In this document: piece by piece, positions 1 through 64,000 of the stretch
Layout of the letters: every line of letters starts with the position of its first letter
Numbering within the stretch: the stretch's first letter is position 1
Source of the DNA: Fibrobacterota bacterium
Lineage (GTDB): Bacteria > Fibrobacterota > Fibrobacteria > UBA11236
Direction: 5' to 3'
Assembly: GCA_019509785.1 (NCBI GenBank)
Contig: JAEKLQ010000032.1
Span: 11,229-75,228 of the forward strand
DNA: 64,000 bases
The notes under the pieces: model-generated
The model's database searches: none
What the model saw: the letters and a program-made list of their open reading frames with translations, nothing else
What the model was told of the DNA's origin: nothing
Program-made: the position numbers and the translations under genes

Positions 1-1278
1 GGCGCGCTCTGCAATGCCTATTTATGCCGCGACTCGGGAGCGGGCAACCGGGAAGTGGTCCTGAAGATCATGCATGCCCGCAAGGCCGCCGAATCCGGCC
101 TCGCGGACAGCTTCCTGTTCTTGGCCGCCTCGGTCGCCAAGTACGATCATAAAGGCATCGCCCGCATCCTGGAGACGGGACGCCACGAAGGCCAGCCCTA
201 TTACACCATGGAATGGGTGGGCGGCACGCCCCTGCGCCTTTGGCTCATGGAACGTTTAAGCTTCGATACCCGCGTGCTGCCGGGCCTGGGCCTCATCGCC
301 TCGCTCCTGGATACCTTCGAAACCATCCATGAACGCGGATGTTACGGCTGCGTCAAGCCCGAGAACGTCTTCATCACCCTGAACGGCCCGGTCATCATGG
401 ACTTCGGCGTGGTGGGTTTCCTGAGCCCGCAGGAGTTCGAATACAACTCCTATGCCCGCCGCTATCTGCCCTACATGGCGCCGGAGCTGCGGCAGGACTG
501 GGGCAACCTGCTCCCGCAAAGCGATTTCTATTCCATCGGCGCCTTGTTGTACGAGGTCCTGGCCGGCCGTTCCCCCGCTCCGCAATTGAAGTTGCCCAGC
601 GAACTCTCGCGCGCTTTCGGGATCGAGGCGGACGAAATCATCCTCAAGGCCATGGCCCCCCGGCCCCTCGATCGTTTCGCTACCGTCGAGGCGTTCCGCC
701 AAGCGGTGGTTTCCCTGCAGGCTTCCCTGCTGGCCCATCCCCAGGATAACGGTTCCATCCTCCCGGCCTCGGCGTCGCCGCAAGCCCATCCTTCCTTGGA
801 AATCACTTCCGATCCCACCTCCGTGCACAATCCGGACGAGGACTTCGAAGACCCGGGAACCGGCACCCTGCGGATGCCGGGAACCGGAACCATGCCGGCG
901 GGCGGAGACGAACCCTGGATGCGGGAAGCCTCGCGATCCACGGAAGGCCCCGTCTTTTCCGCCGCCGAGGCCGGGTCCCCATCGGCCAGGATGGAAGCCG
1001 GCGCCGAAGGCGGAATCCTGTCGTCTTTCGCCCAACTCGGCGATCGGTCCTTGGAGGACGCGCATTCCAAGCGGCGCTTCGCCCATGGCAAGGGGCCGTT
1101 AACGATTGCCGAACCCGAGGGGGACCCCGGCAAAGTCGCGTTAGGAGCCGGCGTCAAAGGGATGGGGCAGCCAGGGGACGATGCGTCTCCGGTGCCCGCA
1201 TGGCTCTGGGTCGTCATCGCCTTGGCCGGCTGCTGCCTGGTCATGCTCTCCGCGTATTTCGGTTTCCGCGGGCGCTGA
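1..1278 (+). CDS. Ser/Thr protein kinase-like protein, 5' partial (runs off window start). Predicted pseudokinase: the catalytic-loop HRD is replaced by YGC. C-terminal TM anchor.
   Basis: The reading frame is open from nt 1 (GALCNAYL...VVLKIM is VAIK-like). DFG (IMDFGVVG) and APE (YMAPELRQ) are present. The catalytic loop reads GCYGCVKPENVF where HRDLKPEN is expected. There is a C-terminal hydrophobic helix (AWLWVVIALAGCCLVMLSAYFGF). Stop TGA is at 1276-1278. Confidence 0.7.
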   Translation, partial: GALCNAYLCRDSGAGNREVVLKIMHARKAAESGLADSFLFLAASVAKYDHKGIARILETGRHEGQPYYTMEWVGGTPLRLWLMERLSFDTRVLPGLGLIASLLDTFETIHERGCYGCVKPENVFITLNGPVIMDFGVVGFLSPQEFEYNSYARRYLPYMAPELRQDWGNLLPQSDFYSIGALLYEVLAGRSPAPQLKLPSELSRAFGIEADEIILKAMAPRPLDRFATVEAFRQAVVSLQASLLAHPQDNGSILPASASPQAHPSLEITSDPTSVHNPDEDFEDPGTGTLRMPGTGTMPAGGDEPWMREASRSTEGPVFSAAEAGSPSARMEAGAEGGILSSFAQLGDRSLEDAHSKRRFAHGKGPLTIAEPEGDPGKVALGAGVKGMGQPGDDASPVPAWLWVVIALAGCCLVMLSAYFGFRGR

Positions 1279-1282
1279 GCGG

Positions 1283-1621
1283 ATGGAGATCCGCCTCGAC
1301 GGGATCGGCGCCATGGCCCATGGCGAAGCCCGAACCTTCGCCTTCGACCGCAACGGTCGCCCGGCGCAAGGCTTCCTCATCCGCCATGGAGAAGGATACT
1401 TCGCCTACCTCAACCAGTGCCGGCACTGGTACGTGCCTCTGGATCTCGGGGACGGGGATTTCTACCACCCCGCGGCCGACCGGATCATGTGCAAAACCCA
1501 CGGGGCGTCCTACCAAGTCGACACGGGCCTCTGCGACTACGGGCCCTGCGTCGGTGCTTCCCTGGATGCCTTTCCCGTTTCCGTACAGGGCGATCAGGCC
1601 CTGATCACCGTGCCCGGCTGA
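1283..1621 (+). CDS. small Rieske [2Fe-2S] domain protein
   Basis: The ATG at 1283 follows the kinase stop. The Rieske ligand motifs CRHWY...CKTHGA (CxH...CxxH) are present. The six-frame ORF 1181..1621 is trimmed to its internal Met. Confidence 0.65.
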   Translation: MEIRLDGIGAMAHGEARTFAFDRNGRPAQGFLIRHGEGYFAYLNQCRHWYVPLDLGDGDFYHPAADRIMCKTHGASYQVDTGLCDYGPCVGASLDAFPVSVQGDQALITVPG

Positions 1622-1694
1622 ACTTCGCTGTCGCGTCCGCGCACGCAAAGTTTTAACTTTTCCGCAACCCAAAAACGAACCCGGAGGGGAATCC

Positions 1695-2624
1695 ATGTTT
1701 ATACCCGCATTCAATAGCTCCGCCATGCTGCAACGCAAACAGGAAATGCCGGTCATCAACGCCGACAAGCCGGGAAATCCGCTTTCGCACCCGGCCCCCA
1801 AGGCCCCGCGCATCTTCGCCGACACCGCCACCTGGTCGGAAATCGAACCCTTGTTCAAGGCCGGCATCATCAACGGCCTCACCACCAATCCCAGCCTGCT
1901 CAAGAAGGCGGGTGCCAAATCCTGGGGGAACGCCAAGGAGATCATGAAGGATCTCTGCGCCAAGTTGAAGCCGTATCCCGTCTCCCTCGAACTCACCGAG
2001 TTGGACGAGGAGAAGATGGTGAAACAGGCGGAAGAGCTTTCCGCCTTGGGGGAAAACTCCGTGATCAAGGTACCGGTGGGCGGCTATCGCGCCGTGAACG
2101 CTTCCGCCGATCCCTTCACCGGCCTCAAGGTCATCCGCCGCTTGTGGGAGCGCGGCATCAAGGTGAATACCACCCTCGTCTTCAACACCACCCAGGCCTT
2201 CTGGGCGGCCAATGCGGGCGCGACCTACGTGAGCCCGTTCCTGGGCCGCCTCGCGGATTACGCCTATAAGAATGATGCGCATGAACGCACCCCGGGCAAT
2301 TCCCTCTATTGGGTCGAGGATCACAAGAACGCCAAAGGCGATCAGCATATGTCCAATACCGAATACGTGGCTTCGGCCGGACCGGCCAAGGACGCGGGCG
2401 CGCGGCTCATCTTCGAGATCGCGACCGTGTTCGCCAATTACCGCATCAAGACCGAGATCCTGGCCGCCAGCTTCCGCAACCAAGTGCAATTGACGGAATG
2501 CCTGCTGGCCGGCGCCGATATCCTCACCGTGCCCGCCGCGATCCTGTCCACCGTCGCGGATCATCCCCTGAGCGATGAGGGCATGAAGGCATTCTCGGAA
2601 GATCAGAAGGCCTTCGGCATGTAA
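1695..2624 (+). CDS. tal: transaldolase / fructose-6-phosphate aldolase family protein
   Basis: The motifs IFADTA, GLTTNPSLL and SPFLGRLAD are characteristic of the Tal/FSA family. A GGAGGGG RBS lies before the ATG. Confidence 0.7.
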   Translation: MFIPAFNSSAMLQRKQEMPVINADKPGNPLSHPAPKAPRIFADTATWSEIEPLFKAGIINGLTTNPSLLKKAGAKSWGNAKEIMKDLCAKLKPYPVSLELTELDEEKMVKQAEELSALGENSVIKVPVGGYRAVNASADPFTGLKVIRRLWERGIKVNTTLVFNTTQAFWAANAGATYVSPFLGRLADYAYKNDAHERTPGNSLYWVEDHKNAKGDQHMSNTEYVASAGPAKDAGARLIFEIATVFANYRIKTEILAASFRNQVQLTECLLAGADILTVPAAILSTVADHPLSDEGMKAFSEDQKAFGM

Positions 2625-2630
2625 TGCCGA

Positions 2631-2990
2631 TCAGAGCCCTTTGACGGCTATCCAACCCCAGGCGAAAAGGAAGGACAAGCCGCCGAAAGGGGTAATCGCC
2701 CCCAAGGGTCGGAAGCCCGTCAGGGCCAGAGCGTACAGGCTACCGGAGAAGAGGATAATGCCCACTACGAAGCCGATGGCCGGCGCGGTAATCGGGGCGG
2801 GCGAAGCGGCGGCCCGTGCATACAGCGCGAGGGCCAGCAGGGCCAGGGCGTGTATCAAGTGGTAGAGCACGCCCGTATGCCAGACCTCGAGCATATCGGC
2901 GGAGAGGCGGGACTTCAAGGCATGGGCCCCGAAGGCCCCGAGGGCCACCCCCAGGAATCCCAGCGCCGCCGCGATGCGGATCCAAAGCAT
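2631..2990 (-). CDS. DUF423-type small membrane protein (YgdD-like)
   Basis: It is 119 aa with four hydrophobic helices. The GxxGAHxL N-terminus is typical of the DUF423 family. Confidence 0.55.
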
Positions 2991-3139
2991 GGGCTAAAGG
3001 TACTTCCACGCGGGGCTCCGTTCCAGGACCTCGAAGTCGCTTTCTCCCTTTTTCGCGGGAGGACCGCGGACTATATTTCCCCGGGATCCCCGCGCCATTC
3101 CCGCGCGGGTGGATAAGTCCTCCAACTCCGAGGTTACGC

Positions 3140-5095
3140 ATGTCCGCCAATATCGACAGCGTCCTGAACGAAACCCGCAAGTTCCCGGCCCCGGAAGGCT
3201 TCCGGAAGCAGGCCGCGATTTCCTCCTGGGAGGAATACCGGGCCATGTACGATGAGTCGGTAAAGGACCCGGAGAAATTCTGGGCCGGCGTCGCGGGGCA
3301 ATTGCATTGGTTCAAGAAATGGGACCGGGTGCGCAATTGGGACAACGCCCCGTTCGCGAAATGGTTCGAGGGCGGCAAGACCAACCTCTCGTATAACTGC
3401 CTGGACAAGCACCTGGCGAAGCACCGCAACAAGGCCGCCATCCTGTGGGAAGGCGAGCCGACGGGCGAGCGTAAGGTGCTCACCTATGGCGAACTCCACC
3501 GCCAGGTTTGCAAGTTCGCCAACGTCCTAAAGGCCCGCGGGATCAAGAAGGGCGACACCATCGCCCTGTACATGCCCATGGTGCCCGAACTGGCCATCGC
3601 CATGCTGGCCTGCGCCCGCATCGGCGCGGTCCATTCCATCATCTTCGGCGGCTTCTCGGCGCCTGCCATCTCGGATCGCGTGAACGATGCGCAATCGAAA
3701 ATGGTCATCACCGCCGATGGCGGCTATCGCCGCGGGAACGTGCTGCGCCTGAAGGACACGGTCGACGAAGCGCTCAAGACCTGCCCTTCGGTGCATAGCT
3801 GCGTGGTGGTGAGCCGCGCCAAGACGCAGATCCAAATGCAAACCGGGCGCGATTTCTGGTGGCACGATCTGATGGGACAAGCCGATGCCGATTGCCCGGC
3901 CGAAGAGCTGGATTCGGAGCATCCGCTGTACATCCTGTACACCTCGGGAAGCACCGGGAAGCCCAAGGGCATCTTGCACACCACCGGCGGCTACATGGTG
4001 GGAACCTATCTCACCACCAAGTACGTCTTCGACCTAAAGGAAGCGGACACCTATTGGTGCACGGCCGACATCGGTTGGGTCACCGGGCATAGCTACGTCG
4101 TCTATGGCCCGCTCAATACCGGCGCCACCGTGCTCATGTACGAGGGCGCGCCCAACGCTCCCGCCAACGACCGCTTCTGGCAAATCATCGAACGCTACCG
4201 CGTCACCATCTTCTACACCGCGCCCACCGCCATCCGTTCCTTCATGAAATGGGGCGACGACCTGCCCGCCAAATACGACTTGTCATCCTTAAGGCTGCTC
4301 GGTTCGGTGGGCGAACCCATCAATCCGGAAGCCTGGATGTGGTACCACGAGGTCATCGGCGGCAAGCGTTGCCCCATCGTGGATACCTGGTGGCAGACGG
4401 AAACCGGCGCCATCATGATCACGCCCTTGCCCGGCATCACCGCGACCAAACCAGGCTCGGCCACCTTCCCCTTCTTCGGGGTGGACGTCGCCGTGGTCAA
4501 TGACAAGGGCGAAGAGCTAGGCCCGAATCAGGGCGGCTTCCTGGTCATCCGCCAACCCTGGCCCTCCATGCTGCGAACCTTGTACGGCGCCGACGATCGT
4601 TATAAGGAAGTCTACTGGAACCGGTTCGCCAAGCAAGGTTGGTACCTGGCCGGAGACGGCGCGGTCAAGGACGCCGAGGGCTACATCTGGATCCTGGGCC
4701 GCATCGACGACGTGCTGAACGTGTCGGGCCATCGCTTGTCGACCATGGAAGTGGAAAGCGCCCTGGTGGCGCATGCCACGGTCGTGGAAGCCGCCGTGGT
4801 AGGCTTCAAGCATGATATGAAGGGCGAAGGCGTGGCCGCCTTCGTGATCCTGGGCCAAGGCGCGGAGAAGAGCAAGGCGACCAGCGATGCCTTGAAAGCC
4901 CACGTCCGCAACATGATCGGGCCCTTGGCCATGCCCGATCAGATCCATTTCACCGATGCGCTTCCGAAAACCCGTTCGGGCAAGATCATGCGGCGCCTGC
5001 TGCGCGACGTGGCCAACGGCGTGGATACCAAGGGGGACATGACCACCTTGGAAGATCTCACCGTGCTCGCCAAGCTGCGGCAGGACGAGGACTGA
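3140..5095 (+). CDS. acs: acetyl-CoA synthetase (AMP-forming)
   Basis: The N-terminus FPAPEGF...[19 protein letters not shown] and the motifs [18 protein letters not shown] and [10 protein letters not shown] match canonical Acs. The start was trimmed from the six-frame ORF 2816 to the ATG at 3140. Confidence 0.9.
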
Positions 5096-5108
5096 GGGTC
5101 GGAGCGCC

Positions 5109-7094
5109 CTATTTGCCCTTGGCGATCGGCAATATCGCCTGCAGGGCGGCTTGCCGGGTTTTCTGATCAGGATCCCCCGCCATGGCCTTGGCGAATTCGC
5201 GGAACCGGTTGGCGAGCAGGCTGGTAGGGGCGCCCGGATAGCGCGCCGTCGCGTCCCCATTGCATATCGCCGAGGTACCCGCTTCTACGCAGGCCAGATT
5301 GCCCGCGCTAGCGGTCGGAGGGCATGGGTGCGCGGAATCGGGCACGCAACGGGCTTCCGCGACGGACGCAGGCGGAAGGAATCCGGATTTTCCGTTCCAC
5401 ACGTTCCAAAGCACGTTATCCTGGAAATGGTTAAGCGGCGCTCCGGTGGCGCCCGCGATCCCTACGGTTCCGCCCGCAGGGATAGGCCCGCGGCCATCCC
5501 GCAAGGGCGCCAGGCGGTTCGCGTAAAGCACATTGCCTACGATGGCGTGCCCCCGGCCCCTACGGATGCAGATCCCCAAGTCCGCCTCGGCGATGAAGTT
5601 GCCTTCCGCGATAATCCCGGAAGCGTTTTCGTCCAGGAACAATCCGTAAGCCTGGGTGGATGCGCCCGCGGTTCCCGCCGCGCTTCCCGGCGCGGATAGG
5701 ATCAGGTTTCCCCGCACCTCCGAGCCTTCCGTGCCCCACGGACCCTGCGCCGGCCCGGCGTGGATGGCCCCCGCTTCGTCCAAATGCAGGCAGGTCATGC
5801 GCAGCGAATTCCCCTCGACCATGTCCCTTTTGCCTAGGAACCGGATCCCGTCGCAAGCCGTGGAATCGATGCGGTTATCGCCGATGTGATCGCCGTCGCC
5901 CAAGGCGCGGATTCCGATACCCATTTCCCCGTCGTCGTCGGGGCCCGAGCGTCCCAGGTTCGCGAACAACCCGATGCGGGCGATGCGATTGCCGAGGATG
6001 CGGGCCCCCGTCTCCGCGGTTTGCAGAGGATTCAAATCCGGATCGGGCTGCGCCGAGATGCCGGCCAGCAATGCCCCTTCGATGAGGTTGCCGGTCGCCG
6101 CGAACCCGCTCCCGCGGAAATCGATCCCCGTCAGGATGGCATTGCGGATGCCGCAGGAATCGATCTCGACGTGGACGCAATCGTAAAAGTAGAGGGCGGC
6201 GGAGACCTGGGATTCGAAGTCGATGCCGGCGATGCGGACGTTCGCGATTCCCGATCCCTTGATGCCGTAGCCGGCATTGGCGATGCGCAGGGAATGGGCC
6301 GCCGGAGCGTCATCGGGCGCGAGCGCTAGGCGAAGGCGATGCCCGTCGCGGGGAAGCGGGGACTCCTCCGGGTAACAGTACCAGGATCCGGGTTGATCGA
6401 GCCCTTCGGGCGTATCGGTGAAAAAGGCTCCCGCGTTCGGGGCGGGATCCTTGGGTAGAGCCTCGTCCCAGGTGAGCCGGCCCGTCGCCGAATCGAAGCC
6501 GCGCACGGTCCGGTTCGACAGGATGCGGCGGAGCGCGCGGACCCGCAGGTTAGTCCCCGCGAAGGCATGGGGATGCCCGGCCAATGCCAACGGGTCGAGA
6601 ACCAGGGATTCGGAATCCGCGCCGGCGATCTTGATGAACCCGGAGGCCGGGAAGCGCGCCAAGGGGACCACGCGATTGTCCTTGATCAGGGCGAAGGGCT
6701 GGCCGTCCGTTTCCGGCGGGATGTCGGTGGCGTAAACCCAGGCCGTTGGCCCTTGCGATACCAAGGTCCAGTTCGAAACGGGCAGGCCGCCATCGATGAT
6801 GGGCGGCAATCCGTCCCCATACGCGGAAAATGACATCGGATCACGAAGGGACCCTGAGCCTTGGGCCAGTATCGATCCCGGGAACCGATCTCCGCGGCGA
6901 AGCAAAAAAGAGGCGCCCGGCAATTGGGGAAGGGCGTTCAGTCGATCCAAGGTGCGGCAAGGGGCTGAGAGGGATTGGCAATCCGAAGCGTCGTTCCCGT
7001 TGGCGGCGAAGTAATAGGTGGCGCCAGCGCGCGCGGAAACGGCGGCGCAGGCAAGGGCCGCCAGGATCGGGCGAATGACGGAGCGAAAGGGCAT
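5109..7094 (-). CDS. secreted right-handed parallel beta-helix repeat protein (pectate-lyase fold)
   Basis: The signal peptide is MPFRSVIRPILAALACAAVSARA. The body has repetitive G/N/I-rich beta-helix-like segments (GNRIARIG, GNLIEGALLAGI, GNVLYANR). Confidence 0.55.
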   Translation of the reverse strand: MPFRSVIRPILAALACAAVSARAGATYYFAANGNDASDCQSLSAPCRTLDRLNALPQLPGASFLLRRGDRFPGSILAQGSGSLRDPMSFSAYGDGLPPIIDGGLPVSNWTLVSQGPTAWVYATDIPPETDGQPFALIKDNRVVPLARFPASGFIKIAGADSESLVLDPLALAGHPHAFAGTNLRVRALRRILSNRTVRGFDSATGRLTWDEALPKDPAPNAGAFFTDTPEGLDQPGSWYCYPEESPLPRDGHRLRLALAPDDAPAAHSLRIANAGYGIKGSGIANVRIAGIDFESQVSAALYFYDCVHVEIDSCGIRNAILTGIDFRGSGFAATGNLIEGALLAGISAQPDPDLNPLQTAETGARILGNRIARIGLFANLGRSGPDDDGEMGIGIRALGDGDHIGDNRIDSTACDGIRFLGKRDMVEGNSLRMTCLHLDEAGAIHAGPAQGPWGTEGSEVRGNLILSAPGSAAGTAGASTQAYGLFLDENASGIIAEGNFIAEADLGICIRRGRGHAIVGNVLYANRLAPLRDGRGPIPAGGTVGIAGATGAPLNHFQDNVLWNVWNGKSGFLPPASVAEARCVPDSAHPCPPTASAGNLACVEAGTSAICNGDATARYPGAPTSLLANRFREFAKAMAGDPDQKTRQAALQAILPIAKGK

Positions 7095-7251
7095 AGGTCG
7101 ACTTATAGGACGTATGGGCGAGTCAAAGTGTAGCACCGGGCGGGGCGGGACATGCAGAGAACATACTCATTTGGGCGGGGATCCCGCCAATAACGGACCA
7201 GAAGTATTACTTTTTGCGCGCCCGCCGAATACCAGCCTTGCGGGCGGAAAG

Positions 7252-8139
7252 ATGTCCACCATGGTACCTACTTCATCTACCACCCCTTTGCGGTCTTTGG
7301 CCCTCCTGATCGCCGGCATCGCATACTGCGTCCATGCCCAAGCGCCGACGGAATCAGCCGACAGCACGAAAAATGGTTGGAAGAGGCAATTCAACGGCAT
7401 GCTCAACCTGTCCCAGGCTTATTACGACAATTGGGCCAAGGGCGGCACCGACGCCTTGACGTATGAAGTGAATTTGGGCGGAGAAGCCACCTACGACCAG
7501 GACAAATATCAATGGGACACCAAGGGCAAGGCCGTCTACGGACGCACCAAGGTCGGCTCCTTGGCTTCCAGGAAATCCTCGGACGAATTGAACCTGGAAT
7601 CCATCTATACCTATAAGCTCGCGGTGATGGTGAATCCCTTCGCCTCCCTCACGGCCCAGTCCCAATTCACCCCGGGGTATGAATATTCCGGCGATACCTC
7701 CCGCACGGAAATCTCCTATGCCTTCGATCCGACCTATTTCACGGAAACGGTCGGCTTGGGAGTGACCCCGTTCAAGGGTTTCAAGGAACGCCTGGGCGCT
7801 TCCATGAAGCAGACCATGTCCTCGCGGGAATTCAAATTCGCCGATGATCCCGAAACCGACGGGATCGAATCCTTTAAGCAAGAGTATGGCGTTACGTCGA
7901 TCACGGAATACGAAGCGGACCTGATGCAGAACATCAAGGGAACCACCCGGCTGGAAATCTTCGCGAACTTCAAGGGTTGGGACGAAATCGATGCGCGCTG
8001 GGCCAATCAGATCACAGCGAAAGTGAACTCGCTGATCAGCGTCAACTTCGAATACGAACTTCTCTACGATAAGGATTTGAGCAAAAGCCGCCAGACCCGC
8101 GAAGGCCTGGGCGTTGGCATTTCCTTCCTGAAAATTTAG
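7252..8139 (+). CDS. outer-membrane beta-barrel protein, DUF3078-like
   Basis: The signal peptide is MSTMVPTSSTTPLRSLALLIAGIAYCVHAQA. The LSQAYYDNWAKGG motif and alternating beta-strand pattern are present, and the protein ends in F (ISFLKI). Confidence 0.5.
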   Translation: MSTMVPTSSTTPLRSLALLIAGIAYCVHAQAPTESADSTKNGWKRQFNGMLNLSQAYYDNWAKGGTDALTYEVNLGGEATYDQDKYQWDTKGKAVYGRTKVGSLASRKSSDELNLESIYTYKLAVMVNPFASLTAQSQFTPGYEYSGDTSRTEISYAFDPTYFTETVGLGVTPFKGFKERLGASMKQTMSSREFKFADDPETDGIESFKQEYGVTSITEYEADLMQNIKGTTRLEIFANFKGWDEIDARWANQITAKVNSLISVNFEYELLYDKDLSKSRQTREGLGVGISFLKI

Positions 8140-8184
8140 CCTTCATCGGCCCGGCCTCAAGGCCGGGCAACCCGGGAGCCGACC

Positions 8185-10497
8185 ATGGCTGGAACGCATA
8201 AATGGACTTTTTTCCGGGCGGGTGGCTTCGATCAGGTCAAGCTCACCACCGGAGCCGATTTGAGGAACCTCGATCAGCTCGATCAGAAGCTATGGGTGGC
8301 CTTGGCGTGCCCCACGCGCGGCTTGGAGATAGAGTCGCGCACCCTGGAGTTGATCGACACGGACGGGAACGGCCGGGTGCGCGCGCCGGAACTGATCGCG
8401 GCGGCCCGTTACGCCACGGACAACCTGAAGCGCCCCGATGATTTGTTCAAAGGCGAGGACGGCTTGCCCCTCGAGGCCATCAATGACTCCACCCCGGAGG
8501 GCCGCACCTTGGCTTCTTCGGCCCGGCAAATCCTGCGCAATATCGGGAAGGCGGACGCGGCGGCGGTTACGGTAGCCGACGTATCCGACAAAACCCGTCT
8601 CTTCGCCGGAACCCCGTTCAATGGCGACGGAGTCATCACCGAACTTTCCGCCCCGGACGAATCGGGCAAGGCCATCGTCCGCGAGATCATGGATTGCGTC
8701 GGCAGCGTTCCGGATCTTTCCGGGCAGCCGGGCATCGGCAAGGATCAGATCGAGGCTTTCTTCGCGGAGGCGCGGGCCTACGCGGCTTGGCTGGCCGAAG
8801 CCGAGACCGGGCCGGGCACCGCGAAGGTTTTCCCGCTGGGCAAGGACGCCACCATCGCGGCGGTCGCGGCGATGGAAGCCGTGCGGGCGAAGTGCGACGA
8901 TTATTTCGCGCGTTGCCGCCTGGCCGCGTACGATCCGCGCGCCGAACAGGCCCTCAATCGCCGCGAAGAAGAGTACCTGGATTTCGCCGCGAAGGATCTG
9001 ACGTTGACCGCATCCGAAGTGGCCGGCTTCCCGCTGGCCCACGTGACCGCCGGCCGGCCCCTTCCCTTGACGGGCCCGGTCAATCCGGCCCATGTCGATG
9101 CCCTGAAACGTTTCGCAGAAGCTACGGTCGCCCCGGCCATCGGGGCGCGCAAAGAGCTCTCCGAAGGCGATTGGCTTTCCCTGCAGGACCGCTTCGCGCC
9201 CTATAAGGAATGGGATGCGGGAAAGGCGGGCCGCAAGGTGGAAAAGCTGGGCGAAGCCCGTATCCGGGCCTTGTTGGCATCGGGCGCGCAAGCCACCGTC
9301 GAGTCCCTGCTGGCCCAGGACGAGAATCTCAAGGCGGAGACCGCCGGCATCGAGCAGGTCGAACGCTTGGCGAGGTACTACCGCGATCTCGCCTTGCTCT
9401 GCATCAACTTCGTGAGCTTCAAGGATTTCTACGACGGCCAGGATCCCGCCATCTTCCAGGTCGGCACCTTGTTTCTCGATCAACGCGCTTGCCGGTTATG
9501 CCTGCGCGTGGAGGACCCGGCCAAGCACGCGCTGATGGCCGGATTGGCGGGGGCCTACCTCGCCTATTGCGATTGCGTTCGGAGCGTCACCGGGGAGAAG
9601 ATGCAAATCGTGGCGGCCTTCACGGCCGGCGACGGCGACAACCTGATGGTGGGCCGCAACGGCCTGTTCTACGATCGCAAAGGCCAGGATTGGGACGCCA
9701 CCATCGTGAAGATCGTGGACAATCCCATCAGCATCCGCCAGGCCTTCTGGTCCCCGTACAAGAAATTCCTCCGCTATCTGGAGGAACAGGTCAACAAGCG
9801 CGCCGCCGCCGCGGATGCCGAAGCGCATGCCAAGCTGGCCACGGCCGCGGTGGTCGCCGTCAATCCGGATGCGACGAAACCGCCTCCCCCTCCGCCGCCC
9901 GAGCCGAAGAAGATGGACGTGGGTACGGTGGCCGCCATCGGCGTAGCCGCCGGCGCCATCGGCACCTTCGCGACCGCCCTCGTCGGCCATGCCCTGGGCA
10001 TCTTCCAGATGGGAATCCTAGCCACCCTGGGCGCCCTCATCGGCTTGATGCTCCTGATTTCCCTTCCCTCGGTGGTGATGGCCTACATGAAGCTGCGCAA
10101 GCGCAACCTCGGCCCCATCCTGGATTCGAACGGATGGGCGGTGAATTCCAAGGCCAAAATCAACGTTCCCTTCGGCGCCACCCTGAGCAGCATCGCCAAA
10201 CTCCCGCCGGGGGCGCGCCGCGACTTCAGCGATCCCTACGCGGAAAAAGCCTTCCCGTGGAAACTCGTGGCGACCGTCCTGCTCCTCATTTATTGCGCCT
10301 TCCATTGGTACGTGGGAGGATTCGATACCGTGCTCCCCGGCATGGCCCGGTCCACCGCGGTGCTCGGCAAATGGGCGCCCAAGCAGACCTCCGTCCCGAA
10401 TGGCGCGACCCCGGGAGCGGCCGCATCATCTCCCACGCCTGCGCCACCCCCGCCGCCCGCGGTCCCAACACCGGCGCCGGCCCCAGCGGCGCCGTAA
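8185..10497 (+). CDS. large hypothetical membrane-anchored protein with N-terminal EF-hand Ca-binding loop, polyproline tracts and C-terminal TM helices
   Basis: The EF-hand loop is IDTDGNGRVRAPEL (DxDxNGxxxxxE). There are PPPPPPPEP and PTPAPPPPPAVPTPAPAPAAP tracts. Two to three strongly hydrophobic helices lie near residue 600-720. Confidence 0.6.
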   Translation: MAGTHKWTFFRAGGFDQVKLTTGADLRNLDQLDQKLWVALACPTRGLEIESRTLELIDTDGNGRVRAPELIAAARYATDNLKRPDDLFKGEDGLPLEAINDSTPEGRTLASSARQILRNIGKADAAAVTVADVSDKTRLFAGTPFNGDGVITELSAPDESGKAIVREIMDCVGSVPDLSGQPGIGKDQIEAFFAEARAYAAWLAEAETGPGTAKVFPLGKDATIAAVAAMEAVRAKCDDYFARCRLAAYDPRAEQALNRREEEYLDFAAKDLTLTASEVAGFPLAHVTAGRPLPLTGPVNPAHVDALKRFAEATVAPAIGARKELSEGDWLSLQDRFAPYKEWDAGKAGRKVEKLGEARIRALLASGAQATVESLLAQDENLKAETAGIEQVERLARYYRDLALLCINFVSFKDFYDGQDPAIFQVGTLFLDQRACRLCLRVEDPAKHALMAGLAGAYLAYCDCVRSVTGEKMQIVAAFTAGDGDNLMVGRNGLFYDRKGQDWDATIVKIVDNPISIRQAFWSPYKKFLRYLEEQVNKRAAAADAEAHAKLATAAVVAVNPDATKPPPPPPPEPKKMDVGTVAAIGVAAGAIGTFATALVGHALGIFQMGILATLGALIGLMLLISLPSVVMAYMKLRKRNLGPILDSNGWAVNSKAKINVPFGATLSSIAKLPPGARRDFSDPYAEKAFPWKLVATVLLLIYCAFHWYVGGFDTVLPGMARSTAVLGKWAPKQTSVPNGATPGAAASSPTPAPPPPPAVPTPAPAPAAP

Positions 10498-10572
10498 CGC
10501 GCCGGCCGCTGTTGGAACCGCCCGCATGGCGCTACCTTTCCCCATGCACGATATGCCGAAGGGGCGCCTGCA

Positions 10573-11559
10573 ATGAGACGACAAGCTCCGATTCCCCTCG
10601 GTGCGGCGGCGGAATCGGATAGATCCCCGGGCCTTCCGGCATGGCCCGATGCATGGCACGTGGTGGTGCGAAGCGCGGACCTACCCCCGGGAAAAGTCCG
10701 GAGCCTTCCCCTCGCGGGACGGGAGCTGGTGGTCTTCCGTACCGCGGCCGGTTCCCTCGGCGCCTTGGATGCCCATTGCCCCCATATGGGCGCCCATCTC
10801 GGCTGCGCCGCCGTGCAAGGCGGAAGCCTGGTATGTCCGCTCCATGGCTTCGCATTGGATCCCTCCGGCGAAGTTCGCGCGCCCGGCGAACTAGGCGGCG
10901 GCTCGCGTCCAGGCACCCGCGCATATCCGGTGACGGAAGCTTTTGGCCTCGTCTTCGTCCATCCGGGCGGGGACGTTTCGCCGGCAAGACCGCCTCCGCA
11001 ACCTGCCGCGGGCATGCGATGGCTGGCCGGGAGACCGCTTCGCTTGCGCGCCGACTGGCGCCACGTGGTGGTCAATGCCTTCGACCTCCTGCATATGCGC
11101 TCGGTCCATGGCCGCGCCTTGACGGGCCCGGCCCGCATCGAGTCGAAGGACGGCGCCTTGGCCATGAGCTATGAAAGCGGGGTATTGCCGCTGTCCGGGA
11201 CGGCAGGGTATATCACGCGAAGATTGTCGCGGAACCGGATCAAGGTCATGCAAACGTGCTACGGCCCATGGCTCATGGTCGAAAGCACGGTGGGGCCCAT
11301 CCGGACTTGCGCCGTGTTCGGCCTCTTGCAGGAAGGCGAATACCTGCGGGTCTTCAATGCCTTCGGAACCGCCCGCCGCGACCCCCTGGCCCGCTGGGGG
11401 CTCCACCTCATCCGCCTCTTCTACTATGCCTTTCTCCGGAAAGACTTCGCCATCCTGGAAGGCATGCGTCTGCGGTTCGCGCATCCGGAAGACGAAGGCG
11501 TAGCTGCCATAACGGCCTATCTGGAATCCTTCCGCGACCTGGAGCCTTCCGAAGGATGA
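10573..11559 (+). CDS. Rieske non-heme-iron oxygenase (PAO/KshA-like, single-subunit type)
   Basis: The Rieske motif is CPHMGAHL...CPLHGF. The mononuclear-iron motif DLLHMRSVH (DxxHxxxxH) is present. The stop overlaps the next start (ATGA). Confidence 0.75.
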   Translation: MRRQAPIPLGAAAESDRSPGLPAWPDAWHVVVRSADLPPGKVRSLPLAGRELVVFRTAAGSLGALDAHCPHMGAHLGCAAVQGGSLVCPLHGFALDPSGEVRAPGELGGGSRPGTRAYPVTEAFGLVFVHPGGDVSPARPPPQPAAGMRWLAGRPLRLRADWRHVVVNAFDLLHMRSVHGRALTGPARIESKDGALAMSYESGVLPLSGTAGYITRRLSRNRIKVMQTCYGPWLMVESTVGPIRTCAVFGLLQEGEYLRVFNAFGTARRDPLARWGLHLIRLFYYAFLRKDFAILEGMRLRFAHPEDEGVAAITAYLESFRDLEPSEG

Positions 11560-13439
11560 TGGTCGCCCGGAGGAAGGCCGGCATGGATGGCATGGATGGT
11601 CTGCAACGGCCGGAGAAACTTAATCTCCTCCTCATATCGTCTGCCTCGGTCGCGAGCGCCGCATGCCTATGGATGGCTTCCCATGCGCGTGGGTGGATAC
11701 CGATGCTCTTGGCCGCGTGGATCTTCTCTTTCACGGCCAATACCTTGTTCTCCTTGCTCCATGAAGCGGTCCACGGATCGTTCTCCGCGCGGCGGCCGCT
11801 CAACGAATGGGCCGGCAGGGCGGCCTCGGCCTGGTTCCCGACGGGCCTTTCGGTGCAAAGGGCCTTCCACTTGACCCATCACCGGTTCAACCGGTCCCGC
11901 TTCGAGCAATTCGATGTCCTGCATCCGGGGGACAAGGTGTGGCTGAAATACGCCCAATGGTATTCCATTTATACCGGCCTCTATTGGGCCTTCGCCGTTG
12001 CCGCGGCGGCCCTGTTCACCTTGGCGCCGGGATCCCATCGTTGGCGGGTCTTGCGCGATCGTAAAGATCCCGATGCGGCGCAAACCGGATCCGCCGTCTA
12101 CGCCGAAGCCTTGGAAGGAGCGCCCCCGGTCAAGGCCCGTTCGGAAGTCTTGCTCTCCTTCGCCTTCCAGGTATTTCTCTTCTGGTCCCTGGGGCTCTCG
12201 CTCCGGGGTTGGGCCGCATGCTATGGCGCCTTCGCGTTGCAATGGAGCTGGCTGCAATACACCGATCATGCCTTTTCCCCGCTGGATGCCAAACGTGGCG
12301 CGTGGAATTTGCGCGTCGGTCCCTTAGGCAGGGCCTTCTTCCTCGACTACCACCTCCATCTCGCCCATCATCAGCATCCGCAAGCCCCGTGGAACCGCCT
12401 CCGCCACCTGATCGATGGCGCAACCCCGCGGCCTTCCTTTTTCCAAGTGTTCCGCGCGGCAATTGCGGGTCCTCGTAGGGAGGGGGAGTTCCCGGACTTC
12501 GCAGCGGCGCGTGGCCCGGGGTTCCTCGTCATCGCGGAAGCGGAAGCGATGTGCCTCGCGGACTTTTTCCGTTTCGGCCTAAGGCATGTCCGCTATTGGG
12601 GCATAGCCGCGGTGATCTTGTTGGACAGCATGCGGAGTTGGCGATCGCGGCGTGCCTTGCGTCTGGGCTTCGCCTTCCTGCAGCGGATAGATGATTTGCT
12701 CGACGGCCATCGGCCCGCGCCGCGCGAGCCCCTGCATATCGCGCGGAGCCTGGCGACGGCCCTCTGCGGAGGGGCGGGGGACGATCGGGATGCGGCCTTG
12801 ATCCGCATGGCGCGCCTCCTCGCCGCCGACTTGGGCGCGCTCGCGGGCGAGGAAGGTCCGTGCAAGCTGGCGGAAATCCTGAACGTGATGTCCTTGGATC
12901 GCCAACGGGTCATGGAGGGCGCGATTTGGGATAGCGAGGAATTGCAACGGCATTTCCGGAGCACCTTCCGTTTATCCCTGGATCTCCTGCTTATGGCGCG
13001 GGGGTCGGATCTGCGCTCCGCTGATCTGCCGGACCTGGCGGATGCGCTGGCATGGTGTTCGGTGGCCAGGGATCTGCGGGAAGACTTGCGCGGCGGCTTG
13101 ATTAATATTCCTCGCGAGGTGCTGGAGGTCGGCAGGGAGGGCCGGACCGGGCCTTTCGGAGAGACGACCGCGGATGATGCCAATGTGAAGGCGTGGCTCG
13201 CGGAAGAGCATGCCCGGGCCTCGGGCTTGTTGGATCGTCTGGAAGGGAACCTGGCGCTTCTGGATGCGCGTTGCCGGAATTCCGATCGCGGCCGGGGGCT
13301 TCTGCCGCTCAGCATGTTCACGCGATCCCTCCGGGATTTCCATCGCCGGCGTTTTCCGCGCCTGTACCGCTCTTCACGGATTCCGGCGATCGCTCCGAGC
13401 CCTGCGACCGTGCCGCAACCGGCCGCAGCCAGGGCATAG
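11556..13439 (+). CDS. fusion protein: N-terminal membrane fatty-acid-desaturase/hydroxylase-family domain + C-terminal squalene/phytoene-synthase-like (head-to-head prenyl synthase) domain
   Basis: The His boxes are HEAVHG, HLTHHRF and HLAHHQHPQAPW. The C-terminal half carries FAFLQRIDDLLD (cf. PSY RRxDDLVD) and SVARDLREDLRGGLINIPREVLE (cf. NILRDVGEDxxRGRxYLPxDEL). The start was trimmed to the ATGATG at 11556, which is coupled to the upstream stop. Confidence 0.7.
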   Translation: MMVARRKAGMDGMDGLQRPEKLNLLLISSASVASAACLWMASHARGWIPMLLAAWIFSFTANTLFSLLHEAVHGSFSARRPLNEWAGRAASAWFPTGLSVQRAFHLTHHRFNRSRFEQFDVLHPGDKVWLKYAQWYSIYTGLYWAFAVAAAALFTLAPGSHRWRVLRDRKDPDAAQTGSAVYAEALEGAPPVKARSEVLLSFAFQVFLFWSLGLSLRGWAACYGAFALQWSWLQYTDHAFSPLDAKRGAWNLRVGPLGRAFFLDYHLHLAHHQHPQAPWNRLRHLIDGATPRPSFFQVFRAAIAGPRREGEFPDFAAARGPGFLVIAEAEAMCLADFFRFGLRHVRYWGIAAVILLDSMRSWRSRRALRLGFAFLQRIDDLLDGHRPAPREPLHIARSLATALCGGAGDDRDAALIRMARLLAADLGALAGEEGPCKLAEILNVMSLDRQRVMEGAIWDSEELQRHFRSTFRLSLDLLLMARGSDLRSADLPDLADALAWCSVARDLREDLRGGLINIPREVLEVGREGRTGPFGETTADDANVKAWLAEEHARASGLLDRLEGNLALLDARCRNSDRGRGLLPLSMFTRSLRDFHRRRFPRLYRSSRIPAIAPSPATVPQPAAARA

Positions 13440-13441
13440 CG

Positions 13442-15076
13442 ATGAAGTTCCCCTACCTGGCGAATGCCGCGTGGAGCCTCGCCAGCCGCCCGGAAGCTTT
13501 GGCTTTCGAGCGTGGCCTCCGCGACGTGGAGACGGTCCAGCGGGCGCTCCTGCGGGACCTGCTGGCGCGCAACCGTGACAGCGGATACGGAAAGGAGCAC
13601 GGCTTTTCCACCCTCGTCCATGCCGAGGCCTATCGCGACCGGGTACCCGTGGCGGATTATGACGACATGGAACCCTGGATCCGCCGGGCCGCCCGGGGCG
13701 AGAAGGCCCTGACGGCGGAGAGCGTTCTGGTGCTCGAACCGACCGGGGGCAGCCAGGGCGGCAGCAAATGGATCCCCTATACCGCATCGCTCCGCAAGGA
13801 ATTCCGGCGGGGCCTGGCCCCCTGGATCCATAGCATGTTCCGTCGTTTCCCGGCGGCGATGCGCGGCACCGCCTATTGGTCGCTTTCGCCGCCCCTGCAA
13901 CGCGAACCGGGCTTCGAGTATTCGGTAAAGGCCGGCTTCGAAAGCGATGCGGATTACCTGGGGCCCCTCGGGCGCATCCTGGAAAGCCAAGCCTTCGCCG
14001 CGCCGTCCTCGGTGCTGCGGGAAAGGAACGCCGATGCCTTTTTCCATCTCACCGCATCGCACCTGTTGGCGTCGGAGGATCTGGCTCTCATTTCGGTGTG
14101 GAACCCTACCTTTCTCGCCTTGCTGCTCGACCGCATCCGCGCGGATCGGGAAAGCCTGCTGCGCGGCCTCCGCGACGGCGGGAGGGGCGCCCGCGCCCGG
14201 ACGGTCGCAAGGGCATTGGACGGGAGCGAGGACAGGGCCTGGATCGGAATATGGCCCCGCCTCGCCTTGATCAGCTGTTGGCGGGACGGCTGGGCCGCGG
14301 GCCCTGCGGATCGTTTGGCGGAATTTTTCCCCGGAGTCGCCTTCCAGGCCAAAGGCCTCCTGGCCACCGAAGCCCTGGTTTCCTTGCCCTGGCATGTTCC
14401 AGAAACGCTATCGGAAAACGGGAAGGAAGACGGGAGGGAAGACGGGACGTATGGCGCGCCCCTTCACCTTCTCAATTATCGCGGGCACTTTTTCGAATTC
14501 CTCGACGTCGAATCCGGTAAGACCCGTTTCGCCTGGGAGACCAAGGCTGGGGGCGTCTACTCGGTGCTGGTCACGACCGGCGGCGGGCTATACCGGTACC
14601 GGCTGCGCGATCTCGTGCGTATCGAAGGTTTCCGCTCCGCCTGCCCGGCGGTGCGTTTCTTGTCGAAGGAAGAGTCGTTCTCGGATCTGACGGGAGAGAA
14701 ATTGCAATCGGATTTCGTTCAGCATTGCGCGGAGCAGGCGTTAGCCGAGGCCGGGATCGGCACGGTCTTCTATCTGCTGGCGCCGGAGCCGGATGCGACG
14801 CCGCCCCGCTACGCCTTGCACGTCGGGCTGGAAGGGGATTCGCGGGCCAGCGCCCTGGAGGCCCGCCTGGAAGCGGCCTTGGAAGGGAACTTCCAATACG
14901 GCCTTAGCCGCAAGCTCGGGCAATTGGCACCAGTCCGAGTGGTGCCCGCCGGTCCCGGCGCGGAAAGTCGATATTACTACTATAAGGGCTTACGCGCGAA
15001 GTTGGGGGATATCAAGTGGAAGCCGTTGGAAAGCTCAGGCCCCTGGGCGGACATCCTGCGATCGAAACATCCATGA
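13442..15076 (+). CDS. GH3-family acyl-acid amido synthetase-like adenylating enzyme
   Basis: The motifs VQRALLRDLLARNRDSGYGKEHGF, VPVADYDDMEPWIRRAARGE and VLVLEPTGGSQGGSKWIPYT match GH3 (PF03321) signatures. The ATG at 13442 is 2 nt after the upstream TAG. Confidence 0.7.
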   Translation: MKFPYLANAAWSLASRPEALAFERGLRDVETVQRALLRDLLARNRDSGYGKEHGFSTLVHAEAYRDRVPVADYDDMEPWIRRAARGEKALTAESVLVLEPTGGSQGGSKWIPYTASLRKEFRRGLAPWIHSMFRRFPAAMRGTAYWSLSPPLQREPGFEYSVKAGFESDADYLGPLGRILESQAFAAPSSVLRERNADAFFHLTASHLLASEDLALISVWNPTFLALLLDRIRADRESLLRGLRDGGRGARARTVARALDGSEDRAWIGIWPRLALISCWRDGWAAGPADRLAEFFPGVAFQAKGLLATEALVSLPWHVPETLSENGKEDGREDGTYGAPLHLLNYRGHFFEFLDVESGKTRFAWETKAGGVYSVLVTTGGGLYRYRLRDLVRIEGFRSACPAVRFLSKEESFSDLTGEKLQSDFVQHCAEQALAEAGIGTVFYLLAPEPDATPPRYALHVGLEGDSRASALEARLEAALEGNFQYGLSRKLGQLAPVRVVPAGPGAESRYYYYKGLRAKLGDIKWKPLESSGPWADILRSKHP

Positions 15077-16083
15077 TACCCCTGCCTACCATGGCCACCG
15101 CGCCGACGGCCCAGGAAAAGATCCGCGGCATCCGCGAGGATCTTGCCTTCGGATGCGAAGCCCGCCTTCGGGATCTGCATGCCCTGGACGCGCGCCTGCA
15201 CGCGCGCTACGCCCTCTTCCCGGCCTTGCTCGCGGCGGGACTTCTGCTTTCCGCATCGGCCCTGCGCGGGCTGGAGATCGCGTGGCCGCGCTACGCCGCC
15301 GGCGTTCTGCTCGCCGCTCTGGGGATGAACAGCTGCTTTCTCCTTATCCATGAGGCCGTACACGGGATCCTGTTCCGGAACCCGGCCTGGAACCGGCTGG
15401 CGGGCGTCCTGCTTGCGGTCTGCGGCGGCATGGCCTTCAGCGCTTACCGTTTCCTCCACCTCCGCCACCATGAATTCCTGGGCGATCCCAGGGACCCCGA
15501 TGACTACGCCAACTATTCGCGCAGCCCGCGCCTCGTCTGGCTCATGCATTTCGTCCGCTTGGGGCTAGGCACGGTCCTCTACGTCTTCGCCATCCCCGTG
15601 GTTTCCCTGCGCCATGCCCCCGCGGCCGATCGCCGCGCCATCCTCGCGGAATACGCCTTGCTCTCGATCCTCATCCCCGCCGTGCTGTGCCTGGTTTCCC
15701 CCGGCAAGATCCTGGCCGTCTGGGGCGCGCCCTTCCTCCTGGCGAATTGGATGATCAATATCCGGGGCTTCTCCCAGCACGGCATCGCCGAGGCTTCCGA
15801 TCCGTGGCTAGCCAGCCGGTCCACCGTTCCGCATCCCCTGGTGCGGTTCTTCCTCATCAACGAGAACTTCCACCTGGAGCATCATCTTTTCCCCGGCGTA
15901 CCCGGCTATCGCCTCGCGGAATTGCACGTCCTGTTGCGCCCGCATATCCCGCGCCGCTTGCTCTGCCGTTCCTACGCGTCCTTCCTGGCCGCCTTCCTGC
16001 GGCAAGCGCCCCGCATGGACGAACATCCCATCGGCCTTACCTTCCAATCGGTCCAGGGACGCGATGGAGGAAGGTGCCTATGA
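15073..16083 (+). CDS. membrane fatty-acid desaturase family protein
   Basis: The three His boxes are HEAVHG, HLRHHEF and HLEHHLFP. The start overlaps the upstream stop (ATGA). Confidence 0.75.
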   Translation: MIPLPTMATAPTAQEKIRGIREDLAFGCEARLRDLHALDARLHARYALFPALLAAGLLLSASALRGLEIAWPRYAAGVLLAALGMNSCFLLIHEAVHGILFRNPAWNRLAGVLLAVCGGMAFSAYRFLHLRHHEFLGDPRDPDDYANYSRSPRLVWLMHFVRLGLGTVLYVFAIPVVSLRHAPAADRRAILAEYALLSILIPAVLCLVSPGKILAVWGAPFLLANWMINIRGFSQHGIAEASDPWLASRSTVPHPLVRFFLINENFHLEHHLFPGVPGYRLAELHVLLRPHIPRRLLCRSYASFLAAFLRQAPRMDEHPIGLTFQSVQGRDGGRCL

Positions 16084-17420
16084 TGGCCGGCAAGATCCGC
16101 ATCGCCTTGCTCTCCCCCAAAGGCCCGCTGTACAAGCACAAGACCGGCATCTTCCGCAAGTCCCTGCGGGTGGCGCCCTTGACCTTGACTACCTTGGCTG
16201 CGCTGATCCCGGAAGACGTACCCGCCGAGTTACGCCTGATCGACGAAGGCGTGGACGATATCCCCCTGGATCTGGATGCCGACCTGGTGGGGATGACCGT
16301 CATCACCGGATCCTCCACGCGCGCCTACGAACTCTCCGCACATTTCCGCTCCCGCGGCATCAAGGTGGTGCTGGGCGGTCCCCACGTGACCCTGGTGCCG
16401 GACGAGGCTTCCCGGCACGCCGACAGCATCGTCACCGGCTATGCCGAAGAGACCTGGCCCGAACTGCTGCGGGATTTCAAGCGCGGGAAAATGCGGCCGC
16501 GCTATTCCCAGTCCCCGTCCTTCTCCCTGGCCACCCCAGGCAACCATCCGTTTCCGCATCGGCATCTCCTGCCCAAGTCCATGTACAAGACCCGCAACAC
16601 CTTCGAGGCCACCCGGGGTTGCATCCATGCCTGCGAGTTCTGCGTGGTGCCCACGGCCTGGGGCCGCAAGCCTTTCCACAAGCCCGTGGGCCAAGTGGTA
16701 GAGGATATCCGCCGCACCGGCGCGAAGCACCTCGTTTTTTACGACCTCAACCTCATCGCCGATCCCGAGTACGCCAAGGAACTGTTCCGGGCCCTGATTC
16801 CGCTCAAGGTGCAATGGTTCGGGCTCTCCACCACCTTCGTCAACCGGGATCCGGAGCTGCTGGATCTGACGGCGAAAAGCGGATGCATGGGCTTGCTGGT
16901 GGGCTTCGAGAGCGTGAGCCGCGCTTCCCTGGCGGCGGTCAAGAAGGGCTTCAACAAGCCGGACGACTATCCTGGCTTCATCCGCGAATTGCACGGGCGG
17001 GGCATCGCCCTCATGGGCACCTTCGTATTCGGCTCCGACGGGGATACGCCGGACAGCTTCGCCGAGGTGGTGGACTTCGTGCAGGAGCATAAGATCGACC
17101 TGCCGCGTTATAGCGTTATGACCCCTTTTCCTGGTACACCGTTGCATACGCGCCTGGAAGCGTCGGGCCGCATCCTCACCAAGGATTGGAGCCAATACGA
17201 CGGCCAGCACGTGGTGTTCCAACCCAAGCAAATGACCGCCAAGCGATTGCAAGAAGGCCATGAATGGGCCTGGAAGCGAACTTACAGCCTCAAGCACGTG
17301 GCGGGTCGCATGCTGCGCATCATGCCCCATTGGCCCCTCATCCTCACGGCCAATTTCGGCTATCGGTTCTACGCCCACAACCTGGGCCGCTTCTATACTT
17401 GCCAAGGCGGGCTGGTATGA
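16080..17420 (+). CDS. cobalamin(B12)-binding radical SAM protein (class B rSAM)
   Basis: There is an N-terminal B12-binding-like domain (VGMTVITGSSTRAYELSAHFRSRGIKVVLGGPH). The rSAM cluster is TRGCIHACEFC (CxxxCxxC). The ATGATG start is coupled to the upstream TGA. Confidence 0.8.
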   Translation: MMAGKIRIALLSPKGPLYKHKTGIFRKSLRVAPLTLTTLAALIPEDVPAELRLIDEGVDDIPLDLDADLVGMTVITGSSTRAYELSAHFRSRGIKVVLGGPHVTLVPDEASRHADSIVTGYAEETWPELLRDFKRGKMRPRYSQSPSFSLATPGNHPFPHRHLLPKSMYKTRNTFEATRGCIHACEFCVVPTAWGRKPFHKPVGQVVEDIRRTGAKHLVFYDLNLIADPEYAKELFRALIPLKVQWFGLSTTFVNRDPELLDLTAKSGCMGLLVGFESVSRASLAAVKKGFNKPDDYPGFIRELHGRGIALMGTFVFGSDGDTPDSFAEVVDFVQEHKIDLPRYSVMTPFPGTPLHTRLEASGRILTKDWSQYDGQHVVFQPKQMTAKRLQEGHEWAWKRTYSLKHVAGRMLRIMPHWPLILTANFGYRFYAHNLGRFYTCQGGLV

Positions 17421-18838
17421 ACAAGATCCGCCTTACCATCGTCCACCCGTGCATCGGCCGCAAGCCCGGGGTGGAGTATATCCGCTCTTGGCAGATGGAG
17501 CCCCTGCCCGCGGCCTATCTGGCGGCCCTGGCGGCGCCGTACGCGGACATCTCGTTCCATGACGATCGTATGGAAGCGATCCCTTACGACGAGCCCGCGG
17601 ACCTGGTGGCTATCAGCGTGGAGACTTATACCGCCAAACGGGCCTACCAGATCGCCACCGAGTATCGCAAACGCGGCGTGCCAGTGGTGATGGGCGGCTT
17701 CCATGCCACCCTCATCCCCGAAGAGGTGATGGAATACGCCGAGGCCATCGTGATCGGCGAAGGCGAGCAGCTTTTCCCCAGGCTCCTGGAAGACTTCCGG
17801 GCAGGCCGGATGAAACGCGTGTATCGCGCCGAAGGGAGATCCGAGATCGGATCCATCCGTCCCGACCGTTCCATCTTCGCGGGCAAACGATATCTCAAGA
17901 TCGGGCTGGTGGAGGCGGCCCGGGGTTGCCATTTCAAGTGCGACTTCTGCGCCATCACCACCTACTTCGGCGCCACCCAGAGCCGCCGCCCCATCGACAA
18001 CGTGATCGCGGAGATCCGATCCATCAAGGACGGCCGCAAGCTCTTCTTCTTCGTGGACGACAACATCGTCTCGCATCCCAAGTGGGCCAAGGAGTTCTAC
18101 CGGGCCCTCATCCCCCTGAAGATCCGCTGGGTAAGCCAGGCCACCCTGACCATGGCCCAGGACAACGAGTTGATGGATCTGATGAAGCGGAGCGGCTGCC
18201 AAGGCGTGCTCATCGGCTTCGAGACCCTGGACCCTGCGAACCTGAAGGCCATGAACAAGCGCTTCAACGAAGTGAAAGGCGGCTTCCCCGCCGTCATCTC
18301 CAAGCTGAACCGCCACGGGCTCCGCCTCTACGCCACCTTCATCTTCGGCTACGACGCCGACACGCCCGAAAGCTTCGCGCGCACCGTGGCCTTCTGCAAG
18401 GAGCAGAACATCTTCATGGTCGCCTTCAACCATATCACCCCTTTTCCTGGTACGCAGTTGTACAAGCGCCTGGAAAAGGAAGGCCGGCTTCTCTACGGCA
18501 AGTGGTGGCTGGACGACCGCTACCAATACGGACAGGTGCCATTCAAGACCGTCCTGCCGCCGGAACTGATCCAGGAAGAATGCGTCAAGGCCCGCAAGAG
18601 CTTCTACAGCCTCGGCTCCATCCTGAAGCGCCTCCGCAACCGGGCCAATACCGGCAGCCTGTTCATGTTGCGCTCCTATTTCTTCATCAACTTCCTCCTG
18701 GGCAAGGAAGCCTCCCAGCGGGAGAACTATCCCTTGGGAGATGCCTCCTGGCGCGGGACCATCCTCAAGGCGGACGAGGACAGCCTGCGGCGCGCGGGCG
18801 TGATTCCTGAGATTCCCGCCATGCAGGCCGCGGAATGA
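17417..18838 (+). CDS. cobalamin(B12)-binding radical SAM protein (paralog of previous)
   Basis: The rSAM cluster is ARGCHFKCDFC. The architecture is the same as the upstream gene at about 45% visible identity. The overlap is ATGA. Confidence 0.8.
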   Translation: MNKIRLTIVHPCIGRKPGVEYIRSWQMEPLPAAYLAALAAPYADISFHDDRMEAIPYDEPADLVAISVETYTAKRAYQIATEYRKRGVPVVMGGFHATLIPEEVMEYAEAIVIGEGEQLFPRLLEDFRAGRMKRVYRAEGRSEIGSIRPDRSIFAGKRYLKIGLVEAARGCHFKCDFCAITTYFGATQSRRPIDNVIAEIRSIKDGRKLFFFVDDNIVSHPKWAKEFYRALIPLKIRWVSQATLTMAQDNELMDLMKRSGCQGVLIGFETLDPANLKAMNKRFNEVKGGFPAVISKLNRHGLRLYATFIFGYDADTPESFARTVAFCKEQNIFMVAFNHITPFPGTQLYKRLEKEGRLLYGKWWLDDRYQYGQVPFKTVLPPELIQEECVKARKSFYSLGSILKRLRNRANTGSLFMLRSYFFINFLLGKEASQRENYPLGDASWRGTILKADEDSLRRAGVIPEIPAMQAAE

Positions 18839-19977
18839 AACAGGTAGGAAAGGCCATCGACTCCGTTCCGGTCCTCGACCTCCACACCGTACGGGAAGCC
18901 GTTCCCGGGGACGACGCTTCCATCCGCGCCTTGTTGCGGCGTTCCCCCATGCCCGGGGATATCCGCATGGCCTTTACCCGGGAGCCCTCTTTCTTCGCGA
19001 GCCTCGAGGTTGAGGGGAAGGCGGGCCGGGCCGCCGTCGCCGAGGCCCTGGACGGCGCTATACGGGGGCTTATCGTGCGCAACGAGAAGGAAGCCTGGGT
19101 GAACGGAAACCCCATGCCCCTAGGCTACCTGAGCGGCCTACGCGTGGAGCCGATCCCGGATCGGGTGGTCGTCCTCCGGCGAGGCGCCGATTTCATCCGG
19201 CGCTGCCATGGGGAAGGCCGCGCGCGCATCTATCTCCAGACCGTCACCGAAGGGAATCGCAAGGCCGCGGCCCTGCTCTCCGCCGGGCGCCTCGGCATGC
19301 CCCGCCTCAAGGATCTGGGCGGCCTGCATACCTTCCTGCTGTCCCCTTCCGTATCACGCAAGTTACCGAACCTTCTCGGTTACGAAGTGCGGGCCGCCTC
19401 CCGGAACGATATCCCGGAGGTGATCGCTTTCCTTGGGGGCGAAGGGGCCCGCCAATTCTTCCCTTGCTACCGACCGGAGGATTTCGGCCCCCGGGGCGGA
19501 CTTCTCAAGGGCCTTTCCGCCGGCGACGTGCTCCTTCTGACCCGGGACGGCAGGCTGGCAGGAACTTTAGGCCTTTGGGACCAGGAGCCCTGCAAGCAAA
19601 GTTTCATCGCCGGCTACGGCCCCGCTCTCAATCGCATGCGGCCCTTCTATAATCTGCTGGCCCGCTTCCGGTCCCGTCCCGGCCTGCCCGCGGCCGGCGC
19701 AACCGTGCGGCATCTCAAGGCCGCCTTGCTCCGGATCGAGGGGGATGATGCCGGAGCTTTCGCCGTCCTCCTGAAGCATGCGTTGTGGAAGGCGCGCGAA
19801 CGGTCTTTGCCCTTGGCCATCATGGTCCACGAGCGCGATCCCTTCCTGCCCGTCCTGCGCGCCTTGCCTTCGGTGGCCTATGCCAGCCGCCTCTTCGCGG
19901 CTTATTTCGAGGATGGCCGGGAACTGGCGGAATCCCTGGACGGCCTCGTGCCGTACGTGGAATTGGGGGCGCTTTAG
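18835..19977 (+). CDS. hypothetical protein, possibly tandem acyl-CoA N-acyltransferase (GNAT/FemAB-like) fold
   Basis: It is a 380-aa ORF with strong codon bias, coupled to the upstream gene (ATGA). It matches no family confidently, so the fold is a guess from the composition pattern. Confidence 0.4.
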   Translation: MKQVGKAIDSVPVLDLHTVREAVPGDDASIRALLRRSPMPGDIRMAFTREPSFFASLEVEGKAGRAAVAEALDGAIRGLIVRNEKEAWVNGNPMPLGYLSGLRVEPIPDRVVVLRRGADFIRRCHGEGRARIYLQTVTEGNRKAAALLSAGRLGMPRLKDLGGLHTFLLSPSVSRKLPNLLGYEVRAASRNDIPEVIAFLGGEGARQFFPCYRPEDFGPRGGLLKGLSAGDVLLLTRDGRLAGTLGLWDQEPCKQSFIAGYGPALNRMRPFYNLLARFRSRPGLPAAGATVRHLKAALLRIEGDDAGAFAVLLKHALWKARERSLPLAIMVHERDPFLPVLRALPSVAYASRLFAAYFEDGRELAESLDGLVPYVELGAL

Positions 19978-19978
19978 C

Positions 19979-20722
19979 ATGGCTCTCCGCGGCGAAACCG
20001 TCCCGGTGGAACAACTCCAGACCGAGGAAATCCGGCGCATGTTCCTGCTCCTGGACCGGCACTACGCCAACGCCAGTTGGGAAGGATTCCGGGAGGACCT
20101 GGCGGAGAAGACCTGGGTGATCCTCCTCAAGGACGGGGATGAGTTGGCCGGATTCTCCACCCAGCTTCTGATGGAGACGCGCTTCGAGGGAGAACTACTT
20201 TCCGTGGTCTTTTCCGGCGATACCATCATCGATCCCGCCCACTGGGGATCGCCGGAGCTGCAAACCAGCTTCGCGGCCCTATTGGATCGCCTCCACCGGG
20301 GGAGGCCGGATCGCAGGCTGTTCTGGTTCCTCATCTCCAAGGGCTTCCGTACCTATCGCATCCTGCCCATCTATTTCCTGGACTTCCACCCTCGCCATGA
20401 CGTCCCCGTTCCGCCCTGGCACCGCCGCTTGCTCGATCACCTGGCGCAGACGAAGTTCCCGGCAGCCTATCGGCCCGAGCGGGGCATCTTGGATTTCAAC
20501 GGGCATTCCCAATACCTGCGCCCGCCGCTGAGCGTCATCCCGGAAGCGCGCATCATGGCCAATCCCCATATCCGTTTCTTCGCCGAGGCCAACCCGGGAT
20601 GGGCCCGGGGCGACGAATTGGCCTGCTTGGCGGAATACGCCCCGCATAATCTCACGCCGTACCTGAGGCGGCGTCTGCCTTCCATGCGCCGGAACCAGCC
20701 GGCCGCGCTTCAGGAAGGATAA
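19979..20722 (+). CDS. hypothetical GNAT-like N-acyltransferase
   Basis: WVILLKDGDELAGFST...LLSVVFSGDTIIDPAHWG resembles a GNAT beta-strand plus acyl-CoA-binding region. The ATG lies 2 nt after the upstream TAG. Confidence 0.4.
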   Translation: MALRGETVPVEQLQTEEIRRMFLLLDRHYANASWEGFREDLAEKTWVILLKDGDELAGFSTQLLMETRFEGELLSVVFSGDTIIDPAHWGSPELQTSFAALLDRLHRGRPDRRLFWFLISKGFRTYRILPIYFLDFHPRHDVPVPPWHRRLLDHLAQTKFPAAYRPERGILDFNGHSQYLRPPLSVIPEARIMANPHIRFFAEANPGWARGDELACLAEYAPHNLTPYLRRRLPSMRRNQPAALQEG

Positions 20723-21822
20723 CGGAATGCGGAAAAGAATCGTTCCCACCGCCCGGCTACCAAGGCTTTGACCCGGGATTCCAAAGGATGCAGATCATTC
20801 GTCCGGTAGGATTTTACGGTAGCCAGGTAGCCCTCCAGGAACGGGCCGGCCGCGCCGAAGGGCCCGTACCCCAAGGCCCCGTACATCCGCTCCAGCTCGC
20901 GCAAGGGATCGGCCGCCAGATCCTCGTAGCGCATCTCATGCAGCCGCCCCGGCGGGATCAGGTTCCGGTCCGCCAGATAGGCGTCGTTCACGGTCTCGTA
21001 CCGTTGCAGGATGTCCTCGTCCACTTCGGCGGGATCCGGGCTCTGGAGGTACATGTAGGGGAACAGGGTCGCGATGGTATGCCGCGAGCTCTTGAACACG
21101 GCGTAGGGGTCCCGCACGATATGCACGAAACGGGCATCGGGAAAGAGCTCCAGCAGAAGCGGGATGCGGGCCGTATGGGCCGGGGACTTGAACGCCAGGG
21201 TCCTGGCCCCATGGCGCCAAGCCAGCTTGCGGGCGAAGCGGCCGAAGGCGTCCTGCCATTCCTTCGCGGCGCCGGCCTCGGCCTCCTTGAAGGTGAGGTA
21301 ACGCGCATAATACCTCCGGTTCGCGGGGAAGCTCACCCCGCAGTAGGGGGAGCGGCCGGTCATCAGGGCCATGGCGAACTCGTCCTCCGCGGGGGAGCCG
21401 GCGGAAAGGGCCATGCCGTCCATCGGACGGGTCTTGGGGATGAAGAACCTCAGGATGGGAGCCAACCATCCTTCCGTGAGGAGGAAGGTTTCCGGGCTCA
21501 TGACTTGGAGCGTGTTGGGGCAGGCGAAGCGGTCCCGGTCCGATGCCAAGAGGTATTGCAGATGGGTCGTGCCCGCGCGCCAATGGCCCAAGACGAAAAG
21601 GGGCGGCTTCGGGGCCGGAGTCGATGCCACCTTAGCAGCGTACAACCCGCGCTCCACGCGGGAGACCAAGCTGTTAACGAGGGCGGCCGAGGTTACCGCC
21701 GCGGCGCGGTGCCAGTAACGCGGCTCCACCTTCCATCGGTTCTCCTTGAGCAGCCGCAACCACGCGCGGAAACCTATCCCGTACAAGTAATTATTCGCGA
21801 GACTTATCTTTCTGCTATCCAC
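20710..21822 (-). CDS. PAPS-dependent sulfotransferase family protein
   Basis: The 5'-PSB loop is LGHWRAGTTHLQYLL, followed by a later RDP motif (HIVRDPYAVFKS). The start is GTG at 21820-21822. Confidence 0.7.
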   Translation of the reverse strand: MDSRKISLANNYLYGIGFRAWLRLLKENRWKVEPRYWHRAAAVTSAALVNSLVSRVERGLYAAKVASTPAPKPPLFVLGHWRAGTTHLQYLLASDRDRFACPNTLQVMSPETFLLTEGWLAPILRFFIPKTRPMDGMALSAGSPAEDEFAMALMTGRSPYCGVSFPANRRYYARYLTFKEAEAGAAKEWQDAFGRFARKLAWRHGARTLAFKSPAHTARIPLLLELFPDARFVHIVRDPYAVFKSSRHTIATLFPYMYLQSPDPAEVDEDILQRYETVNDAYLADRNLIPPGRLHEMRYEDLAADPLRELERMYGALGYGPFGAAGPFLEGYLATVKSYRTNDLHPLESRVKALVAGRWERFFSAFRYPS

Positions 21823-21857
21823 CAGCGCCTTCCAACTTGATCCGTAAGGGAATATCC

Positions 21858-22658
21858 ATGAAGAAACTCCTGCTTCCAGCCGTCCTTCTTTGCCTCGCGG
21901 CTTTCACCGGCTGCAAGGACTACCATTATGTAAAAGTCGCCCAGGTGTTGCCCGTGGGCAAAACGTCCGGTCTCACGCCGGATGAACGGCAGGCGGACTC
22001 GCTGATGAAAGCGCTGGTCTCCAACCAGGCGGCCGTGGATCGCTTCCAGAAGATGTTCAAGTGCGCGGTCCTCGAGATCATCGATTTCGACAGTCTCACC
22101 TTCACGGTAAAGATAAACGCGGATTCCGCCGGCGCCGGTCACGCCAAGGCGGAATATTCCCTGGGAACGGATCCGGCCGCCAAGCCCGATCTGGTCTTGC
22201 CTATTTACCGCAAGAACCTGTCCAACCTCCTCCAGATCTTCGCCGACAATACCGTATCCGATGAAGAGGCGTACCGCATCCACCGGGCCGTCTTCGGATC
22301 TTCCCTGAGGTCCCTCTTCCAAGTGCCCGCCCTGTACGATCCGAAGATCGCCAAGCATCTGGCGCTGCCCAACTTCATCCAGATGACCCTGAAGAACGAG
22401 GGGAATTATGAATTCATGGGATCCAAGAAAGAAGCCGTGGTGACCATCGTCAACGTGGACGGCCAGTGGCTGGTGACGCAGGGCGCCTACGGCGATCCGG
22501 AAGTGAAGTGGGCCGTTACCCCCAAGCAGTTGGCGGATTTCACCCGCCTGGTATTCGAGCCCGGCAAGGGCGCCGCCACCTCCATGAGCGCCGCCCGGGC
22601 CCGCCTCAAGGAGATCAAGGCCTTCATTGACGGCATCACGGTTTATCGTCGGGGCTGA
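21858..22658 (+). CDS. lipoprotein of unknown function
   Basis: The signal peptide MKKLLLPAVLLCLAAFTGC carries a lipobox. AAGGGA lies before the ATG. Confidence 0.6.
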   Translation: MKKLLLPAVLLCLAAFTGCKDYHYVKVAQVLPVGKTSGLTPDERQADSLMKALVSNQAAVDRFQKMFKCAVLEIIDFDSLTFTVKINADSAGAGHAKAEYSLGTDPAAKPDLVLPIYRKNLSNLLQIFADNTVSDEEAYRIHRAVFGSSLRSLFQVPALYDPKIAKHLALPNFIQMTLKNEGNYEFMGSKKEAVVTIVNVDGQWLVTQGAYGDPEVKWAVTPKQLADFTRLVFEPGKGAATSMSAARARLKEIKAFIDGITVYRRG

Positions 22659-22664
22659 TGTCCG

Positions 22665-23351
22665 TTGGCCGAATTCCTCGTATACCTGAACCGGGTCGTC
22701 TGGTCCCTGGCCGGTTTCCCGGTCATGGCCTGGCTGTGGTACCGGCACGGCGGGGCCAGTGTTCCCTTGGCCGCCATCGTGCTCGGCATCCCGCTGGTCT
22801 TCGGCTATCTCATACCCGGATTGGCCATCCTGTGGCTGCGCCTCTGGGAGATCAACTCCAGGTTTTCCTATAAAGGCATCCAGATCCACCAAGGCTTCAT
22901 CTATGCCTCGGGCCTGTCCCTGGACGCTTACGCCGCCCACCATGTGCGCTTCGCCTCCCCCTGGGCCACCGTGATCGTGTCTTGCCTGCTCACGGGGTGC
23001 ATCGTCGGCTTCACGGGATGGTTCATCGATATCGCCGGGGTCAAGGCGGGCCGTATCCGCATCGATAATCCCCCCGCCCGGGCGGGCCGCGACCCGGCCA
23101 CCATCGTGACCTATTACGCTCCCGCGTGCTATTTCACCCTGGGCTTCTGCTACATGTTGGCGGTCCATTTGGTTTGGGCCTTCCTGGGCCCGGCCGCCCC
23201 GGGACTACCGGGTAACCTTCGAGATACGGTAACTCCCGGGTCACCATCGGCCTTTGCCATAGCCGCGTTGTACGCCGCAGGCTTTCTCCTCACCGCCGCT
23301 CCCGCCGGCGCGCTCTACCTTTACCTGCAAAAGAAGGGCCGGTCGGTTTGA
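22665..23351 (+). CDS. integral membrane protein of unknown function
   Basis: It has five to six hydrophobic helices. The start codon is TTG. Confidence 0.45.
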   Translation: MAEFLVYLNRVVWSLAGFPVMAWLWYRHGGASVPLAAIVLGIPLVFGYLIPGLAILWLRLWEINSRFSYKGIQIHQGFIYASGLSLDAYAAHHVRFASPWATVIVSCLLTGCIVGFTGWFIDIAGVKAGRIRIDNPPARAGRDPATIVTYYAPACYFTLGFCYMLAVHLVWAFLGPAAPGLPGNLRDTVTPGSPSAFAIAALYAAGFLLTAAPAGALYLYLQKKGRSV

Positions 23352-23389
23352 CGCCGGCATCCACAGGATTCGCGTCCTCCTTAGGCTTC

Positions 23390-24715
23390 ATGCTCGATCC
23401 CCTGGGGCGGGGCGCAGGCTTACGGCGTCGCGGCCGCCTGGTCCGCCTGGCCAAGGCCACCGGAGGCATGATCCTGGTTTTCGATCCCGCCGACGTGGAC
23501 GAGCTCCTATCCCGTCCGGATACGTTCGCCCGCTGGGAACGGGACACCGCCCCCGTCCGTTTCCCCACGGACTCGGCCTCTTCGCGCCTCATCTCGGGCC
23601 TACTGGCCATGCAGAACGGCGCTAAGCATCGGGAATTGCGGAGGCAGCTCGCTCCGGCCTTCGATCATAGTCGCCTTAAACATTACTTCGCGCTTTCACG
23701 TTCCGGCATCGCCGCTTTCGTGGAACGCCTTGAGGCATCGGGAACGGTCCAGGATCTCAACGGGATCTGCCATGCCCTGGCGATGAACACCGCCTTGCTC
23801 ACCTTGTTCGGCGCGTATCCGGGCGAGGAGTCCCGCGCCTTAGCCGATGACTTCCGCGCTTGGATGAACGCGGCCTTCTCGCCTTGGACCTTGCTGCTCC
23901 GCTTCGATGCGCCGGGCACTTCCTTTGGCCGTTTCCTAAGGCACGGCGAAAGCCTGGAAAAGCGCTTGATCGCGCTCTTTTGCAACCGCCCGGAAGCCCA
24001 AGGGGCCTTGGTCCAGGTGGTATTCGGGCCCGATTGGGACCGGCAGGTCACCGAGGCGGAGTTGGTCAGCCGCGCCGCGGGCTATTTCCAAGCCAGCTAT
24101 GAAACTACGGCCAATACCCTGGTCTGGACTTTGATCCTGCTGAACCTCCATCCCGAAGCGGCCCGCGCATCGAGGGAGGAAATCCGCGCCGTGATCGGCG
24201 AAGGCGAAATCGAATATGCGCATCTCCAGGCCCTGCCGTACCTACGCGCCGCGGTGCTGGAGAGCATGCGCCTGTTGCCGCCGGTTCTGCTTTTCCCCCG
24301 CATCGCGGTGCAGGAGCTCGCCTTGGGCGGCGTGGAAATCCCGAAGGGCGCCCGGCTCGCGTACGGACCGGCCTTGACACATCGCCTTCCGGACGTATTC
24401 GAGGATCCCTTGGCCTTCAGGCCCGAGCGGTTCCTGGGACCGGGCCCCCGCCCGGAGGGCTTCCTGTCCTTCGGGGGCGGGCCGCGCCGATGCCCCGGGG
24501 AGCAATTCGCTTTGAACGAAGTGCTGCTGATCCTGGCCGCTTGGCTGAGGCGGGGCTTTCCCCGCATCGAGACAGGCACTCATGTGAAATGCCATGGCTT
24601 GGTGGCCCATACTCCGGTCCGACCCGTGCCCTTCCGCAACATCCCCTGGTCCGAAGTTCCGGGGAAGCCTCCGCGTTTGCAAGGCAAGGTCTTCGCCGGG
24701 ATCAAGCATGCTTAA
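23390..24715 (+). CDS. cytochrome P450
   Basis: The heme-binding loop is FGGGPRRCPGEQFA (FxxGxRxCxG). The EXXR motif is LESMRLLPP. The start was trimmed to the ATG at 23390. Confidence 0.8.
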   Translation: MLDPLGRGAGLRRRGRLVRLAKATGGMILVFDPADVDELLSRPDTFARWERDTAPVRFPTDSASSRLISGLLAMQNGAKHRELRRQLAPAFDHSRLKHYFALSRSGIAAFVERLEASGTVQDLNGICHALAMNTALLTLFGAYPGEESRALADDFRAWMNAAFSPWTLLLRFDAPGTSFGRFLRHGESLEKRLIALFCNRPEAQGALVQVVFGPDWDRQVTEAELVSRAAGYFQASYETTANTLVWTLILLNLHPEAARASREEIRAVIGEGEIEYAHLQALPYLRAAVLESMRLLPPVLLFPRIAVQELALGGVEIPKGARLAYGPALTHRLPDVFEDPLAFRPERFLGPGPRPEGFLSFGGGPRRCPGEQFALNEVLLILAAWLRRGFPRIETGTHVKCHGLVAHTPVRPVPFRNIPWSEVPGKPPRLQGKVFAGIKHA

Positions 24716-25583
24716 GCCGCCCGGCCTTCTCTTCCTTGGCTTCGCGGCTGCCCTTCTGGCGGCCCTGCACGCCGGCGCCTTCGCCGCATTCTTCCATTTC
24801 GAAGCCGGGTTCTTCCTGGCCGCATTGCTCCTATGGCAGGCCACCGGCATACTGGGCGTCTCCGTCGGTTACCATCGCTTACTTAACCACCGCAGCTTCG
24901 AGTGCCCGCGTCCTATCAAATGGGTCTTGCTGTTCCTGGCCGGACTGGCGGGCCAATTGGGTCCCATCCGCTGGGTGCGCGTGCACCGTTTCCACCATGC
25001 CCACAGCGATACGGATCTGGATCCGCATACGCCCCGCCGCGGTTTCTGGTTCGCGCATCTGGCCTGGCTGTTCCAGGCAGGCCGCCGCGGGAATGAACCG
25101 GCGCTTCAGGAGCCTCCGGCCGATCTACTGGCCGATCCGGACTGCCGCTTTTTCGAACGGGCCTATCCCTTCCTGTTCTACGGCTCGCTCGCCGCCATCG
25201 GGTGGGGGTGGGGTTGGGCCGGCTTCCTCTGGCTCGGGACCTTCCGCTTGGCGGTTACCTTGCATAGCATCCTGAGCATCAACTCGGTCGGGCACGTCTT
25301 CGGCCGACGCGATTTCGACCTGCCGGACGACAGCCGGAACCTCCGCCTCTGGGCCGCCTTCACCGGCGGCGAAGCGCTCCACAACAACCACCATGCCCAT
25401 CCCCGCAGCGCCCGCTTCGCCTGCCGCCCCTGGGAACCGGACGCCGGATGGTTGGCCATCCGATCCCTGGCCGCCTTAGGACTGGCCTGGAACGTCCGCT
25501 ATTACGATCCCGTTACCGGCAGCCTGGCCATCCTCCGCCCCCGACCGCAATCGATCCCGCTTCCCTCGCCGGCCGGAACCTAA
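24708..25583 (+). CDS. acyl-CoA (delta-9-type) fatty acid desaturase
   Basis: The motifs HRLLNHRSF, HRFHHAHSDTDLDPH and NNHHAHP are present. The gene overlaps the P450 gene by 8 nt. Confidence 0.8.
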   Translation: MLKPPGLLFLGFAAALLAALHAGAFAAFFHFEAGFFLAALLLWQATGILGVSVGYHRLLNHRSFECPRPIKWVLLFLAGLAGQLGPIRWVRVHRFHHAHSDTDLDPHTPRRGFWFAHLAWLFQAGRRGNEPALQEPPADLLADPDCRFFERAYPFLFYGSLAAIGWGWGWAGFLWLGTFRLAVTLHSILSINSVGHVFGRRDFDLPDDSRNLRLWAAFTGGEALHNNHHAHPRSARFACRPWEPDAGWLAIRSLAALGLAWNVRYYDPVTGSLAILRPRPQSIPLPSPAGT

Positions 25584-25782
25584 ACCTCGGCGCCGCTTCC
25601 TCACGATAGGCGCCTCTCACTGCGACCCACCCAAATCCCCATCGACCCAACGCGCCCGGCGGACAGTCCGCGCGTCCGCCGTTGACACCGCTCAAGTCTT
25701 TCGCCGCCAAGGTTGGGGAAGGATTGGCAAAGGTGGCGGAGCGGGCCGGGGCGGGGCTCCGGGCCGGCGAATTAAAGCGGGC

Positions 25783-25882
25783 GGGCCATTCCGCGTCGTG
25801 GATAACCAAGTCTATGGGCAGTCCGCATGCGCGCTCTAAGCCCCGAAGAAGGATATGCGGACGTCCAGACGCGGAATGGCCC
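25783..25882 (+). ncRNA. candidate structured cis-regulatory RNA or attenuator upstream of hisE-hisG (nested hairpins)
   Basis: The outer inverted repeat is a perfect 15-bp GGGCCATTCCGCGTC ... GACGCGGAATGGCCC. The inner inverted repeat is a perfect 8-bp GTCCGCAT ... ATGCGGAC. There is no credible ORF. Confidence 0.3.
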
Positions 25883-25972
25883 ATCAGACCAATTCCACGA
25901 CCCGCTTTGTCTGAGCCGGCCCGGAGCCCCGCCCCGGCCAGACCCACCCCCAAATTGCTATCCTTCCCGACC

Positions 25973-26233
25973 ATGACATTCGAGGAAATGGTACAGCTAG
26001 CCAAAGAGCGCAAGCGCGATATGCCCGCCGGCAAAAGCACCACCGCGCTCTTCGAAAAAGGCGCCCATGCCATCGGAAAGAAGCTGGTGGAAGAGGCGGC
26101 CGAAGCCTGGATGGCCGCCCGCTTCGAAGGCCGGGAGGCCGCCTCCCTCGAATTGTCCCAAGTGCTTTATTACGTCGCCTGCATGATGGCGGAACAGGGC
26201 TTGACCCTGGAAGAGGTATACGCCAAGCTATGA
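25973..26233 (+). CDS. hisE: phosphoribosyl-ATP pyrophosphatase
   Basis: MTFEEMVQLAKERK...GKSTTALFEKGAHAIGKKLVEEAAE...LYYVACMMAEQGL is the canonical HisE pattern. Confidence 0.8.
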   Translation: MTFEEMVQLAKERKRDMPAGKSTTALFEKGAHAIGKKLVEEAAEAWMAARFEGREAASLELSQVLYYVACMMAEQGLTLEEVYAKL

Positions 26234-27066
26234 TCAAGGTCGCTTTGCCGAACAAGGGCCAGCTTTTCGAGCCCACCATGGACATCCTCGCGGCCTGCGG
26301 CTATCGTGTCAGCAAGTCCTTGCGCTCCCTGTCCACCCTGGACTCGGATAACCATGTCGAATTCTATTTCCTGCGCCCTGGGGACATCCCTCTCTATGTC
26401 GCCAACGGCATGCTCGATGCCGGCGTCACCGGCAAGGACTTCGTGGCGGAAAAGGGCGTCGCGCCCAACTGCCTCATCGATCTCAACTTCGGCGCCTCCA
26501 AGCTATGCGCCGCCGTTCCCGAGAACCATCCCGCGAAGTCCCTGGCCGATCTGAAAGGCATGCGCATCGCCACTTCCTTCCCGCGCATCGTTTCCGCCCA
26601 GCTTCCGGGGTGCCCTCTGATCGAACTGGAAGGCGCGGTCGAGATTTCCATCAAGCTCGGCATCGCCGACGCCATCGTGGATATCGTGGAGACCGGCACT
26701 ACCTTGAAGCAGGCCGGGCTCCGTATCATCGGCGAGCCCTTGTTCCAATCCCGCGCGGCGCTCTTCGCCCATCCCGGCCGCGAAGTCCAGGAAGAAGTAA
26801 CCATCCTCCGGAGCCGCATCGAAGGCAAGCTCCTGGCCCTGGAGTACATGATGGTCGAATACGATGCGCCGGATGCCTTGCTCAAGGCGGCCTGCGCCAT
26901 CACCCCCGGCATCGAATCCCCCACCGTGATGTCCTTACAGGAAACCGGTTGGTTCGCTGTGAAATCCATGATCCGGAAGAAGGAAAGCCAGCGGATCATG
27001 GACAGCCTATCCAAGCTGGGCTGCAAGGGGATCATCCTCACCGCCATCGACAGCGTTCGCATCTAA
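26230..27066 (+). CDS. hisG: ATP phosphoribosyltransferase, long form
   Basis: The N-terminus MIKVALPNKGQL, the motifs DIVETGTTLKQAGL and the C-terminal regulatory domain identify HisG. The overlap with hisE is ATGA. Confidence 0.9.
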   Translation: MIKVALPNKGQLFEPTMDILAACGYRVSKSLRSLSTLDSDNHVEFYFLRPGDIPLYVANGMLDAGVTGKDFVAEKGVAPNCLIDLNFGASKLCAAVPENHPAKSLADLKGMRIATSFPRIVSAQLPGCPLIELEGAVEISIKLGIADAIVDIVETGTTLKQAGLRIIGEPLFQSRAALFAHPGREVQEEVTILRSRIEGKLLALEYMMVEYDAPDALLKAACAITPGIESPTVMSLQETGWFAVKSMIRKKESQRIMDSLSKLGCKGIILTAIDSVRI

Positions 27067-27093
27067 CCGCGGTGGGCGCCCGCGAGAGCCCCT

Positions 27094-28440
27094 TCAAGGC
27101 GTTACGGTCAAGGTGACCGGCACGACGTAGGGGCTGGCCTGCGCGGGATCATCGTGCAAGAGCCTGATCTCTCCCTGGTAGGTACCGGGAGCCATCCGAT
27201 AGGTCCAGATGTTCATGTTCAAGGCCCGCGTCGCGCCCGCGCCCACGGTAAAGATATCGGTGCCCGGGTACGGGTAGGTTCCGTTGGTCGTCATCCACGA
27301 CGTTTGCGTTCCCAGGTAATCCAGGGCGTTGGCGACCAGCCGGGGAACGTCGCCGCTCCAGTTCTGATCGCCGGGATGGAAATTCAGAAGCGCCAAGGGA
27401 TACTGGATGTTGACGGCTCCGGTTATGTACCCGTTCGCGTAGTTGCCGAGGGACACGGAAGAGTTGTCCTGTACCCTATAGGTCGCCATCGCGGAGGCGG
27501 CCCAGAAGGAACTCACCCCGGCATTGATGGGATGATCCGCGAGAGTTCCGCTCTGTCCGGCGAACGCCGTTTGATATTGCTGGATCGTGGTGAAATTCTG
27601 GATGAGGCCGCCCAGGCGCGCAGGGTTATCGCTGAGCGCTTGCGAGAAGTACACCATCCTGCCTCCGCTCAGAAGGTACGCGGCGAGGGAATCCCCGGTA
27701 GCCACGGGATCGGCCCAAGCCCCGCCGGCCTCGACCATCACTACGTCGAACCGGTTCAGATAGGCCAGGGTCGGAACACCGGCGCTTCCATCGAACACGT
27801 CCAAGGTGTCCACGTTGGAGAAGGTACGGACCGCATCGATGAATTGGCCGTATCCCTCCGGGGTCGGCGTCTGCACGAAGGCCACTTTCCAGCCCGCGGC
27901 CGGGCGTGGCAGAACCGGACCGGTGAAATCGACGATCGCTTCGAGACGATCCCCGCCGGAGTTCGCGATCTGAAGCGAAGCGGTCCCTTGCGTTCCCGCG
28001 GCCTGGGTCAGCCGCAAGCTCGTTGGGGAAACGCTCATGGTGGGAGGGACCACGCCGGTGCCGTTCAAGGACACACAAGCGGGCTTCGATCCGGAGTTGG
28101 AGTAAAGGCAGGCCGAGCCGGCGACGGACCCCGGGGACTTAGGGCGCAGACGGAATTCCAGCCAGGCCGAGGTTTGCCCCGTTAGGTTCACGGGAACCGG
28201 GCTGGAGGTCCGGAAGACCGGTTTCGAGACGGTGATTTTGGTGATCGTGATCGCGCGTTCGCACGCGTTCCGGACTTGCAGGTATCCGAGACCTTCATTG
28301 CCTATCCAAACGCCGCCGAAGTCCACGGACTGGGAAACGACTTCCAAGCAGTCGTGGTTTTGGGCCGAAGCCGTAAAAGGGATCGCGAGCAGACCGGCGA
28401 CAAAGCCGGCGCGGATGCGGCTGGGAAACGTTTTGTGCAT
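27094..28440 (-). CDS. secreted paralog family protein A: N-terminal Ig-like (DUF1573/ASH-like) domains + C-terminal ThuA/class-I-GATase-like module
   Basis: The signal peptide is MHKTFPSRIRAGFVAGLLAIPFTASAQ. The module FDVVMVEAGGAWADPVATGDSLAAYLLSGGRMVYF is shared with the genes at 28774 and 32517. Confidence 0.6.
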   Translation of the reverse strand: MHKTFPSRIRAGFVAGLLAIPFTASAQNHDCLEVVSQSVDFGGVWIGNEGLGYLQVRNACERAITITKITVSKPVFRTSSPVPVNLTGQTSAWLEFRLRPKSPGSVAGSACLYSNSGSKPACVSLNGTGVVPPTMSVSPTSLRLTQAAGTQGTASLQIANSGGDRLEAIVDFTGPVLPRPAAGWKVAFVQTPTPEGYGQFIDAVRTFSNVDTLDVFDGSAGVPTLAYLNRFDVVMVEAGGAWADPVATGDSLAAYLLSGGRMVYFSQALSDNPARLGGLIQNFTTIQQYQTAFAGQSGTLADHPINAGVSSFWAASAMATYRVQDNSSVSLGNYANGYITGAVNIQYPLALLNFHPGDQNWSGDVPRLVANALDYLGTQTSWMTTNGTYPYPGTDIFTVGAGATRALNMNIWTYRMAPGTYQGEIRLLHDDPAQASPYVVPVTLTVTP

Positions 28441-28705
28441 GGAGGATTCCTTTCCGATCAGGATGAGGCGCGGAACCGTGCAGCGGAAAACAGCACGGCG
28501 GGCCGCGCATCAAGGAAAAAATCCTTCCCCGAGGCATGGCACTATCCGCGCGGGCCTGCAAATCCCGGAAGCTTCCGTTCCGCCGCCACTGAATTCCGGG
28601 TGTTTAGCGGGATGCTGCAAATCCGGGAGGATGCGCGTCTAAAAGGGGGGATCGCATAGGTAACACTCAAGTTACCTGTCCGGGTTCCCCGCCTGCGAAG
28701 GCCAT

Positions 28706-28741
28706 GGAACGGAAAGGCCCGCCCGGAGGGACCGGACGGGC
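28706..28741 (-). terminator. hairpin terminator-like element (copy of the motif at 33955)
   Basis: GCCCGCCCGGAGGGACCGGACGGGC forms a palindromic stem. It lies 3' of the minus-strand gene ending at 28774. A near-identical 25-mer lies at 33967-33991. Confidence 0.35.
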
Positions 28742-28773
28742 ATACTTCGGAACGGGATCCGCTATGCGGAAGA

Positions 28774-31482
28774 TCAGGGCGTAGCGGCGGTCTGCGAGCC
28801 GGGCTGCAAGCGCAGGGTCGCCGGAACCGCAAAAGGACTCCCCGTCGCCGGATCGTTATGGTACAGATCCAACCGCCCCGCATAGGTCCCCGCCGGAAGG
28901 CCGTACGCGGCGCCGAAGCGGATCGGCACGGTGATCTCCTCGCCCGGCCCCAACGCCAGGGTCCGTTGGGCCGGCCTCATCCAGTTGTAGAATTCGGACA
29001 GGTGCCGAAGCGAGTTCCCGAGAAAGCGCACGGTTTCGGACTGGGCATGGTCCCCGTCGTGGGGGAGGATGTTGATGAAGACCACAGGTTTCCGCGGGTT
29101 ATAGGCGCCGATCAGGGCCCCAGTGGAATACCGTCCCAAGGGAATCCCCCCTCCCTGGGTCGAGGTCACATTCATCGCCCATTGGCTGAAGAGATTTACG
29201 GTGAGGCCCTCCGTTATGGGATCATCCGCGAATTCCGCCCCGAAATTCCAGACGACCGGCCCGGCCGCTGCTACTGGCGCGTAGTCCGGCGAGGTGATGC
29301 GTCCGCCCAGCGCGGAAGAATGCTGATTAAAGCCGGCCTCAGGGAAAAGCGCCGCACCCATCAGGATCACCTTGCCTCCCGCATCCACGTAGTCGGCGAG
29401 GCGGTTTCCCACGGCCTCCGAATCGGCCCATGGCCCGTCCGCCACTGCGATGACGGCGTCGAACTTCCGCATGTAGGCGAGCGAAGGCGTGCTATCGTAA
29501 CCGGAATAGCTGACGATGCTATCGACGTTGGGATCGTTCAGCAAGCCCCAGAGGAAAAAGTCGCTCTGGCTCTCGAAGGTCTGGCCCGTGGTTTGGAGAT
29601 ACAAGACATTGAGCTTTGCCGGCCCGGTGGGATGGATTCCCGCCGCGGAATCCACCACCGCCCGTAGGCTCAACTTGAGGCTGTCGCCGCCGGGATTCCG
29701 GATGCTCAAAGGTTGATAGACGCTATCGCCTTCGGCCAGGGTCACGTCGAATCCGCGCGGTGAAACGGATAGGATGGGTGGCACGATGCCCAGTCCCCGC
29801 AAGTCGATGGCCGGGGCCGAGGGATCCTCCGCATCGCTTTGGACCAGTAGCTCCGCGCTATCGGCCCCGATGTCCGTAGGCGCGAAGGACGCATTCACGA
29901 GTGCATAGGAGAAGGCGGGAATCTCCAGGGGCAAGGCCGCGGAAAGGGAAAAGGGACCGTCCGTCGTGAATCCCGTAACGTGGGTGGCGGCGCTCCCGAT
30001 GTTCACCAGTCGTACCGCCCGGTTGGCCCGGCTTCCCTGCCAGGTGGGCCCGAAGTCCACGCTCGTCGGATCCACGGCCAGCCTGCGGACTGAGGATACC
30101 GTGAGCGAGACCGGAACGTCGATCGGAACGGCGTTCGTATCGGAGGAGTTCAGCAACCGGATCGCTCCCGCGTGCGCCCCTGCGGTTAGCCGATAGGTGT
30201 TTACGGCGATCTTCAACTCCCGCGTTTCGCCATCGGGCACCACGAAAATCACGGGATCGAACGGCGGCCGCGGGGTCATCCAGGCCAGCATTCCGCCCAG
30301 ATAATCGAAGGTATTCCCGAACAGGCGGGCGATATCGCCGTAAAGCTCGTTATTCCCGACGTTGAGGAAGACCAGGGGCTTGTCCGGATGGTATGCGCCT
30401 ACCAGGGCTCCTCGGGAATAGTAACCCAAAGGGATTCCGATGCCTTGGCCGCGGGTGGTGCCGACGTCCCGGATGGCGCCGGCTGCGAACCAGCCTAGGC
30501 CTGCGGTGATGGGATGCGGGATCAGGCTGGCGCTGGTGTCCCGACGGGTGATCGTCCCCGGTCCGACCGGTTCATAATCCTGGATGCGTCCGTAAAGTGG
30601 ATGCTCGCCGTCGGTGAGGGTACTGGCCGTAAGCAGAACCTTGCCTCCCGCCTCTAGGTAGTCGGCCAACAGGTCCCCTACGGCCACCGAGTCTTTCCAT
30701 GGCCCGACGGAAGCCGCCAGCACGATGTCGTATTCCAGCATGCGGGCGAGAGAGGGCAAGGAATCGCCGCCAAACCAGGCAGCGATGGTATCCACGTTCG
30801 CCAGGGGCCTCAGTTGGGGGATCAATTGATCGTCCCAAAAGGAGGGCATGGTGGTATTGAGGTAAAGCACCCGCCATCCCCGTTCCGGTCGCGGCGTTGC
30901 GGCTCCGATGGCATCGACGAGGATTTCCGCCCGGGGCGACGTTCCATGATTGGTGATCGAAAGCCGGAAGGTATCCGTTTGCGCGGGATTGAGGGCGAGA
31001 TGGACCGAGGCGGGGGCGACGGTGACGGATGCTGTCGGGGAAGGCGGCGCCGTACCGATCCCGGTCACGGGGACGCGGATCTGGGAAAGCGGAGGCTTAG
31101 CGGAGACGGTGAAAAACGCATTCGCGGTTCCCGTATCCGAAGGGGAGAAGGAGATGGGAATCGTTCCTTTGCCCATAGGCGGCAACCGCAACGATCCCGA
31201 AAAGCCCGATGCAAAAGCCTGGGATCTGCCAGCGATCTTCCAAATGCTGATGGCATGCGCGCAGCGGTTGGCAACCCGCAAGGAGTCGGTCTTCCGGGTT
31301 CCGACCTGCACGGGCCCGAAATCGAGGGGCCCGGCCTCCAGGCAGGAGGGCGGAGGGAGGTAATGTCGATGCTCTTCCGGACGGCGGCGCTCTTGCGGAT
31401 GCGCCGAAACCAAGGTCGCGAACAAGGGAATGAGGGCGAAGGCCCGGCGCAAGCGCGCGGAAGGGCGAGGTGAGGCGAACAT
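28774..31482 (-). CDS. secreted paralog family protein B (902 aa), two copies of the ThuA/GATase-like module plus Ig-like domains
   Basis: The start was trimmed to the ATG at 31482 (AAGGAG RBS, signal MFASPRPSARLRRAFALIPLFATLVSAHP). The two modules are YDIVLAASVGPWKDSVAVGDLLADYLEAGGKVLL and FDAVIAVADGPWADSEAVGNRLADYVDAGGKVIL. Confidence 0.6.
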   Translation of the reverse strand: MFASPRPSARLRRAFALIPLFATLVSAHPQERRRPEEHRHYLPPPSCLEAGPLDFGPVQVGTRKTDSLRVANRCAHAISIWKIAGRSQAFASGFSGSLRLPPMGKGTIPISFSPSDTGTANAFFTVSAKPPLSQIRVPVTGIGTAPPSPTASVTVAPASVHLALNPAQTDTFRLSITNHGTSPRAEILVDAIGAATPRPERGWRVLYLNTTMPSFWDDQLIPQLRPLANVDTIAAWFGGDSLPSLARMLEYDIVLAASVGPWKDSVAVGDLLADYLEAGGKVLLTASTLTDGEHPLYGRIQDYEPVGPGTITRRDTSASLIPHPITAGLGWFAAGAIRDVGTTRGQGIGIPLGYYSRGALVGAYHPDKPLVFLNVGNNELYGDIARLFGNTFDYLGGMLAWMTPRPPFDPVIFVVPDGETRELKIAVNTYRLTAGAHAGAIRLLNSSDTNAVPIDVPVSLTVSSVRRLAVDPTSVDFGPTWQGSRANRAVRLVNIGSAATHVTGFTTDGPFSLSAALPLEIPAFSYALVNASFAPTDIGADSAELLVQSDAEDPSAPAIDLRGLGIVPPILSVSPRGFDVTLAEGDSVYQPLSIRNPGGDSLKLSLRAVVDSAAGIHPTGPAKLNVLYLQTTGQTFESQSDFFLWGLLNDPNVDSIVSYSGYDSTPSLAYMRKFDAVIAVADGPWADSEAVGNRLADYVDAGGKVILMGAALFPEAGFNQHSSALGGRITSPDYAPVAAAGPVVWNFGAEFADDPITEGLTVNLFSQWAMNVTSTQGGGIPLGRYSTGALIGAYNPRKPVVFINILPHDGDHAQSETVRFLGNSLRHLSEFYNWMRPAQRTLALGPGEEITVPIRFGAAYGLPAGTYAGRLDLYHNDPATGSPFAVPATLRLQPGSQTAATP

Positions 31483-31860
31483 AGGAACTCCTTTGGTGGG
31501 CGGACGGATCTCCTGTCGGGGCTGGAACGCGAATCTCCCTTGCAGCGGGAATTTTTTTCGGTCCGGCCGCGCTAGGGGAATAAAATTTTTTATGGTCGCG
31601 CGCGCTACGGCCCGGTTTTCCCGCGCTCTTCGCCTGTCTAGAGCGGGCGCTTGCGGAATGCGACACCCCAGGCCCGCCGCGCGTCCAAGCAAGAATGGCC
31701 CCGGGGTATCTTGCGTGTTACCATGGCGGGGGAATCCCGGACTCCCCATTCGCGATCCGTTTTCCGTCCTTCCTGCGAGGACTCCGGGCCATCCGGCTTC
31801 GAATTCCGGCCTTTTAATGTGGCTTAGCTCACAGATCCGCAAGTTTGGGCCAACCAGCAA

Positions 31861-31897
31861 TGGAATTGGTTATCGCTTCTTCGGGGAATTGGTTATC
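31861..31897 (+). promoter_or_regulatory. direct repeat GGAATTGGTTATCG x2 (23-bp register) immediately upstream of the tail-tube-like gene
   Basis: The same 14-mer appears at 31861-31874 and 31884-31897 in a locally AT-rich region about 35 nt before the RBS AAGGAGGG. Confidence 0.3.
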
Positions 31898-31929
31898 GTT
31901 TAGCCAGCGTTTCCGCAAAAGGAGGGTGT

Positions 31930-32439
31930 ATGCGCCGGAGAGGTTTCCTGGCGTTGATCCCGGCTCTCGGTTTCGGGATGGCCATGGCGGCATCCCCTGC
32001 CCATCGATCCCAGCCATCCGTTCAGACGGCTTTCGGGCCGTTCACGCTTAAGGTCGAGATCGAAGGCGTGACCCAAGGGGTATTCCAAAGCGTTGAGGGC
32101 CTTGCCTCCGAATCGGAGGTGGTTTCCGGAGAGGAATACGGGGCGCCTGCTTGGATACCCGGCCCCTCGCAAGGGTCCCGCCTTATCCTGCGCCGTCCTT
32201 ATGATCCGACCTTGAGCGGGCTATGGCGTTGGCGGCAATCGGTGATCGATGGCGACGCGCAAAAACGGGATGGCCACATATTCGTTTTCGATGCGGGCGG
32301 CAAGCTCGTTGCGCATTGGGTTTTCCGCAAAGGTTGGCCCAGCCGCTGGGAAGTGCCGAAATTGGAAGCCGGCGTACCCAATGCGGCCGAAGAGGTGGTG
32401 GAGATCGTGCACCAAGGCCTGAGCTTGGAAAGCCAGTAG
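31930..32439 (+). CDS. phage tail tube / eCIS tube family (T4 gp19 / Afp1-like, PF06841-like) protein with N-terminal Tat-type signal peptide
   Basis: The N-terminus is MRRRGFLALIPALGFGMAMAASPA (RRxFL, hydrophobic core, AxA site). The body FTLKVEIEGV..FQSVEGL..ESEVV...LILRRP...LWRW...DGDAQKRDGHIFVFDAGGKLVAHWVFRKGWPSRWEVPKLEA..EEVVEIVHQGLSL matches the tube-protein consensus (F.V.IDG..F.EVSGL..E.EV...L.R...W...DG..R.G.I...D..G....W.F...WPSKW..P.L.A). Confidence 0.6.
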   Translation: MRRRGFLALIPALGFGMAMAASPAHRSQPSVQTAFGPFTLKVEIEGVTQGVFQSVEGLASESEVVSGEEYGAPAWIPGPSQGSRLILRRPYDPTLSGLWRWRQSVIDGDAQKRDGHIFVFDAGGKLVAHWVFRKGWPSRWEVPKLEAGVPNAAEEVVEIVHQGLSLESQ

Positions 32440-32516
32440 CCGCCGTCAGGCCGGTTTCGCGGCGGCTCCAGGAAGCCCGCCGCGGGATTCCGCGACGGGA
32501 CTCCCTCACATGCGGT

Positions 32517-33938
32517 CTAAGGCGAAGTCACTTGCAGCGTGGCGGGAATGTAGATCGGCGTACTGCCATCGTTGGTGAATATTTCCACCGTGCCATAGTT
32601 CTTTCCCGGCGCCAATGGGTAGGTATGCCCAACGGGCAGAATCATTCCGCGGGTCTCGCCGGGCGCCAGGGTGAGGACGAGTGAATGGTTCGAGACGGGA
32701 TTCCTGAGCCAGTTATGGGTTCCCTGCGTTTGATCGATGATGTTGAGGATCAATTGGAACAGGCCGTTGTATCCGGAAAAGTCCGGTTCGTAGGGAAACA
32801 GGTTGATATAGTACACGGGCTTAGCGCAGTTGTAGGCCGCCGCGATATTCCCGTCCTCCAGGTAACCCAAGGCTTCGCCCTTTCCCTGCACGGTTTTCAC
32901 CGCTTGGATGGAATGGCTTTCGAACCAATCCACGCTTTGGGTGAGGGGGTTATCGATGAAGTACCGGGTGGATATATCCGTGTATGGGTCGCTGGGAGAC
33001 TGGGGGACGGGCGCATAATCCGGTCCGACGATCCGGCCGCCGAGGGAAAGATGGTAGCCGGAAAGATTGTTCAAGGCCATGTGCATGAGGATGACGGGAC
33101 GGCCCCGGTCGACATAGTCGGCCAGCACGTTGCCGGCGGAATCCGGATCGGCCCAGTTGCCGCCGCTGGAGACGACCACCATATCGTAGTCGAGCAGCTC
33201 CTGCAGGGAAGGCGTCCTTTGCTCGCCCGACCGGATGGTAAGTTTGGACACCTTCGGAAGCGCTCCCAGGTAATCCGTGAAGGAGTTGGTGCCGTCATCC
33301 CCGTTCGCGGTCGTGAAGTAGTAGATGGACAGGCCTTTCGCGGCGGAATCGCCTCCGGTTCCCGGAGCTTCGACCCAAGTCGCCGCGAAAATCTCCATGG
33401 GGGACTGCCCATGATTGGTCAAGCTGACGATTCTGCCCGCCAAATGCCCTGCCGGAAGGGTTTCGTCGATGCGGGATGGGGAAACCTCCAGGTTACCCGA
33501 GCGGACCGCGGCCGCCACGCCCGTTCCCCGCAAGGCGATGCGCAAGGTGCGCGACGGGTTGGACGTGCCGACCCGTAACTCCCCCGATACCTTCGCCGTA
33601 TCCCCCGGGGCAAAGCGAACCTGCACGTTGCGGGCGCCGAGGGCGGATATCCGGAGGGACGCGGCGTCGGCGACCGAGAACGCCCGCGGCGAGGCGGCCA
33701 AATACGTTATCGTGACGGGAAACCGGCAGGTGTTGCGCAGGGAGACCGTGCGCCCGGCCGTCCCGCCGGCCGGGACAGGGCCGAAGTCGACCGCGGCGGG
33801 TGAAGCGGTCAAGCAGGCGGTCAGCGCGGATTGCGCCTGGACGGGGCGGGAGAGCGCCAGCGGCGCGGCGAGAAGGCAGAGGCCGACGCCCGCGAAGGCC
33901 CGGCGGCGTAAAGGGATGAACACCGGGGGACATTGCAT
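32517..33938 (-). CDS. secreted paralog family protein C (473 aa), Ig-like domain + ThuA/GATase-like module
   Basis: The signal peptide is MQCPPVFIPLRRRAFAGVGLCLLAAPLALSRPVQAQ. The module is YDMVVVSSGGNWADPDSAGNVLADYVDRGRPVILMHMAL. Confidence 0.6.
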   Translation of the reverse strand: MQCPPVFIPLRRRAFAGVGLCLLAAPLALSRPVQAQSALTACLTASPAAVDFGPVPAGGTAGRTVSLRNTCRFPVTITYLAASPRAFSVADAASLRISALGARNVQVRFAPGDTAKVSGELRVGTSNPSRTLRIALRGTGVAAAVRSGNLEVSPSRIDETLPAGHLAGRIVSLTNHGQSPMEIFAATWVEAPGTGGDSAAKGLSIYYFTTANGDDGTNSFTDYLGALPKVSKLTIRSGEQRTPSLQELLDYDMVVVSSGGNWADPDSAGNVLADYVDRGRPVILMHMALNNLSGYHLSLGGRIVGPDYAPVPQSPSDPYTDISTRYFIDNPLTQSVDWFESHSIQAVKTVQGKGEALGYLEDGNIAAAYNCAKPVYYINLFPYEPDFSGYNGLFQLILNIIDQTQGTHNWLRNPVSNHSLVLTLAPGETRGMILPVGHTYPLAPGKNYGTVEIFTNDGSTPIYIPATLQVTSP

Positions 33939-33954
33939 CTAAGCCGCCATGTCC

Positions 33955-33991
33955 GGGAAAAGAAAAGCCCGCCCGGAGGAACCGGACGGGC
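33955..33991 (-). terminator. rho-independent terminator of ahpC (minus strand)
   Basis: On the minus strand the hairpin GCCCGTCCGGTTCCTCCGGGCGGGC is followed by TTTTCTTTTCCC. Confidence 0.45.
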
Positions 33992-34029
33992 TTCACGAGT
34001 CGGAGGGGACGGCCGGGCGGCCTGCCCGT

Positions 34030-34620
34030 TTACTTGCCTTGGAAGTAGGCGCGGACGCCTTCGTTGCTGCCCTTCATGGCCTTCTTGCCCTTGGTCCAAC
34101 CCGCGGGGCAGACTTCGCCATGCTGTTCGTTGTACTGCACGGCGTCGACGAGGCGCAACGCCTCTTCCACCGAACGGCCGATGGGGCGATGGCTGATGTT
34201 CTGGGCCATGACCTTGCCATCCTTGTTGATGATGAAGGTTGCGCGGTAGGTGATGCCGGCCGCTTCGTCCAGCACGTCGTAATCGCGCGAGATGGACTTG
34301 GTGATGTCGGCGACTATGGGATAGGTCACGCCTTGGATGCCGCCATCGTTCTTGGGCGTGCGCAGCCAGGCCTGATGGCTGTTCACCGAATCCACGGAAA
34401 CGCCGATGACCTGGACGTTGCGGGATTCGAATTCGCCCAACGCGTCCTGGAAGGCGTGGATTTCGGTGGGGCAGACGAAGGTGAAGTCCAGGGGATAGAA
34501 GAAGAGGACCACGTACTTCTTGCCTTTGTAATCGGACAGATTGATTTCTTTGCTCTCGTTCGGCCCTACGGCGGCGGCGGCTTTGAAATCGGGGGCTTGC
34601 TTATTGACGAGGACGGCCAT
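34030..34620 (-). CDS. ahpC: 2-Cys peroxiredoxin (AhpC/TSA family)
   Basis: The motif FTFVCPTEI holds the peroxidatic Cys, and the resolving Cys lies near the C-terminus (EVCPAGW). Confidence 0.85.
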   Translation of the reverse strand: MAVLVNKQAPDFKAAAAVGPNESKEINLSDYKGKKYVVLFFYPLDFTFVCPTEIHAFQDALGEFESRNVQVIGVSVDSVNSHQAWLRTPKNDGGIQGVTYPIVADITKSISRDYDVLDEAAGITYRATFIINKDGKVMAQNISHRPIGRSVEEALRLVDAVQYNEQHGEVCPAGWTKGKKAMKGSNEGVRAYFQGK

Positions 34621-34722
34621 TGCGAGTCTCCTGGAAGATTGGTTTTTGAACTGGGTTAATATAAAAATCGGGCCCGGGAATGAAAGTTTCTCGCGGCCAC
34701 AGGGCTATGGGGCCCCATCGCG

Positions 34723-35508
34723 TTAGGGACCCGTTCGTATTTCCAGATGGTTACGTCCCGGTGCCCTGGACCGGACCTGGGCTTTCCATCCGGAGAGCTC
34801 GAGTTGCCGCGCGACGGCGACCAAGGCTTCGGGATAGGCGAAAGGTTCCCAAAGCAGAATGCGTCCTTCCGGCGCGAGGTAGGGCTTCCAAGCCGCCAGC
34901 TTGTAGGCGAAGCCGTATCGCTGTTCCAAAAGGCCGGGTAATTCTTCCGGCGTCGCGCCCTCCGGGCGTAAAAGCGTTCCGTCATCGTCCGAGTTGATTT
35001 CCCCCAAGCTGTCTACGCAGAGGATCACGTCGAATCGGGAGTCGGGACTTGAGGGCGGGGGATGGGGGAGGAGGGACAAACCCTGGGCGGCCAGCTCATC
35101 GCGGACGGCGGGGACGGGATCGTAAACGACATAGTTCCGGGGCGCGCGATGGCGAAGCAGGGCGGCGGCCACGAAGCCTCCGCCGGCCCCGACGTCCAAG
35201 ATGGAAGCGCCTGCGGGGATTTCCGCGAGCGCGTCCGATAACACGGCCGCTAGGCGGGCGAAACGGTAGCCGTTCACCTCGCGATACACTCCCAAGGCGA
35301 AGACGGTTCCGTAGAAACGCGTGAGGGTGGATTCGCTGCGGTAGGCGACGAAGTTCTTATGGGCGCGGGTGAATCGCTCCATGTCCGCGGGGGAAAGCTT
35401 GGCTTTGATGGCGGCCAGGGAGTCCTTCCAGGCCAAAGGCGCGAGGCCTTGCCGGAGCAGTTCCGCCCGCGCATCGAAATCATCTGGACTACCGGTATCT
35501 TCCGGCAT
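34723..35508 (-). CDS. class I SAM-dependent methyltransferase
   Basis: The glycine-rich SAM motif is ILDVGAGGGFVAAALL. Confidence 0.7.
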   Translation of the reverse strand: MPEDTGSPDDFDARAELLRQGLAPLAWKDSLAAIKAKLSPADMERFTRAHKNFVAYRSESTLTRFYGTVFALGVYREVNGYRFARLAAVLSDALAEIPAGASILDVGAGGGFVAAALLRHRAPRNYVVYDPVPAVRDELAAQGLSLLPHPPPSSPDSRFDVILCVDSLGEINSDDDGTLLRPEGATPEELPGLLEQRYGFAYKLAAWKPYLAPEGRILLWEPFAYPEALVAVARQLELSGWKAQVRSRAPGRNHLEIRTGP

Positions 35509-35703
35509 CGCCTGCTTTCCGGAACACGCTTTGCTGGTGCCCTAACCCATGACAGTTTAGTTTAAAATGGCGTCGGATTGCCGACCGGAACGGCAAGCGA
35601 ATGCCAGAGCCTGACAATTATTGCGCTGATTGCGTACGGTGCCTATGCTAAGATCCACCGGGATGCTGACAATTGTTCTAAATTTGCCAACCACGGGAAT
35701 CCC

Positions 35704-38263
35704 ATGCTGAAGACGAAAGCGAAAACCCCCGCCGAAACCAACAACGGAAAAGCCGAAGCCCCCGACGCGGATACGTTGCAGAGGGCCAAGGAAGTTTTCC
35801 AGGCGGCCTTCTTCCGCCACTTGCAACTTTCCCTCGGCAAAGACAAGTATTCGGCCACGGCCTATGATCGCTACCTGGCGGTGGCCTACGCCGTCCGCGA
35901 CAAGCTGATCGAGCGTTGGATCCAGACCCAGCATACCTACTATCGCCAGGACGTGAAGAGCATCTATTACCTGTCGATGGAATTCCTGATGGGCCGCGCC
36001 CTCGGCAACGCTATCCTCAATCTGGGCATGGAAGAGGTGGTCGAGAAGGCCATCTATGATCTCAGCTTGGACATGGAAGAGATCCGCAATATGGAATTGG
36101 AAGCGGGACTCGGGAACGGGGGCCTCGGCCGCCTGGCCGCTTGCTTCCTCGATTCCATGGCGACCTTGCAGCTTCCGGCTTACGGGTACGGCATCCGTTA
36201 CGATTACGGGATGTTCCACCAGACCATCAAGAACGGCTTCCAGCACGAGAACCCGGACAATTGGCTGCGCCTGACCAATCCCTGGGAAATCGCCCGGCCC
36301 GAATATACGGTCACCATCCAATTCAAGGGCCGCGTGGTCACGCGCAAGAATCCCCACGGCAACGTCGTCTTCGAATGGGTGGACACGGAAGACGTGTTGG
36401 CCTGCCCTTACGATACGCCCATCCCCGGCTACGGCAACAACACCGTCAACACCTTGCGGCTGTGGTCGGCGAAGTCGGCGGACGAGTTCGGCCTGCATTA
36501 CTTCAACAGCGGCGACTACCTGGAGGCCAGCAAGGATATCGCCTTGGCCGAGAGCATCTCCAAGGTGCTCTACCCCAACGACACGTCCATGAACGGGAAG
36601 GAGCTGCGCCTCAAGCAGCAGTACTTCCTCTGCGCCTCTACCCTGAGCGACATCATCCGCCGCCATAAGAAATACCATAAGGATTGCAGCCGCCTGGCCG
36701 AGAAGGTCAGCCTGCAATTGAACGATACCCATCCCACCATCGCCATCCCCGAGCTGATGCGCATCCTGGTGGACTTGGAAGGCTATTCCTGGGAACAGGC
36801 TTGGGAAACCACCACCGAGGTTTTCGCCTACACCAACCATACGCTCTTGCCCGAGGCCCTGGAGAAGTGGTCGGTCGACTTGATGGGCCGATTGCTGCCA
36901 CGCCATTTGCAGATCATCTTCGAGATCAATTACCGCTTCCTGAAGCAAGTCTCCTGGAAGTATCCCGGGGACGTGGAGCGCCTCAAGCGCATGTCCCTCA
37001 TCGAGGAGGGCGAGAACCGCTCCGTGCGCATGGCTTACCTGGCCATCGTGGGCTCGCATTCGGTGAACGGCGTGGCGCAGTTGCATACCGATCTGCTGGA
37101 ACGGCTGGTCGTGAAGGACTTCTACGATCTCTCGCCGACCAAGTTCAACAACAAGACCAACGGCATCACCCCGCGGCGTTGGCTGAAGAAGGCCAATAAG
37201 GGCCTGGCCGCGCTCATCTCCGAGGCCATCGGCGACGGTTGGGTGAAGGATTTCTCCCTGATCCGCAAACTGGAGCCTTTCGCCCAGGACGACGCCTTCG
37301 TGAAGAGATGGCAAGCGGTGAAGCTGGAGAACAAGAAGCGCCTGGCGGATCACGTGGGCAACGTCAAGGACGTCGTCATCAGCCCCGACACGCTTTTCGA
37401 CGTGCAGGTAAAGCGCATCCACGAGTACAAGCGCCAGCTGCTGATGGTGCTGCATATCATCCACTTGTACAACGAAGTCAAGGCGGGCCGGGCCCGGGAC
37501 ATGGTGCCGCGCACCTTCATCTTCGGGGGCAAGGCCGCTCCGGGCTACTTCATCGCCAAGCTCATCATCAAATTGATCAACTCCGTCGGGGACGTGGTGA
37601 ACGCGGATCCGGATACCCGCGGCCTCCTCAACGTGCTGTTCCTGGAGGACTACCGCGTCTCCTTGGCCGAGAAGATCTTCCCGGCCAGCGATCTTTCCGA
37701 GCAGATTTCCACCGCGGGCAAGGAAGCCAGCGGCACGGGCAACATGAAGTTCAGCATCAATGGCGCCCTCACCATCGGCACCTTGGACGGGGCCAATATC
37801 GAGATCCGCGAGGAAGTAGGGGCCGAGAACTTCTTCCTGTTCGGCCTCACCGCCGAGCAGGTGATGGCCCGCAAGGCGGCCGGTTACAATCCCCTCGAGT
37901 CTGATGGCCGTGATGGAACTGTTCCGCACCGGCTACTTCTGCCCGGAGGAGCCCGCCCTCTTCAATCCCCTCATCGATAACCTCATCTTCAAGGATGAGT
38001 ACATGCTGATGGCGGACTTCGGCGAGTACGTGGCTTGCCAGCAGAAGGTTTCGGAACTCTACCGCGATTACGGGAAGTGGACGCGCATGGCCATCCTGAA
38101 CGTGGCGCGGATGGGCAAGTTCTCCTCGGATCGCACCATCCTGGAATACAACCGGGATATCTGGCATGCGGCCCCGGTGCCCGTCGAGATCGGCGAGTGG
38201 CGCGCGGACGAGGTTAATGGCGGAGAAACGGCGCGCCCTGGCGCGTCCGTAAAATCGGAATGA
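35704..38263 (+). pseudogene. glgP: glycogen/maltodextrin phosphorylase, apparent frameshift near 37895-37905 (C-terminal ~110 aa are in the +1 frame). Could be a sequencing error.
   Basis: The main frame reads through ...AAGYNPLESDGRDG to a stop at 37980. The conserved C-terminus (AVMELFRTGYFCPEEPALFNPLIDNL...KFSSDRTILEYNRDIWH) is encoded in the other frame, 37904-38263. A C4 homopolymer lies at 37891-37894. Confidence 0.6.
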
Positions 38264-38285
38264 AACCGGAGGGCCTCGGGGCAGC

Positions 38286-39443
38286 GTGAAAGATTTCATC
38301 ATCATCAGTAACGTCTCCGACGACCCTTTCGCCATCGATATCGGCCACATGTGCGGCCAACCCGAGGAAATCTCGGACATCATCTCGCTCAAGGTCTACG
38401 CCAATACCGAATTCTGCCCCCGCTTCATCAGCGATGAACGGGATCTAAGCCGCATCGGCGGGCAATTGCTGGGCAAGACCATCATCATCTGCTCGGCGGC
38501 CACCAACCATACCCGCGGCTCCCTGGCCGTCCGCAACCTGATCCTGGCACGCGCGGCCAAGGACAATGGCGCCCGGCGTGTGATCCTCGTCGAACCGGAT
38601 CTTTACTTCAGCGCCCAGGATCGCGGGCCTCATCGGGGCCCGGACGAACAGAGCCGAACCGTCGAGGATTTGAAAAAGTTCGACGGCCAGCCCTTCACCG
38701 CGCGCCTGTACGCCGAGCTGCTCAAGATCGCCGGCGTGGACGTGGTGGTGACGGTCCACAACCATTCCGCCAAGGTGCAGAAACTTTTCTCCTACCTGTT
38801 CAACGGCGAATTCCATAACCTGCTGCCCGCCGAGCTTTACGCCGATTACATCCGCTACAGCGATTTGGTGGTTACGGGCAAGGACGGGGATAACCTGGTC
38901 CTGTGCGCGCCCGACCACGGCGCCGAACCGTTCATGCGGGCCGTCTACGATACCCTCGGCTTGCCTAAGACCTCGCGCATCATCATGGAAAAAAGCCGGG
39001 ACGGCGAGCGCAAGGTGACCATGAACGTGAGCAAGGAATCGGACCTCACCTTGGAGCAGATCGAAGGCAAGGACGTGATCGTTCTCGACGACATGGTGCG
39101 CACCGGTTCCACCATCGTCGAATGTTGCCGCCTGCTCCGCCAGGGCAAGCCGAACCGGGTTTGCTTCGGCGTGACCCACTTCATCTCCAGCGCCGAGGCC
39201 CGGGAAAACCTGAACTCGCCGCATATCGACGAGATCCTGACCCTCAACACCATTCCCGCCATCCTCAACCGCGATTCGCAAGGGCGCCTGCGTAAGAAGC
39301 TGGTCGTGCTCAAAATCGAGAAATGGATAGCGCGCTTCCTGCTGCAATACATGAGCCGGGATACGGGCAAGTTCGAAAAGGATTTCTACTCGGTCGACAT
39401 GTCCTCGAAAAACCCGCGCTGGCGCCCGCCCAACCGCTACTGA
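38286..39443 (+). CDS. ribose-phosphate pyrophosphokinase (PRPP synthetase) family protein, divergent
   Basis: The PRPP-binding loop is VIVLDDMVRTGSTI. EPDLYFSAQDRG is a flexible-loop-like segment. The start is GTG. Confidence 0.65.
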   Translation: MKDFIIISNVSDDPFAIDIGHMCGQPEEISDIISLKVYANTEFCPRFISDERDLSRIGGQLLGKTIIICSAATNHTRGSLAVRNLILARAAKDNGARRVILVEPDLYFSAQDRGPHRGPDEQSRTVEDLKKFDGQPFTARLYAELLKIAGVDVVVTVHNHSAKVQKLFSYLFNGEFHNLLPAELYADYIRYSDLVVTGKDGDNLVLCAPDHGAEPFMRAVYDTLGLPKTSRIIMEKSRDGERKVTMNVSKESDLTLEQIEGKDVIVLDDMVRTGSTIVECCRLLRQGKPNRVCFGVTHFISSAEARENLNSPHIDEILTLNTIPAILNRDSQGRLRKKLVVLKIEKWIARFLLQYMSRDTGKFEKDFYSVDMSSKNPRWRPPNRY

Positions 39444-39444
39444 G

Positions 39445-40338
39445 ATGTCCACCTCCGCGATCCCCAAACCGGGCCCGGCCGAAGGCAAGGAGAAGATCTT
39501 CGTCTTTTCCCACCGCGGCGCCTTGGGCGATTTCATCATGACCTGGCCGGCTCTGGTCACCCTGCGCTGGAAATTTTCCGACCACCGCTTCGTAGGGCTG
39601 GGCAAGCTCCCGTATCTGAAGCTCGCGGCGGACATGGGCCTGGTGGACGACGTCTACGATTGCGAAGCCCAGGAGTTCCTGTCATTCTACTCCGGCGATA
39701 TGCTGCCGCGGGCCCTGGACGGAATCACCTCGGCCCTGCTCTGGATGGAGGAAGAGCCCAAGCTCCGGACCCTCTTGCATCAGAGATGCTCCGGCCCTTT
39801 CCATATCCATCCGCCTTTCCCGGCTTCGGGCCAGGAACATGCGATGGATCATCATCTCCAATGCCTGCCTTACTTTTCTCTTCCCGCCGTGCCCGAGGAG
39901 GATTTGTACTTCCCGCTCACCACCACGCGGCAGGGGTACGCGATCATCCATCCGGGTTCCGGCAGCAAGGAGAAGAATTACGATCCCGAGTTCTACGCCT
40001 TCCTGGCGAATGAACTCAAGAGCCGGCGATATCCCGATACGCGCATCGTTCTCGGCCCGGCCGAACGCGAGCTGAAACCCCTGTTCGCGTCGCGCTTTCC
40101 CGTGATCGAGCCGGAAGATCCGCTAGAGCTGGCCCACTTGCTTTCCGGCGCCAACCTGTTCGTCGGGAACGACAGCGGCGTGAGCCATCTGGCCGCCGTG
40201 CTCGGGACCAAGACCTTGGCCTTGTTCAAAGGGCAGAACTACGTGCAATGGGGCGTGCGCGGGAAGGACGCCCATAACCTGGAAGCCGCGAGCGAGGCCC
40301 AGGCGATGACGCGGATCCAGAAGGCCTTGCAAGGGTGA
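39445..40338 (+). CDS. glycosyltransferase family 9 (heptosyltransferase-like)
   Basis: The motifs IHPGSGSKEKNY and GNDSGVSHLAAVLGTKTLALF are GT9 signatures. Confidence 0.7.
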   Translation: MSTSAIPKPGPAEGKEKIFVFSHRGALGDFIMTWPALVTLRWKFSDHRFVGLGKLPYLKLAADMGLVDDVYDCEAQEFLSFYSGDMLPRALDGITSALLWMEEEPKLRTLLHQRCSGPFHIHPPFPASGQEHAMDHHLQCLPYFSLPAVPEEDLYFPLTTTRQGYAIIHPGSGSKEKNYDPEFYAFLANELKSRRYPDTRIVLGPAERELKPLFASRFPVIEPEDPLELAHLLSGANLFVGNDSGVSHLAAVLGTKTLALFKGQNYVQWGVRGKDAHNLEAASEAQAMTRIQKALQG

Positions 40339-40785
40339 AGAGAGGGTAAAGGGTACAGGGTTAAGGGTACAGGGATTTTTTCAGGCTGAATAGGATCTTT
40401 CCGACCTCTTCAGCCTCTTTGTAAGCGGTTTTGATTTGGTCCCGGGATACGAGATCCAGCTTTACCGCCAAGATCAGCAATGTTTGCAATTCAGCTAGAG
40501 AGCCACAAGCGATTGCGAGGAATTGGAGATACTCCTTCCGGTACTGCCGAGCGTAACCCTCCGCAATATTAGCGGGTATTGAAACCGCCGCTCTCCTGAT
40601 TTGCGAGGAAAGCTCAAAGCGCTCTTCAATGGGGAGACTTCGTGCGACGAGATACGCAGCTCGAGCCAAATCAACCCCTCTCCTCCAAGCAGTCAAATCC
40701 CGGTAGGAATTCAATTTCGGCATTACATCCCCCCTTACCTAAACCCTTTACCCTTTACCCTTTACCCTTTACCCTAATCCCTTCT
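40339..40785. mobile_element. inverted heptamer-repeat hairpin element: G-rich arm (GGGTAAA GGGTACA GGGTTAA GGGTACA GGG, 40344-40374) and C-rich arm ((CCCTTTA)n, 40731-40781) enclosing a low-GC four-helix-bundle gene
   Basis: The element fills the whole intergenic space between convergent genes. The arms can base-pair. The enclosed gene is about 48% GC against a 66% background. The same 21-mer GGGTAAAGGGTACAGGGTTAA recurs at 58387-58407. Confidence 0.55.
40361..40723 (-). CDS. four-helix-bundle protein (PF05635-like: 23S rRNA intervening-sequence protein / DGR Avd family)
   Basis: The helical heptad pattern LARAAYLVARSLPIEERFELSSQIRRAAVSIPANIAEGYAR...LQFLAIACGSLAELQT is present. The last four codons (SLYP*) are encoded by the G-rich repeat arm. 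Confidence 0.6.
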   Translation of the reverse strand: MPKLNSYRDLTAWRRGVDLARAAYLVARSLPIEERFELSSQIRRAAVSIPANIAEGYARQYRKEYLQFLAIACGSLAELQTLLILAVKLDLVSRDQIKTAYKEAEEVGKILFSLKKSLYP

Positions 40786-41676
40786 TCACTCCCAAGGTTC
40801 AATCCTCCTTACTCCCCATTCGCCCAATTCGAAGGCGATCGTCCCTTCCCGGTCCGTCCGCAAGATGCGCGCGTCGTCCCCCGACGCTTCGTCGCCCGAC
40901 GCGCCGTCTTCCATCACCCATCGCAAATCCGCCAACGCTTCCGCATGGGGATGGCCGTAAACCGAGCTATCGCAGGAGATGACCGCCCAGCGCGGATGCA
41001 CCGCTTCGATGAAGCCCAGCCCGCTGGAGGTTCGGCTCCCGTGGTGCGCCACTTTCAGGATATCCGCCGCGAGATCGGGGTGATCCGAAAGGATGATTCG
41101 TTCGACAGGGTCCTCGATATCCCCCGTCAGGAGGATGCGCATCCCCGCGCTCTCCACGCGCAGTACCGTGGAAAGATCGTTTCCCGAATACGTGGCGCGG
41201 GGAGCCGGCCATAGGGCCCGCACCCGCACCGCGTCCCAAAGCAAGGTATCGCCCTCGAAGAGGGTTGCCTTATCCGCCCCGGAGACGTCCAATGCGCGCA
41301 TCGCCTCCAACCAGGCCGAATCCGATCGGGTCCCTTCGGGCAAAAACACCTTTTTCACGGGGAAGGCATGCAGCACCGCGGGCAGGGCGCCGAAGTGATC
41401 CAGGTCCGTATGGGAAAGGACGATGGCTTGCAAGGTGTCCGCCCGGACATGTCTGAGAAACGCGATCAAGGCCCGCTCATCGTTCCCGACGTCATTCAAG
41501 TACCATTTGCCTTCGGGAGTCCGCAGGGCGCAGGCATCCCCCTGTCCAACGTCCACGAAAAAAACGCGCAGGCCGGGGGCCTCTTTTTCGGGGACCGCCC
41601 AGGGCGAACAGGCGAGGAAAATGCCCGTGCACGGGGCCAGGAATAGAACGACAATTCTAGGGATGGGGATAAACAT
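40786..41676 (-). CDS. MBL-fold metallo-hydrolase (ComEC C-terminal-like), secreted or membrane-anchored
   Basis: The metal-binding motif HTDLDHFG (HxHxDH) and VAHHGS are present. There is an N-terminal hydrophobic segment. Confidence 0.7.
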   Translation of the reverse strand: MFIPIPRIVVLFLAPCTGIFLACSPWAVPEKEAPGLRVFFVDVGQGDACALRTPEGKWYLNDVGNDERALIAFLRHVRADTLQAIVLSHTDLDHFGALPAVLHAFPVKKVFLPEGTRSDSAWLEAMRALDVSGADKATLFEGDTLLWDAVRVRALWPAPRATYSGNDLSTVLRVESAGMRILLTGDIEDPVERIILSDHPDLAADILKVAHHGSRTSSGLGFIEAVHPRWAVISCDSSVYGHPHAEALADLRWVMEDGASGDEASGDDARILRTDREGTIAFELGEWGVRRIEPWE

Positions 41677-41796
41677 TTGCTACCTTCCCGGACCAATGGC
41701 TTCGGCCGCCGCGAATGAAATAATCATCCACGCCGTCGGAGGTCGTGCTCAGCCGCACACCGGTGCCTGACGGACCGGGCGGCAGCGCCGAGAATC

Positions 41797-43527
41797 ATGG
41801 AATACGGTCGTTATAGGATCCTCAGTCAGTTGGGCCAAGGCGGCATGGCCACGGTCTATCTCGCCGAAGATCCCCTCCTGCAACGCCTGGTCGCGATCAA
41901 GGTGATCCAGGCCCATCTGTCTTCCAACTCCGGCTTGATGGAACGCTTCACGGTCGAAGCCAAGACCATCGCCTCCTTGCGGCACATCAACATCGTCGAA
42001 GTGTTCGATTTCGGGATCCAGGACGATCAGCAATTCCTGGTGATGGAATACATCGACGGCCAGAATCTGCAAGCCATCTGCGGGGCCTTGCTTGGGCGGT
42101 CCATGCCCAATACCGTCGCGGCGGCCATCATCTGCCAAGCCGCCGAGGGCCTCACTTCCGCCGAGAAGCACGGCGTGGTCCATCGGGACATCAAGCCCGA
42201 GAACCTCATGTTCAACTCCGAAGGCACCTTGAAGATCGCCGACTTCGGCATCGCCCATATCGCTGACGAAGGATCGCGCACCCAAACCGGCGCCGTGCTG
42301 GGTTCCCCGAACTTCATGTCGCCGGAGCAGATCGAAGGCCTTCGGCCCACCAACAAGACCGATATTTTTTCCCTGGGCGGGGTGTTCTACTACATCCTCA
42401 CCGGCAAGCTCCCCTTCACCGGCCCCAGCATCCCGGTGACCATGCGCAATATCTGCGAGCGGCCGCATCCGCCCATCGTCGAAAGCAATCCGCAGGCCGA
42501 TCCGTTCCTGATTAAGCTCGTGGACGTGCTTTTGCAGAAGCGCCCCGAAGCCCGCGGCGACGGGGCCCGCTGGCTCGCCAACCAGTTGCGCGCCTATCTC
42601 GGCTCGCAGGGCATCGTCGATATCGTGGATTACGTGAAGACTTTCATCCAGTCCTTAGGGTTGGTCGGCGGCGGGCATACCCTGGTCGAAGGCGGCCTCA
42701 CCAAGCAGACCCTACGGCCCACGCGGTCGGGCGGATCTTCGGTAGGGGGCTTTCCGCCTTCGCAGCTCATCAAAGGCGGCGCCACCCCGACCGGGAGCAA
42801 CACGTATTCCCGGTCCATGGCCGATCCCGCGGAATTCCAGACCCAAGCGACTACCGGGGCGATGGGACCCTCGTCGCGCAGTCCCTTGGTTTGGATCGGG
42901 GTCCTGCTTTCCTTATGCGTTTTGGTCCTGGCGGGCGCCATCATCTGGTCGCGAATGCCGCATGACGACACGAGCCTTAAGACGGCCTCGGTTAAGCATA
43001 CAACCAAGGGGGTTACCCCGACTCCGGTAACGCCAACAAAAGTGCCCGAGACGACCAATCCCGTGCCTTCCACGACAGGGAATCCGACCGCATTCACTTC
43101 GGATACCCAGCCCGTTAACCCCATCCCGACTCCCCAATCCCACATCGGAACGATGGAGCCGGCAAATCCGGTCCATTACGGCGGCAAGGTACCGGTAAGG
43201 CCGCGCCATACCGGGCGGGAAAACATCGAACTCCATCATACCGTGGCTACGCATAATCCGGAGCCCCGTCCGGTTCCGGCCCCGGCGCCTGTCCACGAGC
43301 CGGAAGCCGCCCAGACCGGATTCGTCCTCATCAAGTCGGCCCCGCCCTTCGCGGCGTTGACCATCAATGGTAAACCGCAAGGCGAGACCCCCATGAACGC
43401 TTATCTCGAAGTGCCCGTGGGCAAATGCCATATCGAGATCGTCCATCGGCTAAGCCCCCCCTTCGATACGACCATCATGGTCAGTCCGGGTTTCCGCCGC
43501 GAATTCAAATTCAAGCTGGATCGATAG
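41797..43527 (+). CDS. Hanks-type Ser/Thr protein kinase with C-terminal TM segment and PEGA domain
   Basis: The kinase motifs VAIKVI, HRDIKPENLMF, DFGIAH and SPEQ are present. A TM helix (VWIGVLLSLCVLVLAGAII) is followed by PEGA (GFVLIKSAPPFAALTINGK). Confidence 0.8.
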   Translation: MEYGRYRILSQLGQGGMATVYLAEDPLLQRLVAIKVIQAHLSSNSGLMERFTVEAKTIASLRHINIVEVFDFGIQDDQQFLVMEYIDGQNLQAICGALLGRSMPNTVAAAIICQAAEGLTSAEKHGVVHRDIKPENLMFNSEGTLKIADFGIAHIADEGSRTQTGAVLGSPNFMSPEQIEGLRPTNKTDIFSLGGVFYYILTGKLPFTGPSIPVTMRNICERPHPPIVESNPQADPFLIKLVDVLLQKRPEARGDGARWLANQLRAYLGSQGIVDIVDYVKTFIQSLGLVGGGHTLVEGGLTKQTLRPTRSGGSSVGGFPPSQLIKGGATPTGSNTYSRSMADPAEFQTQATTGAMGPSSRSPLVWIGVLLSLCVLVLAGAIIWSRMPHDDTSLKTASVKHTTKGVTPTPVTPTKVPETTNPVPSTTGNPTAFTSDTQPVNPIPTPQSHIGTMEPANPVHYGGKVPVRPRHTGRENIELHHTVATHNPEPRPVPAPAPVHEPEAAQTGFVLIKSAPPFAALTINGKPQGETPMNAYLEVPVGKCHIEIVHRLSPPFDTTIMVSPGFRREFKFKLDR

Positions 43528-43593
43528 GCCGGAATGCCCCCTCGCCGATCGCGGGGATTCCTCGGTCGGATGCGCCGAAATGAGCTACTTTTA

Positions 43594-43613
43594 GCCCCCG
43601 AGGGGCCATTTTT
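43594..43613 (+). terminator. rho-independent terminator after the kinase gene
   Basis: GCCCC-cga-GGGGC is followed by CATTTTT. Confidence 0.5.
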
Positions 43614-43710
43614 CCTTACCGATGAATTAAGTTTTTAGGCTCCGTGCATGGGGCTTGCGGCCACCTCGTTTCGGGAACGCGACTTTCAACCTCAGGAGCA
43701 TAAGGAAAAA

Positions 43711-44433
43711 ATGGTGCTGAAGCGAATCCTTCCCTTGGCCATCGTCATGGCGACTTCCCCGGCATTTTCCCAGGTGCAGTTGTTCGAGGCCGAGGTTTCC
43801 GGCATTGTTCCCCACGCTGGCATCACTTGGAACTCCGGTATCACGCAATACCTCGCCGGATTCGAGTACACCATCGATGGGCGCACGACCCTGGGATTCG
43901 ATTACGCGGCCCCCTTGAAGGATACCCTGACCTTTGATCCCGACTTGAAATCCTACACCGTGCATCCCTACGGCGAATTCGAATTCATCGAACCGGACAA
44001 CCTGAAGACCTTCAGCTTCGCCATGCGCGTGGACTTCATCCACGAGGATACCCACGACAAGCCCAGCAGTACTCCGGCGGCGAAGCGGTACAATAGCTTT
44101 ACCCGTACCTGGCTGGGGGGCGGCCCCGTTTTCGCGTTACGCATTTTCAGCAGCGAAAGGCTGGCCCTGATTCCGGCCGCCAGCTACGAAGCCTATTACG
44201 TCACCTGGCGCAAGGACTTCCTGGACCCCGCCACCAACGGCAATAGCGGAACCTTCAAGGAAGACAACAATCTCTGGCACGACGTGTCCGGTTCCTGCGC
44301 CGTCCACTTCATCCTGAATGAGTTCAACGGAATCACCTTCGAACCCAAAATCGTCGCCCGCTTCGGCGACGGCCTGCAATCCTCCGACCTCCTCAACGTG
44401 TCAGCCTCGCTGGGCTACGTCCTGGCTTTCTAA
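43711..44433 (+). CDS. outer-membrane beta-barrel-like hypothetical protein
   Basis: AGGAG RBS. The signal peptide is MVLKRILPLAIVMATSPAFSQ. An alternating beta pattern is present and the protein ends in F. Confidence 0.5.
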   Translation: MVLKRILPLAIVMATSPAFSQVQLFEAEVSGIVPHAGITWNSGITQYLAGFEYTIDGRTTLGFDYAAPLKDTLTFDPDLKSYTVHPYGEFEFIEPDNLKTFSFAMRVDFIHEDTHDKPSSTPAAKRYNSFTRTWLGGGPVFALRIFSSERLALIPAASYEAYYVTWRKDFLDPATNGNSGTFKEDNNLWHDVSGSCAVHFILNEFNGITFEPKIVARFGDGLQSSDLLNVSASLGYVLAF

Positions 44434-44556
44434 GGCATTAGACCGACCGCGTTCCCGCCATCGCCTCAAGAGGATGGGTGTGACTGGGCATCGATCAAGG
44501 GCGCCGGTGACGGGCGCCTTAACGGCGCGATCGGGAGGGGTGGTGACGGGGCGGCT

Positions 44557-44740
44557 GGGAGGGGCGCGGGCGGCGAATTAAGGCCGTCGGCATTCTGCGC
44601 CACGCATGGGACCCTAAGCATCGGCAGGACGCGAGCCCGCTAAAAGACCAAGCACTGGATTCGCGGCCGTCGCGCGGCGCAGAATGCCGGGAGGACCGAA
44701 TCCACTGGCAGGCCTTATCTGAGCCTCCCGCGCCCCTCCC
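44557..44740. repeat. nested perfect inverted repeats in an ORF-free 340-nt gap (possible sRNA, MITE/REP-like element or bidirectional terminator complex)
   Basis: The outer 14-bp inverted repeat is GGGAGGGGCGCGGG (44557-44570) / CCCGCGCCCCTCCC (44727-44740). The inner 14-bp inverted repeat is CGGCATTCTGCGCC (44588-44601) / GGCGCAGAATGCCG (44676-44689). Confidence 0.4.
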
Positions 44741-44772
44741 AGACGCACCGGCCCCAATCATCCAGCGACGCG

Positions 44773-46647
44773 TCAGTTCAGCCGCACCAACTCCACCCTA
44801 CGATTCCTCTGCCTCCCGATCGCCGTCCGATTATTATCGATCGGGTCCCGCGCTCCTAAGCCCCGCGCCAGGATCTGATCCGGGGGGATCCCTTTGGAAA
44901 CGAGATATTTCCGCACCGCGTTGGCCCGGGCTTCCGACGAACGCATACCGTCCAATTCGGAGGCGGCCCCGTCCCAGTAGCCGCGCACTTCGACCATGAC
45001 CCCGGGAATGGCGCGGATGCGTTCGGCCAAGGAATCCAACGAAACAAAGGATTCCGGCAAGAGCTTGTCGGTGTTCCCCAGGAAATGGATCGATTTCAAT
45101 AAAGAGCGCTTTTCCAGCGGCGCCGCGCCGCTCCCGCCTTTGCCTGGGGCTTCGTCGGGGCAGCCGTCCCCGTCCTCGAAGCCGTTATAGGTTTCCGGCT
45201 CGTTCGGGCATTTATCGTTGAGGTCCGGGATCTTGTCGTTGTCATTGTCCGGATCGGGACAGCCGTCGGCATCCTCGAAATTGTCCTTGTCCTCGGGAAG
45301 GTTCGGGCACTTATCCACCGCATCGGGCACGCCATCCTTATCGTTATCGAGATCGGGGCAACCGTCGTAATCCTCGAAGCCGTCCATGTCCTCCGGCTCA
45401 TTAGGGCATTTGTCCTGCAAGTCCGGGATGCCATCCTTGTCGTTGTCGGGCTCCGGGCAGCCATCCTCGTCCTGGAAGCCGTCCTTGTCTTCAGGTTGGT
45501 TGGGGCACTTATACAAGGCATCCGGGACGCCGTCCTGATCGTTGTCCGGATCGGGACAGCCATCCGCGTCCTGGAAGCCGTCCTTATCCTCCGGCTCGTT
45601 GGGGCAGGTATCCTCCTTGTCGGGAATCCCGTCATGATCGGCGTCCTCGGCGACGAAGGCCCCGCTCCAGCCTATGTTGGCGGCCAAGCCCCAGCGCGGT
45701 TGAAAGCGGGCCGCGAAGGCGTAGACGCCGTAATTCGCCGGAAGGGCATAGCGGCGGAAGGGCCGCGCGGAGGGAAGGCTTTTCTGGAGGTTCACGGAAA
45801 AGAAGATGCCGTCGTCCCCGCGGGAAGAGAATCCGGCGAAGGCGTAGGAATATTCCTTCCCGATGGCGTCCAAGCCTTTCATCTCCGAGGTACGGGTCTC
45901 GGATTGGGCGCCTCCTAGGAAGGACAGATAGGGTAGGGGTACCCATTCCAGATCTCCGCCCAGCAGGAAACGTTCGCGCGCTCCCGGCAACCCCGAGTTC
46001 GCGAAGCCGGCGTTCAGTGAGGATCGGAAAGGCAGCGGCATAGGCTCAATGCGGGTAAGGTCGAGGGTGAGCAGGGCGCGCGCCGACCAGCCGAAGCCAT
46101 AGGTGGAAAAGAAGCGGGGGGGAGCCACGGTGGAATCATCGGGCATTTCCGCGAAGGACTTGGGCAGGAAGCCTTTTCCGTTTTTCGAGGGAAAGGTCAA
46201 GCCCGCCAGCAAGGCTCCATCGAGGACGTGATCGCCGACGAAAGCATATCCCCCTTTAACGGAGAGGAGGGGATCTCCCAGGCCGGAGCCGGATAGTTCC
46301 TTGGCCTCGGTATCGGTGATGAAATCCCCGTAGTACGGGATGCTGAGGCCGACGTCGAAATGGCTGCCGATGCCCATGGCGAAGTTGAGCCGGATGGCGG
46401 CGCTTTGCATGTCCTGGACCTGGTTGCTGTCGAGGAAACCGGTATAGAGTTGCTTGAGGAAGATGTTATCCCGCACCATGGATTCGTCCTCGTGCCCGGT
46501 GGCGCTGGCCGAAGCGTACAGGGCCAGATGCCCCAAAGGGCGCGCGGAGGGGATGAACAATTCGCCGGGGAGCCCTTCGAGGGTGGCTGCGCATGCGGCG
46601 GAGGCGCAGACGAGGACGGAAAGCCTTAAGAAATTGACCTTTTTCAT
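44773..46647 (-). CDS. OmpA-family outer membrane protein with N-terminal beta-barrel, thrombospondin type-3 Ca-binding repeats and C-terminal OmpA peptidoglycan-binding domain
   Basis: The signal peptide is MKKVNFLRLSVLVCASAACAA. The DxDxDGxxDxxDxCP motif repeats (DKDGFQDADGCPDPDNDQDGVPD...). The OmpA C-terminus is NRTAIGRQRNRRVELV. Confidence 0.8.
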   Translation of the reverse strand: MKKVNFLRLSVLVCASAACAATLEGLPGELFIPSARPLGHLALYASASATGHEDESMVRDNIFLKQLYTGFLDSNQVQDMQSAAIRLNFAMGIGSHFDVGLSIPYYGDFITDTEAKELSGSGLGDPLLSVKGGYAFVGDHVLDGALLAGLTFPSKNGKGFLPKSFAEMPDDSTVAPPRFFSTYGFGWSARALLTLDLTRIEPMPLPFRSSLNAGFANSGLPGARERFLLGGDLEWVPLPYLSFLGGAQSETRTSEMKGLDAIGKEYSYAFAGFSSRGDDGIFFSVNLQKSLPSARPFRRYALPANYGVYAFAARFQPRWGLAANIGWSGAFVAEDADHDGIPDKEDTCPNEPEDKDGFQDADGCPDPDNDQDGVPDALYKCPNQPEDKDGFQDEDGCPEPDNDKDGIPDLQDKCPNEPEDMDGFEDYDGCPDLDNDKDGVPDAVDKCPNLPEDKDNFEDADGCPDPDNDNDKIPDLNDKCPNEPETYNGFEDGDGCPDEAPGKGGSGAAPLEKRSLLKSIHFLGNTDKLLPESFVSLDSLAERIRAIPGVMVEVRGYWDGAASELDGMRSSEARANAVRKYLVSKGIPPDQILARGLGARDPIDNNRTAIGRQRNRRVELVRLN

Positions 46648-46857
46648 ACACCTATTTCGGACGGCCTGCGGCATGGGTCCCGGGGCGTTCGGAGGCCGAT
46701 GGCGCCTGCAAAGTTACTAATAACGTTTCCATTCCAAAGTTTTCCGGCCTTGCCGGAAAGACAGGTTCGAGTTGAAAGTCCTTCGCCGATTAGGATATCA
46801 TGGTTGGGACCGGCCCGCACGGGCAACCTGAAGGTCTATAGCCGGCGCGGAGAAGGC

Positions 46858-47718
46858 ATGAGCAAAAGCCTCGAACAAAAAAAGATTGAACAGATCGAGA
46901 ACCTTCCGACCCTTCCGGAGGTCGCGAACAAACTCCTCAAGATCATCAACGATCCCACCACCACGGCGGTAGACGTCGCCAACCTGATTTCCCGGGACTT
47001 AAGCCTCACTTCGAAGGTGCTGCGCTTGGCCAACTCCGCCTTTTACGGCATCCCCCGTACCGTTACCACCGTCCAGAACGCCGTCGTGATCCTGGGCCTC
47101 AAGGTGATCAACACCATGGTGTTCAGCATTACCGTGGTGAAGATGTTCCCCGGCGACGGTCGCAATGAACTGTTCAGCCGCAAGAAATTCTGGGCCCATT
47201 CGCTGGCCTGCGCCGTATTATCGCGCCAGCTGGCCCTGCGCATGCGCAAGTTCACGCTCTTCGATCCCGAGGAATGCTTTTGCGCCGGGCTTATCCACGA
47301 CATCGGCCGCATCGTGCTGGATCAATACTTCCACGAGAATTTCATCAAGGCGATCAAGACCTCGGTCGAGAAGAAGACTTCCTTGCTCGAGGCGGAGATA
47401 GGCGTGTTCGGTTTCAGCCATCAAGACGTCGGGGATTGGCTGACTTCGCGCTGGGAACTCCCGCAGGACATCCGCATCCCCATCGTGTACCACCATAATC
47501 CCGCCAAGACCGAGTACGCCCGGGAGATCACCACCTTGGTGCACTTGGCCGACAGCATGTGCTTCGACATCGGCTTCAATCTACCCGGCCTGGAAATCCG
47601 CCCCCCGCTCGACACCGCCCTCATCGCCCAATTGGGTTTCACTCCCGAGGATTTGGACGCCGTAAAGGGATCCGCCCACGAGGAGATCGAGAAATTCCAC
47701 TCCGCCTTCGAGATTTGA
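46858..47718 (+). CDS. HDOD domain signalling protein
   Basis: NLPTLPEVANKLLKIINDP...SRDLSLTSKVLRLANSAFYG...GLIHDIGRIVL are HDOD signatures. Confidence 0.75.
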   Translation: MSKSLEQKKIEQIENLPTLPEVANKLLKIINDPTTTAVDVANLISRDLSLTSKVLRLANSAFYGIPRTVTTVQNAVVILGLKVINTMVFSITVVKMFPGDGRNELFSRKKFWAHSLACAVLSRQLALRMRKFTLFDPEECFCAGLIHDIGRIVLDQYFHENFIKAIKTSVEKKTSLLEAEIGVFGFSHQDVGDWLTSRWELPQDIRIPIVYHHNPAKTEYAREITTLVHLADSMCFDIGFNLPGLEIRPPLDTALIAQLGFTPEDLDAVKGSAHEEIEKFHSAFEI

Positions 47719-47872
47719 TCGGTTTATAGACATTCGAGAAGGCGCTCCTTCGAGATTTGACCGAACGGTTTGCCTACGAGAAGGCGCGCCTTCGAGATTT
47801 GATCGGTTTATAGACCTTCGAGAAGGCGCTCCTTCGTGATTTGACGGAAGCGCTTTCCATCGGGAAACCGTT
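47705..47872 (+). repeat. 42-bp tandem repeat x4 (constant CCTTCGAGATTTGA and T[TA]CGAGAAGGCGC blocks with alternating 14-nt variable cores)
   Basis: The CCTTCG[AT]GATTTGA copies lie at 47705, 47747, 47789 and 47831, an exact 42-bp period. The first unit overlaps the HDOD stop. Each unit holds a small GAAGG-CGCT-CCTTC hairpin. Confidence 0.6.
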
Positions 47873-47941
47873 TCCCGACCCCGCAGCTTAAGTACCTTTG
47901 GCCAAGCCCGTCCTACCACGGCGGCTTCCAGGGGTTCGGAT

Positions 47942-49117
47942 TTGATTCTTCTATTCGACATGCAGACCGGCGCTTCCGGGGACATGATCCTGGGCGCCCT
48001 TTTCGATCTCGGTCTCGACTTCGGGGAATGGAAACGCGGAATCGATTCTTTGCGGCTCCCCGAAATGAACATGCGCGTCGAACGCGTCGTGAAGCAGGGG
48101 CTGACCGCCGCCCATTTCCGCATCGATGCCCCCCATGAGCATGCCCATCGCGGGCTTACGGAAATCCGGGCCATCTTGGAAAGAGGCGCCTTGCCGCCGC
48201 GGTCGCTGGAACGGGCCTTGGCGGTCTTCACGCGTTTGGCGGAAGCGGAAGCGCGCATCCATGGGGTGCCGGTGGATCAAGTGCATTTCCACGAGGTGGG
48301 CGCCTTGGACGCCATCGTGGACATCGCCGGGGCCTGCCTGGGCTTCGAGATGCTGGGCATCTCCGGATTCTTCACCACCCCTTTCACCTTCGGGTCGGGC
48401 ACGGTCAGATCCGCCCATGGCGAGTTGGCCGTACCCGTCCCTGCTACCTTGGCCCTCACCGAGGGCTTTCCTTCGCGCCGCACGGGACTGCCAGGGGAAC
48501 TGGTCACTCCCACGGGCGCGGCCCTGATCGCGGCGCTTTCCGATCCGCTTCCCGACGGTTTCACCGCTTCCCTGGTGCGCGCGGGATACGGCGCGGGTAC
48601 GCGCGATTTGCCCGGCATCGCCAACGTCCTGCGCATATGCCTGATGCGGGAGGCGGCCGCCGATGTTTCGGGTTATGCGGTGTTCCAGGTAGAATGTAAT
48701 TTGGACAACATGGCCCCCGAGCTCATCGGATATACGGCTGGGCGGCTGCGGACGGCCGGTTGCAAGGACGTCTGGCAAGAGCCCATCCACATGAAGAAGG
48801 ATCGCAGCGCGGTTAAGCTCTGCGCCCTTGCGGATCGCGCGGCGCTCGACGCGGCGCTGACCATCATCGCCGCCGAGACCGCCACCGGCGGGGTGCGCTG
48901 GTTCCCAGTACAACGGTTGGTAGCGGAAAAGACCATGGGCATCGTCTCGACTTCCTATGGCGAGGTGGAAGTGAAGCGGATCTCCTTTCCCGGGCGCGCG
49001 GCCTCCCGATGGTCGCCGGAATACGAGAGCTGCCGCAAACTCGCCGAAGCCAAAGGCGCTCCCTTGCAGGACGTTTACCGCGAGGCCCTCGCGCGGGCCA
49101 TGGGAAAGGACCGATGA
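47942..49117 (+). CDS. LarC-like (DUF111) nickel-insertion/pincer-cofactor protein family
   Basis: LLFDMQTGASGDMILGALFDLG is the LarC N-terminal signature. The start is TTG at 47942, with an alternative ATG at 47960. Confidence 0.7.
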   Translation: MILLFDMQTGASGDMILGALFDLGLDFGEWKRGIDSLRLPEMNMRVERVVKQGLTAAHFRIDAPHEHAHRGLTEIRAILERGALPPRSLERALAVFTRLAEAEARIHGVPVDQVHFHEVGALDAIVDIAGACLGFEMLGISGFFTTPFTFGSGTVRSAHGELAVPVPATLALTEGFPSRRTGLPGELVTPTGAALIAALSDPLPDGFTASLVRAGYGAGTRDLPGIANVLRICLMREAAADVSGYAVFQVECNLDNMAPELIGYTAGRLRTAGCKDVWQEPIHMKKDRSAVKLCALADRAALDAALTIIAAETATGGVRWFPVQRLVAEKTMGIVSTSYGEVEVKRISFPGRAASRWSPEYESCRKLAEAKGAPLQDVYREALARAMGKDR

Positions 49118-50031
49118 TCCAACTTCCCGGCATGCACCTGGAGCAACGTAAGGGCGATCCACGCAAGCTGAAAGGCAAGCTGATCGCCTACGTCCGCGTG
49201 GAAACCGACGAGGGCGAATCGACCTCGGGCCCGGGCGATGAGGGCAACGCGAACGCCTTGGCCGCCATGGTGCGGAACGGCATCCTGGCCGTGCAGGCCA
49301 ACTTCGTGGACCAGCGCAACATCCGCGACTTCTTCCGGGAAGAGTTCGGGATTTCCCTGGAGAAGGGGATCCAGGAAGTGATCGATCAAGCCAAAGAAAC
49401 CGGCGGCCTGGAAGGCGCCTTGGATCCGGAGGCCGTGAAAGAGCGTTTGGACTCGATGAAGAACGCCGATTTCATCCCCATCCCGGCCAAGATCGCATTC
49501 TTCAGCAGCGAAGCGGAGATGCTCTCCGGCGACGCGGACGTCTACTATCTCGGTTCCTTCACCGTGCTCAGCCATGCCCACCTGTGCGTGAACTCCTTCC
49601 CGATCATCTACCAAGCCTATTTCCGGGAGCAGGAACATCGCGCCATGGAACGGGAGATCGCGGCCTTGCTCGGCAACATCGAGGATCCGCGCAGGGGGGA
49701 GGGCGAGAGCGCCGGGGAAACCCCGCGGCTACAGACCTATCGGGGCGATATCAAGGCCTACCTGCTCAAGGACATCATCCCCAATATGATCTATAGCCTG
49801 AGCGATCCGGCCGAATACCAGAAGGCCTTGTCCCACTTCAAGGAATTCATGGGCGATTTCGGTTATCCGGAAGACATGCAGGCCATCATCAACCTGGTCG
49901 AATCGACGCCCCAGCACGATGCCAAGGGCCTCCGGAAGTTGGAGTTGTTGGTCGCCAAGGTGGAAGCGTTGCAGAACGAGGATTACGAGAAGTTGGACGG
50001 AATCCGTAACGAATTGGGCAAGCTCGGCTAG
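49114..50031 (+). CDS. acidic hypothetical protein co-transcribed with the LarC-like gene
   Basis: The start overlaps the larC-like stop (ATGA). Codon bias is coherent. No family was recognised. Confidence 0.5.
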   Translation: MIQLPGMHLEQRKGDPRKLKGKLIAYVRVETDEGESTSGPGDEGNANALAAMVRNGILAVQANFVDQRNIRDFFREEFGISLEKGIQEVIDQAKETGGLEGALDPEAVKERLDSMKNADFIPIPAKIAFFSSEAEMLSGDADVYYLGSFTVLSHAHLCVNSFPIIYQAYFREQEHRAMEREIAALLGNIEDPRRGEGESAGETPRLQTYRGDIKAYLLKDIIPNMIYSLSDPAEYQKALSHFKEFMGDFGYPEDMQAIINLVESTPQHDAKGLRKLELLVAKVEALQNEDYEKLDGIRNELGKLG

Positions 50032-50065
50032 CCGCTCGGCTCAGCAGGGATTTTTTTTCGTCCCT

Positions 50066-50842
50066 TCACGGGTCCAGGCCGTCTTCCCTTCCCAGTGCGG
50101 AGGCGCCGGCATAACGCTCGATCCGGCAGGCCCCGTTCTCCATGACGGCGTAGCGCATCCCGTAAAGCCACTCCCCGCTGTTCACGTAGATGCCTTCCGG
50201 AACGTCCTTTACGAAAGCCGCATGCGTATGCCCGTGCATTACGATATCGCAATCGCCGCGGGCGAGCAGGGCCCGGCCGGCGGCCTCGTATTCGTCCAGC
50301 TTACGCGGGCGGTTCCCGTGCCGGTCGCGGGAAAGCCCGCTGATGGCGTTCGCCAAACCCATGCCCCAGTCGGGATGCAATAGGCGGAACAGGAGGTTGG
50401 AAAGGGGATTCCGGAACACCTTCTTCATGATCCGATAGCGGCCATCGCTGGCCGCCAGCCCGTCCCCATGGAGCAGTAGAAGCCTTTTGCCTTGCAGTTC
50501 CACCCGGAGCTCGTCGGCATGCACCTGAAGGCCCAACTGATCTCGGAAGAAGTCGCCCAGGTTGAAGTCGTGGTTGCCCGCCAGGTAGTGGACCTCGACG
50601 CCGGAACGGGACAGGGCTTCCAGCGCCGCCAGCACCCGGAAGTGGCTTTTAGGCACGTAGCTCCGGTACTCCATCCAGAATTCGAACAAATCGCCCAGGA
50701 TGAAAAGATGGGATGCCCGCGGCGCGTCTTCGCGGAGGAACCGTAACAGCCAGGTTTCCCTCTCCGCCGGCATCCCGCGGTAGCGCGCTCCCAGGTGAAG
50801 GTCGGATATGAAGTAGGCGGGCCGGGCTTGGTTCATGCTCAC
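50066..50842 (-). CDS. lpxH: UDP-2,3-diacylglucosamine hydrolase-like metallophosphoesterase
   Basis: YFISDLHLG and ILGDLFEFW match LpxH. The metallophosphatase motifs are GNHD and GHTH. Confidence 0.6.
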   Translation of the reverse strand: MSMNQARPAYFISDLHLGARYRGMPAERETWLLRFLREDAPRASHLFILGDLFEFWMEYRSYVPKSHFRVLAALEALSRSGVEVHYLAGNHDFNLGDFFRDQLGLQVHADELRVELQGKRLLLLHGDGLAASDGRYRIMKKVFRNPLSNLLFRLLHPDWGMGLANAISGLSRDRHGNRPRKLDEYEAAGRALLARGDCDIVMHGHTHAAFVKDVPEGIYVNSGEWLYGMRYAVMENGACRIERYAGASALGREDGLDP

Positions 50843-50879
50843 GGTATTTTAGCTAAATTGGATAACCAAGAGGATCCCG

Positions 50880-51203
50880 ATGCGCCTGCAAGCGACCCCC
50901 CATAAGCTTCACCTGTTCTTCTGCACCAATACGCGCGAAAACGGGGATAAGTCCTGCGGGGATACCCCGGCTACGCGTGTCCTCGCCGACCTGCTCAAGG
51001 CGCGGTTCAAGGAGGCCAAGCTCCCCATCCGCATCACCCGCACGTCCTGCCTCGGCCCCTGCGCCCAAGGCCCCAACATCATGTGCTATCCCCAAGAGGT
51101 ATGGTTCCAGGACGTCCGGGAGGAAGATGTCGATGAAATCGAGGCCCAAGTGAAGCGCATCCTCGCCTCCGCGACCGCCGGAAAGTCCGGAACCGCCGGA
51201 TAG
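50880..51203 (+). CDS. thioredoxin-like [2Fe-2S] ferredoxin domain protein
   Basis: The Cys pattern is CTNTRENGDKSCG...TSCLGPCAQGPNIMCYP. Confidence 0.6.
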   Translation: MRLQATPHKLHLFFCTNTRENGDKSCGDTPATRVLADLLKARFKEAKLPIRITRTSCLGPCAQGPNIMCYPQEVWFQDVREEDVDEIEAQVKRILASATAGKSGTAG

Positions 51204-51289
51204 CCCGGTCATCCCGGCCCTAGCCCCGAACGCCTGACGGGAAACCGGCGGCCAAAGGTCCACGACCCCGGGCCGGCACGGCGGATGGA

Positions 51290-53014
51290 TCAATCCTGAT
51301 GGTAAATCATGCTGTCCTTGGTTTCCTTCACGAAGAGCATGCCGACTACGAAGGTTGCCAAGGCGATCACGACGGGATACCAGAGGCCGCTGAAAATATT
51401 GCCGCGGGCGGCGACGATGGAAAACGCGATGGCCGGCAGGAAACCGCCGAACCAGCCATTGCCGATATGGTAGGGCAGGCTCATCGACGTGTAGCGGATG
51501 CGGGTGGGGAACATTTCGACGAGCATGGCGGCAATCGGACCATAAACCATGGTCACGTAAATCACCAGGATGGTCAGTAGGCCCACCAGGGCGAACCATT
51601 GGCCGGAGAAGGCGTTGATGGGGTCGGCCTTGGAGGGGTAACCGGCTTTATCCAAGGCGGCCCTCAGCTCGGTCTCGAACCGGACCTTTTCCGTTTTGGC
51701 CGTAGGCGCCGCGCCGTCATAGCCGACAATGGAGGCGTCGCCCACGGTGACGGTGGCAATCGATCCGGCGGGACCTTCGACCTTGTCGTAATTGACGCCC
51801 TGGTTCGCCAGGAAAGAGCGGGAGACATCGCAAGGCGTCGTGAACTTGGCCGTACCCGTCAGGTTGAGAACCAGGTTGCAAGTGGAAGGATCCGAGACGA
51901 CCTTGACGGGCGATGCGGCAATGGCGGCTTTGAGTTTCGGATTGGCGACGGCGGTGATGGCTTTGAAAATCGGGAAATATGTGAGGGCGGCGATCAGGCA
52001 TCCCGCCATGATAATGGGCTTGCGGCCGATGCGATCCGAAAGCCCGCCGAAGATGACGAAGAACGGGGTTCCCAGTATGAGCGAAGCCGCGATGAGGATG
52101 TTGGCGGTGGGCGCCGCGACCTTCAGGAAAGTCTGCAGGAAATAAAGCGCATAAAATTGGCCGGTATACCAGACCACGGCCTGGCCCGCCGTGAGCCCGA
52201 AGAGCGCCAGCAGTACGATGCGCAGATTCGGCCCATGCAGGAATGATTCCTTGAGCGGGGCTTTGGAGGTTTTCCCTTCGGCTTTGATTTTCAGGAAAGC
52301 GGGCGACTCGCTGAGTTTAACGCGGATCCACACCGAGATGACCAGCAGGATGCCCGAGAAGGCGAAGGGAATGCGCCATCCGCCCCAAGCGGCGCCGAAA
52401 GCCTTTTCGCCTTCGGGTGAGAATGTCCCGCCGCCGGAATAGTAACGCGTCGCCAGGATAACCATGAGGGCCAACATCAACCCCACCGTGGCCGTGGTTT
52501 GGATCCAGCTCGTGTACAATCCGCGGCGCCCATGCGGAGCATGCTCGGCGACATAAGTCGCGGCGCCGCCGTATTCGCCGCCCAGGGCGAGCCCCTGCAA
52601 GAGGCGGAGCGCGATGAGGCAGCAGGGGGCGAAGATCCCCCAAGCGCTATAGCTCGGCAAAAAGGTAAGCAGAAAGGTGGAGAAACCCATGATGAGGATG
52701 GTCGCCAGGAAGGTGTACTTGCGGCCGATCATATCCCCCAAGCGGCCGAAAACGATCGCGCCGAACGGGCGCACGGCGAAACCGGCGGCGAAGGTCAGCA
52801 AGGTGAAAATGTTGCGCGTGGCGGGATCGAGAGGCGCGAAGAACTGGGCGCCGATGATGGTCGTCAAGACCCCGAAAAGGTAGAAGTCGTACCACTCGAA
52901 AATCGTTCCCAGGGAAGACGCGAAAATGACTTTTCTCTCTTCTGCCGAAATGGGGCGCGTTTTGCCTGCTTTCTCTCCGGTCGAAACGGGATTGATCGTA
53001 TCAGCTGTCGCCAT
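51290..53014 (-). CDS. MFS transporter (ProP/metabolite:H+ symporter-like) with a large extracytoplasmic insertion
   Basis: The MFS motifs GRLGDMIGRK and GxxxDRxGRK (LSDRIGRKP) are present, with 12 or more hydrophobic helices. The start was trimmed to MATADT at 53014. Confidence 0.75.
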   Translation of the reverse strand: MATADTINPVSTGEKAGKTRPISAEERKVIFASSLGTIFEWYDFYLFGVLTTIIGAQFFAPLDPATRNIFTLLTFAAGFAVRPFGAIVFGRLGDMIGRKYTFLATILIMGFSTFLLTFLPSYSAWGIFAPCCLIALRLLQGLALGGEYGGAATYVAEHAPHGRRGLYTSWIQTTATVGLMLALMVILATRYYSGGGTFSPEGEKAFGAAWGGWRIPFAFSGILLVISVWIRVKLSESPAFLKIKAEGKTSKAPLKESFLHGPNLRIVLLALFGLTAGQAVVWYTGQFYALYFLQTFLKVAAPTANILIAASLILGTPFFVIFGGLSDRIGRKPIIMAGCLIAALTYFPIFKAITAVANPKLKAAIAASPVKVVSDPSTCNLVLNLTGTAKFTTPCDVSRSFLANQGVNYDKVEGPAGSIATVTVGDASIVGYDGAAPTAKTEKVRFETELRAALDKAGYPSKADPINAFSGQWFALVGLLTILVIYVTMVYGPIAAMLVEMFPTRIRYTSMSLPYHIGNGWFGGFLPAIAFSIVAARGNIFSGLWYPVVIALATFVVGMLFVKETKDSMIYHQD

Positions 53015-53235
53015 GGTTTGCCTTTCGGATGAGAAGTGGTGAATATGTACATCCAAACCCCGTTCCGCAACATATAGAGGTGCGGGCAATTTCGAGAAGT
53101 TAAAACACGCTTGTGAAGAAAAGCATTCTCGCGTCCGGAAATGCCGGATAGGTCCGGAACCGCGGATTATCGGACTGATCTTTCTTTCTCTCCAGATTCA
53201 TCGGTAGCTTCTTACCCGGTTTTCCTTCCTAGGGC

Positions 53236-53267
53236 GAAAATCTTGCGGTGAGAAAATCTTGTGGTGA
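53236..53267 (+). promoter_or_regulatory. tandem 16-bp direct repeat GAAAATCTTG[CT]GGTGA x2 upstream of the porin gene
   Basis: The repeats are adjacent, at 53236-53251 and 53252-53267, about 110 nt before the porin ATG. The hairpin CCGGCGTAAACGCCGG follows at about 53306-53323. Confidence 0.3.
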
Positions 53268-53377
53268 ATGGCAATGATTGGAATTATTCTTTTGCCGCTT
53301 TACCGGGCCGGCGTAAACGCCGGACGGATTTCTTAAAAGCTTCATTCCCACCAACAAGGCTCAGCCAAAGGACGGTT

Positions 53378-54580
53378 ATGAAATCGAATTCGCTTCACGC
53401 CCTCGTTTTACTATTCGCGGTGGGCGGGGCCGTTCCGGCCGCGCATGCCCAGACGGCGGCCCCGGCCGCCGCGGAAGCCGGGCCCAATGTCGGCGTTACG
53501 CCCAAGGGCGGCGGTCTCTTCATCAAGAGCGATGACGGCCGCGCCGTCGTCCGCCTGATGGGCTACGCCCAACCGACCTTCATCGCCACCGCCGAATCCA
53601 ACAAGCAGGCCTATAAGATCCCGTCTTTCTTCGTGCGCCGCGCGCGGGCGGACTTCAAGGCCGAGTACGATAGCCTATACACCCTGTTCTTCGAATACGA
53701 CGGGGGGCCGGCCGCCGGCACTTCCCTCGTGGAAGGCTATGCGCAAGCCGCCCTCGTTAAGGACTACTTGAACTTCCGCATGGGTAAATACATCCAGCCT
53801 TTCAGCGCGGAGAATCTGCGTTCATCGCGGGCGTTGGAGACGGTGGAGCGCTTCCAGGCCTTGAACGCTTTAATCGGATTGCCCGCTTTCGACGCCAAGA
53901 TCGGGGCCATGTTCTTCGGGACCTTGGATCCGGCGAAGCAGGTCAAATACTTCCTCGGCGTGAACAACGGGGGGACGGGCACGGCCGGAACCGGCGGCGA
54001 CGTACGCGACAACAATTGGCAGAAGGATTGCATCGCCCGTTTCGAATATTCTTCCGGCAAGACCCTTCGCGTCGGCGTGGCGGGGGACTATGATAAGGAG
54101 AAGGGCCAAACGCTCAGCGTGAAGAGTTATTCCGGCGCCGTCTTCGATAGCCTGCACGTGTATGGCACCCGCATCGGCGTGGACGTGGACCTCCACTCCC
54201 AGCTCAACAACCTGGGATTGGAAGCCGAATGGCTTTGGGCCGATTTCTCGGACACCGGCGCGAGCATGAATGGCGGTTATGTCCAAGCGGGATATTGGGT
54301 GAAGGGAAGCGAGGCTGAAGGCGGTATGGAACCCTTGCTGCGGCTGGAATACACGCATGTGTCAGCCGATCATCCTATCGGACCAGTATCCGGTGACGTC
54401 GATGGCGCTACCTTGATGGCGGCCACCTTGGGCGTCAATTGGTGGATGAACGGATGGACGCGTTGGCAGTTCAACTTGATCGAGGAAACGACATCGAAGA
54501 AGGGGAATGGCACCTACGCCGCCGCCGACGATGGCCGCTTCCTTCCGACCCTGTTCGCCCAGTTCCAGATCAAGTTCTAA
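53378..54580 (+). CDS. outer-membrane porin (phosphate-selective OprO/P-like)
   Basis: The signal peptide is MKSNSLHALVLLFAVGGAVPAAHAQ. The beta-barrel pattern ends in ...FAQFQIKF. Confidence 0.55.
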   Translation: MKSNSLHALVLLFAVGGAVPAAHAQTAAPAAAEAGPNVGVTPKGGGLFIKSDDGRAVVRLMGYAQPTFIATAESNKQAYKIPSFFVRRARADFKAEYDSLYTLFFEYDGGPAAGTSLVEGYAQAALVKDYLNFRMGKYIQPFSAENLRSSRALETVERFQALNALIGLPAFDAKIGAMFFGTLDPAKQVKYFLGVNNGGTGTAGTGGDVRDNNWQKDCIARFEYSSGKTLRVGVAGDYDKEKGQTLSVKSYSGAVFDSLHVYGTRIGVDVDLHSQLNNLGLEAEWLWADFSDTGASMNGGYVQAGYWVKGSEAEGGMEPLLRLEYTHVSADHPIGPVSGDVDGATLMAATLGVNWWMNGWTRWQFNLIEETTSKKGNGTYAAADDGRFLPTLFAQFQIKF

Positions 54581-54622
54581 GACCGGGGCAATCCCCTTCC
54601 GCCGCGCGAGCTTGGCCGCCAG

Positions 54623-55642
54623 TCAGGCCCGCGCGGTTTCCGCTTCCGCCATCAACTCGCTGCAGGCCGGCGTGGCGCACCACGCCCGCGCCTCCAGGGC
54701 CTTGAACTTGGCCGCGAATTCGGCGCCCACGTCCCAATCCCAGGCCTCCATGGCGGGTTTGCCGTCTGTCGCGATGCGCAGGCAAAAGGCATGCAGCAGA
54801 TGGCGCCGGGCTCCCAGGGCCGCGTAATCGGCCTCGTCCAGTTCCGCGTCCAGCCGTTTCATATATGCGCGGCCGCCGTCGGCGTAAATCTTGTCTCCCA
54901 CGATGGGACAGCCGAGATGGGCGAGATGCGCCCGCAACTGATGCTTGCGGCCCGTGATGGGTGCGAGGGCCACCAAGCCCATGCCGTCCCGCTCTGCGAT
55001 TACGCGGTACAAGGTCAGGGACGGCCTCCCGCCGGCTTGCACGTGCATTTGGCTGCGGATGGGGGAGACCGGCCCCTCTCCGTCGCGGCTCTCCCCCAAG
55101 GGAGCGTCGATGGCCCCGGAAAGGGATGGCGGTAGCCCGCGGGTTACTGCGACGTAGAGCTTGAGCCAGCGGGCACCGGGAGCGGAAGGGGCATGGGTAC
55201 GGGCCGCCTCCGCGCCGCGGGCGAAAGCCATAAGCCCGCTGGTCTCGCGGTCCAGCCGGTTCAACGGGGCCCAGGCATCGTCCCCGAGTTCCTCCCGGAC
55301 CAGGTTGGCCAGGGTCTGGAAAAAAATCTTCCCGGTCCGGTGTACCGGCATGCCCGCGGGTTTATGCACGAAAGCCAGTTCCGGGCCGCGCTCCAGCACG
55401 CGGAAATCCAACGGCACCTCGGGTTCCTCGTAATCCACGACGTCGAAGCGAAGGCGCATGCCCTCGCGCAAACGCTCGTCCCCGCGGGCGGGAGCGCCCT
55501 CGAGTTCGAAGCGGCCCAGGGCCAGGAGCCGATCCCATTCCCCGGGCCCATGGTAGGTGAAGCGACGCGACAGGTATTCGGCCAGATTGGCGCCGCCCGG
55601 ATTGCGGATGATGGAGGTGAACGAAGAGTTGATGAGGGGCAT
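54623..55642 (-). CDS. RluA-family pseudouridine synthase
   Basis: HRLDRETSGLMAFA holds the catalytic Asp motif. Confidence 0.8.
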   Translation of the reverse strand: MPLINSSFTSIIRNPGGANLAEYLSRRFTYHGPGEWDRLLALGRFELEGAPARGDERLREGMRLRFDVVDYEEPEVPLDFRVLERGPELAFVHKPAGMPVHRTGKIFFQTLANLVREELGDDAWAPLNRLDRETSGLMAFARGAEAARTHAPSAPGARWLKLYVAVTRGLPPSLSGAIDAPLGESRDGEGPVSPIRSQMHVQAGGRPSLTLYRVIAERDGMGLVALAPITGRKHQLRAHLAHLGCPIVGDKIYADGGRAYMKRLDAELDEADYAALGARRHLLHAFCLRIATDGKPAMEAWDWDVGAEFAAKFKALEARAWCATPACSELMAEAETARA

Positions 55643-55742
55643 GGATCGATTTCGCCGTTGCCGGCCTAGGCCAAAGGCTCAGCCGGGAACGAAAAAGGGG
55701 CGGCCGATGGCCGCCCCCTGGTTCCGCGCCGGAACGGGATGA

Positions 55743-56330
55743 TCACTTGGCCGAAGCGAATTGGGCCGCTTCGGTCTTGATCTGATTGGGAGTCTGGTCC
55801 GCATCGAAGGACTTGTAGCGGATGTATTCGCCTTTCTCGTTGATCACGATCAGCAGCGGGATGGAGCCCGTACCGTAGTTCTCGCCGATGGAGCGGTCTT
55901 CATCATAGAACACCGGCATGTGCACGCTGTAGTCGCGGATGAATCCGCGGATATCGTCCTCGGTGTTGTACTTGATGGCGATGGCGATGGAGGTGAAGCC
56001 CTGGGCGTTCAGATCATCGGCCAGCTTTTGCACGTAGGGAATGGCGTGCTGGCAATGCGGGCATTTCGCGGAGAAGTAGAAGATAAGGAGCTTACGGTTC
56101 GCGAAATGGGAGAACTTGAGGTTGGCGTCCGAGATCGGCTTGGGGGTCAGCGCGAAATTGATATGGGCGCGCTTGCCCTTCTTGTCGAGCTCGAAGGTTG
56201 GCGGCGCCTCGGGAGCTTCCGGTCCCTGAACCGGACCGCGCAAGGGTTGGGCGCCCGCCAGATCGAAGGCAAGGCAGGTCAGGATGGTAGCCGTCAGGAA
56301 AACCTTGATTTGCCGCATAGGAACGCTCAT
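55743..56330 (-). CDS. secreted thioredoxin-fold protein (TlpA-like, CxxC)
   Basis: There is a signal peptide, and CPHCQHAI is the active site. Confidence 0.7.
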   Translation of the reverse strand: MSVPMRQIKVFLTATILTCLAFDLAGAQPLRGPVQGPEAPEAPPTFELDKKGKRAHINFALTPKPISDANLKFSHFANRKLLIFYFSAKCPHCQHAIPYVQKLADDLNAQGFTSIAIAIKYNTEDDIRGFIRDYSVHMPVFYDEDRSIGENYGTGSIPLLIVINEKGEYIRYKSFDADQTPNQIKTEAAQFASAK

Positions 56331-56632
56331 CTCCTCGGATATTACCGTGTCTTTTGGACCCTAGAAAGATACCAGTCCAAGCGAACCAGGACAAGCCGGG
56401 AACATCGAACCGGATAGGATATCGCCATATCCCGTAATCCGTCCCTGGCCCCAAAAGCCGTGGAACTAGGCGCGGGATTTTTTCTAAGACATGGTGGGAT
56501 ATGGGATTGCGATTGTAGCGGGGTGGGGGTTATTGTATACTTATACGGTGACCAATTCCGCGATTCGCGCGTCCCGGGCCGGGACCCAGGCCTTGGGGAA
56601 AGCGTCCGTTTTCCATACGACGCGGGCTTGAA

Positions 56633-58375
56633 ATGGAGACTCCCTTGGATTCGGGACCCCACGGCGGCGACCTCACATCCGAAGTCTATAAGCTAAGGCA
56701 GCAGAACGTCCAGCTCCAGCATTTGCTGAAGTATAAGGACGATGTGGAAATCCCCACCCTGAAGCGTCAGATGGGCCATTTCCAGCACGAGCTGCAAGCC
56801 ACCAAGGCCCAGATGAGCGAGACGGCGAAGCAAGAGGACTTCATCGATCGGCGGTCGGGCATCCTCCACATCGATCGCGACATGCGCGTGGTGAAGATCA
56901 ATAGCTACGCGTTGGAAATCCTCGGCACCTTGCACACCCAGGCCATCGGCCGGCCCATCAAGGAAGTGGGGGTGAACTCGCAATCCGGCCGCCCCATCTT
57001 CGGGGACATCGATTATTACCTCGAGCCCGAAGGCAGGGAGAGCGAGTGGGAGAAGGAAATCCCCATGCCCAACGGGGAGAAGCGCTACTACCACTTCCGC
57101 AGCGCCCTCATCAACGGCATCCGCCTCGTCAGCATCAGCGAGGTGACCGATCTGCGCCTCTCCGAAAGCCGCGTCAAGGCCATCATCGGCTCGTCCAAGG
57201 ATGGCATCGCCTTGGTGGACGAGGGCTCGGTGATCCGTTCCACCAACGCCCGCTTCGGCAAGCTATTCGGGCTGAACTGGCGCCAGTTCGCGGGCATGCA
57301 ATTCGACATCGCCGCCGAGCTGCTGCAATACCATTTCAAGGACCCGCACGAGTTCATGGCCTTTTACGGCGCCATCCAGAAAGAGCCGCAGCTGCATTCC
57401 GAAGGCCTGTTCGAAATGGTGCTGCCGCAATCGGCCGCCTTCCAGATCTACACGCGTCCGATCGTGGATGAGCAAAGCCGCCTGATTGGTCGCGTATGGT
57501 TCGTCACGGATGTCACCAATTTCAAGGAGATGGAGAAGAAGCTGGCCGCCGACGCGGCCAACCTGGAAGTCAAGGTCAACGAGCGCACCGAGGAACTGTA
57601 CGTCCAGAACCAAGAACTGGTGCGCGTGCGCCAGGAGATCGAGATGGAGCTGGACATGGCCAAGCAGGTGCAGCAAGGCATGCTGCCCAAGACCTTGCCC
57701 AAGCTGGACGGGTACGAGGTGGGGGCCGCCTACGCGCCTACCGGCAAGGTTTCCGGCGACTTCTACGATTTCATCCGGTTGGACGAGGATCGCATATTCA
57801 TGCTCATGACCGACGTTTCCGGGCATGGCGTCCCGGCGGCCCTGGTCACGGCGATGGCCAAGATGGCCTTCGACCGCCACGTGAAGGCGGGCCTTTCCGT
57901 CTCGGCGATCCTCATGAACGTGAACGTGGATTTATGCGCGGCCATCAATACCGATCATTACCTCACCGCATTCGCGGGCATCCTCGATCTCAACACCGGG
58001 AAGCTGACCTATAGCCGGGTATGCCATCCCTATCCGGTCATCTACCGGCACGCGGACCAGAGCCTGGAGCATTTGCAGATGCGCGGGGGCTTTTTCCTGG
58101 GCATGTTCGAGGACAATAGCTATTCCGAACAGGAGACCTTCCTGAACCCCGGCGATCTCCTCTTCGTATACACCGACGGCATCAACGAGAGCTTCAACAA
58201 CAAGGATGAACTCTACGGGCGCAAGCGCCTGGACGAGGTGATCCTCCGGTTCGCCCGCCACGGAGCCCAGGAAACCATCGCCCAGGCGCAGCTCGACAAG
58301 GAGCGGTTCTCCGAAGGGCGGCAAAGCCTCGACGATATCTCGATTTTCGCCATCAAGCGGCGGGAAGCCAGGTAA
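56633..58375 (+). CDS. PAS-domain PP2C-type (SpoIIE/RsbU-like) Ser/Thr phosphatase
   Basis: GDFYDF...DVSGHGVPAALVTAM...YTDGINE are PP2C metal-binding signatures. There are N-terminal coiled-coil and PAS-like repeats. Confidence 0.8.
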   Translation: METPLDSGPHGGDLTSEVYKLRQQNVQLQHLLKYKDDVEIPTLKRQMGHFQHELQATKAQMSETAKQEDFIDRRSGILHIDRDMRVVKINSYALEILGTLHTQAIGRPIKEVGVNSQSGRPIFGDIDYYLEPEGRESEWEKEIPMPNGEKRYYHFRSALINGIRLVSISEVTDLRLSESRVKAIIGSSKDGIALVDEGSVIRSTNARFGKLFGLNWRQFAGMQFDIAAELLQYHFKDPHEFMAFYGAIQKEPQLHSEGLFEMVLPQSAAFQIYTRPIVDEQSRLIGRVWFVTDVTNFKEMEKKLAADAANLEVKVNERTEELYVQNQELVRVRQEIEMELDMAKQVQQGMLPKTLPKLDGYEVGAAYAPTGKVSGDFYDFIRLDEDRIFMLMTDVSGHGVPAALVTAMAKMAFDRHVKAGLSVSAILMNVNVDLCAAINTDHYLTAFAGILDLNTGKLTYSRVCHPYPVIYRHADQSLEHLQMRGGFFLGMFEDNSYSEQETFLNPGDLLFVYTDGINESFNNKDELYGRKRLDEVILRFARHGAQETIAQAQLDKERFSEGRQSLDDISIFAIKRREAR

Positions 58376-58376
58376 G

Positions 58377-58510
58377 AAAGGGTATAGGGTAAAGGGTACA
58401 GGGTTAATCAAGACCAATCCAATCTGCCGCCGGGCATCGCCCTTTACCCTTTACCCTTTACCCTTTACCCTTTACCCTTTACCCTTTACCCTTTACCCTA
58501 AAACCCCCAC
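58377..58510. repeat. heptamer inverted-repeat hairpin: G-rich arm GGGTATAGGGTAAAGGGTACAGGGTTAA, 32-nt loop, C-rich arm (CCCTTTA)x8. An 'empty' version of the element at 40339-40785.
   Basis: The element directly follows the PP2C stop. The arms are complementary and capable of G4 or i-motif formation. It is a perfect tandem (CCCTTTA)8. Confidence 0.7.
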
Positions 58511-58577
58511 CGGCCATCTACTATCTCCACTCCGCGAGAAAACTATCTTCTCCCCACACCCTTCGGAGGTTTCTTCC

Positions 58578-59585
58578 GTGAACGTTCTCGTCGTCGGCGG
58601 AGCCGGATACATAGGCTCCCATGTGGTCAAGGCCCTGTTGCGCGCGGGCGCGCGGGTTACCGTGTTCGACAACCTTTCTTCGGGCCTACGGGGCAACCTG
58701 CGGCCCGGGGCGAAGTTCCGGCATGGCGACATTCTCGATTCCCGCGCCCTGGATGAAGCTTGCGCCGGGGAGGGCGCCGCCGGTGAAGGCGCCTACGACG
58801 GGGTCATCCATCTTGCCGCCCTCAAGGCCGCGGGCGACTCCATGCTGCAACCCGAGAAATATTCCACCCATAACATAACGGGCACCTTGAACCTTTTGAA
58901 CGCGGTCGCGCGCGCGGGCATCAAGCACTTCGTGTTCTCTTCCTCCGCGGCCGTCTACGGCGATCCGGTTTACCAGCCCATGGACGAAAAGCATCCGACC
59001 GTGCCCGCCAATTATTACGGCTACACCAAATTGGCCATCGAAGGATTCCTGGATTGGTACCAGCGCCTGAAGGGCGTCCGCTTCGCCGCCTTGCGCTATT
59101 TCAACGCGGCCGGTTACGATCTCGACGGGGAAATTAATGGCCTGGAGCAGAACCCCAACAACTTGTTGCCTGTCATCATGGAAGCGGCCATGGGCTGGCG
59201 GAAGGAACTCCAGGTATTCGGAAACGACTATCCGACCCGGGACGGGACCTGCATCCGCGATTATATCCATGTGGAGGATTTGGCTTCCGCCCATGTCCTG
59301 GCCTTGCAAAAGCTGATGGCGGGCACCGATCGGTTAGTGGTCAACCTGGGGACGGGCTCAGGCATCACCGTGATGGAAATGGTGAAAATGGCCGGGGAAA
59401 TCTCCGGAAAACCCGTTCCCTACCGCATGGTAGGCCGCCGCGAAGGCGATCCCCCCTCCGTGACCGCATCCGCCGGCTTGGCCAAACAGCTGCTGGGATG
59501 GGAGGCGAAACACAGCGATGTAGGTACTTTATTGAGAACCACCTGGAAGGCCTATCAAGCCAATGCCAAGGAACGATTGAACTAA
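58578..59585 (+). CDS. galE: UDP-glucose 4-epimerase
   Basis: The NAD motif GGAGYIGSH and the YxxxK active site (YGYTK) are present. The start is GTG. Confidence 0.85.
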   Translation: MNVLVVGGAGYIGSHVVKALLRAGARVTVFDNLSSGLRGNLRPGAKFRHGDILDSRALDEACAGEGAAGEGAYDGVIHLAALKAAGDSMLQPEKYSTHNITGTLNLLNAVARAGIKHFVFSSSAAVYGDPVYQPMDEKHPTVPANYYGYTKLAIEGFLDWYQRLKGVRFAALRYFNAAGYDLDGEINGLEQNPNNLLPVIMEAAMGWRKELQVFGNDYPTRDGTCIRDYIHVEDLASAHVLALQKLMAGTDRLVVNLGTGSGITVMEMVKMAGEISGKPVPYRMVGRREGDPPSVTASAGLAKQLLGWEAKHSDVGTLLRTTWKAYQANAKERLN

Positions 59586-59614
59586 TCGCTCCTGCATGGC
59601 CGCCGCGCGGCGAG

Positions 59615-61141
59615 ATGGAATCCTTACCCGTGGCGAAAGGGATTGGCATGAAGGAATTCCCGGCTACCTTAGGGGATCTCAAGCGCTCGGGTTGGCGCAG
59701 CAAATCGGTCAAGGATGAATTGAGGGACAACCTGCTGGCCCGCATCCGCGGCCGGTCGGATGGCGACTTGCGGGATCCGTTGATGCCCGGCATCGTCGGA
59801 TACGAAGAGACGGTGCTCAAACAATTGACGCATGCGATCCTGTCCCGGCACGACATCCTGCTCTTAGGATTACGCGGGCAAGGCAAGACCCGCATCCTGC
59901 GGCAGCTGGCGAGCTTCCTGGACGATCGCATCCCCATCGTGGCGGGCAGCGAGGTCAACGACGACCCGTACGCGCCCATCTCGCGCTACGCCCAGGAAAA
60001 GATCGCCGCCCAAGGCGACGAAACGCCCATCGAGTGGATCGGACGCGAAAGGCGCTACGGCGAGAAGCTGGCCACGCCGGACGTGTCCATGGCCGATCTT
60101 ATCGGCGACATCGATCCGGTCAAGGCCTTCCACCAGAAGATCGGGTACGGCCACGAAGGCGCCATCCAGTTCGGGATCATCCCGCGCACCAACCGGGGCA
60201 TCTTCGTCATCAACGAGCTTCCCGATTTGCAAGCGCGCATCCAGGTGGGCCTGCTGAACATCATGGAAGAGCGCGACATCCAGATCCGCAGCTTCCGGGT
60301 GCGCATCCCGTTGGACATCCTGATGGCCTTTTCCGCCAATCCCGAGGACTATACCAACCGGGGCAATATCATTACGCCTCTCAAGGATCGCATCGATTCG
60401 CAGATCATCACCCACTACCCGAAGAATGCCGAAGCCGCGATGGAGATCACGAAGCAAGAAGCGCGCATCCACACCTCCGGTCCGCAGCCCGTCATTTCCG
60501 ACTTGATCCGCCTGGCCATCGAGCAAATCGCCTTCGAGGCCCGCGAGGACAAGGATTACGTGGACCAGAAGTCCGGCGTCTCCGCCCGCTTGCCCATCGC
60601 CGCCATGGAGCTCCTGGGGAGCGCGGTGGAATTGCGGGGCCTGCTGACCGGGGAAGATGCGCCGCGGGCCCGCCTTTCGGATCTGGAAGCGGTGGTTCCC
60701 GCCATCACCGGCAAGCTGGAGCTGGTATACGCCGGAGAGCAGGAAGGCCCGGCCAACATCGCCCGCGCCATGGTGGGCAAGGCGGTACGGACGGTTTTCC
60801 ATAAGCTCTTCGCCGATCCCTACAACAAGAAGGAAAAGCAGCCTGAGGAGAATCCCTACTATCCGATCATCTCGTGGTTCGAAAAAGGCAATACCCTCAC
60901 CTTGGGTGATCGCATGACGGACGCGCAATACCGGAAGGCCCTGGAGTCGGTTCCGGATATCCGCAAGGCGGCGGCGCGCGCGGCCCTGGATCCCAAGGCC
61001 CTGGAAAAGGAGAAGGCGGACGATATGCTGCACCTCGAGTTCTTGCTCGAAGGTCTGCATCTGCATTCGCGCCTGAGCAAGGAAAACCTTTCCGAAGGCT
61101 TCACTTACCGCGACATGATGTCGGACATCCTGAAGGACTGA
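59615..61141 (+). CDS. AAA+ ATPase, Mg-chelatase ChlI/MoxR-like
   Basis: Walker A is GLRGQGKT. Walker B with arginine finger is IFVINELPDL...LLNIMEER. The start was trimmed to the ATG at 59615. Confidence 0.7.
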   Translation: MESLPVAKGIGMKEFPATLGDLKRSGWRSKSVKDELRDNLLARIRGRSDGDLRDPLMPGIVGYEETVLKQLTHAILSRHDILLLGLRGQGKTRILRQLASFLDDRIPIVAGSEVNDDPYAPISRYAQEKIAAQGDETPIEWIGRERRYGEKLATPDVSMADLIGDIDPVKAFHQKIGYGHEGAIQFGIIPRTNRGIFVINELPDLQARIQVGLLNIMEERDIQIRSFRVRIPLDILMAFSANPEDYTNRGNIITPLKDRIDSQIITHYPKNAEAAMEITKQEARIHTSGPQPVISDLIRLAIEQIAFEAREDKDYVDQKSGVSARLPIAAMELLGSAVELRGLLTGEDAPRARLSDLEAVVPAITGKLELVYAGEQEGPANIARAMVGKAVRTVFHKLFADPYNKKEKQPEENPYYPIISWFEKGNTLTLGDRMTDAQYRKALESVPDIRKAAARAALDPKALEKEKADDMLHLEFLLEGLHLHSRLSKENLSEGFTYRDMMSDILKD

Positions 61142-61143
61142 AG

Positions 61144-62286
61144 ATGGAGATCCGCTATGGCCAAGCCCTACCGGATCCGGAGGGCGGAGAAGGCGAAGGC
61201 CAGGACGGGGCCGACCTGGTCGATCTGTTCTCGCAGCTTTTCCTGCGGAGCAACGGCGACGCGCGGCAGGCCTTGGAGTGGCTGCGTCGCATCGCCGAAC
61301 GGCAGGGCTGGCTGGGTCGCGAGCGTACCTTCGAGGACATGCTCGACGAGCTCGAAGAGAAGGGCGTCATCAAGCGCGATCACGGCGATTTCAGTATTAC
61401 CCCGGCGGGAGACCGGGCGGTGCGGGAATCGGTGTTCGAAAGGGTTTTCAAGGGCTTGGGCAAGAGCTTCCGCGGCGGCCATAACACGGGTAAGCTGGGG
61501 AAGGGAGGCGAGCGGCAGGCGGAGACCCGTCCTTACGCATTCGGGGACGAGCTGGCCGATCTGGATTTTTCGGAAACCCTGAAGAATGGTTTGCGGCGGG
61601 GCGCCGAGGAGGGCGCGGGATCCTCTCTGCCGGACGCATGGTCCGGGCTACCGTCGGAGGGGCTCTCGGAAGAGGATTTCGAAGTCCATGAACGCGAGCA
61701 ACTCGCCAGTTGCTCCACCGTACTGATGATCGACATCAGCCATAGCATGATCCTCTATGGCGAGGATCGCATCACCCCGGCTAAGATGGTGGCCATGTCC
61801 CTGGCCGAATTCATCAAACGCAATTACCCCCGCGATACCCTCGACGTGATCACCTTCGGCGACGAAGCCAAGGAAATCCCGGCGGACAAGATTGCCCACG
61901 TGGCGGTGGGGCCTTACCATACCAATACCTGCGACGGCCTGCGGTTGGCGCAAAACCTGTTGCGCAAACGAAAGAATTCCAACAAGCAGATATTCATGGT
62001 GACCGACGGCAAGCCCTCGGCGGTATTCGACCGGGGCCGCCTCTACCGCAATTCCTTCGGGCTCGATCCCCTGGTCTTGCAGAAGACATTCGCCGAAGGC
62101 CGCGCCTGCCGTAAGAACAAGATCCGCGTATGCACCTTCATGATCGCCAAGGATCCTTACCTGGTGGAATTCGTGGAGGAATTCAGCCAGGTATCCGGCG
62201 GGCAGGCGTTTTATACGGGCCTGGACGGACTAGGCGAATTCATCTTCGTGGACTACGCCGCCCATCGCCGCGGAAAGATCCGATAG
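61144..62286 (+). CDS. von Willebrand factor A domain protein (ChlD-like partner of the upstream ATPase)
   Basis: The MIDAS motif is VLMIDISHSM (DxSxS), followed by TDG. Confidence 0.75.
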   Translation: MEIRYGQALPDPEGGEGEGQDGADLVDLFSQLFLRSNGDARQALEWLRRIAERQGWLGRERTFEDMLDELEEKGVIKRDHGDFSITPAGDRAVRESVFERVFKGLGKSFRGGHNTGKLGKGGERQAETRPYAFGDELADLDFSETLKNGLRRGAEEGAGSSLPDAWSGLPSEGLSEEDFEVHEREQLASCSTVLMIDISHSMILYGEDRITPAKMVAMSLAEFIKRNYPRDTLDVITFGDEAKEIPADKIAHVAVGPYHTNTCDGLRLAQNLLRKRKNSNKQIFMVTDGKPSAVFDRGRLYRNSFGLDPLVLQKTFAEGRACRKNKIRVCTFMIAKDPYLVEFVEEFSQVSGGQAFYTGLDGLGEFIFVDYAAHRRGKIR

Positions 62287-62392
62287 GGCTTGGCGCCGGG
62301 GATGACCCGGCCCTATTCCTCCGCACCGGCCCGGTCCGTTACCTTTGGTTTTACTCCAAGCGTCCTAGCATCAGGTCGTTCCCGGAGGCCCT

Positions 62393-63208
62393 ATGTCCCA
62401 TCCTACCCTCACGGTCGTCATCCCCTATTACAACGAAGCCGGGTTCCTGCCGCGGACCCTGCGTTGCTTTTTATCCCAAACCCGGCTTCCCGATCAGTTG
62501 ATCCTGATCGATAACGGTTCCACCGACGGGACGGAGGCCCTATGCCGGGCGGTATTGGAAGGGGCTCCCATCCGGGACATTGCGTTCTTGCGGGAGCCGC
62601 GCCCGGGAAAGACTTTCGCCTTGGCCGCGGCCGAGCCCTACGTGCGTGGGGACTTGATCGCTTTCGCCGATGCCGATATCGAGTATCCGCCGCGTTACCT
62701 GGAACACGCCGCGCGTTTGTTCGCGAAGTCCGGGCCGGAAGTGGTGGCGGTCATGGCGCTGTACTTGCATACCCCGCCCCAAGGCCCTACCGCCTTGGCG
62801 TACCGCGCCGTCATGCCGATCCTCTCCCGCTTCTTCCCCACCAAATGCCTCACCGGCGGGGGAGGGCAGGTGTTCCGCAGCGATGCTTTCCGCCGGGCCG
62901 GGGGCTTCTCCGGCTCCGCTTGGGAGCACGTGCTGCTGGATCACGAGATCATGCACCGCGTCTTCAAGCAGGGAACCTCGCGTTACCATCCGGCTTTCTG
63001 GTGCCTCCATTCCAATCGGCGCGGAAGCCGCCAGTCGGTGCGCTGGAACGTATGGGAACGCTTCCTATACCTTTACATGCCGCCCTTCGGATTGGATTGG
63101 TATTTCTACCGGTACCTGGGGCCCAAGCTGGGCCGTAGGAAAATGTCGCAGTTGAAATTGCGGGAGCAGAAATGGAACCGGACCGGGGGAGCTAACCCCT
63201 CTCCCTGA
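62393..63208 (+). CDS. family 2 glycosyltransferase
   Basis: TVVIPYYNEAGFL...LILIDNGSTDGT, with GGAGG RBS. Confidence 0.75.
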   Translation: MSHPTLTVVIPYYNEAGFLPRTLRCFLSQTRLPDQLILIDNGSTDGTEALCRAVLEGAPIRDIAFLREPRPGKTFALAAAEPYVRGDLIAFADADIEYPPRYLEHAARLFAKSGPEVVAVMALYLHTPPQGPTALAYRAVMPILSRFFPTKCLTGGGGQVFRSDAFRRAGGFSGSAWEHVLLDHEIMHRVFKQGTSRYHPAFWCLHSNRRGSRQSVRWNVWERFLYLYMPPFGLDWYFYRYLGPKLGRRKMSQLKLREQKWNRTGGANPSP

Positions 63209-64000
63209 TCCCGTCCGCTTTCACCGACTCGGTCCCGATGGCATCCCCGCCTTTGCATTTCACCGCGTACATCGCCTCGTCGGCGCGTTGCAGGAATTCC
63301 TTGACCACGTGGGCGGTTTCCTTGTTTTCATCCCCCGGGAGGTATTGCGAGATGCCGATGGAAAGCGAAGTGGGTTCGGCATGCAGCCTTCGGAAGGCGT
63401 TCAGGATGCGATCGCAGATGACCTTGGCGCCGTCGATCTTGGTATCGGGCAGGAGCAGGACGAACTCGTCCCCGCCGTAGCGGTAGGCCGAATCCATCTC
63501 GGCGCGGATCTCGCTCGTGAAGATGTTGCCCAGCATCACCAGGAGATGATCGCCGGCCTGATGGCCCTTGCTGTCGTTATAGACCTTGAACTTATCCACG
63601 TCGATGAGGGCGATGGAAATGGGGCGGTTGGGGAAACGCTTCTGCGCGCGGATGAGGCGGCCCAGCTCCGCATTCAAATGCCTCACGTTGTATAGGCCGG
63701 TGAGGCTGTCCGTGATCACGAGGCGCAGCAATTGTTCGTTCTTCTCGTGCAACTGGCTTTCCAGTTGCTTGCGCTTGGTGATATTGCTGCAGTTGAAAAC
63801 CTCGCCGATCACCTCTTTGTCCCGGTTGAGCATGCGGGTCACGCTGAGGGAGATCCAGATCTCTTCTCCGGAATCGGTCTGCTTGATGAGCAATTCGGGC
63901 GCTTCGGCCGAGCCGTGTTCGTCCACGCGCGCCAGCAAGGCGGAGATTTCCACGGGACTCGCGAACAAGGCGTGGACTTCCTTCCCCAGCACATCGGTCT
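63192..64000 (-). CDS. PAS-GGDEF diguanylate cyclase, N-terminus probably beyond the window end
   Basis: RYGGDEF and the conserved DxLTGLYNRR-like segment (DSLTGLYNVRHL) are present. The reading frame stays open past the internal Met at 63992. Confidence 0.8.
   Translation of the reverse strand, partial: TDVLGKEVHALFASPVEISALLARVDEHGSAEAPELLIKQTDSGEEIWISLSVTRMLNRDKEVIGEVFNCSNITKRKQLESQLHEKNEQLLRLVITDSLTGLYNVRHLNAELGRLIRAQKRFPNRPISIALIDVDKFKVYNDSKGHQAGDHLLVMLGNIFTSEIRAEMDSAYRYGGDEFVLLLPDTKIDGAKVICDRILNAFRRLHAEPTSLSIGISQYLPGDENKETAHVVKEFLQRADEAMYAVKCKGGDAIGTESVKADGIRERG

Follow-up and report, generated by a model that had tools for sequence, protein, structure and literature searches.

The REP/BIME elements of enterobacteria and the Correia/NEMIS elements of Neisseria are short non-coding hairpin insertions between genes, which are polymorphic among strains, are tolerated in operons and form stem-loops in RNA. 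Correia elements are substrates of RNase III and REP elements protect 3' ends. Another kind of intergenic repeat is the STRR of cyanobacteria, which consists of tandem heptamers. In the Beggiatoaceae, TAACTGA heptamers occur as direct repeats (PMC4679880).

Two further systems come closer to the DNA described here. Firstly, convergent pairs of G-rich heptamers, GGGAATC and GGGGA(C/T)T, were described by Rehm et al. 2015 in Xanthomonas and Nostoc, with approximately 185 repeat sites per roughly 5-Mb genome in the case of Xanthomonas (PMC4692102). The function of these repeats was left open, and no link was drawn from them to genes of four-helix-bundle (4HB) proteins or to mobility (PMC4692102). 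Secondly, the intervening sequences (IVSs) of 23S rRNA in Leptospira and Coxiella carry an S23p / PF05635 open reading frame (PMC4990558; Ralph & McClelland 1993 as cited there). In Coxiella, two to three tandem heptamers precede the 4HB ORF of the IVS; their count differs from strain to strain, and RNase III cuts the terminal-inverted-repeat stem in which the ORF lies (PMC4990558).

Here, we analysed a 64-kb window (the whole stretch of DNA, 64,000 nt) from a member of the Fibrobacterota. Its locus B (58376-58539) is well supported as a cargo-less copy of a heptamer hairpin cassette, which in its full form carries a PF05635 gene in the loop. The cargo-bearing form is found 18 kb upstream at locus A (40344-40783), where the same kind of arms surround a 4HB gene of PF05635/TIGR02436, the 23S rRNA intervening-sequence protein family. 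The features of both loci are collected in Table 1.

Table 1. Coordinates of the two heptamer loci and of the genes next to locus B.
Feature	Position	Strand	Remarks
Locus A, degenerate G-rich arm	40344..40374	+	GGGTAAA GGGTACA GGGTTAA GGGTACA GGG
Locus A, cargo (120-aa 4HB protein)	40361..40723	-	PF05635 E 4e-35; TIGR02436 E 3e-34
Locus A, C-rich arm	40738..40783	+	CCTAAA (CCCTTTA)x4.7 CCCTAATCCC
PAS + SpoIIE/PP2C phosphatase gene (upstream neighbour)	56633..58375	+	context only, outside the element
164-nt indel against L121, the closest syntenic relative	58376..58539	.	hairpin plus ~40 nt of right flank; 3 nt in L121
Locus B, degenerate G-rich arm	58380..58407	+	four heptamers, GGGTATA GGGTAAA GGGTACA GGGTTAA
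Locus B, loop/spacer	58408..58439	.	32 nt, TCAAGACCAATCCAATCTGCCGCCGGGCATCG
Locus B, C-rich arm	58440..58499	+	perfect (CCCTTTA)x8 + CCCT
galE (downstream neighbour)	58578..59585	+	TIGR01179, E 2e-104; context only, outside the element

An earlier sequence-only reading had described locus B as four GGGTNNA units facing a perfect CCCTTTA array across a 32-nt loop, placed between the phosphatase gene and galE, and every one of these details was confirmed when the sequence was read. According to Tandem Repeats Finder, the array has a period of 7 and 8.6 copies that match to 100%; its minus-strand reading is (TAAAGGG)8. The G-rich arm begins 4 nt past the TAA stop codon of the phosphatase gene, whereas 78 nt separate the end of the C-rich array, which lies outside any coding frame, from the start of galE. 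Approximately four of the C-rich units pair with the G-rich arm and approximately four are surplus. To the right of the locus an ACTATCT repeat was seen, a local duplication present on one side only. A telomere-like origin of the array was rejected: CCCTTTA differs from the plant telomere unit CCCTAAA, and the G-rich arm lies 5' on both strands, which is the opposite of telomeric ends.

The relation between the two loci is seen most directly in their arms. The 21-mer GGGTAAAGGGTACAGGGTTAA, which makes up the last 21 nt of the locus B G-rich arm, occurs both at 58387-58407 and at 40344-40364, and it is only at locus A that this 21-mer is followed by an additional GGGTACAGGG, then by the minus-strand ORF and then by the C-rich array, exactly as had been read before. 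The array proper at locus A, (CCCTTTA)x4.7, spans 40743-40775, and CCCTTTACCCTAA forms the end of the array at both loci. Read on the minus strand, the locus A G-rich arm encodes the last four codons of the 4HB gene (..SLYP) and its TAA stop. The inner arm edges of the two loci match in 22/22 nt, including the TTAA that supplies this stop codon, which is just one base better than the 21/22 match between locus A and its ortholog in L152. A search of the 64-kb window with CCCTTTACCCTTTA, allowing up to 2 mismatches, returned 19 matches against 0.12 expected from shuffles; 18 of the 19 fall into the two loci, and the remaining one is a stray match at 29942 with 2 mismatches. Altogether, the earlier proposal was borne out: both loci represent the same kind of element, with a 4HB gene in the loop of one and none in the loop of the other.

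The contents of the loops were then compared. When six-frame translations were searched with an HMM derived from the 4HB hits, no 4HB remnant was detected in the loop of locus B; in the same HMM scan of locus B and other short spacers, L065 alone scored (E 4e-4). Likewise, no homolog of the 32-nt loop or of the 40-nt right flank was found in the 64-kb window or among the approximately 160 fetched loci, and an Rfam scan of the window returned no family and no rRNA. A minus-strand mini-ORF in the loop, MPGGRLDWS*, starts with ATGCC like the 4HB gene and was set aside, the likeness being too short to count. In the case of locus A, the neighbours are a GT9 glycosyltransferase (heptosyltransferase-like), a ComEC-type MBL protein, a PRPP-synthase-like protein and a Ser/Thr kinase, and the C-rich arm ends 3 nt short of the point where the convergent ComEC-type MBL gene has its stop codon. 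The 4HB protein is a weak relative of Avd, with 34.5 bits and thus below the Avd cut-off of 80; this score and the neighbouring genes do not fit a diversity-generating retroelement, in which an Avd-type protein adjoins a reverse transcriptase and template/variable repeats. PADLOC gave no hit that would annotate the 4HB protein of locus A as part of a defence system.

Important insight was gained from related genomes in which the same gene order is kept. The order phosphatase→galE is present without heptamers in all five syntenic relatives (L121-L125), two of which, L122 and L123, are identical in sequence at this region. The nearest relative, L121, with a nucleotide identity of 88-92%, differs by a clean 164-nt indel, and comparison with this empty site revealed neither a target-site duplication nor any other direct duplication at the insert. 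As the relatives are different species, with a third-codon identity of 74% to the closest one, the indel may represent either a gain in this lineage or a loss in the relatives. The site of locus A is similarly variable: it is empty in L136 and in L135, where 6 nt separate the stop codons, L152 and L153/L154 have intact cassettes there, and L137/L138 retain a 5'-deleted 4HB pseudogene between decayed arms. At this GT9|ComEC site, the cassette may have been inherited vertically or inserted anew; when the divergence of the 4HB gene was set against that of the host genes, third-codon identities were 57-67% and synonymous sites were near saturation, which is compatible with either course. Since the syntenic relatives lack the hairpin, locus B is an accessory element and no conserved regulatory site. 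For this particular genome it follows that the hairpin beside galE should be treated as an accessory insertion, not as a regulatory site to build hypotheses on.

The folding of the arms was calculated for both nucleic acids. The arms of locus B are 90% complementary over 31 nt, and the predicted folds reach -52.7 kcal/mol for RNA (z = -4.7) and -27.7 kcal/mol for DNA (z = -4.5). In the sense RNA of locus A, the MFE structure and the centroid structure alike pair the arms and thereby enclose the whole ORF (z = -4.8). The sequence-only reading had also considered a terminator or insulator. Such an element, evolved by the host to separate the phosphatase gene from galE, could be intrinsic, or the (CCCUUUA)n tract, which is rich in C and lacks G, could make it Rho-dependent. 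In favour of this, a strong stem comes right behind a stop codon, and about 30 nt of C-rich, G-free RNA would remain unpaired and would resemble a Rho loading site. We regard this as very unlikely. The stem lacks a subsequent T-run on both strands and is followed by CCCTAAAACCCCC, and a terminator scan of 58200-58700 came back empty. The hairpin is also not a conserved control element, because it is absent from all five syntenic relatives. Finally, like cassettes lie inside operons that have to be read through, namely accB-accC, cas6-cas4 and cmr2-cmr3, of which accB-accC is essential.

The G-rich arm of locus B consists of exactly four GGG tracts with 4-nt loops and thereby corresponds to the canonical G-quadruplex (G4) motif G3N4G3N4G3N4G3. 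A G4 or i-motif at locus B is therefore possible in principle, and the isolated arm was predicted at -10.3 kcal/mol by ViennaRNA with the G4 option. The element could accordingly be of the Xanthomonas/Nostoc type, a G4 or i-motif in DNA or RNA that acts on transcription, replication or local genome stability, with the hairpin being secondary. Related heptamers do form G4s, and their C-rich strands i-motifs, in vitro (PMC4692102). Cargo-less hairpins most often have a partner arm of four tracts, as in the published four-unit preference, and beside the hairpin there is room for one minus-strand G4, which could arise from the four units that are surplus in the long array. However, once both arms are transcribed, the hairpin of locus B is predicted to be far more stable than the G4 (-52.7 versus about -10 kcal/mol), and the authors who published the repeat class found no regulatory role (PMC4692102). 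Many cassette arms have no G tract at all, with units such as TTAGAYY, GGTGACA, GGAGATA, AAGGTTY and GTGGTTA. G4 formation cannot be the shared principle because of these arms, whereas arm complementarity is shared. As an explanation of locus B, we consider a primary G4 or i-motif function to be decidedly improbable.

The perfect array of 8.6 units is prone to slippage, and it had been suggested that the tract could be contingency-variable. As a phase-variable microsatellite, (CCCTTTA)n would switch or tune galE and hence the surface polysaccharide. Unit numbers do vary in orthologous cassettes, as seen in the arm length of L048 and L104, and between Coxiella strains (PMC4990558); both loci of the window also adjoin envelope-sugar genes, the heptosyltransferase-like GT9 and galE. 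Against a switch, the array is situated 78 nt upstream of the galE start and outside any frame, so that a 7-nt unit, which is no multiple of 3, remains without effect, and the promoter scan was negative, with no promoter-like hexamers overlapping the array. Across many phyla, genes of all functional classes are found next to the same arrays, and in the published analysis of the repeat class a role in phase variation was judged unlikely (PMC4692102). We thus give this explanation almost no credence. What would have refuted the earlier reading was not observed: further copies were found in many phyla, arm length differs between the orthologous cassettes, and the element as a whole is present or absent among relatives.

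To expand the comparison beyond the window, 4HB genes from other genomes were sampled, and nearly all of them lie between inverted period-7 repeat arms. A set of 120 genome loci, for which the presence of (CCCTTTA)3 was the sole selection criterion, yielded nine 4HB ORFs; seven of these are at most 33 nt from the array, and the other two have arms of a different unit. In the case of plasmids, where 12 4HB genes were picked by protein search alone, recognisable inverted period-7 arms bracket 10. A plasmid cassette of Gemmatirosa (L142) has an array of period 8 that is clear downstream only, and in Pseudanabaena (L148) the flanking heptamers are direct and not inverted, which is at odds with a pure stem model. 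Inverted period-7 arms around 4HB genes were likewise found in Dehalococcoidia, Planctomycetota and Armatimonadota, and also in Xanthomonas around the orthologs of Xcc0516, a crystallised protein whose gene is located between accB and accC and is bracketed there by a heptamer pair of the type published by Rehm et al. 2015.

The arms also match quantitatively. The median arm-complementarity score was 17.5 for 19 4HB genes, compared to 7.5 for 874 control ORFs (99th percentile 15.3). The arm unit varies from cassette to cassette, yet each matches its own partner (5.2/7 versus 3.6/7 in cross pairs, permutation p≈5e-5). This is well illustrated by one orthologous site, where the units GGGTAAA, GGGTTAA, GGGGTTA and GGGTAGA occur in four lineages, each matching its partner arm. 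Close pairs, as in cargo-less hairpins, are moreover ordered: in 1.06 Mb of other genomes, the G-rich arm precedes the C-rich arm in 49 of 51 pairs, and 2 are reversed. A simple hairpin model leaves this fixed order unexplained, and it hints at a strand-specific property that would suit a G4.

Spacers between the arms form a series, with 369-506 nt for 4HB cargo, 303-309 nt for deleted remnants and 11-46 nt for minimal loops. The sequence-only reading had placed an insertion or excision event inside the hairpin loop. In support of this, cargo is located between the arms in all cassettes that were studied, and so are the partly deleted 4HB remnants in L065 and L137/L138; on the other hand, no orthologous site was found that has the same hairpin both with and without cargo, the only orthologous pair among the cargo-bearing loci being L048 and L104, which both carry it. 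The position of the cargo is thus established and the event itself can only be deduced.

Among the loci sampled, cargo-less hairpins far outnumber the cargo-bearing ones. This could mean that heptamer hairpins arise and spread alone as empty landing pads, whose loops are entered by an independent selfish gene, the 4HB gene, either by insertion or by copying through recombination between arms, locus B never having had cargo. Several observations are consistent with such a history: by the published counts, cargo-less hairpins also prevail in Xanthomonas, with 70-75 inverted pairs in each genome (PMC4692102), those of cyanobacteria fall into families that share short, conserved palindromic loops (two copies with approximately 90% identical loops in L017), suggesting multiplication without cargo, the 4HB gene is always at the loop apex, and the loop of locus B has no 4HB remnant. 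However, the arm of locus A encodes the end of the 4HB gene including its stop, and locus B keeps the same TTAACCCTGTACCC edge, which is more easily explained if the arm travelled with the gene. Cargo loss does occur, as the partly deleted genes between arms show, and the loci compared included no orthologous site at which one hairpin is seen both empty and filled. Overall, we find an origin of locus B as a never-filled landing pad unlikely.

The reading that we prefer, and hold to be reasonably probable, is that locus B is a cargo-less selfish cassette like the 23S rRNA intervening sequence, folding into an RNA stem of approximately 30 bp. It was probably copied within the genome from an A-type cassette, because its inner arm edge is the same as that of locus A in all 22 nt, including TTAA. 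Subsequently, the gene may have been lost by internal deletion, or the copy may have been made without the gene; cargo loss is not demonstrated for locus B because its loop contains no recognisable 4HB remnant or homolog. Slippage would afterwards have lengthened the C-rich arm to 8.6 perfect units.

By analogy, the hairpin would be transcribed within the intergenic RNA between phosphatase and galE, and its G-rich arm would pair with about four C-rich units into an imperfect stem of approximately 30 bp. A like stem encloses the 4HB genes of 23S rRNA intervening sequences and is the place where RNase III cuts, so we infer an RNase III-type mechanism for locus B as well. Such a stem might allow the element to reside beside or between host genes, even in operons, as a self-contained RNA domain, which could be clipped out or could provide a stable 3' or 5' end, leaving the host genes unbroken. 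In the case of a cargo-less copy, the flanking mRNAs would at most be processed or stabilised to some extent, and no host function need be assumed. More speculatively, the long near-identical arms may serve as portable homology, and recombination between copies could move or erase cargo.

Until now, three puzzles have been treated separately: the 23S rRNA IVS with its small conserved ORF, the intergenic heptamers of Xanthomonas and cyanobacteria, and the role of the family annotated as "four helix bundle protein / S23 ribosomal protein". Our two loci, taken together with the comparative data, suggest a single element behind all three, consisting of a gene in the loop of a heptamer-repeat stem and its empty copies. 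In the open-access literature we found no link between 4HB genes and flanking heptamer arrays apart from the description of the Coxiella IVS (PMC4990558); relative to that literature the link is new, and the cassettes are spread over many bacterial phyla. A wider and more tentative generalization, which we regard as quite possible, is that a single, hitherto unrecognised class of selfish hairpin cassettes may carry all of the tens of thousands of bacterial PF05635 4HB genes, the ends of these cassettes being inverted tandem heptamer arrays that co-evolve to stay complementary. The 23S rRNA IVSs would then be the special case residing in rRNA, and the G-rich pairs of Xanthomonas and cyanobacteria, together with locus B, would be cargo-less derivatives or landing pads. 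The 4HB pentamer, a relative of Avd, might act on the heptamer stem, as RNA or DNA, and aid maintenance or spread. If the three puzzles do come down to one element, this would provide a concrete and testable model of the heptamer hairpin cassette and would explain 4HB genes within operons such as accBC and within cas clusters, a placement that has led guilt-by-association annotation astray. It would also flag heptamer arrays as a frequent cause of assembly breaks.

How does the element compare to the known systems? With REP/BIME and Correia/NEMIS elements, locus B shares the short intergenic hairpin-forming insertion, the presence/absence polymorphism and, through related cassettes, the tolerance in operons. 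Like MITE/REP-type elements it has inverted ends and is absent from conserved sites in relatives (L121-L125; L135 and L136 in the case of locus A). In contrast to these elements, its arms are tandem heptamer arrays and not a unique inverted repeat, it shows no target-site duplication, the immediate neighbours include no RAYT or transposase partner, and the full-length form codes for a protein that is not a known transposase. The STRR and TAACTGA repeats are similar in that they consist of 7-mers in tandem between genes; they abound in cyanobacteria and in some Bacteroidota, and horizontal spread was suggested for them. However, the literature describes them as direct arrays that are mostly placed upstream of start codons, and not as inverted pairs that enclose a loop or gene.

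The 23S rRNA IVS shares the cargo family, the inverted-repeat stem around an ORF, the patchy distribution and the view that it is selfish, and terminal inverted repeats forming a long stem are present at both loci of the window. The differences are that our loci lie between protein-coding genes and not in an rRNA helix (25 or 45), that the PF05635 gene is enclosed at locus A only and locus B has no ORF, and that excision by RNase III was demonstrated for the IVS, to which the present element is likened from its sequence.

The pairs of Rehm et al. 2015 share with locus B the 7-nt units opening with a G tract, the intergenic and, in the published pairs, invariably convergent arrangement, the preference for four units and the variable unit number. 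In detail, the units of locus B each start with at least three G, and a plus-strand G-rich arm converges across 32 nt with a minus-strand G-rich array. Its position agrees with the published class by distance to a stop codon only (4 nt), the 78 nt to galE exceeding the 50-bp upstream criterion. The unit is GGGTAAA here and the phylum is Fibrobacterota, and the two heptamer loci in the 64-kb window correspond to a similar density. The cargo-less hairpins correspond to the convergent G-rich heptamer pairs of Rehm et al. 2015, and these pairs and the 4HB cassettes overlap physically, because one such pair brackets Xcc0516.

Locus B (58376-58539), which lies between the gene of a PAS and SpoIIE/PP2C phosphatase (56633-58375) and that of GalE (58578-59585), is a hairpin of heptamer repeats with no gene in its loop. 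The sequence-only reading had described here a G-rich arm, a 32-nt spacer and a perfect CCCTTTA array, and all three were borne out by the sequence and by Tandem Repeats Finder (see table); in our scripted spacer count the spacer measures 36 nt, the arm there ending at the last GGG. It had also correctly paired this element with locus A (40344-40783), where the same kind of arms encloses a four-helix-bundle (4HB) gene as cargo. The 21-mer GGGTAAAGGGTACAGGGTTAA indeed occurs in both, and in locus A it is followed by one extra GGGTACAGGG, the 4HB ORF and (CCCTTTA)4.7. The two loci have a TTAACCCTGTACCCTTTACCCT arm edge in common, identical at 22/22 nt. The double heptamer was found 19 times in the window, compared to 0.12 times in shuffles, and 18 of these matches fall in loci A and B, the other being a stray with 2 mismatches. 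In locus B the two arms show 90% complementarity across 31 nt, and folding predicted -52.7 kcal/mol as RNA (z = -4.7 against shuffled sequence) and -27.7 kcal/mol as DNA (z = -4.5).

Positions of the repeat features in the window and in the comparison loci (L handles)
Feature	Position	Strand	Basis or description
Locus B, G arm GGGTATA GGGTAAA GGGTACA GGGTTAA	58380-58407		direct reading
Locus B, spacer, 32 nt	58408-58439		direct reading
Locus B, perfect (CCCTTTA)8.6 array	58440-58499		Tandem Repeats Finder: period 7, 100% matches
Locus A, second occurrence of the 21-mer	40344-40364
Locus A, 4HB ORF, 120 aa	40361-40723	minus	PF05635 / TIGR02436
Locus A, extended inverted repeat	40335-40352 and 40772-40789		GTGAAGAG / CTTCTTCAC
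Stray double heptamer	29942		2 mismatches
42-nt unit, ~3.5 tandem copies	47705-47850		downstream of ORF 46699-47718; palindrome CCTTCGAGA...TCGAGAAGG in every copy
99/198-nt tandem repeat	45194-45614		73-75% matches; within long minus-strand ORF 44773-46674; probably a repeated protein module
L017, two cargo-less hairpins	3280-3403 and 4670-4828		cyanobacterial
L065, 4HB remnant	7556-7934		5'-deleted
L137 and L138, 4HB remnants	3817-4125		5'-deleted
L148, Pseudanabaena galeata plasmid	380-990		cas6-4HB-cas4
L155, Dehalococcoidia, GCA_040882355.1	601-996		GTGGYYA/TRACCAC arms
L156, Planctomycetota, GCA_003695565.1	601-990		GTGGYYA/TRACCAC arms
L158, Xanthomonas citri	724-1181		Xcc0516-type 4HB ortholog
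L160, X. campestris	724-1172		Xcc0516-type 4HB ortholog

The names of close homologs place the source of the window, a MAG, in Fibrobacterota. A metagenome scan with the phosphatase gave five relatives in which galE still follows its gene: L121 (88-92% nucleotide identity), L122 and L123 (84%), L124 (82%) and L125 (71%). Heptamers at this junction were present in 0/5, L122 and L123 being identical to each other here. Where L121 has 3 nt, the window has 164 extra nt. No target duplication was detected in the comparison with this empty site, and no transposase was seen among the immediate neighbours. Locus B is an accessory insertion, and locus A is accessory too. A terminator, as had been suggested for locus B, does not agree with the missing U-run, the lack of conservation of the hairpin in the relatives and the residence of cassettes within operons; a contingency role of the array is likewise unsupported.

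In the case of locus A, the neighbours are two convergent genes, for a GT9 glycosyltransferase and a ComEC-type MBL protein, and the site lies between their stop codons. It is empty in L136 and in L135, which is on the same contig as L121 and has a 93% identical GT9 and a distance of 6 nt from one stop codon to the other. The cassette is intact in L152 (4HB 76% identical) and L153/L154 (64%), and in L137/L138 decayed arms enclose a 4HB pseudogene that has lost its 5' part. Because third-codon identity among these lineages is only 57-74%, they are old, and the pattern fits either inheritance with losses or repeated insertion. The family of the encoded protein is annotated as "23S rRNA intervening sequence protein", "S23 ribosomal protein" or "four helix bundle protein"; the protein scores under the Avd cut-off, its nearest solved structure is Xcc0516 (PDB 2GSC), and no further 4HB-like coding sequence was found within the 64-kb window. 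The final codons and stop of the gene (TCC CTG TAC CCT TAA, S L Y P *) lie in the degenerate arm, read on the minus strand, and in the sense RNA the arms are predicted to pair around the entire ORF. The inverted repeat of locus A runs past the heptamers and takes in the stop codons of both neighbours.

An exact scan for (CCCTTTA)3CCC in one genome per species gave at least 120 places, with the matches listed coming from Cyanobacteria, Bacteroidota, Acidobacteriota, Nitrospirota, Desulfobacterota-type MAGs, Gammaproteobacteria, Verrucomicrobiota, Elusimicrobia and archaea. Among these listed matches, 7/9 4HB ORFs lie no more than 33 nt from a CCCTTTA array, and the other two have arms of a different unit (TTAGAYY upstream, its complement downstream). 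Because choosing loci by their arrays introduces selection bias, plasmids were searched by the 4HB protein alone, and 12 of the 29 records found were fetched. Recognisable inverted period-7 arms surround the 4HB gene in ten of these twelve, each cassette with its own repeat unit: GGGTGTA/TACACCC, GGGAGTA/TACTCCC, GGTGACA/TGTCACC, GGCAGAA/TTCTGCC, GGAGATA/TATCTCC, GGGAAAA/TTTTCCC, GGACAGA/TCTGTCC, GGGAGCA/TGCTCCC and AAGGTTY/RAACCTT. A Gemmatirosa plasmid (L142) has a period-8 array that is clear downstream only. Only L148 clearly departs from the stem architecture, with direct heptamers, (AAGCTAA)x14 upstream and (AAGCCAA)x10 downstream. Inverted arms around 4HB genes also occur in Dehalococcoidia, Planctomycetota and Armatimonadota MAGs. 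The cassettes of L155 and L156, from two phyla, are found at an identical point within a single conserved reading frame of the host (..NLFVIFGEPD | ..GVDVF.P.TGEVRSD..ACWFIDTDYNEESFF), a placement reminiscent of an intron or intein. Several 4HB-bearing metagenome contigs start or end inside heptamer arms (L152, of 513 nt; L154; L114; a 1,260-nt JGI contig), and the arrays seem to break short-read assemblies.

To describe arm pairing quantitatively, the upstream flank was locally aligned to the reverse complement of the downstream flank. The median score was 17.5 for 19 4HB genes versus 7.5 for 874 control ORFs (95th percentile 10.2, 99th percentile 15.3). Consensus units agreed at 5.2/7 positions within a cassette's own arm pair and at 3.6/7 across cassettes (permutation p ~5e-5). 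Four lineages use different units at the orthologous GT9|ComEC site (GGGTAAA, GGGTTAA, GGGGTTA and GGGTAGA), and the partner arm matches every time. Such matching of arms despite differing units is the mark of selection on pairing or of arms that evolve in concert.

Cargo-less hairpins are the common form. In the fetched sequence, 1.06 Mb in all, an arm of G tracts is followed by one of C tracts within 250 nt in 49 cases, compared to 2 in the opposite order. Among cargo-less hairpins, the most frequent number of G tracts in the partner arm is four. The spacers form three classes: minimal loops of 11-46 nt, including locus B, spacers of 59-224 nt, and spacers of 303-506 nt, the last with an intact 4HB gene at 369-506 nt and 5'-deleted remnants at 303 nt (L065) and 309 nt (L137/L138). 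These remnants are intermediates between the full cassette and the empty hairpin. Minimal cyanobacterial hairpins have a near-palindromic loop in common (short type AAAGGTTTTAATTCCTTT), and conserved loops recur in L017, in L032/L097 and in L001/L089/L085/L099/L119; in L017, two loops of 83 and 111 nt are ~90% identical and 1.3 kb apart. The cyanobacterial cargo-less hairpins thus behave as a dispersed repeat family. Orthologous Nostoc cassettes, with flanks 93-95% identical, have unequal numbers of arm units.

Altogether, locus B is a gene-less member of this hairpin family, and its inner arm edge is that of the cargo-bearing locus A 18 kb away. We infer that it was derived within this genome from an A-type cassette, the cargo being lost or left out in copying, and its long perfect array points to a recent slippage expansion. 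The hairpin loop as a cargo site is a reasonable but unproven idea. By analogy with the rRNA intervening sequence (IVS), a locus B transcript could form an imperfect stem of ~30 bp, which might be cut by RNase III or might cap the neighbouring mRNAs; either would explain why host genes put up with such elements right beside their stop and start codons and within operons.

Similar repeats were described by Rehm et al. in Xanthomonas and Nostoc (GGGAATC and GGGGA(C/T)T; PMC4692102). They are intergenic, prefer four units and lie on the sense strand just past stop codons or on the antisense strand upstream of ORFs, and each Xanthomonas genome has 70-75 inverted pairs in convergent orientation; no function is known, and 4HB genes are unmentioned. 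These repeats form G4 in vitro, and G4 formation is possible in principle in the locus B copy itself. As a unifying principle of the cassettes, however, it is argued against by the many cassettes whose arms have no G tracts and by a hairpin predicted to be far more stable than a G4. Between accB and accC of Xanthomonas, Xcc0516-type orthologs (L158, L160) have inverted heptamers of the GGGAATC type on either side, GGGAATCGGGAGTGGAGAATGGGGAATCGG upstream and CCCACTCCCCATTCTCGACTCCCTATTCCC downstream, the C arm directly abutting the accC ATG; therefore, at least there, the published repeat class is physically the 4HB cassette.

In the Coxiella 23S IVS (Warrier et al., PMC4990558), 2-3 tandem heptamers, in strain-variable number, precede a PF05635-family ORF inside a terminal-inverted-repeat stem that is cut by RNase III. 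Zhang et al. reported 4HB genes within cas operons and left their repeats unremarked (PMC3936711). Those in cas operons of cyanobacterial plasmids have heptamer arms (L144, L146 and L148, between cas6 and cas4 or cmr2 and cmr3), and the reported CRISPR-Cas "association" of the family may merely be cassette insertion into operons. In the open-access literature, we found no report linking PF05635 genes in general to flanking heptamer arrays. What is new is the proposed connection: the cassette is a heptamer stem plus a 4HB gene, its empty copy is the repeat pair, and the rRNA IVS is a special case. Locus B adds to the repeat class of Rehm et al. a member whose unit and phylum are both new.
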